A stretch of DNA of 20,792 nt from the UHGV virus genome UHGV-1788846, one strand, 5' to 3'. The translations under genes and the position numbers were made by a program. Origin of the DNA: a virus. Position 1 is the stretch's first letter. The number at the start of each line of letters is the position of its first letter. Below the pieces are notes generated by a model that searched no databases, was not told where the DNA came from, and worked only from the letters and a program-made list of their open reading frames with translations. Below are positions 1 to 20,792 of the stretch, piece by piece.

Positions 1-900
1 CGTGTTAAAGAATGTTTGACTATCGTTATGTTTGTTCGTGATATGAAAAACATGCGATTTGATTCTCAAACTAAAGAGCGTCTGACTTCTCCATTTGGTG
101 AAATCCGTAGTCATATTCAGCTTGATGCTAAAAAGATTTCACGTGCTATTTTAAACAATGAAGCAATTTTAATGCCAATTATTGAAGCTGCCTTGGCTCG
201 TAAATTGGCAGCAGAAAAAGCAGCAGAAACTAAAGCAGCTAAAAAGGCTTCTAAAGCTAAGGTTCATAAACATATCAAAGCGAATCTTTGTGGTAAAGAT
301 GCTGACACTACTCTTTTCTTGACTGAGGGCGATTCTGCTATTGGATATCTTATTGATGTTCGTGATAAAGAACTTCACGGCGGTTATCCATTGCGCGGTA
401 AAGTTCTTAACAGTTGGGGTATGTCATATGCTGATATGCTTAAAAACAAAGAACTGTTTGATATTTGCGCAATCACTGGTCTAGTTCTCGGTGAAAAAGC
501 TGAAAACTTGAATTATCATAATATTGCTATTATGACTGATGCTGACCATGATGGTCTAGGAAGCATTTATCCTTCTCTGCTCGGATTTTTTAGTAATTGG
601 CCAGAACTGTTTGAACAAGGAAGAATTCGCTTTGTCAAAACTCCTGTAATCATCGCTCAGGTCGGTAAAAAACAAGAATGGTTTTATACAGTCGCTGAAT
701 ATGAGAGTGCCAAAGATGCTCTACCTAAACATAGCATCCGTTATATTAAAGGACTTGGCTCTTTGGAAAAATCTGAATATCGTGAGATGATTCAAAATCC
801 AGTATATGATGTTGTTAAACTTCCTGAGAATTGGAAAGAGCTTTTTGAAATGCTCATGGGAGATAATGCTGACCTTCGTAAAGAATGGATGAGCCAGTAG
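1..900 (+). CDS. 39: DNA topoisomerase II large subunit (GyrB-like), 3' portion; 5'-truncated by the window edge; continuous with the region that is the separate gene 60 in T4
   Basis: Frame is open from base 1 (the track start at 16 is a TTG inside an open frame). Toprim motifs LTEGDSA and IMTDADHDG are present. The last ~150 aa (…GLGSIYPSLLGFFSNWPELFEQGRIRF…MSQ) match my recollection of T4 gp60. Confidence 0.9.
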   Translation, partial: RVKECLTIVMFVRDMKNMRFDSQTKERLTSPFGEIRSHIQLDAKKISRAILNNEAILMPIIEAALARKLAAEKAAETKAAKKASKAKVHKHIKANLCGKDADTTLFLTEGDSAIGYLIDVRDKELHGGYPLRGKVLNSWGMSYADMLKNKELFDICAITGLVLGEKAENLNYHNIAIMTDADHDGLGSIYPSLLGFFSNWPELFEQGRIRFVKTPVIIAQVGKKQEWFYTVAEYESAKDALPKHSIRYIKGLGSLEKSEYREMIQNPVYDVVKLPENWKELFEMLMGDNADLRKEWMSQ

Positions 901-929
901 TTTACTTTACCACAAGGATGTGGTATAAT
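901..929 (+). promoter_or_regulatory. T4 early-type sigma70 promoter: -35 TTTACT (901-906), 17-nt spacer, extended -10 TGgTATAAT (921-929)
   Basis: Canonical hexamers with 17-nt spacing immediately after the gene 39 stop and ahead of the rIIA.1/rIIA/rIIB genes. Shares the spacer core ACCACAAGGAnnGTGG with the promoter at 5405-5433. Confidence 0.7.
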
Positions 930-954
930 TAATTGGGCAAATGAGGATATTGAA

Positions 955-1158
955 ATGAAATCATATAAAGTAAATTTAGAACTTTTTGATAAAGCAGTTC
1001 ATCGAGAATATAGAATCATTCAACGCTTTTTCGATATGGGAGAAGCCGAAGAGTTTAAAAACCGCTTTAAGGATATTAGAGATAAAATTCAATCCGACAC
1101 TGCAACTAAAGATGAATTACTAGAAGTTGCTGAAGTTATTAAACGCAATATGAATTAA
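955..1158 (+). CDS. rIIA.1: Small early protein, 67 aa, in the rIIA.1 position
   Basis: ATG preceded by GAGGA; lies between the topoisomerase gene and rIIA as in T-even phages. Name is positional only. Confidence 0.5.
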
Positions 1159-1168
1159 TGAGGAAATT

Positions 1169-3346
1169 ATGATTATCACCACTGAAAAAGAAACAATTCT
1201 TGGTAATGGTGCTAAATCAAAAGCATTTAGCATCGCAGCAAATCCTAAAGTATTTAAAATTCTGTCATCTGATTTGTATACAAACAAGATTCGCGCAGTA
1301 GTCCGTGAATTAATTACCAACATGATTGATGCCCATGCTCTTAATGGAAATCCTGAAAAATTTATCATTCAAGTTCCAGGACGATTAGATCCGCGATTTG
1401 TTTGCCGAGATTTTGGTCCAGGTATGAGCGATTTTGATATTCAAGGTGATGATAATTCTCCTGGGCTGTATAATTCATACTTTAGTTCATCTAAGGCTGA
1501 ATCTAACGATTTCATTGGTGGATTTGGTTTAGGTTCTAAATCTCCGTTTAGTTATACTGATACGTTTAGTATTACTTCGTACCATAAAGGTGAAATTCGT
1601 GGTTATGTAGCTTACATGGATGGTGATGGTCCACAGATTAAACCTACATTCGTAAAAGAAATGGGTCCAGACGATAAAACTGGTATTGAAATCGTAGTTC
1701 CAGTTGAAGAAAAAGACTTTAGAAACTTTGCTTATGAAGTTTCTTATATCATGCGACCATTCAAAGATTTGGCTATCATTAATGGTCTTGACCGTGAAAT
1801 TGATTATTTTCCGGATTTTGATGACTATTACGGTGTAAATCCAGAAAGATACTGGCCAGATCGTGGTGGATTGTATGCTATCTATGGCGGTATTGTTTAT
1901 CCTATTGATGGTGTTATTAGAGACCGTAACTGGTTAAGCATCCGCAATGAAGTGAATTATATTAAGTTTCCAATGGGTTCACTTGATATTGCTCCATCGC
2001 GTGAGGCTCTTTCACTGGACGATCGTACTCGTAAAAATATTATTGAGCGCGTTAAAGAGCTTAGTGAGCGGGCATTCAATGAAGATGTAAAACGATTTAA
2101 AGAATCTACATCTCCTCGTCATACATACCGTGAATTGATGAAGATGGGATATTCTGCTCGAGATTATATGATTAGCAATTCAGTCAAATTCACGACTAAA
2201 AATCTGTCATATAAAAAGATGCAGAGCATGTTTGAACCTGACAGCAAGTTGTGCAATGCAGGAGTTGTGTATGAAGTAAATCTTGACCCTCGACTGAAAC
2301 GCATTAAGCAAAGCCATGAAACTTCAGCCGTTGCATCAAGCTATCGTCTGTTTGGTATTAATACGACAAAAATTAATATTGTTATTGATAATACTAAAAA
2401 TCGTGTTAATATTGTCCGTGGATTAGCACGTGCATTAGATGATAGTGAATTTAATAACACCTTAAATATTCATCATAATGAGCGTCTTCTGTTTATTAAT
2501 CCGGAAGTAGAATCGCAGATTGATTTGCTTCCTGATATTATGGCAATGTTTGAAAGTGATGAAGTTAACATTCATTATTTGTCAGAAATTGAAGCTTTAG
2601 TTAAAAGTTATATTCCAAAGGCAGTAAAAAGTACAGCTCCTCGTCCTAAAGCTGCTACTGCATTTAAGTTTGAAATTAAAGACGGGCGCTGGGAAAAAGA
2701 GGAATTGTTTACACTTACGTCAGAAGCAGATGAAATTACTGGTTATGTAGCATACATGCATCGTTCTGATATTTTCTCTATGGATGGTACTACATCGCTT
2801 TGTCATCCATCTACGAATATTTTGATTCGTATGGCTAATCTTATTGGCATTAATGAATTTTATGTTATTCGTCCGCTTTTACAGAAAAAGGTAAAAGAAC
2901 TTGGTCAGTGCCAATGTATTTTTGAAACTCTGCGTGATTTATATGTAGATGCTTTTGATGCTGTAGATTATGATAAGTATGTAGGTTATTCAAGTTCAGC
3001 TAAACGATATATTGATAAAATTATTAAGTATCCTGAACTAGATTTTATGATGAAGTACTTCAGTGTAGATGAAGTTTCTGAAGAATATACTCGCCTTGGT
3101 AATATGGTTAGTTCATTGCAGGGTATATATTTCAACGGTGGAAAAGATACCATCGGTCATGACATCTGGACAGTAACTAATCTTTTTGATGTATTATCAA
3201 ATAATGCTTCAAAAAACAGTGATAAAATGGTTGCTGAGTTTACCAAGAAATTCCGTATTGTTTCCGACTTCATCGGTTATCGCAGCTCTTTAAGTGATGA
3301 TGAAGTTTCTCAAATCGCTAAAACTATGAAGGCCCTTGCGGCCTAA
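1169..3346 (+). CDS. rIIA: rIIA protein, 725 aa, membrane-associated with GHKL-type ATPase fold
   Basis: Length matches T4 rIIA. GHKL motifs are readable: N-box [10 protein letters not shown]1 DFGPGM, G2 [19 protein letters not shown] precedes the ATG; N-terminus [14 protein letters not shown] matches my recollection of rIIA. Confidence 0.92.
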
Positions 3347-3357
3347 TAAGGAAAATT

Positions 3358-4296
3358 ATGTACAATATTAAATGCCTGACCAAAAACGAACAAGCTGAAA
3401 TTGTCAAACTGTATTCAAGTGGTAATTATACCCAGCAGGAATTGGCTGATTGGCAAGGTGTATCGGTGGACACAATCCGTCGTGTTTTGAAAAATGCTGA
3501 AGAAGCTGAGCGTTCCAAAGTTACCATTAGCGGTGACATTACAGTTGAAGTTAAGAGTGATGTAGCCATTGCTCCAGTTGCTAAATCTGACATTATTTGG
3601 AATGCATCTAAAAAATTCATTTCAATTACTGTTGACGGTGTAACTTATAACGCAACTCCTAATACTCATTCAAACTTCCAAGAAATTCTTAATCTGCTTG
3701 TTGCAGATAAATTGGAAGAAGCGGCGCAAAAAATTAATGTTCGTCGCGCTGTTGAAAAATATATTTCCGGTGATGTTCGAATTGAAGGTGGAAGCTTGTT
3801 CTATCAAAATATTGAATTGCGATCTGGTTTAGTTGATCGTATTCTCGATTCGATGGAAAAAGGCGAAAACTTTGAATTTTATTTTCCGTTCTTGGAAAAT
3901 CTGCTGGAAAACCCGAGCCAAAAGGCGGTATCTCGACTCTTTGATTTCTTGGTAGCAAACGATATTGAAATTACAGAAGATGGCTACTTCTATGCTTGGA
4001 AAGTAGTTCGCAGCAATTACTTTGACTGTCATTCAAATACTTTTGATAACAGTCCTGGTAAAGTAGTTAAAATGCCACGTACTCGTGTGAATGACGATGA
4101 TACACAAACTTGTTCTCGTGGTCTGCATGTGTGTTCTAAATCTTATATTCGTCACTTTGGCAGTTCAACCAGCCGAGTTGTAAAAGTTAAAGTACATCCT
4201 CGCGATGTAGTATCAATTCCGATTGATTACAACGATGCTAAAATGCGTACCTGTCAATACGAAGTAGTTGAAGACGTTACTGAACAATTCAAATAA
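3358..4296 (+). CDS. rIIB: rIIB protein, 312 aa
   Basis: Directly downstream of rIIA with RBS AAGGAAAA; 312 aa as in T4 rIIB. Confidence 0.9.
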   Translation: MYNIKCLTKNEQAEIVKLYSSGNYTQQELADWQGVSVDTIRRVLKNAEEAERSKVTISGDITVEVKSDVAIAPVAKSDIIWNASKKFISITVDGVTYNATPNTHSNFQEILNLLVADKLEEAAQKINVRRAVEKYISGDVRIEGGSLFYQNIELRSGLVDRILDSMEKGENFEFYFPFLENLLENPSQKAVSRLFDFLVANDIEITEDGYFYAWKVVRSNYFDCHSNTFDNSPGKVVKMPRTRVNDDDTQTCSRGLHVCSKSYIRHFGSSTSRVVKVKVHPRDVVSIPIDYNDAKMRTCQYEVVEDVTEQFK

Positions 4297-4310
4297 GGGC
4301 TTCGGCCCTT
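4295..4310 (+). other. C(UUCG)G tetraloop hairpin aaGGGC-TTCG-GCCCtt immediately after the rIIB stop
   Basis: Perfect inverted repeat with TTCG loop; no U-run follows, so more likely an mRNA stability or processing element than a terminator. Confidence 0.6.
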
Positions 4311-4324
4311 AACTAAGGAAAATT

Positions 4325-4519
4325 ATGTTAGGTTATCAAGCACGAGTAAAAGAAGAATACGATCAATTAATGCTCAAAATTAATGCACTGAGCAAATTTT
4401 TAGAAAGCACAAAGTTTCTAACGATTAATGAAGTTGAGCAAGAATTGCTGCTTTCACAATTCATCTCAATGAAATCTTACGCAGATTGTTTAGAAAAAAG
4501 AATTGCACAATTCAAATAA
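4325..4519 (+). CDS. Hypothetical early protein, 64 aa
   Basis: ATG with RBS AAGGAAAA, flanked by hairpins; predicted helical and hydrophilic. Confidence 0.55.
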   Translation: MLGYQARVKEEYDQLMLKINALSKFLESTKFLTINEVEQELLLSQFISMKSYADCLEKRIAQFK

Positions 4520-4522
4520 AAT

Positions 4523-4546
4523 AAGGGGCTTCGGCCCTTTTGTTTT
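4523..4546 (+). terminator. Intrinsic terminator-like element: aaGGGGC-TTCG-GCCCtt followed by TTTTGTTTT
   Basis: GC stem with UUCG loop followed by a U-rich run, directly after the 64-aa ORF stop. Confidence 0.6.
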
Positions 4547-4557
4547 AAGGAAAAATT

Positions 4558-4887
4558 ATGATTTATTGTATGAATATCGGTGATTCCGACATAAAAGAGA
4601 TTAAACTGCACGGAAATCATCACGCTAATATTGTGTACTGCAATAAATTTGAGTTTGGTCACGAAAAACTTGGGTTTCTTTACTGCAATGATATTATAGT
4701 CATGGATAAAAAGGAACTCGATGAACTTGACCGTGAGTCTTTAGATGAAAATGACCGAATTTATTACGGCACTCTTAAAGTATATAACGCTTATCTCAGC
4801 GGTAAAAAGGAAAGTCTAAATGCAGAAAACGAATCCGGGTTTACAGAGACTATTTCAGATTCCGACATTTACCCTATCGAACAGTGA
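4558..4887 (+). CDS. Hypothetical early protein, 109 aa, acidic C-terminus
   Basis: ATG with RBS AAGGAAAAA; its 3' end overlaps the next ORF by 68 nt. Confidence 0.5.
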   Translation: MIYCMNIGDSDIKEIKLHGNHHANIVYCNKFEFGHEKLGFLYCNDIIVMDKKELDELDRESLDENDRIYYGTLKVYNAYLSGKKESLNAENESGFTETISDSDIYPIEQ

Positions 4888-5377
4888 CTTGACTAGTGAA
4901 ATGAAGGTCAAAATTGCTGATACAGCAAGATACTCTTTAAAACAAAATCCAAATCAGGATAAAGCAGAAGTTATCGAAAGATGCCGTATAGCGGTGTACG
5001 CAGAGTTTTTTGTAGCAGATTGGCTAAGCGGGTATGTTAACAAAGGCCAAGAGGATGTTAATGACCCGTATACATACGCATGGGATGTATTGGCGCATCC
5101 AAGATACTGCGGGCTTCGTGTAGAAGTTAAGACACATCAAACTGACTCACGTTGGATTTCTGTAACAACAGGATGCAGCGGAGAGTATCCATATGGTTCT
5201 GGAATAAATCTAGGGCCCATTCTGAATCATCAGGTCGCTGACTGTATAATTATATTCAACACTAAAGAAATTCATCCAGGTGTCATCCAGTACACTCCGA
5301 AGTTCATCGGTGATAGAGAAGACCTTCGTAAGGTTGTAAGAAAAAGCAACTACAGCGGATGGTATCTTTCCATTTAA
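4820..5377 (+). CDS. denB: Putative endonuclease IV (denB-like), 185 aa; assignment by position and length only
   Basis: 185 aa with RBS AAGGAAAG 7 nt before the ATG; sits between rIIB and ndd where denB lies in T4. I do not recall the DenB sequence. An alternative internal start at 4901 would remove the overlap. Confidence 0.45.
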   Translation: MQKTNPGLQRLFQIPTFTLSNSDLTSEMKVKIADTARYSLKQNPNQDKAEVIERCRIAVYAEFFVADWLSGYVNKGQEDVNDPYTYAWDVLAHPRYCGLRVEVKTHQTDSRWISVTTGCSGEYPYGSGINLGPILNHQVADCIIIFNTKEIHPGVIQYTPKFIGDREDLRKVVRKSNYSGWYLSI

Positions 5378-5404
5378 AAATTTTCACAAAACAGTTTACA
5401 TACC

Positions 5405-5433
5405 ACAAGGACTGTGGTACTATATAACTATCA
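5405..5433 (+). promoter_or_regulatory. T4 early-type promoter: -35 TTTACA (5405-5410), 17-nt spacer, -10 TACTAT (5428-5433) with upstream TGg
   Basis: Promoter and leader are near-identical to the motA promoter at 9259-9287 (TTTTCACAAAACnGTTTACA…CTGTGGTAyTATA…AACTATCAACT). Confidence 0.7.
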
Positions 5434-5457
5434 ACTGATACGGATTTGGAGAATAAA

Positions 5458-5664
5458 ATGTTTACTACAGCTGAATTAAAACGAGCAAAAGCTAAGAAAG
5501 GGCAAGGAAAATATAAAGCTGAATTAGTTAAAGAACTTCAGTTTGCTGAGGCTGAATTGAATTCAATGATTATTCAAAATGCTCCAGAAACTGAAATTGC
5601 TCTTAAACGTATTGCGAATAAGTGTCTTCGTGATGCAATCGTCGATCTTTTAGCGGATTATTGA
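5458..5664 (+). CDS. Hypothetical early protein, 68 aa from ATG (the track's 72-aa version starts at a TTG)
   Basis: ATG at 5458 preceded by GGAG and by the early promoter. Confidence 0.5.
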   Translation: MFTTAELKRAKAKKGQGKYKAELVKELQFAEAELNSMIIQNAPETEIALKRIANKCLRDAIVDLLADY

Positions 5665-5669
5665 GTAAA

Positions 5670-5933
5670 ATGAAATTTAAATTTTATTACGCTAAACATA
5701 AAATAACTGATGAGTTTGTGTCAGTTGAATATTCTAGCGATGATGAAGGTATGATTTATACTCGCTTAGGGTTATCGCACTGGGAGTCTGATACGCCTTA
5801 TTTTTCAACTCCTGAAGAAATTACACGTTTAGTTAATGGTCATATGAATGACCACTGGAATGTAATTCTTTCAGATAGTCTTAAAGCGGCTATTAATAGT
5901 AATGAAATGAAAATCGCTGAGATTGAACTATGA
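5670..5933 (+). CDS. Hypothetical early protein, 87 aa from ATG (the track's 90-aa version starts at TTG 5661)
   Basis: In-frame ATG at 5670 just after the upstream stop; continuous ORF. Confidence 0.5.
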   Translation: MKFKFYYAKHKITDEFVSVEYSSDDEGMIYTRLGLSHWESDTPYFSTPEEITRLVNGHMNDHWNVILSDSLKAAINSNEMKIAEIEL

Positions 5934-6016
5934 GTTCATTATGGTGGTGTTTTGTTTGGTTAATTAGTATTCCATTGATTTGTTTAGTATTTACTTTTGT
6001 GATGAGGTTATTATGA
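5930..6016 (+). CDS. Putative micro-ORF, 28 aa, hydrophobic (MSSLWWCFVWLISIPLICLVFTFVMRLL)
   Basis: ATG overlaps the upstream stop (ATGA); single predicted transmembrane helix; below the ORF-track size cutoff. Confidence 0.3.
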   Translation: MSSLWWCFVWLISIPLICLVFTFVMRLL

Positions 6017-6111
6017 AAATTTTGAATTCTGTACTTATTGCTTGTGCGTGGTGGGTTGCACAGGTTTCAGCGGTAGTAGTTGGTATTCACATTTATTACG
6101 AATATTTTTAA
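6013..6111 (+). CDS. Putative micro-ORF, 32 aa, hydrophobic (MKILNSVLIACAWWVAQVSAVVVGIHIYYEYF)
   Basis: ATG overlaps the upstream stop (ATGA); hydrophobic core. Confidence 0.3.
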   Translation: MKILNSVLIACAWWVAQVSAVVVGIHIYYEYF

Positions 6112-6119
6112 AAAAGTTG

Positions 6120-6148
6120 TTTACAAGACTGTTCTTCCGTGGTACTAT
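6120..6148 (+). promoter_or_regulatory. T4 early-type promoter: -35 TTTACA (6120-6125), 17-nt spacer, -10 TACTAT (6143-6148) with TGg
   Basis: Same architecture as the other three early promoters; followed by the leader CTATCAACTACGGAGGAACAGAAA and an ATG at 6177. Confidence 0.65.
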
Positions 6149-6176
6149 TACCCTATCAACTACGGAGGAACAGAAA

Positions 6177-6290
6177 ATGAAAAAGATTGTTAAAGCTATA
6201 TGGAATGTAGTTATAATACTAGTAGTTTTGAGTATATTCCCAATCGTTTTAATGATTGATGTATTAAACGCTTACTTTGGATTTATGTGA
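6177..6290 (+). CDS. Small membrane peptide, 37 aa (MKKIVKAIWNVVIILVVLSIFPIVLMIDVLNAYFGFM)
   Basis: ATG with RBS GGAGGAA downstream of the promoter. The track's 82-aa ORF (6042-6290) starts at a TTG and runs across the promoter, so the short form is preferred. Confidence 0.5.
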   Translation: MKKIVKAIWNVVIILVVLSIFPIVLMIDVLNAYFGFM

Positions 6291-6297
6291 GGAAAAT

Positions 6298-6495
6298 ATG
6301 AAGCGTAAACGCAGTGCTTTTACATTTATTGAATGGTTTTTCGATAATATTTTTCCAGCTTTATTCATTTTCATGCTGATTTTCGCCTTGGGTTCAGTTG
6401 TAGTTGGAATCTATTTGATGGCAGTTGTCGGAATGGACATTCATCAAAATGGCTTAAAATCTGTAGTTGAAACAATTTGGAATGGTGTAAAATAA
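6298..6495 (+). CDS. Small membrane protein, 65 aa from ATG (the track's 72-aa version starts at TTG 6277)
   Basis: ATG preceded by GAGGAAAA; hydrophobic segment FPALFIFMLIFALGSVVVGIYLMAVVG. Confidence 0.5.
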   Translation: MKRKRSAFTFIEWFFDNIFPALFIFMLIFALGSVVVGIYLMAVVGMDIHQNGLKSVVETIWNGVK

Positions 6496-6602
6496 TGAAT
6501 TTACTAAGCATTTGGTTTTATATTCTTATGTTTTACATTGGTGCAAATTTTCCGTATTGGATGGGATGGTCAACAACTGCATTTGGATTTTATACTCCTT
6601 GA
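6495..6602 (+). CDS. Putative micro-ORF, 35 aa, hydrophobic and aromatic-rich (MNLLSIWFYILMFYIGANFPYWMGWSTTAFGFYTP)
   Basis: ATG overlaps the upstream stop (TAATG); below the ORF-track size cutoff. Confidence 0.3.
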   Translation: MNLLSIWFYILMFYIGANFPYWMGWSTTAFGFYTP

Positions 6603-6610
6603 GGTGAATT

Positions 6611-6826
6611 ATGAAAATCTTTAAAGATGTAAAAGTTGGTGAAATTTTCTGTTTAGATAATGGTGATCAGTTAATTCGTATTTCACCTCTTAAGAGCACT
6701 AGCGAGAAAATGACAGTTAATGCTACTTTAGCAAACAACAGTAATGAACGTTTCTGTATTGAAAATGATACTGAAACTTATACCGTAGAAGAGTTCTGGG
6801 AATTGAGCGTCGACTGCGACGATTAA
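6611..6826 (+). CDS. Hypothetical early protein, 71 aa, acidic
   Basis: ATG with RBS GAGGTGA. Confidence 0.5.
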   Translation: MKIFKDVKVGEIFCLDNGDQLIRISPLKSTSEKMTVNATLANNSNERFCIENDTETYTVEEFWELSVDCDD

Positions 6827-6887
6827 TTTATCGGGGCCGTGTGTATTCATGCGGCCTTGGAGTAGAAAATAATTAGAGGAAATTAAA

Positions 6888-7343
6888 ATGAAATACATGA
6901 CTGTTACTGATCTGAATAATGCAGGCGCAACTGTTATTGGTACAATCAAGGGCGGTGAATGGGTTTTTGGAACTCCGCATAAAGACATTTTGTCTAACCC
7001 TGGATTTTACTTTTTAGTGAGCAAATTTGGTGGTCCATTTGATAGTCCGTGTGTATCTGCACGATTTTATGTAGGTAATCAGCGTTCTAAGCAAGGGTTC
7101 AGTGCAGTTCTAAGTCATATTCGTCAACGCCGGTCTCAACTTGCACGTACTATTGCAAATAACAATGTTCCATACACAGTGTTTTATTTGCCTGCTTCTA
7201 AGATGAAACCTCTGACGACGGGATTTGGAAAAGGTCAGTTAGCTTTGGCGTTTACTCGTAATCATCATTCTGAGTATCAAACGCTTGAAGAAATGAACCG
7301 TATGTTGGCTGATAACTTTAAATTTGTTTTGCAGGCATATTAA
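6888..7343 (+). CDS. ndd: Nucleoid disruption protein Ndd, 151 aa
   Basis: 151 aa with RBS AGAGGAAA; lies immediately upstream of stp and ac as in T4; sequence matches my recollection of Ndd. Confidence 0.75.
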
Positions 7344-7423
7344 TGAGTAATTTCCACAACGAACACGTGATGCAGTTCTATCGTAATAATCTTAAAACTA
7401 AAGGCGTCTTCGGACGCCAGTGA
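7343..7423 (+). CDS. stp: Stp peptide, 26 aa ([26 protein letters not shown])
   Basis: ATG overlaps the ndd stop (TAATG); translation matches the 26-residue T4 Stp as I recall it; not in the ORF track because of size. Confidence 0.75.
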
Positions 7424-7430
7424 GGAAAAT

Positions 7431-7589
7431 ATGAATATCGCAAAATTATTAGGAGTTATTTCATTTATTTGTTGGATAGTAGCATGTGTTTTAACTATCT
7501 GTATCGATGCTAGCAGTGTGTTTTCACAAGCTTTAGCCCAGGGTATGTGTGCATATTTAACATTTGTGTTGTTATCTACTAATGATTAA
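7431..7589 (+). CDS. ac: Small inner-membrane protein in the ac (acriflavine sensitivity) position, 52 aa
   Basis: ATG preceded by GAGGAAAA; one hydrophobic helix (LLGVISFICWIVACVLTICI); located between stp and gene 52. Confidence 0.55.
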   Translation: MNIAKLLGVISFICWIVACVLTICIDASSVFSQALAQGMCAYLTFVLLSTND

Positions 7590-7722
7590 GAAAATCTTGG
7601 GCTATTCATTAGCCCTTGCTACTTTATTGGTAGCACTATATTATGGAGTAATGTTCGGATTAATTCAAGTCGTGCTTTTCATTTCTGATGTTATTATGGC
7701 ACTACATTCACTAGTATGGTAA
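7582..7722 (+). CDS. Putative hydrophobic micro-ORF, 46 aa (MIKKILGYSLALATLLVALYYGVMFGLIQVVLFISDVIMALHSLVW)
   Basis: ATG overlaps the 3' end of the ac-like ORF in another frame and ends 4 nt before gene 52. Confidence 0.35.
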   Translation: MIKKILGYSLALATLLVALYYGVMFGLIQVVLFISDVIMALHSLVW

Positions 7723-7726
7723 ATTT

Positions 7727-9055
7727 ATGCAACTGAATAATCGCGATTTAAAAAGTATCATTGATAATGAAGCACTGGCTTATGCTATGTACACGGTTGA
7801 AAATCGTGCTATCCCAAATATGATTGATGGATTTAAGCCAGTTCAACGATTTGTTATTGCTCGAGCTCTTGATTTGGCACGAGGAAATAAAGATAAGTTT
7901 CACAAACTTGCTTCTATTGCAGGCGGTGTAGCGGACCTTGGATATCATCATGGTGAAAACTCTGCGCAAGATGCGGGGGCTTTGATGGCTAACACTTGGA
8001 ATAATAACTTTCCTCTGTTAGATGGTCAAGGAAACTTTGGTTCTCGTACCGTCCAAAAAGCAGCAGCAAGTCGTTATATTTTTGCTCGTGTAAGTAAAAA
8101 TTTCTATAACGTATATAAAGATACTGAATATGCTCCGGTACATCAAGATAAAGAACACATTCCGCCTGCTTTCTATTTGCCTATTATTCCTACTGTTCTT
8201 CTTAATGGCGTTTCCGGTATTGCAACTGGTTATGCAACTTACATTCTTCCTCATAGTGTTTCTTCTGTTAAGAAAGCTGTACTGCAAGCTCTTCAAGGAA
8301 AGAAAGTAACTAAACCGAAGGTAGAATTCCCAGAATTTCGTGGTGAAGTTGTTGAAATTGATGGGCAGTATGAAATTCGTGGAACATATAAGTTTACTTC
8401 ACGAACTCAAATGAATATCACTGAGATTCCGTATAAGTATGATCGTGAAACTTATGTGAGTAAAATCTTAGACCCGCTTGAAGATAAAGGCTTCATTACG
8501 TGGGATGATGCTTGCGGTGAGCACGGTTTTGGCTTCAAAGTTAAATTCCGTAAAGAATACTCTTTGAGTGATAACGAAGAAGAACGCCACGCAAAAATTA
8601 TGAAAGACTTCGGGTTGATTGAGCGTCGTTCCCAGAATATTACTGTTATTAATGAGAAAGGAAAGCTACAAGTTTACGATAACGTAGTTGATTTAATCAA
8701 AGACTTCGTTGAAGTTCGTAAAACTTATGTCCAAAAACGAATTGATAACAAAATCAAAGAAACTGAATCAGCATTTCGTTTAGCTTTTGCCAAGGCACAT
8801 TTCATTAAGAAAGTAATTTCAGGTGAAATTGTTGTACAAGGTAAAACTCGTAAAGAACTGACCGAAGAACTTTCTAAAATTGATATGTATTCTTCTTATG
8901 TTGATAAACTAGTCGGAATGAATATTTTTCATATGACTTCCGATGAAGCGAAGAAACTTGCTGAAGAAGCTAAAGCTAAAAAAGAAGAAAACGAATATTG
9001 GAAAACTACTGATGTAGTTACAGAATACACCAAAGATTTAGAGGAAATCAAATGA
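7727..9055 (+). CDS. 52: DNA topoisomerase II medium subunit (GyrA-like), 442 aa
   Basis: 442 aa as T4 gp52; N-terminal DNA breakage-reunion region (…IDGFKPVQRFVI…) readable; position upstream of motA. Confidence 0.9.
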   Translation: MQLNNRDLKSIIDNEALAYAMYTVENRAIPNMIDGFKPVQRFVIARALDLARGNKDKFHKLASIAGGVADLGYHHGENSAQDAGALMANTWNNNFPLLDGQGNFGSRTVQKAAASRYIFARVSKNFYNVYKDTEYAPVHQDKEHIPPAFYLPIIPTVLLNGVSGIATGYATYILPHSVSSVKKAVLQALQGKKVTKPKVEFPEFRGEVVEIDGQYEIRGTYKFTSRTQMNITEIPYKYDRETYVSKILDPLEDKGFITWDDACGEHGFGFKVKFRKEYSLSDNEEERHAKIMKDFGLIERRSQNITVINEKGKLQVYDNVVDLIKDFVEVRKTYVQKRIDNKIKETESAFRLAFAKAHFIKKVISGEIVVQGKTRKELTEELSKIDMYSSYVDKLVGMNIFHMTSDEAKKLAEEAKAKKEENEYWKTTDVVTEYTKDLEEIK

Positions 9056-9201
9056 GTCCATTCATAGGTATTACAAGCGCTGCATTAGTATCTGGTAGCA
9101 TTTTACTGGCGGGTTTAGGCGTTGTTCCAGCCGTAGCAGGAGGTCTTCTTGCGTTCGGAATTCAACGTGTTATCATGACAGTTATCACAGTCATGCAGTA
9201 A
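9052..9201 (+). CDS. Putative hydrophobic micro-ORF, 49 aa (MSPFIGITSAALVSGSILLAGLGVVPAVAGGLLAFGIQRVIMTVITVMQ)
   Basis: ATG overlaps the gene 52 stop (ATGA); glycine-zipper-like hydrophobic sequence; followed directly by a strong terminator. Confidence 0.4.
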   Translation: MSPFIGITSAALVSGSILLAGLGVVPAVAGGLLAFGIQRVIMTVITVMQ

Positions 9202-9206
9202 TTTTA

Positions 9207-9232
9207 GGGAGAGCCGAGGCTCTCCCTTTTTT
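9207..9232 (+). terminator. Rho-independent terminator: GGGAGAGC-cgag-GCTCTCCC followed by TTTTTT
   Basis: Perfect 8-bp GC-rich stem with 4-nt loop and a six-T run, closing the unit that ends with gene 52. Confidence 0.85.
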
Positions 9233-9258
9233 ATTTCAAAAATTTTTTCACAAAACGG

Positions 9259-9287
9259 TTTACAACCAAAGCATACTGTGGTATTAT
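9259..9287 (+). promoter_or_regulatory. T4 early-type promoter for motA: -35 TTTACA (9259-9264), 17-nt spacer, -10 TATTAT (9282-9287) with TGg
   Basis: Canonical spacing; near-identical in promoter and leader to the one at 5405-5433. Confidence 0.75.
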
Positions 9288-9328
9288 ACAACTATCAACT
9301 ACTGATACAGAATTACGGAGATTAGAAA

Positions 9329-9964
9329 ATGTCTAAAGTAACTTACATCATCAAAGCTTCTAACGATGTTCTGAATGAAAAAACTGCTGCGATTTTAATT
9401 ACCATTGCTAAGAAAGATTTCATTACAGCTGCAGAAGTTCGTGAGGTGCATCCAGATTTAGGTAATGCAGTAGTTAATAGTAATATTGGGGTATTGATTA
9501 AAAAAGGCCTGGTGGAGAAATCTGGTGATGGATTAATCATTACTGGTGAAGCTCAGGATATTATTTCAAATGCAGCAACTTTATACGCACAAGAAAATGC
9601 TCCGGAACTGCTGAAAAAACGAGCAACTCGTAAAGCTCGTGAGATTACTTCTGATATGGAAGAAGATAAAGACTTCATGTTAAAACTTTTAGATGAAAAT
9701 GGATTTGTTCTTAAAAAGGTTGAAACTTATCGTAGTAACTATCTCGCTATTTTAGAAAAACGCACTCACGGAATTCGTAATTTTGAAATTAACAACAATG
9801 GAAATATGCGAATTTTTGGATACAAAATGATGGAACATCATATTCAGAAATTTACTGACATCGGAATGTCATGTAAAATCGCTAAAAACGGTAATGTGTA
9901 TCTTGACATTAAACGCTCGGAAGAAAACATTGAAGCAGTAATCACTGTAGCATCTGAACTGTGA
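9329..9964 (+). CDS. motA: MotA, activator of middle transcription, 211 aa
   Basis: 211 aa with RBS GGAG; sequence matches my recollection of T4 MotA. Confidence 0.9.
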   Translation: MSKVTYIIKASNDVLNEKTAAILITIAKKDFITAAEVREVHPDLGNAVVNSNIGVLIKKGLVEKSGDGLIITGEAQDIISNAATLYAQENAPELLKKRATRKAREITSDMEEDKDFMLKLLDENGFVLKKVETYRSNYLAILEKRTHGIRNFEINNNGNMRIFGYKMMEHHIQKFTDIGMSCKIAKNGNVYLDIKRSEENIEAVITVASEL

Positions 9965-9974
9965 GGAATAAATA

Positions 9975-10304
9975 ATGAACAAGTTAGAAATTGTCAATGA
10001 ACTTCGTCGTTGCGCAGAACCTACTCAAGAGGGTTGGGATATTTGGTACCATGGAGCTTATCTTGGAACTATCGTAAAGATTAAGACTGGTAAATACATG
10101 ATTATTCGTGAAAGTAAAGATGCTCCAGTAGGTATTCGCAATAATTTTATGGCAGCAATAAGTTCATTTACAGATGCAGCTTACGAAATTTACCTTGATG
10201 ATTATAAAGAATTCCAGGAATCTCAACCGGTTATTCGTTCAATTGGTGTTAACAAAGCTCAGCAGAAAACTTTGTGGCAACGTATTAAAGGATGGTTTAA
10301 ATGA
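9975..10304 (+). CDS. Hypothetical early protein, 109 aa
   Basis: ATG with RBS GAGGAATAA immediately after motA. Confidence 0.55.
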
Positions 10305-10762
10305 ACCCATTTATCAATCGTTTAAAAATGCTGAATGTTCCTTTATCTCGTGAGACTCCAGAAAGTCTTGTTCAAAAGTTTAAAGCGCACGGTTATAAAT
10401 GCACAGAAGAAGATATTCTGAAAGAAGTTCCTGAAATTTGTTGGCAGACTGCGTACTGGGATGAAAACCAAAAGTATCAACGACGAATTGTCTGCGCAGC
10501 CAACCGTTTTAAATTAAAAGATGGACGAACTCTTATTATTCCAGGTGCTCGTCATTATTCTAAAGATATGGCAGAAGTTTTAGATGTAGTTAAACCTCAA
10601 TTAGTTACTCAACAAGTTTGTGATGATGACCAAGGGTTTATTGACCAATATAGTAATTATTGGACACGTGAAGAAGCAATGATTATTGCAACTTACGCTG
10701 GACAAGTACGTATTGAACGTGGTGGTAGTGAAAAAGAACTTTACTCTGAGGACCTTTACTAA
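10301..10762 (+). CDS. Hypothetical early protein, 153 aa
   Basis: ATG overlaps the upstream stop (ATGA); no motif I can assign. Confidence 0.55.
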
Positions 10763-11058
10763 TGAATATTAAAAAGTTTCAAATTGATGGAATTATGAAT
10801 CAAATCCAGGCACTGGAATATGCTAATAAAATGATGTCAACTAATTGGGGAATTTATACCAATGAGCCGGGATTTCAGTTCTGTAATATGGAATTCACCA
10901 AAAAGCTCGTAGGAAAAGATTATGTGTGTCCATTTAGTTCTCCAGTAAATGGAATGTTAAAACCTGCTTTACGCGATCTTTATATTGCGATGAACGAAGA
11001 AATGATAAAAGAGTTAAAACGTCAACTGAAGGTGATTCAATTTGGCCAGGGAAATTAA
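10762..11058 (+). CDS. Hypothetical early protein, 98 aa
   Basis: ATG overlaps the upstream stop (TAATG). Confidence 0.55.
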   Translation: MNIKKFQIDGIMNQIQALEYANKMMSTNWGIYTNEPGFQFCNMEFTKKLVGKDYVCPFSSPVNGMLKPALRDLYIAMNEEMIKELKRQLKVIQFGQGN

Positions 11059-11260
11059 TTCAAAATCTGATTATTTTAATTCTCTCAATGATAAAGATAA
11101 AAATCTAATACGGCATTTTATTGTTGAGATGGGATATACCGATACATGTGATTTAAGAGAACACATATTTGAATGTGGTGTAGCTAAAAAGTTTTCATTC
11201 ACATGCAAATGTTTGAGAGAGGTAATTCAGCACTATGAACAATTTAGTCGCAAAGCATAA
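11042..11260 (+). CDS. Possible small Cys-containing protein; 72 aa from a TTG start, or 43 aa from the in-frame ATG at 11129
   Basis: Open frame with four Cys in a C-x8-C…C-x-C arrangement; start codon uncertain and no clear RBS. Confidence 0.3.
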   Translation: MAREINSKSDYFNSLNDKDKNLIRHFIVEMGYTDTCDLREHIFECGVAKKFSFTCKCLREVIQHYEQFSRKA

Positions 11261-11343
11261 TTTTAATAAAGCTTCTGTTCATAAAGATAAGAAGAAAGCG
11301 TTTAAAGAATCTAATCGCAAACAGAAACATAAGGGGAAGGTCT

Positions 11344-11622
11344 ATGATTATTGATTCTCAGTCCGTGGTTCAATACACAATCAAAATTGATATTCTAGAA
11401 AAGCTATATAAGTTTCTACCAAATTTATACCACTCAATTGTCGATGAATTAGTTGAAGAACTACATCTTGAAAATAACGATTTCTTAATTGGAACTTATA
11501 AAGACCTCTCAAAAGCAGGATATTTCTACGTAATTCCAGCTCCAGGAAAAAGTATTGATGATGTATTAAAAACTATAATGTTTTATGTCCATGATTACGA
11601 AATTGAAGATTATTTCGAATGA
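11344..11622 (+). CDS. arn: Small acidic protein, 92 aa, possibly the Arn anti-restriction (McrBC inhibitor) homologue
   Basis: ATG with RBS AAGGGGAAGG; acidic composition; 92 aa and located just upstream of asiA. Identity from position, size and charge only. Confidence 0.45.
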   Translation: MIIDSQSVVQYTIKIDILEKLYKFLPNLYHSIVDELVEELHLENNDFLIGTYKDLSKAGYFYVIPAPGKSIDDVLKTIMFYVHDYEIEDYFE

Positions 11623-11771
11623 GTCATAATCTTGAAAAGGTAATCGAGCATAATGTAGCTCAGGAACGTAAGTCGTTCAAGGAATTCGTAGAAAAAATTT
11701 TTGAAGAAAATAACACAGATCAGTTTACAAATCAAGCGTCTGATGATATTATAACAAAGTCAACTAATTGA
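11619..11771 (+). CDS. Putative hydrophilic micro-ORF, 50 aa (MSHNLEKVIEHNVAQERKSFKEFVEKIFEENNTDQFTNQASDDIITKSTN)
   Basis: ATG overlaps the upstream stop (ATGA); fills the gap before asiA; below the ORF-track size cutoff. Confidence 0.35.
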   Translation: MSHNLEKVIEHNVAQERKSFKEFVEKIFEENNTDQFTNQASDDIITKSTN

Positions 11772-11783
11772 GTGGTATAGTTA

Positions 11784-12056
11784 ATGAATAAAAACATTGA
11801 TACAGTTCGTGAAATTATTACTGTTGCGTCTATTTTGATTAAATTTTCCAGAGAAGATATTGTTGAGAATCGTGCTAATTTTATTGCATTTCTGAATGAG
11901 ATTGGAGTAACACATGAAGGCAGAAAGTTAAACCAGAATTCATTCCGTAAAATTGTTTCTGAATTAACTCAGGAAGATAAGAAAACCCTCATCGACGAAT
12001 TCAACGAGGGTTTTGAGGGTGTATATCGATATCTAGAGATGTATACAAACAAATAA
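11784..12056 (+). CDS. asiA: AsiA anti-sigma70 factor, 90 aa
   Basis: 90 aa; N-terminus MNKNIDTVREIITVASILIKFSREDIVENRANF matches my recollection of T4 AsiA; RBS GAGTGG. Confidence 0.9.
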   Translation: MNKNIDTVREIITVASILIKFSREDIVENRANFIAFLNEIGVTHEGRKLNQNSFRKIVSELTQEDKKTLIDEFNEGFEGVYRYLEMYTNK

Positions 12057-12713
12057 TTATTTAGCCCTTCCTAATATTCTGGCCGCCTGAGAACATATTG
12101 ATTCAAGGCGGTCATTACTTATATGATCATTTCTATACCAGTACATGGTTATTGTTCCAGCATAGATATTATCCAAATTGAAATATGGACAACTGTACAT
12201 GTAATTTATTTCGGGAGTAGGCTTTTTGGTTGGTAAAAAAGCAAATTTTGAGTTGGAATAATAATGACGTCCATTTAAATGAACTGTATATTCATCCATA
12301 GTTTTATCAACAGGATATCCTCCAAGTGATTTTTCACTTATTGTTGAAGGTAATTTTCCTTCGTATGCTATAATATCAACAAAATAGTTTAAGTTTTTAG
12401 GGCGGAAAGAATATACCGCACTAAAGTCTGCCTCAGATGATATATGAACTATCTGGAGTTGTTCCAGGGCGACAGATTCAAAGCGTGCATTTCTTTCCTT
12501 TTCAACAATTTCACGGTATGTTTCATACTTTGATTGCTTATAGTACTCAAAGAAACTATCTCCCCTATACCAAACAATCGCCATTATAAACAAAAGAATT
12601 ACGACAGCTACCCGGGAAGCAAGAACCTTCCCGGTAGCGTTATCTTTGAACAAGCGATCTAGAACACCAAATAGAATATCAGAGGGCGAAAATGATATTC
12701 TAGGTGCTGCCAT
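12057..12713 (-). CDS. t: Holin T, 218 aa
   Basis: 218 aa with an N-terminal transmembrane segment (VAVVILLFIMAIVWY) and a large periplasmic domain; strong RBS AAAAGGAGGG; position between asiA and gene 38. Confidence 0.9.
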   Translation of the reverse strand: MAAPRISFSPSDILFGVLDRLFKDNATGKVLASRVAVVILLFIMAIVWYRGDSFFEYYKQSKYETYREIVEKERNARFESVALEQLQIVHISSEADFSAVYSFRPKNLNYFVDIIAYEGKLPSTISEKSLGGYPVDKTMDEYTVHLNGRHYYSNSKFAFLPTKKPTPEINYMYSCPYFNLDNIYAGTITMYWYRNDHISNDRLESICSQAARILGRAK

Positions 12714-12732
12714 AGACCCTCCTTTTAAGGAT

Positions 12733-12740
12733 ATTTATTC
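12733..12740 (-). promoter_or_regulatory. Possible late promoter (AATAAATA on the - strand, 7 of 8 match to TATAAATA) ahead of t
   Basis: + strand TATTTATT lies about 20 nt upstream of the t start codon. Confidence 0.3.
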
Positions 12741-12744
12741 AAAA

Positions 12745-13551
12745 TTATACTCTTGCACCATATATTGTACCAACTTTAGTCCAAGTTGGAGCATTACCAG
12801 TAACAGCTTTACCCGCAGCACCAGCACCACTGGCATTATAGTTTGATGTACGAACGGCAGCACCACCAGCCGCACCAACGTTACCACCAGCACCACTCAT
12901 GTTATTACCATCAACGGTTACTTTACCACCTGCGGCGGTTAACGATGCATTACCACCATTACCACGACCACCTCGACCACCAGTACCGAACGGACGGCCA
13001 CCACCGCCGCCAGCGACGCCAGCTAATGTGAAGTTATAGTCTATGGACCAACCACCACCGCCGCCACCGCCGCCAGCAATTGCACCATTATTCGTAATAC
13101 GTAAGCGTGTACCAATACCATTATTAATCGCTGTACCACCAGCAGTTGCTCGAACCAAAGCATCTCCAGAACCTCCACTAGATCCAGATCCATTACCTCC
13201 TCGGCCATAAACAGTAACGCCAGAGTTAATAATCAATGTCACGTATTCATTAGTTAATGAACTAGGAAAATCTAAGCATGGAATAGTTGAAGAACTAGAA
13301 ACAATATCTCCTGTTATTGTTACAACAGCAGGAGCTGTTCCAATTGATTTAAGCCAATTAATTAAAGTATCTTTATTATATGAATGATTTGAGCCAATTG
13401 AATAAGCTTTTTCAACTGACTTTCCTGCCATTGAGCTCATCCAGCCGGGAACTGAAACACGAACAGCTTTCATCGCAGCATCCATCCAACGTTGTCCAGT
13501 TTCATTCACGGCAGATTCACCAATCCAGCCAGGAACACCTACAATTGCCAT
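12745..13551 (-). CDS. 38: T2-type gp38 long-tail-fibre tip adhesin, 268 aa, with glycine-rich motifs and variable segments
   Basis: N-terminal conserved domain followed by Gly-rich blocks (GRGGNGSGSSGGSG, GGGGGGGG, GGGGGRPFGTGGRGGRGNGG, SGAGGNVGAAGG) separated by short variable stretches. Located directly downstream of gene 37. The T4-type gp38 is a 183-aa chaperone, so this is the T2/K3/Ox2 form. Confidence 0.85.
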   Translation of the reverse strand: MAIVGVPGWIGESAVNETGQRWMDAAMKAVRVSVPGWMSSMAGKSVEKAYSIGSNHSYNKDTLINWLKSIGTAPAVVTITGDIVSSSSTIPCLDFPSSLTNEYVTLIINSGVTVYGRGGNGSGSSGGSGDALVRATAGGTAINNGIGTRLRITNNGAIAGGGGGGGGWSIDYNFTLAGVAGGGGGRPFGTGGRGGRGNGGNASLTAAGGKVTVDGNNMSGAGGNVGAAGGAAVRTSNYNASGAGAAGKAVTGNAPTWTKVGTIYGARV

Positions 13552-13562
13552 TAAAAATCCTT

Positions 13563-13580
13563 AGAGGGCCGAAGCCCTCT
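13563..13580 (-). other. Intercistronic hairpin between 37 and 38: AGAGGGC-UUCG-GCCCUCU on the transcribed strand
   Basis: Perfect 7-bp stem; the loop reads UUCG only on the - strand; followed by AAGGA and the gene 38 ATG. Confidence 0.6.
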
Positions 13581-13581
13581 T

Positions 13582-16500
13582 TTACATAAGTTTAGATTCA
13601 AGTTCTTTTACACGAGCAGAAAGTGTTTTCACAGCTTCAACCAGAAGAGCAATCTGGGCTTGAGAAGAAACAGTGAGTATTTTATTACCCTTGCTATCTT
13701 CTGTTTCATGGACAGCTTCTGGTAAAACGTCTTGCAACGTTTGAGCTATAATACCCGCTTCGGTTTGAACAGGTTCACCGCCTATATATTCAGCTTTGTC
13801 ATAGATTAAACCATCAAGTTGCTCAACCCTTTCGAGCGCATTTTTAATAGGTTTAAAATTAGATTTCAAGCGAACATCAGAACGAATATAAACGTTAGGA
13901 GCATTGACATTTTTCTCGGAATAAACTTCGCTTGAGGTGAATCTAACAACTTTAACGTTGTTCGCCCACGCTTCTAAAAGCCCATCGCCTACTTGTCTAA
14001 AACCAGTATCGCTATCACCTATTGCAATTGAGTTACCACCCCATCCATTTGTTGTATTAACACCAAAGGCACTTGTTTGTGGTAGCAGTACTTTACCAGG
14101 GCAATCTAAAGTACCGTCCATTGTAAAGCGCCATCTTGCTTGCTGGCCATTAGCATTATCTCCGCGAATACGAATAATACCATCGCGCCAACCAGCTGTA
14201 GTGCCGGAACCGACCCATCCGAACTCAAAGGTTTGACGATAACCCGCTGAACCATAGTTACTCCATGCACCGACAATAGGATAATAACTACCTGAATTAG
14301 ATAAATCACCATGATCTGCCATAAAGGTGATTTTAGATTTCATGGCATCTGAGGTATCTCCCCATCCAGATGGCGCGCGGGCGTATGAAACTAGTCTTGA
14401 GCTAATATTACCTAAATTAGTATTACCGCCAGTAACGTTTAATCCACCACCAGTAATATTCAACCCATGGTTCATACCAACGCGGCCATCAGTCATATTA
14501 ATAGAGAAAGGTCTTAAGCCATTCCAATCACCATTAGCTGCATCGGGTTTTTCTTCCGTATTTTTATCTGTAGCTAAAATATAAAAACTTCCGCCATCAT
14601 TTCTAATTAAAGCTGCGTTAGAACCGATATTATTACCGTTAGATTTAATACGCATGCCTTTTTGATTATCAGTAACGTATTCACCGCGAGTAACAATGTT
14701 AGATTCTCCAGCTGCGAAAGTTCCGCCAATATTATTTAACAGACGAACTGTTTTACCTACAACATGTCCCTCAGGCAATGCATCAACAACTGGCTGAATG
14801 CCTCCGTTAAGACCGACTACGGTTACCGAAGAGTTTTCACTACAGGAATATTCAACCACTAATGCATTTGTATAACCGGCACAGAACACGTATACATCAT
14901 AAGTATCGCCAGATGTATTCATAGTAGCTATCTGATTAAAACTCAGGTCTGACCTATTCCACAGTACAGCGTTTATGCCTTTAGGATTATTATTACCCGT
15001 GCGAAGAACTATTTCTGCAACAGAAGCTTGGCTATAGCTTTTAAAATTAAAACCAGCGCCGCCGGAAATCTTAAAAGTCACTGTACCAGTACCCTGAGGA
15101 ATTGTTACCGTAGCAAATTTATACCATCCGTCAACAGAACTACCAGCCCAACCGCCCACGCTGGTTTTACGATTTAACGTTGTATTTAAGTTAGCAAAAT
15201 TACCAGTACCACCTGTGATGTTACCATCTGTACCAATTCGAATATCATTAATTTTAAGAGGCTTAGTAATATCGACAGTATCAGAGTTTAATGCAATACC
15301 GTGAGAGTAGGTGTAATTATGCATACGAACGACGTTTCCGCCATCGCCAATACCTAAATACCATTTTGTAACATCAGCCTTACGTCCTTGAATAAAGTTA
15401 GATGCAGCTTGAGATGAAGCATTTACCACAATAGCGTCAGAATCCATATTAACTCGAAGTCTAACATCGGTTTGAACGAATTTTGATACGTTATCAATAG
15501 TAAGCAAATTTTTTCCGGCTTGTGTATGATTGCCCATCATAACACTACCATTTGCGAGATTGATGGTAAATGGGCGTAAATTACTTATACCGCCCGATTC
15601 TCCAGCATTTTGTAAAGTTGGAATAATATAAAAGTTAGTTTCCGAACGGCGGAAAATAGCACCGTATTCAGCATTCCAAATTCTTAATGCATCTGCTGTT
15701 CCACCAAATTTAGCTTGTCCATTTACAGACAATCCATTATTTGCAACTAAACTTGACTCAGTAACAATAGAACCTGATGATGTAATACCCCCACCGGTTA
15801 ATAATGCTCCAGCAATTCTAAATTGAATTACTCCAGTTGTTGAACCTGATGCAGGAGCTACACGCTGCGCATAAAAATAATAACCTTGTCCGTCAGCTAC
15901 TTCAAAAACCGTTTCACGATTACGATCGCCAGATGCGTTAAATGAATTACCCCACGCTTTAATAGATACATAACTTTTATTCTGACCTGCGCGAGTACCA
16001 CCAGCCCACAGTATAGTTTTAGTGCCATCTGCTGATGTAGGAGCGTCAAGTTGAATACCGTCAGGTCTAGCACCAGTAAGAACTAATCCGTTATCAAATT
16101 TAATTCTTTGTATTGAAGATACTGTTCCATTAGCATAAAACTGTACGTTATTAGAGCCAGTTACCAATTTCAAAATACCAGGGTTAATTTCCATACCTTC
16201 CTGTGTATTAATGTTGGTTTGGCCTTTACCGCGGAAATAATGGGAAAATTTACCGCCAGAATTATATCCAATGTGGGTTTGACCATCGCCTGCGTTATTC
16301 ACATCTGCCTGAGTTTGAACAGACAAGAGAGCAGCGTTCGTTCCAGGCATTGTCCAGGTTCCGCCTTGATCTTCTGAACGTCCAAATAATGCTTTACGAG
16401 TACTACGGAAACTATCAGGAGTAATAGAAGCAACAGAATTCCAATTACCTACTAAATCATAAACACCTTGCTTAATATATTTTAAACCGGTTGCAGCATC

Positions 16501-17454
16501 ACCCAAAGCAATATATCTTTCTCCCATTGGAGTAGGAGAACCGTAGTTGTTAGTATTTTCATCAGTGGTAATTGTGCCAATAGCAAGTGAACGACGTAAT
16601 ACCATTGCGCCATCATTACGAAGACCCATTAATTTAGTAGTAAGTGTATTTCCGGTCCACCAAGAAATTTCATCATTCTTACCAGTTTGAGCTGAAGCGA
16701 TTTCATGGTAAATAGTTCCGCCTGATTTAGCTCTAACTTTACGAAGATAGTTTATACCATTTTCTTCACCTGTTCCAGGATAAACATATTGAACTAATGA
16801 CTGTGAATCATATTGTCCAAATGCTTTTGTATCTAAAATAATATTTTTAGTATTAATCTGAGGCGAAGTAATATTTCCGAGAGCTGCAATATTTCCAGAT
16901 GTAGTTATACTACCTCCTGATACTGCTAAACCTCCACCGTCAACAACAAATCCGCCGTCACGTCGAAACGTCCAATATTTCGAATCGCCAGATTCATTGA
17001 TATAATGAATCTTCAACGAACCTTCAGAAACTAAAGTACCTAATGAAAAAGTTCCATCTTTAAAGCGCTGTTTAATTATAGGATTATATTCAGATGTGGA
17101 AGTAGCTGAGCTTAAATCTACAAAAATTGGAGCTTTCGCAGTATGTTGACCGGACCAAGCCCCACTTCCAGTAGTACGATAATTAAACTCAATATATCCA
17201 CCGCTTGCTACAATTTGCGGACCAATTAAATTAAATTTTCCAGTCTGTGTATAATCGCCAGTTTGAGTGATATTTCCACTAATATTACCGCCAGCGGTAA
17301 TGCTTAAATCAATAATATTTCCCGAGTCATCTTTAGTAAAAAGAGTACGGTCTTTTAAGTTTATAGCCAATTCACCTTCGGCTAATACTGAAGCAGCAGG
17401 ACGTTGACCTGCAGTTTTGCTTCTTTTAAATTGTATTTGTTTTAAAGTAGCCAT
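13582..17454 (-). CDS. 37: Long tail fibre distal subunit gp37, 1290 aa, with a C-terminal intramolecular-chaperone-type domain
   Basis: N-terminus MATLKQIQFKRSKTAGQRPAASVLAEGELAINLKDRTLF is the conserved gp37 start; the long repetitive Gly/Thr/Ser/Asn-rich body is typical of fibre shafts; C-terminal …YIRSDVRLKSNF… motif. Confidence 0.9.
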   Translation of the reverse strand: MATLKQIQFKRSKTAGQRPAASVLAEGELAINLKDRTLFTKDDSGNIIDLSITAGGNISGNITQTGDYTQTGKFNLIGPQIVASGGYIEFNYRTTGSGAWSGQHTAKAPIFVDLSSATSTSEYNPIIKQRFKDGTFSLGTLVSEGSLKIHYINESGDSKYWTFRRDGGFVVDGGGLAVSGGSITTSGNIAALGNITSPQINTKNIILDTKAFGQYDSQSLVQYVYPGTGEENGINYLRKVRAKSGGTIYHEIASAQTGKNDEISWWTGNTLTTKLMGLRNDGAMVLRRSLAIGTITTDENTNNYGSPTPMGERYIALGDAATGLKYIKQGVYDLVGNWNSVASITPDSFRSTRKALFGRSEDQGGTWTMPGTNAALLSVQTQADVNNAGDGQTHIGYNSGGKFSHYFRGKGQTNINTQEGMEINPGILKLVTGSNNVQFYANGTVSSIQRIKFDNGLVLTGARPDGIQLDAPTSADGTKTILWAGGTRAGQNKSYVSIKAWGNSFNASGDRNRETVFEVADGQGYYFYAQRVAPASGSTTGVIQFRIAGALLTGGGITSSGSIVTESSLVANNGLSVNGQAKFGGTADALRIWNAEYGAIFRRSETNFYIIPTLQNAGESGGISNLRPFTINLANGSVMMGNHTQAGKNLLTIDNVSKFVQTDVRLRVNMDSDAIVVNASSQAASNFIQGRKADVTKWYLGIGDGGNVVRMHNYTYSHGIALNSDTVDITKPLKINDIRIGTDGNITGGTGNFANLNTTLNRKTSVGGWAGSSVDGWYKFATVTIPQGTGTVTFKISGGAGFNFKSYSQASVAEIVLRTGNNNPKGINAVLWNRSDLSFNQIATMNTSGDTYDVYVFCAGYTNALVVEYSCSENSSVTVVGLNGGIQPVVDALPEGHVVGKTVRLLNNIGGTFAAGESNIVTRGEYVTDNQKGMRIKSNGNNIGSNAALIRNDGGSFYILATDKNTEEKPDAANGDWNGLRPFSINMTDGRVGMNHGLNITGGGLNVTGGNTNLGNISSRLVSYARAPSGWGDTSDAMKSKITFMADHGDLSNSGSYYPIVGAWSNYGSAGYRQTFEFGWVGSGTTAGWRDGIIRIRGDNANGQQARWRFTMDGTLDCPGKVLLPQTSAFGVNTTNGWGGNSIAIGDSDTGFRQVGDGLLEAWANNVKVVRFTSSEVYSEKNVNAPNVYIRSDVRLKSNFKPIKNALERVEQLDGLIYDKAEYIGGEPVQTEAGIIAQTLQDVLPEAVHETEDSKGNKILTVSSQAQIALLVEAVKTLSARVKELESKLM

Positions 17455-17462
17455 AAGTCCTC

Positions 17463-18128
17463 TTAATAATAGCCGAAATCTTGAACAGAATCCTTAATTA
17501 CGATTTGGTCAAATCGCGGAACGTGTGAAGGTTGAGATGCAGGATTCTGCGAGAAAAAGTTTGGCGCTGTTAAATTACCTGTCATAGTGTCACCTTTACG
17601 GAAAACTCTAGAATCCGCATTTGCCGTAACAGTATTTATTGCTCCATCAACGTAGTCCTTTCTAGTAAGGTCATTCGCTGCTACAGGAGTAACTGCATTA
17701 CTTCTTATTTGACCTACTGCTGTCACAACGCCCTTTGTACTAATATCACCATTACGTGCATTAATTACAACAGTTCGGTCTGCTGAACCTTGTGATGATT
17801 TAAAACCAATACCATTCCACGAAACGATGTCAATATTCGTCACAGCGAAAGTAGCATTATCACCGTTACCTGGATAAATACCGCATGGGTTTGTGTTGTT
17901 TACAGCATACGGGACTTGGACGCCGCCGTTAAATGTTACCTTTGATGCATAAGTACCACCATTAGCTTTAGAAACGAAATCGTTATCAGCAGCTTGCGGT
18001 TTATTATATTCTGAATATATTTTAAATGATTTATAGAGTACATCGTCACCGGCTGGATTCAATGGAAAATTTCCTTGATGCCAAATGACAGAGCCTCCAG
18101 TTGTTGAACCTACTTTTAAATCAGCCAT
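17463..18128 (-). CDS. 36: Long tail fibre subunit gp36, 221 aa
   Basis: 221 aa as T4 gp36; immediately upstream of gene 37 with an 8-nt gap; preceded by a late promoter. Confidence 0.85.
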   Translation of the reverse strand: MADLKVGSTTGGSVIWHQGNFPLNPAGDDVLYKSFKIYSEYNKPQAADNDFVSKANGGTYASKVTFNGGVQVPYAVNNTNPCGIYPGNGDNATFAVTNIDIVSWNGIGFKSSQGSADRTVVINARNGDISTKGVVTAVGQIRSNAVTPVAANDLTRKDYVDGAINTVTANADSRVFRKGDTMTGNLTAPNFFSQNPASQPSHVPRFDQIVIKDSVQDFGYY

Positions 18129-18152
18129 TGTATGCCCCTTTATTTTAATAGT

Positions 18153-18160
18153 ATTTATAA
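18153..18160 (-). promoter_or_regulatory. T4 late promoter TATAAATACTATT (core at 18153-18160, - strand) for genes 36-37-38
   Basis: Exact TATAAATA core with the extended CTATT consensus, about 25 nt upstream of the gene 36 ATG, followed by RBS AAAGGGG. Confidence 0.8.
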
Positions 18161-18185
18161 AGAAAAAGGGAACCCGAAGGCTCCC
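18161..18185 (-). terminator. Terminator-like hairpin after gene 35: GGGAGCC-UUCG-GGUUCCC plus UUUUUCU on the - strand
   Basis: The stem is fully paired only in the - strand RNA (a G-U wobble replaces an A-C mismatch seen on the + strand), the loop is UUCG and a U-run follows. Confidence 0.6.
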
Positions 18186-18190
18186 TCAAT

Positions 18191-19306
18191 TTAAACTTCT
18201 CTAAATTCTTGTCCAAACACTTTACCAGCTTTAGACGATGCTTGCGTAGGAAGTACCATTATATCCGGAGGTGAAGCAGATTCACAGATATAATTAACAC
18301 GAATACCATTGACGCCAAATTCAGCAGGTTTTGAAATACCGCCGTTTCTTGATACTTCAGAAAAGCTTAAATTTCTCATGCCACCTTGTCCAGCTTGTGC
18401 AGTTCTTTGTGCATATATCGTAAATCCTACTGCGTTTTCTGGAACAACTACATAATCTTCCTTTAATTCCCATGACCCAGCTTGCCCAGTAAACTCAGCT
18501 TGTGTTGAAGAAATATATCCATTCGATGCATTATAAAAACGGATAGATATATTTGTAGTTCCAAGCGCGAGTAAATCGGCATCAGCATATAACTGAGCTT
18601 TAAGATAAAGAACATCGCCAGGGATTAAATTATAATCAGAGAGTTTACTTATAGCAGCTGAAGTTGGCAAACGCGCAATTTCGTTATTAGTTCCACCAAC
18701 CGCCGACATAAATTGCTCAACGCTTTCGTACGTTCTTTTTGGAAACCCGGTAGCTCCGATGTCTTCTAAACTGTCAAACACCACATCTAAAATAGTTTGA
18801 TAGTCATCTGTGCTTTTTCTGTTGCTCAGTTTAACATGCTCTAATGCAATAGCTCTTTTAGAAGAAGTGTAAAAAGCAGCATATGATACGTCAAATCTTG
18901 CCAGCAAAGAATCAGATGGAAAAGCAGACGTTCCTGCGGTTCTCAACCAAGATACTACTTCAGGAGGAAAATTAACCTTTCCGCTAGTTAATATAGCAAC
19001 AAGTCTGTTATTCGTCAAAGAATTCATGAAACTAACAAAAGCAGCCGATGTAGTATCATTTGAAGTCGAAAAAGCATATGACTTACTATCAACTAATGCT
19101 CCGGTGGAAGGGTCAAAAACTCTTAAATGAAGTCCTGCGCTAAATGTTTGACTTCCAACAGGATTATCCTGAAATTTAACGTATGGTCCTGCTGTAGAAA
19201 GCGGGCAAGAACCCGCTATACTTATTTTATATCTTACTGAATTACTTTCCGATAAAAATGGCGTTTGGACATATCCTTGTCCAAACTCTGCCATAAATTT
19301 TTCCAT
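18191..19306 (-). CDS. 35: Long tail fibre hinge connector gp35, 371 aa
   Basis: Size close to T4 gp35 (372 aa as I recall); located between 34 and 36; ATG with an upstream AGAGG-type RBS. Confidence 0.85.
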   Translation of the reverse strand: MEKFMAEFGQGYVQTPFLSESNSVRYKISIAGSCPLSTAGPYVKFQDNPVGSQTFSAGLHLRVFDPSTGALVDSKSYAFSTSNDTTSAAFVSFMNSLTNNRLVAILTSGKVNFPPEVVSWLRTAGTSAFPSDSLLARFDVSYAAFYTSSKRAIALEHVKLSNRKSTDDYQTILDVVFDSLEDIGATGFPKRTYESVEQFMSAVGGTNNEIARLPTSAAISKLSDYNLIPGDVLYLKAQLYADADLLALGTTNISIRFYNASNGYISSTQAEFTGQAGSWELKEDYVVVPENAVGFTIYAQRTAQAGQGGMRNLSFSEVSRNGGISKPAEFGVNGIRVNYICESASPPDIMVLPTQASSKAGKVFGQEFREV

Positions 19307-19314
19307 AATACCTC

Positions 19315-20792
19315 TTATTCAATCCATTCAAATTTAACAGATTTATTCACTGGGTCAGGAATAATGCGAACATTACCAATTCGTAAGAAATCACGAATAG
19401 TAAGATTCCCCATTGTAGCATTATCAGATGGTAAAGCACCAATATCAGATGGTTGTGGAGGGTTACCTCCATCAAATACCTGAACAAAACTTGACCAAGA
19501 GTTTTTGGTTTTCTGCCATGTACGTGTCCAGCGAGTGGTACGTGCTTCTGGAGTAGTTGGATAAGTAATCCAATCTTGGTAAAGCGAATCAAGTGTGTTA
19601 CCAAACTGAGTCAATGTACCAGGAGATTTAACTTCTTCGCCACGTTCTAAGTATGGAAGTCCAGTCACTTCATTAGTTTTTTCAACCATTTTAAAATAAC
19701 CTGGGAACTGGTTATAAGTGGCTGAATCGTTAATATCGATTGACCAGAATCCTACAGTATCAGATGTTGGTGCACGGGTATATAAATCAGATGTTTTAGT
19801 ACCCTGAGAACGAATTCTCGAGTTAACAGTTAAACCACCTGAATTTATAGTAGCACCTTTGGCAATGATTAAGCTTTCACCAATCGTTACTTGACCGGAC
19901 TGATTGTTAATAGCTAAAGGACGTAATCCATTAAATCCGCCAGTCTGATCACCCGATGCAGTAAGCATGAAATAGGTGTTAGCAGCATCGTTGCGAATAA
20001 AGAATCCATAATCACCGTTTATTGCTCTGAAAGCATTTGCAGACTTGCTGATGAATTCACCATTAGCAGTAACTGAACTACCAAATGTCGCAACGCCGCC
20101 CGCGTTCAAAGAACCCGAAGCATTAACGTTTATCGGCATCACAGTACCATTGATACTAAACGTTATATTCCCAGCTTTATTACGTTGAGAATAAAAGTGA
20201 TTAGACGTTTCATCGCCAACCTCAAATACAGTAGAACGTGTTGTATCTGAACCGCCACCAAACTGATTTCCCCAAACTCTGATAGTCATCGTCTGTGCTG
20301 GGTTAGTTCCAGTCTGAGGTCCTTTCTCAAAAATCAGACGAGTTGCCGTTCCAGTATTAGAAATAGTTAATGTGCTGTTTGCCGAAACTGATCCGCCAAA
20401 CGTAGCAGTACTAGATGATACAAGAGGGGCACTCAGATTCGTTTGCTGGGTTAAGGTTAGTGAACCATTAACCGTCTGTGCAATATCCCTACGAATGAAC
20501 TGGGATGAATCTAGACCATCCAATAAATTTGTATCAGCAGCTTTTGCTTTTAATGGCAAATAATTTGCTAATACACGGTTTAATTCATATGGTGATACTG
20601 CATAGCTATTTTTCTCATACAGTTCTAAATCTTGGGTAGAACCGACTGTATCATTACCAACGAATGTAATTGAACCAGATGAAGTTTTAACAAAACCTCT
20701 TATTGCAGTAGTAGCTGCCCAAGTAGGTTCACTCTGCACAATCCATTTTAAATTTTTTGGAGATACAGCAGTATTTGCTGACGTTCCAGCTA
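19315..20792 (-). CDS. 34: Long tail fibre proximal subunit gp34, C-terminal portion; 5'-truncated by the window edge
   Basis: The frame stays open to the window end (the track start at 20739 is a GTG inside an open frame); repetitive fibre-like composition; stops 8 nt before gene 35. Confidence 0.8.
   Translation of the reverse strand, partial: AGTSANTAVSPKNLKWIVQSEPTWAATTAIRGFVKTSSGSITFVGNDTVGSTQDLELYEKNSYAVSPYELNRVLANYLPLKAKAADTNLLDGLDSSQFIRRDIAQTVNGSLTLTQQTNLSAPLVSSSTATFGGSVSANSTLTISNTGTATRLIFEKGPQTGTNPAQTMTIRVWGNQFGGGSDTTRSTVFEVGDETSNHFYSQRNKAGNITFSINGTVMPINVNASGSLNAGGVATFGSSVTANGEFISKSANAFRAINGDYGFFIRNDAANTYFMLTASGDQTGGFNGLRPLAINNQSGQVTIGESLIIAKGATINSGGLTVNSRIRSQGTKTSDLYTRAPTSDTVGFWSIDINDSATYNQFPGYFKMVEKTNEVTGLPYLERGEEVKSPGTLTQFGNTLDSLYQDWITYPTTPEARTTRWTRTWQKTKNSWSSFVQVFDGGNPPQPSDIGALPSDNATMGNLTIRDFLRIGNVRIIPDPVNKSVKFEWIE

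Follow-up and report, generated by a model that had tools for sequence, protein, structure and literature searches.

Conserved early genes for very small, predicted single-helix membrane proteins between denB and ndd in a T4-like phage

Several bacterial single-helix proteins of about 30-50 aa (AcrZ, MgtS, MgrB, CydX and KdpF) bind a larger membrane protein. In phage T4, the rIIA and rIIB products counter RexAB, and Imm and Sp exclude superinfecting phages. T4 and its relatives give much of their immediate-early coding capacity to tiny proteins, which are densely packed at the ndd locus.

T4 infection raises the synthesis of phosphatidylglycerol. The 3.4-kb deletion saΔ9, which takes out 52.1, ac, stp, ndd, ndd.1-ndd.6 and denB, abolishes this stimulation, and so does rIIΔDD2, a deletion that overlaps it; the genes behind the effect were never pinned down (PMC6071114). 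This lost stimulation in saΔ9 is the sole mapped phenotype that covers ndd.2-ndd.6, and phages with the deletion keep about 50% of the wild-type yield (PMC6071114). In T4 knock-down with dCas13d, these genes were all scored as 'Not Fit' in the supplement, taken here as no fitness effect (PMC11879866), and in the supplement of a transposon sequencing study they were all scored as 'Non-essential' (bioRxiv 10.1101/2025.11.20.689424). The T4 genes are dispensable on laboratory E. coli. Their transcripts were classed as early, and the five proteins were undetected by shotgun mass spectrometry (PMC9697503 Table S2); a literature search for T4 ribosome-profiling studies found none.

Orthologues of T4 ndd.6 to ndd.2

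The DNA analysed here (the window) is a stretch of 20,792 nucleotides of the virus genome UHGV-1788846. It contains a Tequatrovirus rIIA–rIIB–denB–ndd–52 region with five ORFs between denB and ndd, all on one strand (Table 1). At least 80% of positions 5400-7400 was covered by 426 phage records. Gene order, position between denB and ndd and the early-transcribed strand are all shared with T4, according to the alignment with NC_000866 and its annotation. As judged from these alignments, the five ORFs are the orthologues of T4 ndd.6, ndd.5, ndd.4, ndd.3 plus ndd.2a, and ndd.2 (NC_000866, T4p275 to T4p270), with amino-acid identities of 91-100% (92% for Ndd.6 and 100% for Ndd.5). They are real, conserved T4-like early genes that have long been annotated in T4, an identity that the first-pass annotation did not recognise.

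Table 1. Features of the region from the promoter upstream of orf87 to the stem-loop preceding ndd (window coordinates)
Feature	Position	Strand	Remarks
T4-type early promoter, GTTTACA-N15-GGTACTAT	5394..5423	+	exact match; T4 equivalent in X75802 at 1017-1053
87-aa soluble ORF (orf87)	5670..5933	+	phrog_2390; stop overlaps ndd.6 start (ATGA)
ndd.6 orthologue, 28 aa, one predicted TM helix, single Arg near C-terminus	5930..6016	+	phrog_8851
ndd.5 orthologue, 32 aa, one predicted TM helix	6013..6111	+	phrog_5011
T4 early promoter, -35 GTTTACA, extended -10 TGGTACTAT	6119..6148	+	X75802 promoter 1296-1332 = window 6119-6155
Shine-Dalgarno GGAGGA for ndd.4	6164..6169	+	sequence reading; kept in 25/25 copies
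ndd.4 orthologue, 37 aa	6177..6290	+	phrog_3098
65-aa gene, T4 ndd.3 + ndd.2a in one frame, DUF7248	6298..6495	+	PF23906, phrog_2401
ndd.2 orthologue, 35 aa	6495..6602	+	phrog_4135
ndd.1 orthologue, 71 aa, soluble; last coupled gene before ndd	6611..6826	+	97% identity to T4 Ndd.1; phrog_2183
GC-rich stem-loop GGCCG...CGGCC, between ndd.1 and ndd	6835..6856	+	approximately X75802 stem_loop 2009-2030

Two differences from T4 were found. The 65-aa gene is intact in the window, whereas NC_000866 shows it as two genes, ndd.2a and an out-of-frame ndd.3; the split is due to a one-base discrepancy in the T4 reference, and the RefSeq record should show one 65-aa gene. In front of ndd.6, moreover, the window contains two soluble ORFs (5446-5933) that are missing from T4: of the 87-aa ORF, only the last 8 codons are left in T4, just upstream of ndd.6 and with the ATGA overlap kept. 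Homologues of the 87-aa ORF occupy the same place in divergent loci.

Each peptide matched a PHROG profile over its whole length, as follows: 8851 (ndd.6, E 5e-16), 5011 (ndd.5, E 4e-26), 3098 (ndd.4, E 3e-21), 2401 (65-aa protein, E 3e-30) and 4135 (ndd.2, E 3e-23). The 65-aa protein is a typical member of DUF7248 (PF23906) and phrog_2401: it scored 71.9 bits (cut-off 27), with residues 6-63 aligned to positions 4-57 of the 58 in the model. Pfam gave no match for the four smallest peptides and NCBIfam nothing meaningful, the 65-aa protein and ndd.4 matched no sequence in the PDB, and no paper was found in a literature search for 'ndd.2a' and 'DUF7248'.

The five ORFs represent five families, unrelated to one another, of very small proteins with a predicted single membrane pass. 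The neighbouring Ac (7431-7589) and gp52.1 (7564-7722) are hydrophobic like the five peptides and, as does the 26-aa Stp, share their early region and size class, but have no sequence relationship to them. Paralogy among the five peptides, Ac, gp52.1 and Stp was rejected, because every pairwise E-value in an all-against-all comparison exceeded 0.05 (tiny database).

In public phage genomes, ndd.2-ndd.6 are called erratically and mislabelled. Of 18 non-T4 records, only 3 had an annotated ndd.6; for ndd.5, ndd.4 and ndd.2 the number was roughly 13-14 each. The first-pass annotation, which had expected standard gene calling to miss three of the ORFs, was thus borne out in part. The 'outer membrane' and 'periplasmic' labels on these genes in public records are predictions only.

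Reading frames, hydropathy and conservation

All five ORFs start with ATG and together cover 82% of positions 5930-6602. The best 19-residue Kyte-Doolittle means were, in 5' to 3' order, 2.57, 2.17, 3.05, 2.71 and 1.43. Because of their hydropathy (2.17-3.05), ndd.6, ndd.5, ndd.4 and the 65-aa protein have clear transmembrane segments; the helix of ndd.2, a peptide with 34% aromatic and no charged residues, is marginal by this measure. The first-pass annotation had described five ORFs with one helix each, and its coordinates were confirmed, with the fifth helix marginal. The peptides are thus predicted to be single-pass inner-membrane proteins. For ndd.4, ndd.5 and the 65-aa protein, the charge distribution would, by the positive-inside rule, place the N-terminus on the inner and the C-terminus on the outer side of the membrane.

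Chance ORFs in T-rich and AT-rich DNA, with no coding function, might be expected in a stretch with 41% T: of the 25-70 aa ATG-ORFs in the window, 32% attain a 19-residue hydropathy of at least 1.4, and none of the five proteins has been detected by proteomics. Non-detection by mass spectrometry is still a negative, though an expected one because the peptides are tiny and hydrophobic. Composition-preserving shuffles of the stretch (n=2000) gave a mean cover of 10% and a maximum of 62%; neither five such ORFs nor 82% cover was obtained in any of the 2000.

Within-genus tests were performed on 25 distinct Tequatrovirus copies. In the annotated frame, dN/dS was 0.16 for ndd.6, 0.09 for ndd.5, 0.08 for the 65-aa gene and 0.10 for the intact copies of ndd.2; such low values were confined to the annotated frames, with 0.4 to above 10 in the others, and variation was concentrated at third codon positions (variable sites at positions 1/2/3: 2/1/9 in ndd.5 and 5/4/22 in the 65-aa gene). 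Frames were intact in 24 (ndd.6), 25 (ndd.5), 25 (ndd.4) and 24 (65-aa gene) of the 25 copies. For ndd.2 the count was 19; this gene was frameshifted or deleted in the other six copies, and in at least 6 of 48 evenly sampled records, and is therefore under weak constraint in some lineages. With just 7 variable sites (ratio 2.1), dN/dS of ndd.4 is uninformative within the genus, and the gene status of ndd.4 therefore rests on cross-genus conservation.

Upstream of ndd in 31 divergent T-even loci, the ndd.4 family was found in 26, the 65-aa family in 13, ndd.6 in 11 and ndd.2 in 9. No ndd.5 homologue was found in these 31 loci; this family is restricted to Tequatrovirus. Peptide homologues are syntenic across genera where Ndd identity is only 46-66% and in phages too distant for a blastn match of their DNA. 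By these matches, four of the five families occupy the corresponding site in remote T-even relatives.

The amino-acid sequences are under purifying selection and the ORFs are genuine genes. Chance origin, to which we would in any case give next to no credence, is refuted by the conservation tests. The first-pass annotation had read the ORFs as real genes and had named a lack of frame conservation in related phages as a possible refutation; that comparison was run here, the frames are conserved, and the reading is upheld by the selection data for four genes, the cross-genus families and the shuffles.

Early promoters and coupling of the genes

Early promoters were searched on the + strand of the window with the pattern GTTTACA-N15-GGTACTAT, allowing 0-3 mismatches. 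Five matches were obtained (0.59 expected), and the copies at 5394 and 6119 were exact. The promoter at 5394 heads a unit of orf68/72, orf87, ndd.6 and ndd.5, and the promoter at 6119 a unit of ndd.4, ndd.3, ndd.2, ndd.1 and ndd. The 6119 promoter is preceded by an A-tract (6109-6116), and in the 25 relatives its hexamers are conserved and its spacer is variable. The assignment of an early promoter and ribosome-binding site to one of the ORFs is correct for ndd.4, on the evidence of the T4 consensus, the GGAGGA and the X75802 annotation. The promoter consensus and the T4 transcript classes point to early transcription in this phage. On the minus strand, one promoter-like site was found in 5930-6602 (6615-6587, overlapping the 3' edge), and overall site counts were at chance level. 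A repeat search recovered only shared ribosome-binding-site and start contexts, and Rfam gave no family anywhere in the window. Published work names this locus as a place where promoter/stem-loop (PeSL) cassettes are exchanged (PMC4122927 Fig. 6A).

In both units, neighbouring genes are joined by stop and start codons that overlap or abut, and translational coupling, like the early promoter, is supported. At three of the five starts, the ATG overlaps the stop codon of the preceding gene (ATGA at 5930-5933, ATGA at 6013-6016 and TAATG at 6493-6497). The first-pass count of four had to be lowered, because the start of the 65-aa ORF lies 7 nt past the ndd.4 stop; the TGA of that stop is within the Shine-Dalgarno of the 65-aa ORF (TGAGGAAAATATG). 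Stop/start junctions are nearly invariant among the 25 distinct relatives. This near-invariance, and the 8-codon remnant that T4 retains in front of ndd.6, would suit coupled short ORFs that deliver ribosomes to ndd.1 and ndd, or tune them, with peptides that are themselves irrelevant. Such translated leaders are very improbable here: the peptide sequences are conserved (dN/dS about 0.1; motifs shared across genera), ndd is served by a ribosome-binding site of its own (annotated in GenBank X75802), and a frameshift in ndd.2 is tolerated without loss of the downstream genes.

Putative roles of the peptides

The ndd.6-ndd.2 orthologues are, in our assessment, probably conserved early one-helix genes whose products are accessory modulators of membrane proteins or lipid synthesis. 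In the first minutes after infection, each peptide would enter the inner membrane of the host. There it would bind a larger membrane protein, of host or phage origin, or the machinery for lipid synthesis, and modulate it in the manner of a small accessory subunit. AcrZ, MgtS, MgrB, CydX and KdpF are of similar size and have a single helix, and may serve as a working analogy for the mechanism. This mode of action is our inference; searches found no partner, phenotype or structural relative.

Specificity could lie in a few conserved residues. The ndd.4 peptide has an N-terminal KK..K, then the transmembrane helix ending in an invariant Asp, and an aromatic C-terminus; D28 is the sole invariant residue of the family across divergent loci, and this helix-end Asp may be the specificity determinant. 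In the 65-aa protein, a basic N-terminus and a long transmembrane helix are followed by a conserved C-terminal helix, GLKSVVExIWNG, a tail to which the same role might be assigned. An AlphaFold2 model of this protein (mean pLDDT 80.5) has helices at 5-17, 19-51 and 53-64, the central one a predicted 33-residue helix. For the uncharged, aromatic-rich ndd.2, the candidate residues are those of the conserved G-x-N-x-P-Y-W-x-G motif.

A profile search with the 65-aa protein against 1.84 billion representatives gave 27 matches with E <=0.001, 23 of them of 25-76 aa and 4 of 820-976 aa; the matches that were inspected have one hydrophobic helix, and a word-indexed search found close relatives only. 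Long tape-measure proteins matched the profile through 5-10 repeats. The C-terminal helix GLKSVVETIWNGVK resembles one of the tandem repeats 'xIKSxIETVWNGIK' of siphovirus tape measures (PF10145-containing P0013 and P0019). Homology of the DUF7248 profile to tape measures was rejected, as the scores are sums over short repeats, none of which exceeds 15 bits. On sequence, the likeness is one of motif, between amphipathic Trp-containing helices, with no evidence of homology or shared function. Likewise, homology between the N-terminal KAIWN of ndd.4 and the C-terminal ETIWNG of the 65-aa protein was rejected (profile-profile probability 2.5%).

One or more of the peptides could be the T4 factor that reprograms host phospholipid synthesis, which we regard as an outside chance. 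In that case, a membrane-bound lipid enzyme or its regulator would be the binding partner of a conserved peptide, for instance ndd.4 or the DUF7248 protein.

Size and composition also recall the type I toxins TisB, Hok and Ldr, and many small immediate-early T4 genes are host-lethal once cloned (Kutter et al.; PMC6071114). Host-lethal membrane toxins that depolarise or permeabilise the inner membrane and aid host shut-off are nonetheless a distinctly unlikely reading of the five peptides: the conserved motifs sit beyond the helix or at its margin and the cores vary, which fits specific binding better than bulk damage, and gene loss was without measurable fitness change in the knock-down and transposon screens described in the two supplements. 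Development of T4, moreover, needs an energised membrane.

Somewhat less unlikely, and still improbable, are counter-defence or exclusion factors directed against membrane-bound abortive-infection or exclusion systems that particular hosts or prophages carry, or against superinfecting phages. The genes are early and non-essential on K-12, their content varies between genera and they undergo cassette exchange, the usual signature of host-range and defence functions, and they adjoin rII, stp and ac. However, in one conditional transposon comparison the genes did not differ significantly (adjusted p 1.0 for the rows inspected; 10.1101/2025.11.20.689424), T4 has dedicated Imm, Sp and RI/RIII functions elsewhere, and the PHROG categories of the five peptides give nothing beyond 'other/unknown'. 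Imm and Sp lie outside the window, and the PHROG matches of the five peptides are to other families.

The accessory-modulator reading, which we favour, would make these peptides condition-specific functions shuffled as promoter-flanked cassettes. The five unrelated one-helix proteins, with the nearby Ac and gp52.1, are under purifying selection yet dispensable in the laboratory. Their targets, if found, would be new handles on host membrane physiology and might answer how T4 alters host phospholipid synthesis, a question since the late 1960s. The first-pass annotation had listed the peptides as membrane-acting candidates; hydrophobic single-helix early genes were indeed found, but the roles it suggested (exclusion, lysis timing, transporter modulation and anti-defence) found no support in this analysis or in the literature consulted, and the screens gave no phenotype in the conditions tested.

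A holin or antiholin role was rejected, as the genes lie behind early promoters between denB and ndd and not in a lysis-cassette or late context. By size and map position only, the closest candidate for the T4 holin gene t in the window is a 218-aa ORF on the opposite strand (12057-12713).

Identity and setting of the five small genes

All five open reading frames (ORFs) that the first-pass annotation had read as a run of micro-ORFs for single-helix hydrophobic peptides were recovered, each with an ATG start, and correspond to T4 genes of the ndd cluster (table). The + strand of the window is the early-transcribed strand, according to the T4 annotation (NC_000866) and alignment to it, and reads rIIA, rIIB, denB.1, denB, ndd.6 to ndd.1, ndd, stp, ac, 52.1 and 52. 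When 5400-7400 was searched with megablast, 531 phage records were matched, and in 426 the match extended over at least 80% of the query; the top matches were 97% identical and nearly all belonged to T4-like phages of Escherichia, Shigella, Yersinia and Salmonella.

Each peptide matched a PHROG family from end to end, and Pfam places the 65-aa protein in DUF7248 (PF23906; 71.9 bits, cut-off 27). The ndd.2 peptide, uncharged and 34% aromatic, is marginal in hydropathy. Pairwise sequence comparison revealed no kinship among the five peptides or to the neighbours Ac, gp52.1 and Stp.

Directly 3' of ndd lie stp (26 aa) and two small hydrophobic ORFs that correspond to T4 ac (52 aa) and 52.1 (about 46 aa). 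With these two ORFs, the total of small predicted membrane proteins between rIIB and 52 comes to seven. Between denB and ndd.6 are two soluble ORFs of 68/72 aa (phrog_4535) and 87 aa (phrog_2390), both also present in other T-even genera. T4 lacks them apart from the final 8 codons (MKIAEIEL), which overlap the start of ndd.6 at an ATGA.

Features of the ndd region, with conservation in 25 close relatives and 31 divergent loci (positions are those of the window unless a record is named)
Feature	Position	Strand	Length (aa)	Best 19-residue hydropathy	Identity to T4	Intact frames	dN/dS, annotated frame	Divergent loci with family member
ndd.6 counterpart	5930-6016	+	28	2.57	92%	24/25	0.16	11/31
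ndd.5 counterpart	6013-6111	+	32	2.17	100%	25/25	0.09	0/31
ndd.4 counterpart	6177-6290	+	37	3.05	91%	25/25	2.1 (7 variable sites, uninformative)	26/31
65-aa gene (T4 ndd.3 + ndd.2a; DUF7248)	6298-6495	+	65	2.71		24/25	0.08	13/31
ndd.2 counterpart	6495-6602	+	35	1.43	94%	19/25	0.10 (intact copies only)	9/31
Early-promoter match, upstream of an ORF start	900	+
Early-promoter match, upstream of an ORF start (exact)	5394	+
Early-promoter match, upstream of an ORF start (exact)	6119-6148	+
Early-promoter match, upstream of an ORF start	9258	+
Early-promoter match, upstream of an ORF start	11723	+
Two soluble ORFs	5446-5933
stp, ac and 52.1 counterparts	7343-7722
T4 RefSeq ndd.3	4049-4129 of L001 (window equivalent 6298-6495, site 6303)
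T4 RefSeq ndd.2a	3933-4055 of L001 (window equivalent 6298-6495, site 6303)

Expression signals, chance expectation and selection

The early promoter previously proposed within the run was confirmed as an exact GTTTACA-N15-GGTACTAT; the original T4D ndd record (X75802) has its annotated promoter, -35 and -10 at the same place. The hexamers of this promoter are kept in 25 relatives, with a variable spacer. The + strand contains five matches (at most 3 mismatches) to the pattern GTTTACA-N15-GGTAcTAT, against 0.59 expected, and no shuffled sequence gave five. The other exact copy (5394) opens the unit ending in ndd.6 and ndd.5. A scan of the window detected no terminator-like site within 5930-6602.

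Four of the five starts had been described as lying on or across the upstream stop codon; this count is corrected to three (ATGA, ATGA and TAATG), because the 65-aa ORF starts 7 nt past the ndd.4 stop, a TGA inside its Shine-Dalgarno sequence. The stop/start junctions are close to invariant in the 25 relatives.

Chance ORFs were considered as an explanation: 5930-6602 is T-rich (41% T), and hydrophobic codons are therefore favoured. The observed ORF cover was 82%, against a mean of 10% and a maximum of 62% when the same bases were shuffled 2000 times; none of the shuffled sequences yielded five such ORFs. Selection was assessed in 25 distinct Tequatrovirus copies. Frames were mostly intact and dN/dS was low in four genes (0.08-0.16), which goes against the refuting outcome named in the first-pass annotation, a lack of frame conservation; in the other two frames of these informative genes, dN/dS ranged from 0.4 to above 10. 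Variable sites were concentrated at third codon positions (5/4/22 across the three positions in the 65-aa gene), and the repeated length variation at 6109-6110 falls in the A-run past the ndd.5 stop, outside any frame. Chance ORFs, and a role purely as translated leaders, can effectively be ruled out. The five are shown to be conserved, translationally linked genes that are driven by early promoters and encode tiny hydrophobic proteins.

The ndd.2 frame was shifted or partly deleted in 6/25 relatives, a sample partly picked for odd lengths, so that disrupted copies are over-represented. Among 48 full-length records taken at even steps down the match ranking, at least six carried a broken ndd.2. 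Three of the broken copies have lost 12 or 13 nt or gained 5 nt, changes that are not of the homopolymer type usual for sequencing errors; ndd.2 seems to be decaying in some lineages.

Families in distant T-even phages

Distant conservation was assessed in 36 Ndd-anchored loci from IMG/VR, 31 of them divergent (Ndd 46-66% identical), in which the ORFs upstream of ndd were subjected to iterated profile searches (counts in the table). Outside the genus, blastn picked up at most short fragments of the region's DNA, and the conservation of the families is thus at the protein level. T4 'ndd.4/.5' appears as an example of promoter/stem-loop (PeSL)-mediated cassette exchange in Fig. 6A of Comeau et al., 2014 (PMC4122927), which fits both the patchy family distribution and the two extra soluble ORFs of this phage.

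In an alignment of 14 diverse ndd.4 homologues, the sole invariant residue was an Asp (D28) that closes the transmembrane helix on its C-terminal side; an aromatic tail comes after it. The helix core of DUF7248 varies and its C-terminal GLKSVVExIWNG is almost fixed (G52, K54 and G63 invariant; L53 and W61 nearly so). The ndd.2 family retains G-x-N-x-(P/A)-Y-W-x-G, and the ndd.6 family W-C-x-I-W…I-P-x-I-C. Such a pattern, in which the helix cores vary and the motifs at the membrane edge or outside it are kept, would favour specific contacts over a bulk effect on the membrane. In one divergent T-even contig (L014, 1902-2022), the ndd.4 homologue is split into two overlapping frames by a frameshift or sequencing error.

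A 62-aa protein of Shigella phage Sf25 (P0007) joins in frame the N-terminal region of ndd.4 (~30 residues) to the C-terminal region of the 65-aa protein (~30 residues), a fusion compatible with a shared topology of the two. Its precomputed Pfam list gives PF26889 and PF23906; the newer family PF26889 probably covers ndd.4.

Against 1.84 billion representatives, the DUF7248 profile matched only 27 proteins at E ≤0.001. Small proteins (25-76 aa) made up 23 of these, with one hydrophobic helix in those inspected. The other four (P0013, P0019, P0022 and P0025; 820-976 aa) match through 5-10 tandem 'xIKSxIETVWNGIK' repeats, like the C-terminal helix of the 65-aa protein. Three of the four were scanned: P0013 and P0019 contain a PhageMin_Tail domain, typical of tape-measure proteins, and P0022 had no match. 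With each repeat scoring at most 15 bits, the likeness to DUF7248 is taken as motif resemblance only.

T4 data, possible roles and annotation

From the T4 literature, the orthologues are early-transcribed and dispensable. Table S2 of Wolfram-Schauerte et al., 2022 (PMC9697503) places the ndd.2 to ndd.6 transcripts in the early class and lists Ndd and Ndd.1 as detected proteins and those of ndd.2-ndd.6 as undetected. In the supplement of a dCas13d knock-down study (PMC11879866) all ndd genes are scored 'Not Fit', which we read as knock-down without fitness effect. In a transposon-sequencing supplement (bioRxiv 10.1101/2025.11.20.689424), all are classed as 'Non-essential', almost every TA site in them having taken an insertion, and one conditional comparison shows no significant change.

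The T4 deletion saΔ9 removes 52.1, ac, stp, ndd, ndd.1-ndd.6 and denB; it yields about half the wild-type burst (Kutter et al., 2018; PMC6071114) and abolishes the T4-induced stimulation of phospholipid synthesis, of phosphatidylglycerol above all. The overlapping deletion rIIΔDD2 likewise lacks this stimulation, and the genes behind it are an open question according to the same authors. The most interesting reading would tie the peptides to this old lipid-synthesis phenotype. Each peptide would be inserted into the inner membrane, and an N-in, C-out orientation is suggested for ndd.4 and the 65-aa protein by their basic N-termini (KK..K and KRKR, respectively). The AlphaFold2 model of the 65-aa protein (mean pLDDT 80.5) shows a helix of 33 residues with a short helix on either side. 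The peptides may then act as small subunits binding larger membrane proteins or the lipid-synthesis machinery. A counter-defence or exclusion role and membrane toxicity are less likely rivals. The first-pass interpretation as membrane-acting peptides read a real feature correctly and was reasonable in kind, with every specific unproven; the feature is already annotated and catalogued, and its status stays 'conserved small membrane proteins of unknown function'.

In T4 RefSeq, a single 65-aa gene appears as ndd.3 (26 aa) and ndd.2a (40 aa) because one base is missing just past the start codon; the 'Ndd.3' peptide of the reference is read out of frame. The base is missing in X75802, AF158101 and NC_000866 only, which do not differ over the stretch and presumably go back to one source sequence. 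A further eleven records (99.5-99.9% identity) differ from the T4 reference by an indel: ten at 99.9% (eight T4, RB55 and RB59) span 822 nt vs 821, and T4 record OL964735 (99.5%) spans 819 nt, 2 nt shorter than the reference. T4T, MT984581 and KJ477684 encode the intact 65-aa protein, annotated in T4T as a 198-nt ndd.3. The CRISPRi-ART table in the PMC11879866 supplement gives T4 ndd.3 as a PHROG singleton.

Public labels are erratic in the records of ZCEC14 (L040), ECML-363 (L052), Nami (L056) and JEP6 (L042). Mislabels include 'DnaB-like helicase' for the 65-aa gene, 'tail fibers protein' for ndd.2 and 'naphthalene 1,2-dioxygenase' for ndd.1 or ndd; in JEP6, a spurious 114-nt ORF is called across the promoter in place of ndd.4.

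Follow-up and report, generated by a model that had tools for sequence, protein, structure and literature searches.

Most of the small genes around those for MotA and AsiA have no assigned function even in the best-studied phage family, a gap of long standing. A stretch of 20,792 nucleotides from the virus genome UHGV-1788846 (hereinafter, the window) carries such a block at positions 9975 to 11771, which a first-pass annotation, made from the sequence alone, described as six uncharacterized early ORFs and, given the neighborhood, as plausible undescribed inhibitors of host defense or host macromolecular synthesis. The question is what these genes are, and whether their products counteract host defense or serve the phage in some other way.

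Identity and organization of the block

The relevant genes and sites are the following.

9259..9287, plus strand: sigma-70-type promoter-like site (TTTACA-17-TATTAT with TG) 5' of motA, from a promoter scan
9329..9964, plus strand: motA, middle-transcription activator, left border (Pfam MotA_activ, 4.7e-61; MotCF, 7e-66)
9975..10304, plus strand: arn.4, intact 109-aa form
10301..10762, plus strand: arn.3, 153 aa (phrog_839, 5.3e-74)
10762..11058, plus strand: arn.2, 98 aa (phrog_1844, 4.5e-51)
11042..11260, plus strand: arn.1, long form of 72 aa, starting with TTG (phrog_4452, 4.5e-38 over 1-71)
11046..11055, plus strand: ArcZ pairing site CCAGGGAAAT, arn.2 +285..+294 (published site)
11113..11117, plus strand: GCATT, 11 nt before the ATG at 11129, proposed in the T2 study as an RNase E motif
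11235..11354, plus strand: Lys-rich 39-aa gene, Pfam DUF7230 (PF23876), 44.9 bits (gathering score 27)
11344..11622, plus strand: arn, T2-type allele with I13, D34, S70 and F80 (Pfam DM_Arn, 1.5e-52)
11619..11771, plus strand: asiA.1, 50 aa, acidic, pI 4.9 (phrog_3762, 9.6e-38)
11724..11752, plus strand: sigma-70-type promoter-like site (TTTACA-17-TATTAT with TG) in the 3' end of asiA.1
11784..12056, plus strand: asiA, anti-sigma-70 factor, right border (Pfam AsiA, 1e-42)

Judging by the sequence, the block is almost certainly the arn operon of a T2-like Tequatrovirus. Published genomes of the T2/T4 type match it with 97.8% DNA identity over 2.8 kb, with 478 phage records reaching a query coverage of 80% or more. 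The locus is already known: it matches almost exactly a region in which the T4 and T2 annotation names arn.4, arn.3, arn.2, arn.1, arn and asiA.1, so the description of these small proteins as undescribed does not hold, and nothing new is added on the locus as such. The placement of the block between motA and asiA was borne out by Pfam matches on both sides, and the six ORFs of the first-pass annotation are real and lie on the plus strand, the fourth with alternative starts at 11042 and 11129. The block nevertheless comprises seven tightly packed small genes rather than six, the 39-aa DUF7230 gene between arn.1 and arn having been missed; this ORF is the only one without a name in the T2/T4 annotation. 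The stop-start overlaps are as claimed, with ATGA joining arn.4 to arn.3 and arn to asiA.1, and TAATG joining arn.3 to arn.2, and the small genes would be translationally coupled.

Every ORF matches a PHROG family (E-values from 1e-23 to 5e-74), and pN is far below pS in the ORFs compared with phages of other genera, which is indicative of purifying selection. The gene order arn.4-arn.3-(arn.2)-(arn.1)-39-aa ORF-acidic protein of about 90 aa-MSHNLE protein-asiA is largely kept across the five genera compared (Tequatrovirus, Mosigvirus, Dhakavirus, Kanagawavirus and Jiaodavirus). Some lineages lack arn.2, arn.1, the acidic protein or the MSHNLE protein, and the most widely conserved genes within the block are arn.4, arn.3 and the 39-aa gene.

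The acidic 92-aa ORF, previously called Arn-like, is Arn itself, the DNA-mimic inhibitor of McrBC, an identification made at the sequence level: the protein scores 176.2 bits against DM_Arn (PF22134; cut-off 26) and is identical in 88 of 92 residues to the crystallized T4 protein (PDB 3WX4), with residues 1-92 aligned to 1-92. Its composition is strongly acidic (17 D+E against 7 K+R; pI 4.46). The protein is expected to form an acidic DNA-mimic dimer that fills the DNA-binding site of McrBC, and also that of H-NS, and would thereby shield incompletely glucosylated hydroxymethylcytosine DNA. DNA mimicry against McrBC, a mechanism shown elsewhere and identified here by sequence, is very probably the activity of this protein. 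According to a 2026 preprint, inhibition of the PUA-Cal-HAD defense system by T4 Arn requires N70, and T2 Arn, with S70, neither binds nor inhibits that system; since the protein encoded here carries S70, it is predicted to lack PUA-Cal-HAD inhibition.

The site at 9259..9287 is the only strong promoter match able to drive the block; the second site, at 11724..11752, is placed to serve asiA. No terminator-like site was found on the plus strand between the 9259 promoter and asiA, and an Rfam scan of the window yielded no family. The block is probably transcribed rightward, with or after motA. The label 'early' of the first-pass annotation holds only in part: for the block, a sigma-70-type promoter is seen upstream of motA alone, and a T2 RNA-seq preprint (10.64898/2026.06.19.733364) counts the arn genes among the middle transcripts. 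A strict scan of the plus strand produced no MotA box and a relaxed one a single weak site (9705-9733), and as there is nothing convincing in front of arn.4, the 'middle' class derives from that preprint and not from the sequence.

Coding content: arn.1, the ArcZ site and the 39-aa gene

The possible Cys-containing protein of 43-72 aa in the first-pass annotation exists and is arn.1. From its coding signals and conservation, arn.1 is the 72-aa form with a TTG start, not the 43-aa form that begins at the internal ATG (11129). The TTG is preceded by a good Shine-Dalgarno sequence (AAGGTG, 11029-11034); across Mosigvirus, Kanagawavirus and Jiaodavirus, residues 1-29 are kept at the protein level, with ATG or GTG starts at the equivalent position; two genera have Leu instead of the internal Met30; and the N-terminal extension shows a pS of 0.57 and a pN of 0.15. 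The remark on cysteines turned out to be slight: a Cys4 zinc-binding reading of Arn.1 was rejected because only C45 and C57, two of the four cysteines, are conserved, C36 being Arg in T2 and C55 variable.

The 39-aa product is very basic (pI 10.2; 12 K+R) and its ORF overlaps both the stop codon of arn.1 and the start of arn. It matches DUF7230 with an E-value of 1e-11, and its orthologues in other genera score 31-49 bits against the same family. The ORF was detected in all nine comparison loci, with five Tevenvirinae genera sampled, at 69-100% identity, and is listed as a hypothetical protein in T2, JK42, MX01 and others; Dhakavirus retains it though it lacks arn.1 and arn. As DUF7230 has no known function, membership in it is uninformative with regard to mechanism.

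That part of the block is non-coding, with the 70 nt from arn.2 to the internal arn.1 ATG acting as a regulatory RNA and the 39-aa ORF being a chance frame, would agree with the T4 and T2 annotation, in which arn.1 has 43 aa, with the omission of the 39-aa ORF from the T4 reference annotation, and with the treatment of 11059-11128 as intergenic in the T2 study. The protein-level conservation of the arn.1 extension, its start codons and its Shine-Dalgarno sequence all speak against this reading, as do the stability of the RNA at the arn.2-arn.1 junction, which is no higher than that of shuffled sequence (z = 0.02), and, for the 39-aa ORF, a score above the DUF7230 gathering threshold, persistence in Dhakavirus, and values of 0.68 for pS and 0.14 for pN over the non-overlapping codons; we consider it extremely improbable. 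The same low estimate applies to the suggestion that the 39-aa peptide is an ArfA-like ribosome-binding factor with a Lys/Arg-rich tail in the mRNA channel. By eye, the peptide (…VHKDKKKAFKESNRKQKH…) does resemble Escherichia coli ArfA from MG1655 (…VEKNKKGKGSYMRKGKH…), but hhalign of the 39-aa profile against ArfA gave a probability of 0.2% over 6 aligned columns, and Pfam scans of the 39-aa sequences with E-values of up to 10 returned DUF7230 and one sub-threshold DUF4748 hit, never ArfA. The likeness appears to be compositional, and homology to ArfA is effectively refuted.

The long form of arn.1 changes the context of a published regulatory site. In the T2 study, pairing of the host sRNA ArcZ is reported to stabilize the arn mRNA and to protect it from RNase E, the arcZ defect is suppressed by loss of mcrC, and whatever benefit the transcript measurably brings in E. 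coli K-12 is explained by Arn and McrBC alone; the equivalent of 11059-11128 is drawn as intergenic and as the location of the RNase E site (10.64898/2026.06.19.733364). In the window, CCAGGGAAAT is a perfect 10/10 complement of nucleotides 65-74 of E. coli MG1655 ArcZ (AUUUCCCUGG) and spans the 3' end of arn.2 together with codons 2-5 of long-form arn.1; the GCATT motif also falls within the long arn.1 reading frame. With translation starting at the TTG at 11042, ArcZ would pair directly over the initiation region of arn.1, so that the pairing may control arn.1 translation besides mRNA stability. The published ArcZ/RNase E model takes coding sequence for an intergenic spacer, and the overlap of the ArcZ site with the arn.1 start suggests a refinement of it that is directly testable.

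Arn.3 and the possible roles of the non-Arn proteins

Confident homology to proteins of known, unrelated function was sought for the six non-Arn proteins and found for none. Sequence and profile searches of the PDB with Arn.4, Arn.3 (two profiles), Arn.2, Arn.1, the 39-aa ORF and AsiA.1 returned nothing below an E-value of 0.1; Pfam, NCBIfam and PADLOC gave no informative match (only noise in the case of NCBIfam and PADLOC), and fold searches gave no convincing one. In the literature on arn.1-4, we found no assigned function; a preprint of June 2026 still calls these genes "unknown" and voices, without evidence, the idea that they are counter-defense genes (10.64898/2026.06.19.733364). The comparative data allow somewhat more to be said. 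Arn.4 has a pS of 0.61 and a pN of 0.12 against phages of other genera; Arn.2 is represented by 23 homologue clusters, with homologues 37-45% identical in Mosigvirus, Dhakavirus and Jiaodavirus; and the N-terminal MSHNLE motif of AsiA.1 is kept across genera. The six would accordingly be conserved accessory proteins maintained by purifying selection, among which Arn.4, Arn.2, Arn.1, the basic 39-aa peptide and the acidic AsiA.1 might, as a guess, be stoichiometric binders of host macromolecules.

Arn.3 stands apart. Its variable helical N-terminus (approximately residues 1-55) is followed by a conserved core of about 90-95 aa with the invariant residues R61, N68/R69, R84-H85, Q111-G-F-x-D115, R123, Q135, S149-E150 and the C-terminal Y153, the last three of which belong to a terminal Ser-Glu-x-Leu-Tyr; the invariant polar residues hold in 24 close and 40 distant members of the family. 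The first-pass statement that no catalytic motif could be placed needs a qualification: Arn.3 has a set of invariant polar residues resembling an enzyme or ligand site. The core is matched at E<1e-3 by at least 3,416 protein clusters (50% identity), most of them free-standing proteins of 85-130 aa, and was seen in this analysis almost solely in phage-type sequence. The AF2 model reaches a high confidence (pLDDT 86.9, pTM 0.83) and displays a compact beta-beta-alpha-beta-beta-alpha fold, for which no convincing match was found in the PDB. The most probable role of the core is that of a binding or catalytic site whose ligand bears a phosphate, putatively a nucleotide-derived molecule or a nucleic acid.

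Several leads on the Arn.3 family were followed. An assignment to Prok-E2_B was rejected, given the score of 13.9 bits against a cut-off of 25.4 (E-value of 0.053) and the lack of a match in any of the 40 distant members. A Foldseek search of BFVD retrieved uncharacterized phage proteins, one 'putative polynucleotide kinase' and three 'large polyvalent protein associated domain-containing' proteins (E-values from 6e-3 to 9e-2). Polyvalent proteins have been proposed to deliver anti-defense functions. In 214-434-aa proteins in which the Arn.3 core is fused to other sequences, the N-terminal partners had no Pfam or annotated PHROG match. All 120 of the listed Arn.3 homologues bear the precomputed label PF26092. 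A pattern-limited scan of bacterial genomes for the core recovered one MAG contig; since tighter patterns were applied there than to viral contigs, a phage-restricted distribution is indicative only. The 80 viral loci surveyed for gene context collapse into 34 context groups, with no neighbor common to more than 4 groups; the recurring neighbors in other phages are genes for DNA ligase, helicase, topoisomerase II subunits and ribonucleotide reductase. The placement of Arn.3-like genes fits a metabolic role as well as a counter-defense role.

On what side of this divide the non-Arn proteins fall can be argued either way. The first-pass annotation relied on the takeover and anti-restriction character of the neighborhood, which is indeed apparent from the MotA and AsiA flanks and from Arn, but an inhibitory function was found for none of the six. 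From this context we would guess, tentatively, that they are host-factor binders or counter-defense proteins. A different possibility, in our estimate a rather unlikely one, is that these proteins, and Arn.3 in particular, work in phage DNA or nucleotide metabolism or in taking over transcription and translation, and not in anti-immunity: a nucleotide enzyme, modulators of RNA polymerase beside MotA and AsiA, and a basic peptide that binds RNA or the ribosome would be examples. The two RNA-polymerase effectors that flank the block point in this direction, along with the enzyme-like invariant residues of Arn.3, the strongly basic 39-aa protein, and the fact that the only recurring neighbors of Arn.3-like genes are those for replication and nucleotide metabolism; moreover, anti-defense cargo tends to turn over fast, and the wide conservation of arn.4, arn.3 and the 39-aa gene is more in keeping with core accessory functions. 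Against it, none of the Arn.3 neighbors is universal, nothing in the block is homologous to a known family of enzymes or of RNA-polymerase-binding proteins, the one characterized member of the operon, Arn, is an anti-restriction protein, and the three marginal BFVD matches of Arn.3 are to polyvalent proteins. Position does not discriminate because in large phages, metabolic and anti-defense genes are intermingled in the early and middle regions.

Returning to the counter-defense reading, its most specific form would make Arn.3 a new class of phage enzyme or sponge able to break down or sequester a nucleotide-derived signal of host immunity or a nucleic-acid feature, and the arn.4/arn.3/39-aa core a second counter-defense module beside Arn; this is a speculative proposal that we regard as doubtful. 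Either way, with thousands of phage relatives, an enzyme-like site and no structural precedent, Arn.3 is the block's most promising target. The account as a whole, that is, a T2-like arn operon in which Arn acts against McrBC and is accompanied by six further accessory proteins, is likely to be correct.

Relation to the T2 and T4 arn operons

The comparison exposes errors and omissions in the reference annotations: arn.1 has 72 rather than 43 aa, the 39-aa gene is unnamed, and arn.4 is a defective copy in T2 and has the wrong start in the T4 record. Anyone designing deletion or expression studies from the faulty annotation of arn.1, arn.4 and the 39-aa gene would be misled.

With respect to the arn operon of T4 and T2, the block has the same gene order, sizes and overlaps, with 97-98% DNA identity, and the same position, motA - arn.4-arn.3-arn.2-arn.1-arn - asiA; the ArcZ site and the RNase E motif lie at the positions published for T2 (10.64898/2026.06.19.733364). 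The differences are confined to individual genes. Whereas arn.4 is intact here (109 aa), the T2 copy carries a 2-nt deletion that causes a frameshift, which implies that the gene is dispensable in laboratory hosts, and in the T4 reference record NC_000866 its start reads ATA instead of ATG. The 50-aa asiA.1 likewise contrasts with a T2 copy in which a 2-nt deletion alters the C-terminus, and arn.3 is one codon longer than in T4. Compared with the Arn of PDB 3WX4, the protein agrees in length and in its acidic character and differs as a T2-type allele. The T-even members of the Arn.3 family carry the helical N-terminal extension of approximately 55 aa that most members of PHROG 839 lack, and the PHROG 839/PF26092 family itself is unannotated, PF26092 being absent from the Pfam release scanned here.

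Identity of the motA-asiA block

The region 9300-12100 is 97.8% identical at the DNA level, over its full length, to published T2/T4-type phages (vB_EcoM_112, T2, RB18 and others), and coverage of this query reaches 80% or more in 478 phage records. Gene names are taken from the annotated records of T2 (LC348380) and T4 (reference NC_000866): 52, motA.1, motA, arn.4, arn.3, arn.2, arn.1, arn, asiA.1 and asiA, and in both annotations asiA is followed by t (holin) on the opposite strand. The block is an already known locus, and its earlier interpretation is upheld in part. Downstream of the holin gene lies a glycine-rich ORF of 268 aa (12745-13551, - strand), which we take to be a T2/T6-type gp38 adhesin, not the T4-type gp38 assembly chaperone, an assignment that would fit the T2-like identity of the window.

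Genes of the block and its borders
9329-9964, + strand: motA (Pfam MotA_activ, 4.7e-61; MotCF, 7e-66)
9975-10304, + strand: arn.4
10301-10762, + strand: arn.3
10762-11058, + strand: arn.2
11042-11260, + strand: arn.1
11235-11354, + strand: Lys-rich 39-aa ORF, MNNLVAKHNFNKASVHKDKKKAFKESNRKQKHKGKVYDY, pI 10.2
11344-11622, + strand: arn (Pfam DM_Arn, 1.5e-52; 88 of 92 residues as in PDB 3WX4)
11619-11771, + strand: asiA.1
11784-12056, + strand: asiA (Pfam AsiA, 1e-42)

All six ORFs reported in the first-pass annotation are present at the positions it gave, with the stop-start overlaps that it described (ATGA at arn.4/arn.3 and arn/asiA.1, TAATG at arn.3/arn.2), and the Pfam matches bear out MotA and AsiA as the borders. 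The gene count is seven, not six, the 39-aa ORF having been overlooked, and the acidic 92-aa protein considered Arn-like is Arn itself. Every listed ORF matches a PHROG family (E 1e-23 to 5e-74). In Nei-Gojobori comparisons with phages from other genera, synonymous and nonsynonymous proportions (pS and pN) were 0.61 and 0.12 for arn.4, 0.58 and 0.15 for arn.3 (compared with Dhakavirus), and 0.73 and 0.44 for arn.2. The PHROG matches, together with pN far below pS, show that the listed ORFs did not arise as chance frames.

The proposal that the small proteins are undescribed inhibitors of host defence or macromolecular synthesis holds insofar as an anti-restriction gene, arn, is present and takeover genes surround it; for the remaining genes there is no demonstration, here or in the literature. 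Nor are they undescribed: names exist in the T4/T2 annotation, and the conjecture is already in print, in a June 2026 preprint that calls the functions of arn.1-4 unknown and a counter-defence role 'conceivable' (10.64898/2026.06.19.733364). A literature search by gene names, protein accession, Pfam id and PHROG id found no paper on these genes beyond the preprints cited here. NCBIfam and PADLOC searches of the uncharacterised proteins of the block returned noise alone, and no PDB sequence relatives of Arn.2, Arn.1 or AsiA.1 were found.

Conserved core and variable slots

The order arn.4 - arn.3 - (arn.2) - (arn.1) - 39-aa ORF - acidic 88-99-aa protein - MSHNLE-initial protein - asiA is largely kept in Tequatrovirus, Mosigvirus, Dhakavirus, Kanagawavirus and Jiaodavirus. 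Some lineages lack arn.2, arn.1, the acidic protein or the MSHNLE protein, and there are lineage-specific insertions (51, 59 and 112 aa) as well as losses. By this comparison, the stable core of the operon consists of arn.4, arn.3 and the 39-aa gene. That some phages carry insertions between arn.4 and arn.3 points to this junction as a hot spot for gene gain.

Features of the comparison loci
L009 1202-1357: inserted gene between arn.4 and arn.3, 51 aa
L006 1847-2185: inserted gene between arn.4 and arn.3, 112 aa
L008 1763-1942: inserted gene between arn.4 and arn.3, 59 aa
L002 2872-3171: acidic protein in the Arn slot, Mosigvirus
L007 3046-3312: acidic protein in the Arn slot, Kanagawavirus
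L008 2887-3165: acidic protein in the Arn slot, Jiaodavirus

The homologues of arn.4 form 55 clusters, nearly all of 107-119 aa, with the N-terminal 41 residues belonging to the best-conserved part of the protein, and the 109-aa gene is intact in the window. The 68-aa annotation has a separate cause in each reference record. In T2 it reflects a 2-nt deletion, matching window 10053-10054, that shifts the frame (T2 locus L001, 1176-1300), and this frameshift shows that arn.4 can be dispensed with in laboratory hosts; in the T4 reference (NC_000866, L010), ATA stands where the start ATG is expected, and this ATG is present in two re-sequenced T4 stocks. Arn.2 is narrowly spread (23 clusters), with homologues 37-45% identical in three other genera. 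Elsewhere in the block, a second 2-nt deletion in T2 (window 11750-11751) alters the C-terminus of AsiA.1, and arn.3 of T4 is one codon shorter than that of the window (10719-10721).

The 39-aa ORF shares 26 nt with the end of arn.1 and 11 nt with the start of arn. Its match to Pfam DUF7230 exceeds the cut-off (44.9 bits, gathering score 27), and it also matches phrog_1359 (5e-23). It is kept in 9 of 9 comparison loci at 69-100% identity and occurs in each of the five Tevenvirinae genera examined, even in Dhakavirus phages without arn.1 and arn; in its non-overlapping codons, pS is 0.68-0.93 and pN 0.07-0.23. The gene has no name in the T4 reference annotation. A likeness of the peptide to ArfA, spotted by eye, was rejected by profile comparison (probability 0.2%).

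Arn inhibits McrBC and H-NS as a mimic of DNA (Ho et al. 2014, cited from PMC12871103). According to a January 2026 preprint, N70 additionally enables T4 Arn to block the PUA-Cal-HAD defence system, an activity absent from T2 Arn, with S70, and from T4 Arn N70S (PMC12871103). The window allele is T2-type (I13, S70, F80; plus D34), and because it shares S70 with T2 it is predicted to lack PUA-Cal-HAD inhibition. The acidic proteins in the Arn slot of Mosigvirus, Kanagawavirus and Jiaodavirus did not match Pfam DM_Arn at E 0.01; they have pI 4.3-4.5 and the terminal [IL]-x-DY motif of Arn, and full-length identity to Arn is 28% for the Jiaodavirus protein. These proteins are probably fast-diverging Arn relatives, and Arn itself seems to evolve fast within a slot that stays fixed.

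The Arn.3 family

Arn.3 stands apart in the block as the one protein whose features do not suggest a simple binder. Its C-terminal core of ~95 aa is conserved; the ~55 residues before it vary and are for the most part confined to T-even-like phages. In an alignment of 24 relatives the invariant residues are R61, A66, A67, R69, R84, H85, Q111, G112, F113, D115, Y120, R123, A130, Q135, L147, S149, E150 and the C-terminal Y153; among 40 distant stand-alone members, the invariants shrink to RH, QGF, R, Q and L..E..Y-COOH, with the proteins terminating exactly at the conserved tyrosine. We infer that Arn.3 has a site for a phosphate-bearing molecule, either catalytic or ligand-binding.

Searched exhaustively with a profile, 1.84 billion representative proteins yielded 3,416 clusters at E<1e-3 (1,314 at E<1e-10); among the best-scoring 150 of the 3,416, stand-alone proteins of about 85-160 aa predominate and some are C-terminal fusions, the partners of which had no match in Pfam or annotated PHROG. 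Foldseek against BFVD retrieved mostly uncharacterised phage proteins and, at marginal E (6e-3 to 9e-2), three 'large polyvalent protein associated domain-containing' proteins. No Pfam family recurred across the 40 distant members, and a relation to Prok-E2_B was rejected, a single weak match (E 0.053) not being reproduced in them.

Arn.3-like loci were confirmed in viral contigs in 341 cases; 80 of them were kept and sort into 34 context groups with no neighbour common to all, DNA ligase, helicase, topoisomerase II subunits and ribonucleotide reductase recurring in 2-4 of the 34. A scan of 185,579 prokaryotic genomes, with patterns stricter than those for viral contigs, found one MAG contig.

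Transcription, the arn.1 start and the ArcZ model

Signals on the window
9206-9227: terminator-like hairpin after motA.1
9259-9287, + strand: sigma-70-type site before motA, TTTACA-17-TATTAT with upstream TG
11046-11055, + strand: ArcZ pairing site, CCAGGGAAAT, perfect complement of MG1655 ArcZ nt 65-74
11113-11117, + strand: GCATT, putative RNase E motif, position as published
11724-11752, + strand: sigma-70-type site inside the asiA.1 end, before asiA, TTTACA-17-TATTAT with upstream TG
12014-11982, - strand: hairpin inside asiA

The two sigma-70-type sites are the only strong matches on the + strand. No terminator-like hairpin was found between motA and asiA, and a strict MotA-box pattern had no site on the + strand of the block (a relaxed scan found one weak site, inside motA). 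These observations suggest that the block is read through from the motA promoter. In T2, arn.4 through arn are treated as one middle transcript (10.64898/2026.06.19.733364); the middle class rests on that preprint, not on the window sequence. The genes asiA (+) and t (-) converge at 12056/12057 with zero bases between the stop codons, and no terminator-like hairpin was found between them.

The first-pass annotation left the length of the Cys-containing arn.1 product at 43-72 aa; the ORF is present, and the long form is favoured by N-terminal conservation. The T4/T2 annotation starts arn.1 at an internal ATG (11129), giving 43 aa. The frame from TTG 11042 is preceded by a good Shine-Dalgarno sequence (AAGGTG, 11029-11034), and residues 1-29 are kept at the protein level (..SK[AS]DYFNS[LV]N..K..I..FI.E[ML]GY) in Mosigvirus, where the long form starts with ATG, and in Kanagawavirus and Jiaodavirus, where Leu replaces the internal Met, so that the short form cannot start there. 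With pS 0.57 and pN 0.15 in the extension, the evidence indicates that arn.1 is the 72-aa form with a TTG start. A Cys4 metal site in Arn.1 is ruled out because, of its four Cys, conservation is limited to C45 and C57.

The T2 preprint shows that the host sRNA ArcZ pairs with arn.2 +285..+294 and shields the transcript from RNase E, the putative recognition motif being a GCAUU located 11 nt 5' of the arn.1 ATG; the arcZ defect is suppressed by mcrC loss (10.64898/2026.06.19.733364). Both sites lie at exactly the same positions in the window. Given a 72-aa arn.1, the '70-nt intergenic region' of the published model is coding, the conserved N-terminal part of arn.1 within 11042-11128, with the ArcZ site over codons 2-5 and the GCAUU motif within the frame; thus, ArcZ could also affect arn.1 translation. 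The remaining value of the analysis is chiefly in two things: the Arn.3 family, and those corrections to the annotation with a bearing on the published ArcZ model.

Follow-up and report, generated by a model that had tools for sequence, protein, structure and literature searches.

Most T4-type phages carry a gp38 adhesin, with T4 itself being the exception (Trojet 2011, PMC3157838). Its architecture of five glycine-rich motifs (GRMs) and four hypervariable segments (HVSs) has been described by Trojet et al. 2011 (PMC3157838) and Lutz et al. 2025 (PMC12032242). The prototype is gp38 of T2 (FadL/OmpF). In T4, the same slot between genes 37 and t is taken by an unrelated sequence, a 183-aa assembly chaperone, and the receptor is recognised by the gp37 tip itself and not by a separate gp38.

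We analysed a window, i.e. the whole stretch of 20,792 nucleotides of the virus genome UHGV-1788846, which belongs to a Tequatrovirus and whose gene 38 almost certainly encodes a T2-type gp38 adhesin. The closest described proteins are gp38 of Lutter, FJ1, G8 and IsaacDaniel, which are 95-97 % identical over 268 residues, share the same HVS1-4 and lie in the same slot between 37 and t. They differ by a small number of substitutions, most of them in HVS2 and HVS4, and their gp37 is another mosaic. T2 gp38 has the same architecture and locus, with the N-terminal 114 residues 72 % identical, but its HVS2-4 are only 22 % identical to those of the window. The same loop identity (22 %) separates the window from gp38 of the Gelderlandvirus S16 (PDB 6F45; Dunne et al. 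2018), which binds Salmonella OmpC; the two match at 43 % in structural alignment (TM 0.79/0.85) and their gp37 tips are homologous. The PP01 gp38 domain (9V85; PMC12892980) aligns with window residues 39-268 (TM 0.76/0.91, rmsd 2.3 Å), but PP01 binds O157 OmpC via its own loops, and HVS2-4 of wV7, its presumed stand-in, are 20 % identical to ours.

Gene 38 and the predicted fold of its product

The position given by the sequence-only reading for a 268-aa gene downstream of 37 proved exact. The ORF is intact and runs on the minus strand, which we add here, from ATG at 13551 to TAA at 12745-12747. It starts 30 nt downstream of the gp37 ORF and ends 31 nt upstream of the holin gene t (Table 1). 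The minus-strand gene order in the window is 34-35-36-37-38-t, and 14 Tevenvirinae reference loci have the same order. The placement of gene 38 between 37 and t is shared with T2, S16, KRT47, Sf22 and the BASEL phages; the Krischvirus phages RB49 and JEP8 are a known exception to this T-even order.

The T2-type adhesin call of that reading was borne out by profile and structure matches. The protein covers the whole of the Pfam family PF05268 (GP38; profile positions 1-218 of 218, E 2.2e-66, 224.3 bits against a cut-off of 25), its N-terminus matches PF21721 (Gp38_N; E 7.5e-18, 64.7 bits against a cut-off of 25), and phrog_2056, 'tail fiber protein; host specificity', is hit with E 1e-90, values well outside chance expectation. 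In the PDB, sequence searches recovered only two matches, S16 gp38 (6f45_D, E 3.4e-42) and PP01 gp38 (9v85, E 2.7e-40). Homologues are present in 763 phage records, and the nearest ones carry the annotation 'tail fibre adhesin'. Computation supports the family, the fold, the synteny and the compatibility of the gp37 tip, and no result speaks against the adhesin identity.

The rival identity, a T4-type gp38 acting as an assembly chaperone that aids gp37 trimerisation and is absent from the virion, is hardly conceivable. It can draw only on the gene slot downstream of 37 and on the legacy annotation 'distal long tail fiber assembly catalyst' of some homologues. Direct BLASTP against T4 gp38 (NP_049864, 183 aa, from NC_000866.4) showed no significant similarity, with a best E of 11 over 7 residues, and the T4 RefSeq note calls T2-type gp38 unrelated. 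Moreover, the predicted fold matches solved adhesins and the gp37 C-terminus is of the T2/S16 type, not of the T4 type. BLASTP and fold thus exclude the T4-type chaperone, from which the sequence-only reading had already set the protein apart; no significant alignment pairing the two was obtained.

To define the domain layout, we aligned the window gp38 with 24 other gp38 proteins using MAFFT. The glycine-rich blocks split by variable segments, noticed from the sequence alone, resolved in this 25-sequence alignment into five GRMs and four HVSs (Table 1). Glycine makes up 35 % of residues 115-250 versus 9 % of residues 1-114. The GRMs are 55-100 % conserved across the panel, the HVSs 0-45 % outside the clade of the window gp38, and a larger alignment of 87 gp38 sequences contains invariant glycines. 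HVS1 carries a 6-aa insertion, ALVRAT, which is missing in SH-1, the KRT47 group and the sequence cluster P0006.

The AlphaFold2 model built on the 87-sequence alignment reached a mean pLDDT of 91.7 and a pTM of 0.86. It has three short N-terminal helices (10-18, 23-29 and 38-41), and almost no helix or strand in residues 160-249, where the block-mean pLDDT is 83-98. This pattern is the one expected of a polyglycine-II sandwich, a fold predicted here from secondary structure and pLDDT. Structural modelling had been proposed as a check of the adhesin call, and the model indeed superposes on the polyglycine-II sandwich domains of the solved adhesins of S16 (6f45_D) and PP01 (9v85). These two were also the only hits of Foldseek against the PDB (E 5e-21 to 4e-18, TM 0.74-0.91), all others having E > 1.

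Table 1. Features of gene 38, its product and the neighbouring genes; residues are those of gp38 unless gp37 is named
Feature	Residues	Position	Strand	Basis
Gene 38, very probable T2-type receptor-recognising adhesin		12745..13551, stop codon included	minus	ORF, Pfam, PDB matches, AF2 model
N-terminal attachment and beta-helix part	1-114			
Gp38_N attachment domain, presumably docking on the gp37 trimer tip (from S16 structure and Trojet 2011)	1-42	13426..13551	minus	PF21721
Glycine-rich specificity domain, GRM1-5 and HVS1-4, predicted polyglycine-II sandwich	115-250	12802..13209	minus	alignment, model
GRM1 YGRGGNG	115-121			alignment
HVS1 SGSSGGSGDALVRATA	122-137	13141..13188	minus	alignment
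Conserved core	138-159			alignment
GRM2 G8	160-167			alignment
HVS2 WSIDYNFTLAGVA	168-180	13012..13050	minus	alignment
GRM3 GGGGGRPFGTGG	181-192			alignment
HVS3 RGGRGNGGNASLTAAGGKVTVDGNNMS	193-219	12895..12975	minus	alignment
GRM4 GAGGNVGAAGG	220-230			alignment
HVS4 AAVRTSNYNAS	231-241	12829..12861	minus	alignment
GRM5 GAGAAGKAV	242-250			alignment
Conserved tail	251-268			alignment
Gene 37, distal half-fibre subunit carrying gp38 at its tip, 1290 aa		13582..17454	minus	phrog_1699, Pfam
Region homologous to the S16 gp37 fragment crystallised with gp38	gp37 1138-1288	13591..14043	minus	6f45_A E 3.4e-9
Predicted intramolecular chaperone	gp37 1192-1290	13585..13881	minus	PF13884 E 1.8e-13 at 1192-1249
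Gene t, holin, downstream neighbour defining synteny		12057..12713	minus	PF11031 E 2e-117
AATAAATA, 7/8 match to the T4 late-promoter consensus TATAAATA, upstream of holin gene t		12732..12739	minus	read from sequence
7-bp hairpin with UUCG tetraloop, between gene 37 stop and gene 38 Shine-Dalgarno		13563..13580	minus	AGAGGGC-UUCG-GCCCUCU
Gene 38 Shine-Dalgarno AAGGA		13558-13562	minus	

The partner gp37 and mosaicism of the fibre tip

The product of gene 37 was recognised as 'long tail fiber protein distal subunit' by phrog_1699 (E 0) and contains the Pfam domains Gp34_trimer, gp37_trimer and Peptidase_S74. Its C-terminus is of the T2/S16 type, i.e. a docking tip followed by Peptidase_S74, and not a T4 receptor-binding tip. 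Self-cleavage is predicted before Ser1192, between IR and SDVRLK (Ser codon 13879-13881), and would remove the last 99 residues. T2 gp37 undergoes comparable C-terminal processing, and T4 gp37 is without such an end.

By analogy with the family, the C-terminal chaperone domain of gp37 would fold the fibre, cut itself off and expose the tip, which one gp38 monomer would cap through its N-terminal domain bound to the gp37 trimer. The five GRMs would form the structural core, packed as a polyglycine-II sandwich, and the four HVS loops on the distal face would attach to the primary receptor at the outer membrane of the host. Once several long fibres have bound reversibly, the short fibres would be released and the baseplate triggered, leading to infection as in other T-even phages. 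The presence of gp38 in the virion, the cleavage of gp37 and receptor binding by gp38 are properties that we infer from the family. The loop-specificity step is supported by published changes of receptor, from Tsx to OmpA by swapping gp38 from HVS2 onward and from OmpF to OmpW by the single change Q206L in HVS3 (preprint 10.64898/2026.04.02.716166).

Regarding the whole window, the best matches are SH-1, SH-2, ESh26, CrRp10 and T2, all about 94 % identical, and the exact gp38 protein is recorded once, on an ENA metagenome contig (ERZ27229705 k119_97584) whose genes stand in the same order. The picture of a T4-like window with a mosaic fibre tip, drawn by the sequence-only reading, agrees with our comparisons. 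The flanks are 91-97 % identical to T4 DNA overall (91.7 % in genes 34-36, 97.3 % from t onward), gp37 aligns with T4 gp37 only over residues 1-813 (49 % aa) and one 47-aa stretch beyond, and gp38 is unrelated. Since the gp38 adhesin predominates among T4-type phages, such mosaicism relative to T4 is the normal state.

Finer mosaicism became visible in 200-nt sliding windows compared with G8, Lutter and SH-1. Within gene 37, positions 16050-16750 are 94-99 % identical to G8 and 64-81 % to Lutter and SH-1; conversely, positions 14560-15860 are 98-100 % identical to Lutter and SH-1 and 64-87 % to G8. The 5′ half of gene 38 is 95-98 % identical to G8 and Lutter versus 64-87 % to SH-1, and its 3′ third matches each of the three phages at 89-98 %, with one switch of relative within the gene around 13000-13150. 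Altogether, between 13700 and 17300 and in gene 38 the nearest relative alternates among these phages every 0.3-1.3 kb, with 94-100 % identity inside the blocks and 62-87 % outside.

Distribution of the loop allele and candidate receptors

Identity of 86-98 % in HVS2-4 is limited to a small clade formed by SH-1, G8, Lutter and the sequence clusters P0001-P0003 and P0006, of which P0005 is also a member. The block is rare, being present in 5 of 86 diverse database representatives, and only eight records (six phages) in the phage collection match at least 80 % of gene 38 DNA. The block travels as a unit, independently of HVS1 and the N-terminus: it is combined with other HVS1 types in SH-1 and P0006 and with an RB49-like N-terminus in P0003 and P0005, and in SH-1 a KRT47-type N-terminus and HVS1 are joined to window-type HVS2-4. 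Phages with this allele have been obtained on E. coli from manure, STEC O104, ETEC O9:H9, Shigella boydii and Hafnia paralvei. The Hafnia paralvei isolate is IsaacDaniel (MW749000.1, 157356-158159), whose gp38 is 95.5 % identical to that of the window; presumably, then, Escherichia/Shigella and Hafnia have the receptor of the allele in common.

For receptor assignment we used a panel of 13 receptor-labelled gp38 proteins, comprising 12 published assignments (Tsx: JK38, Bas37, T6; OmpA: Bas45, RB49, M1; OmpF: Bas38, Bas47; FadL: T2; OmpC: Sf22, KRT47, S16) and wV7 as a presumed PP01-like OmpC binder. The closest adhesins with an assigned receptor are those of Sf22 and KRT47, 70 % identical overall and nearly identical in the N-terminus, core and C-terminus, but differing in the loops (identity 12 % in HVS1, 23 % in HVS2, 34 % in HVS3 and 45 % in HVS4). 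With 34 % over HVS2-4, they and the adhesins of ime09 and CrRp10 are the best match outside the clade of the allele; all others, including the Tsx, OmpA, OmpF and FadL binders, reach 8-27 %. Thus the HVS2-4 loops are shared neither with the OmpC subgroup (Sf22/KRT47, 34 %) nor with the Tsx, OmpA, OmpF and FadL subgroups (JK38/Bas37/T6, Bas45/RB49/M1, Bas38/Bas47 and T2; 8-22 %). Assigning the receptor by loop similarity was dropped, as HVS2-4 are at most 34 % identical to any of the 13 labelled adhesins. The receptor is not assignable from sequence, since 34 % similarity is not predictive and single substitutions can switch receptors. Similarity can also mislead among labelled adhesins, as the type-1 OmpA adhesins resemble Tsx binders more than they resemble the type-2 OmpA adhesins (PMC12032242).

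The sequence-only reading had expected the variable segments to specify which outer-membrane protein is bound. The segments do correspond to experimentally shown determinants, but in this allele they match those of no adhesin with a mapped receptor, and something other than an outer-membrane protein may be the target. The alignment that it suggested was carried out with the segments of T2, T6 and M1, giving low identity in HVS2-4 and no receptor match. TuIa and TuIb, also on its list, reportedly recognise their receptors via gp37, like T4, and would for that reason be poor references for a gp38 alignment. For TulB, dependence on OmpC has been described, with the OmpC-predictive features placed in Gp37 (preprint 10.64898/2026.04.02.716166). 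Lutter, G8 and FJ1 are not mentioned by Lutz 2025, and the available part of the supplements of the 2026 receptor-prediction preprint contains neither these phages nor their accessions nor the loop peptides of the allele.

The only experiment found on a carrier of the allele concerns FJ1, whose gp38 is 96.6 % identical to that of the window. Proteinase K often leaves porin barrels intact and LPS is required by every T-even phage for its short tail fibres, so the FJ1 assay is weak evidence. In that assay adsorption fell by 48 % after periodate and was unaffected by proteinase K; its authors placed the receptor at the LPS level (PMC10035155).

Ranked on sequence, an OmpC-like receptor would come first, followed by another receptor, LPS included, and then by the other known porins. 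Binding to OmpC, as in Sf22 and KRT47, is a tentative first choice and still somewhat doubtful. Both phages require OmpC (Tinney 2022, as cited in PMC12892980), their adhesins together with those of ime09 and CrRp10 are the nearest outside the clade, and the motifs ASLT..AGGK and AVR..NxY are common to the window and the Sf22/KRT47 group; the combination of a KRT47-type front with window-type loops in SH-1 points the same way. On the other hand, the loops differ at 66 % of their positions, one substitution can be enough for a change of receptor (preprint 10.64898/2026.04.02.716166), and there is the indifference of FJ1 to proteinase K, to be read with the reservation made above.

In another reading, which we regard as rather unlikely, the target may be a carbohydrate (LPS core or O-antigen), in line with the loss of FJ1 adsorption after periodate, or a protein outside Tsx, OmpA, OmpF, OmpC, FadL and OmpW. 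Sugar-binding gp38 has precedents in Ox2 host-range mutants (Drexler 1991, as cited in PMC12892980) and in Pet-CM3-4 (PMC10194368), the allele occurs in phages of several E. coli serotypes, Shigella boydii and Hafnia paralvei, and none of the 13 labelled adhesins has its loops. However, the periodate assay is crude and also damages other surface structures, LPS is required by T-even phages anyway, and most characterised gp38 adhesins bind porins (PMC12032242; preprint 10.64898/2026.04.02.716166). Binding to another mapped porin (Tsx, OmpA, OmpF, FadL or OmpW) via divergent loops seems unlikely: gp38 most often targets Tsx, OmpA and OmpF, and two unrelated OmpA-binding loop sets exist (PMC12032242), but the identity in HVS2-4 is low, 8-22 %, to every such reference. 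With low confidence, HVS2-4 could be viewed as defining a class of specificity for a receptor other than the mapped ones, maybe an LPS sugar as hinted by the periodate result of FJ1, and the block as a possible mobile receptor-binding module exchanged between Tequatrovirus phages and an unrelated siphovirus-like phage.

This kind of gp38 is already textbook, near-identical genes are already deposited as tail fibre adhesin, and the gp38 call itself adds no new biology. Its correct identification is nevertheless a useful annotation, since host range in T-even phages is switched mainly through gp38, which also serves as a target in the engineering of phages for therapy. As for the allele, it is rare, spread across E. 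coli, Shigella and Hafnia phages, and lies outside the labelled references that train current receptor predictors; mapping its receptor would fill a gap in gp38-based receptor prediction.

The loops in a siphovirus-type tail module and minor elements of the region

The P0003 protein is 98 % identical to the window gp38 over residues 115-250, with the same HVS1-4 and a different N-terminus; its gene is 85-98 % identical to gene 38 from about gene position 300 on and 55-68 % before. It was found on two contigs, which may derive from the same reads: JAASOS010000034.1 (GCA_016113265.1, a 176.7 kb contig of an E. coli assembly, module at 676-10801) and Logan SRR11307973_94 (53.8 kb). There, gp38 lies within a tail module of siphovirus type. 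The order of the module is an S74-domain 1206-aa fibre, major tail protein, gp38, assembly chaperone, 808-aa tape measure, distal tail protein and GpJ-like tip. Resemblance of the fibre gene to Krischvirus gene 37 (about 77 % DNA) is limited to its distal two-thirds. These sequences suggest that the gp38 receptor-binding module may move between phage families.

The best phage match of the tape measure from this module is DCP80 (37 % aa). DCP80, the nearest relative of this siphovirus-like backbone, was dropped as a gp38 carrier, as no ORF of gp38 size is annotated beside its matching tail genes. GenBank places this 141 kb genome (PQ671644.1) in Straboviridae; Tevenvirinae; Gaprivervirus, a classification that looks doubtful given the siphovirus-type tape-measure match, the tail layout of long-tailed phages and the mostly hypothetical genes.

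Several minor elements were noticed in the window. The hairpin between genes 37 and 38 is 99-100 % conserved in G8, Lutter and SH-1 and is annotated as a putative terminator in G8. We dropped it as a notable RNA structure, its fold z-score being only -1.9 and its single terminator-like match at the level of shuffled sequence. It looks like an ordinary T4-type intercistronic hairpin, resembling the classic C(UUCG)G hairpin reportedly found between T4 cistrons. The sequence AATAAATA is a putative T4-type late promoter of gene t, and the Lutter annotation has an 8-nt promoter at the same place. On the plus strand, a 61-nt element is present in three copies (5376-5436, 6101-6161 and 9240-9300; 64-79 % identical) containing a AAAAATTTT tract, GTTTACA and TGGTAcTAT. 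The copies lie upstream of plus-strand early genes, one of them just before motA at 9329, and look like T4-type early promoters, which are ordinary in this region.

Follow-up and report, generated by a model that had tools for sequence, protein, structure and literature searches.

The C terminus of gp37 in a Tequatrovirus genome segment is a Peptidase_S74 intramolecular chaperone with a predicted T2-type autocleavage site

We analyzed a 20,792-nucleotide stretch of the virus genome UHGV-1788846 (the whole stretch is called the window below) and found that residues 1192 to 1290 of its distal long tail fiber protein, gp37, constitute, to judge from profile and alignment evidence, a standard Peptidase_S74 intramolecular chaperone. 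The domain retains the catalytic residues of the family, occupies the extreme C terminus of the protein, and is encoded next to a gp38 of the adhesin type. By homology, it is highly probable that this is a self-cleaving chaperone of the T2 type, whose release would leave a mature gp37 of 1,191 residues ending in NVYIR. Earlier papers on T2, S16, and closely related Tequatroviruses already describe the domain, the motif, and the assembly model; thus, the finding, although correct, is not new, and the gp37 of the window is an ordinary member of the family in the standard T2/S16-type gp37-gp38 arrangement.

The gp37 reading frame and its C-terminal site

The features of gene 37 that bear on the analysis are the following (all on the minus strand).

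13582..17454, minus strand: gene 37, precursor of the distal subunit of the long tail fiber, 1290 aa and a stop codon (from the ORF list, translation, and Pfam)
13585..13881, minus strand: intramolecular chaperone domain, residues 1192-1290 (99 aa)
13588..13665, minus strand: predicted long C-terminal helix, residues 1264-1289 (AlphaFold2 model)
13708-13881, minus strand: Pfam Peptidase_S74 core, residues 1192-1249
13864..13866, minus strand: codon of Lys1197 (Ser +5), predicted general base of a Ser-Lys dyad
13879..13881, minus strand: codon TCT of Ser1192, predicted to act as nucleophile and to begin the released chaperone
13882..13896, minus strand: N-V-Y-I-R codons, residues 1187-1191, predicted to be the tip at the end of mature gp37 and the strand on which gp38 docks

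We identified this open reading frame as the T-even distal long tail fiber protein gp37 on the basis of its N terminus and its Pfam content, which comprises Gp34_trimer (residues 506-631), gp37_trimer (residues 675-748), and Peptidase_S74. The window itself is a Tequatrovirus segment with a T2-type long tail fiber; several phages, T2 among them, align to 91-99% of its length with an identity of ~94%. Its positions 12745-14500 align with gene 37/38 of phage Lutter at 93% DNA identity, and the feature there carries the annotation of long tail fiber distal subunit. Toward the end of gp37, the stretch YIRSDVRLKSNFKPIKNALERVEQLDGL begins at residue 1189, and Ser1192 opens the motif S-D-V-R-L-K. The preliminary description of this DNA had proposed a C-terminal domain of ~100 residues in the 1290-aa protein and had placed the codon of a critical Ser at 13879-13881 on the minus strand; the actual length, counted from the Ser, is 99 residues, and the codon position, which is that of residue 1192, is exact.

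Profile and structure comparisons

The preliminary description had likened the end of gp37 to the self-cleaving chaperone domains of other phage proteins, and a search with the Peptidase_S74 profile (PF13884, "chaperone of endosialidase") bore this out, with scores far above the gathering cut-off of 22: the match spans the entire profile (positions 1-58 of 58) at gp37 residues 1192-1249, with 51.0 bits (E = 1.8e-13) when the whole protein is the query and 55.8 bits when only its last 129 aa are used, and both the Ser and the Lys five residues downstream are conserved. In comparisons with solved structures, the last 199 residues of gp37 matched the S16 gp37 construct (6f45_A; E = 8.4e-10) and the ICA domain of MyRF (7dc3_A).

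We then aligned the tail of gp37 with those of ten phage homologues (from T2, a T5-like phage, Margaery, Matisse, JSE, Bp7, Sa45lw, SSU5, a Synechococcus phage, and Aeromonas phage Ah1). The residues invariant in all 11 sequences are the Ser, the Asp, the Lys at +5, an Ala, a Gly, an A-Q pair, and a P-E pair. A profile built from this alignment recovered, among solved structures, the S16 gp37 construct (6f45_A; E = 9.4e-28), the MyRF ICA domain (7dc3_A; E = 1.8e-11), a tail fiber (8jov; E = 7.2e-11), and the released chaperone of the GA-1 neck appendage (3gud_A; E = 2.8e-5). Ser1192 aligns with the Ser of S16 gp37, and the Ser and Lys(+5) together align with those of the solved family members; the chain of 3gud_A has as its very first residue the Ser aligned to Ser1192 (SDERHK). 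We also attempted to place the upstream catalytic Arg and Asp by alignment to T5, and the regions preceding the Ser proved unalignable between fiber types.

A helical C-terminal stretch, likewise proposed in the preliminary description, is present in an AlphaFold2 monomer model, which has a helix at model residues 103-128 (gp37 1264-1289) in a block with a pLDDT of 76-88. This is a mediocre model built on an alignment of only eight rows, since a word-indexed homologue search with the last 199 aa recovered only nine proteins, and, being a monomer, it is uninformative on a coiled coil. The fold typical of the family has a mixed alpha-beta portion ahead of a long helix, and in solved homologues the segment matching the predicted helix is the trimeric coiled coil of the chaperone.

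Conservation across the family

A HMMER scan of 1.84 billion cluster representatives (E <= 0.001) recovered 20,794 proteins carrying a Peptidase_S74 domain. Among the best 150 of these representatives, both the Ser and the Lys(+5) are retained in 148 and the strict SDx[RK]xK motif is found in 138. In 143 of the same 150, no more than 20 residues separate the end of the domain from the C terminus, and in gp37 the chaperone domain extends to the final residue of the protein. The residues immediately before the Ser are also recurrent: 43 of the 138 motif-bearing proteins have [DN]VYIR directly upstream of it, and T2, Lutter, Margaery, JSE, Bp7, and SSU5 each have either DVYIR or NVYIR.

The remaining 2 of the best 150 representatives have replaced the catalytic Ser and kept the rest of the motif, one with Cys (P0086; VRCDARLK) and the other with Pro (P0113; IRPDRRVK); the former could be a Cys-nucleophile variant and the latter a non-cleaving one. 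A hit of the word-indexed search, P0005, a 176-aa ENA protein from an 885-bp contig, is 100% identical to the gp37 tail query over 24% of the latter, and the Pfam domain precomputed for it, PF01594, does not belong to phage fibers; the contig looks chimeric or misassembled.

The gp38 adhesin and the gene neighborhood

Two genes follow gene 37 on the same strand.

12745..13551, minus strand: gene 38, T2/S16-type tail fiber adhesin, 268 aa (Pfam and 6f45_D match)
12057-12713, minus strand: T holin, gene t (Pfam)

The product of gene 38 combines an N-terminal attachment domain (Gp38_N, PF21721; E = 7.5e-18) with a polyglycine-rich receptor-binding domain (GP38, PF05268; E = 2.2e-66), and it matches the solved structures of the S16 adhesin (6f45_D; E = 3.4e-42) and PP01 gp38 (9v85; E = 2.7e-40). 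Hence, the T2-type gp38 adhesin that had been postulated next door is indeed there. Three of its residues, Trp9, Trp22, and Trp37, are aligned to Trp residues of S16 gp38; such Trp residues of the attachment domain have been described as plugging into the gp37 tip (PMC7917993).

Pfam assignments of the neighboring ORFs give the order 35-36-37-38-t on one strand, which is common to Lutter, T2, and T4. In five of the sampled phages (T2, Bp7, Sa45lw, Matisse, and SSU5), a Gp38_N protein follows the chaperone-bearing fiber. The fiber of JSE (L006:1871-2110) has the chaperone and a DVYIR tip, and its next ORF, of 79 aa, has no match to Gp38_N or GP38; likewise, the fiber of Aeromonas phage Ah1 (L011:1894-2277) has the chaperone and is followed by a 127-aa ORF with no match to either family.

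Predicted cleavage and assembly

We infer the cleavage of gp37, the exact bond, and the order of assembly by homology to experimentally studied or modeled systems. In the S16 model, the last 113 residues of gp37 are removed by autocleavage at DLNVS^SDRRIKK, after which gp38 docks (PMC7917993), and for close relatives, the Yersinia Tequatroviruses, the cut DVYIR^SDGRLKI was predicted by alignment to the S16 site (PMC7917993). Exposure of the gp38 docking surface by chaperone autocleavage is the model for S16 and close Tequatrovirus relatives (PMC7917993; PMC3157838), and a passage of the latter paper, citing Drexler, Riede, and Henning 1986, describes C-terminal proteolytic cleavage of T2 and T6 gp37 followed by capping with gp38 (PMC3157838). 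The chemistry comes from T5 pb1, in which the Thr1263-Ser1264 bond is cut, cleavage is abolished by the substitution Ser1264Ala, Lys1269 serves to activate the Ser, and folding is sensed by an Arg of the neighboring chain; in both T5 and endoNF, this upstream sensor Arg and an Asp complete the active site only upon correct folding (PMC4690869). As for other literature, the CASP13 and CkP1 papers are silent on the chaperone, the PP01 gp38 paper gives T2-type gp38 as background only and does not mention cleavage, and the BASEL paper treats such chaperone domains for T5-like and other fibers and not for gp37.

On these precedents, three gp37 chains would join via their chaperone domains, nucleating trimerization, and the chaperone would template the folding of the trimeric, beta-structured distal fiber. 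Once the correct fold is reached, the hydroxyl of Ser1192, activated by Lys1197, would attack the Arg1191-Ser1192 bond of all three chains, whereupon the trimer of 99-residue chaperones would dissociate and leave mature gp37 1-1191 with NVYIR at its end. The preliminary description had the gp37 chain cut at the Ser. The site stands, as Ser1192, and the detail needs correction: since the scissile bond lies N-terminal to the conserved Ser in both S16 and T5, the predicted mature C terminus is Arg1191 and not the Ser, which would leave with the chaperone. Its further reading, that cleavage exposes a tip on which gp38 docks, gains support from the adhesin neighbor and from the same published model in S16 and its relatives, and it is likewise a prediction for the window. 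We consider it very unlikely that the released 99-residue chaperone trimer would serve a further function during infection, such as competing with gp38 for the NVYIR tip and so timing the capping, or acting with a conserved UUCG hairpin (see below) to help set a ratio of three gp37 to one gp38.

Comparison with known systems

T2 is among the closest known systems. Its gp37 tail is, like that of the window, 99 aa long and is 87.9% identical to it, with twelve substitutions; the two proteins have in common the junction NVYIR-SD(I/V)RLKSNFKPI, and the two phages the gene order 37-38-t, the intergenic hairpin, and an adhesin-type gp38. In contrast, the upstream shaft differs, T2 gp37 being 1341 aa long versus 1290 aa in the window, and the T2 DNA match spans only about 60% of the 12745-14500 query. 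Another is S16 gp37-gp38 (PDB code 6f45; Dunne et al. 2018): the window keeps its Ser-Asp-x-Arg-x-Lys motif and its gp38 Trp residues, whereas the residues before the Ser are DLNVS in S16 and NVYIR in the window, the chaperone is 113 aa in the former and 99 aa in the latter, and the distal shaft of S16 is only partly alignable to that of the window. At the level of the published motif, the Yersinia Tequatrovirus junction DVYIR^SDGRLKI nearly equals NVYIR^SDVRLKS of the window, although the phages and hosts are different.

Other members of the family (MEROPS S74/PF13884), namely, the K1F endosialidase endoNF, GA-1 gp12, and T5 pb1, have the same Ser-Lys spacing and C-terminal position as gp37 and a helical end like the one predicted for it. 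However, their mature parts are unrelated to it (a sialidase beta-propeller with a triple beta-helix, a neck appendage, and the bullet-shaped T5 tip, respectively), and their cleaved end carries no separate adhesin cap. In the eukaryotic MyRF (7dc3), cleavage frees a transcription factor from its membrane anchor, a context unrelated to that of gp37. Finally, T4 gp37 lacks Peptidase_S74, ending instead in Collar and Phage_fiber modules, and T4 gp38 has no Pfam family match. It is well known that T-even fibers are split between a T2 type, with a cleaved gp37 and a gp38 adhesin, and a T4 type, in which gp37 itself bears the tip and gp38 is a chaperone; the gp37-gp38 pattern in the Pfam results for T2 and T4 fits this division.

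Alternative explanations

It might be argued that the domain is a true Peptidase_S74 homologue that is never released, serving as a permanent C-terminal cap or trimerization module with gp38 attached elsewhere on the fiber. Cleavage of the gp37 of the window is, after all, predicted from homologues, and, with two Ser-less proteins (Pro or Cys) among the best 150 representatives, the family may include members that are altered or do not cleave. Nevertheless, every invariant family residue is present in gp37, including the Ser and the Lys(+5), and the NVYIR tip and the attachment domain of gp38 are as in the S16/fPS arrangement, in which docking requires removal of the chaperone. Given the intact catalytic residues and the 88% identity to the processed T2 tail, we regard a retained, non-cleaving domain as improbable compared with a self-cleaving one.

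The T4 mode of assembly, with gp38 as a folding chaperone absent from the virion, gp37 as the bearer of the receptor-binding tip, and the C-terminal similarity as incidental, would be compatible with the order 36-37-38-t, which is as in T4, and with some database records that still call the T2-type gp38 an "assembly catalyst." It is excluded by the matches of the gp38 of the window to PF05268, PF21721, and the S16 adhesin structure, neither of the two families being found in T4 gp38, and by the lack of Peptidase_S74 in T4 gp37; we thus hold it to be extremely improbable. The idea that S-D-x-R-x-K is a chance string in a generic helical tail has in its favor that a six-residue motif is weak evidence alone. 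It is refuted by profile E-values of 1e-13 to 1e-28 over about 100 residues, and the pattern SD.[RK].K occurs just once, at Ser1192, in the six-frame translation of the window (all 41,580 codons scanned). Its probability is next to nil, as S-D-V-R-L-K is part of an end-to-end Peptidase_S74 match. The self-cleaving T2-type chaperone is therefore the reading that we retain.

Significance for annotation

The finding affects annotation rather than biology, the mechanism not being new. It sets the predicted boundary of the mature fiber at gp37 1-1191 and identifies the surface predicted to bear the host-range determinant gp38, which is helpful for expressing the fiber, for retargeting the phage by adhesin swaps, and for reading virion proteomics. 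The domain family concerned is large, with more than 20,000 representative sequences.

Other features of the window

An intergenic element and two upstream ORFs also drew our attention. The first of these is the following.

13563..13580, minus strand: C(UUCG)G-type hairpin, located after the stop codon of gene 37 and ahead of the ribosome-binding site of gene 38

It consists of a 7-bp stem with a UUCG tetraloop (AGAGGGC-TTCG-GCCCTCT) and is terminator-like by a consensus scan. A hairpin of identical sequence occurs at the equivalent place in T2 and Lutter, and UUCG hairpins with other stem sequences occur there in Matisse, Bp7, Sa45lw, Margaery, and even T4; as the stems differ among phages, the hairpin is conserved as a structure and not as a sequence. 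The presence of C(UUCG)G hairpins in T4 intercistronic regions is a classic observation.

Upstream of gene 37, the ORF at 19315..20739 on the minus strand encodes 474 aa from a GTG start, and its frame is open to the edge of the window at 20792; it very probably encodes the C-terminal portion of a longer protein, gp34 by synteny, whose gene runs past the window. The hinge protein gp35 (18191-19306; 371 aa) matches the Pfam family ILEI (interleukin-like EMT inducer; PF15711) at residues 58-126 (18929-19135, minus strand) with 34.5 bits, the cut-off being 27 (E = 3.1e-8); one would not expect a family of this name in the hinge of a phage fiber.
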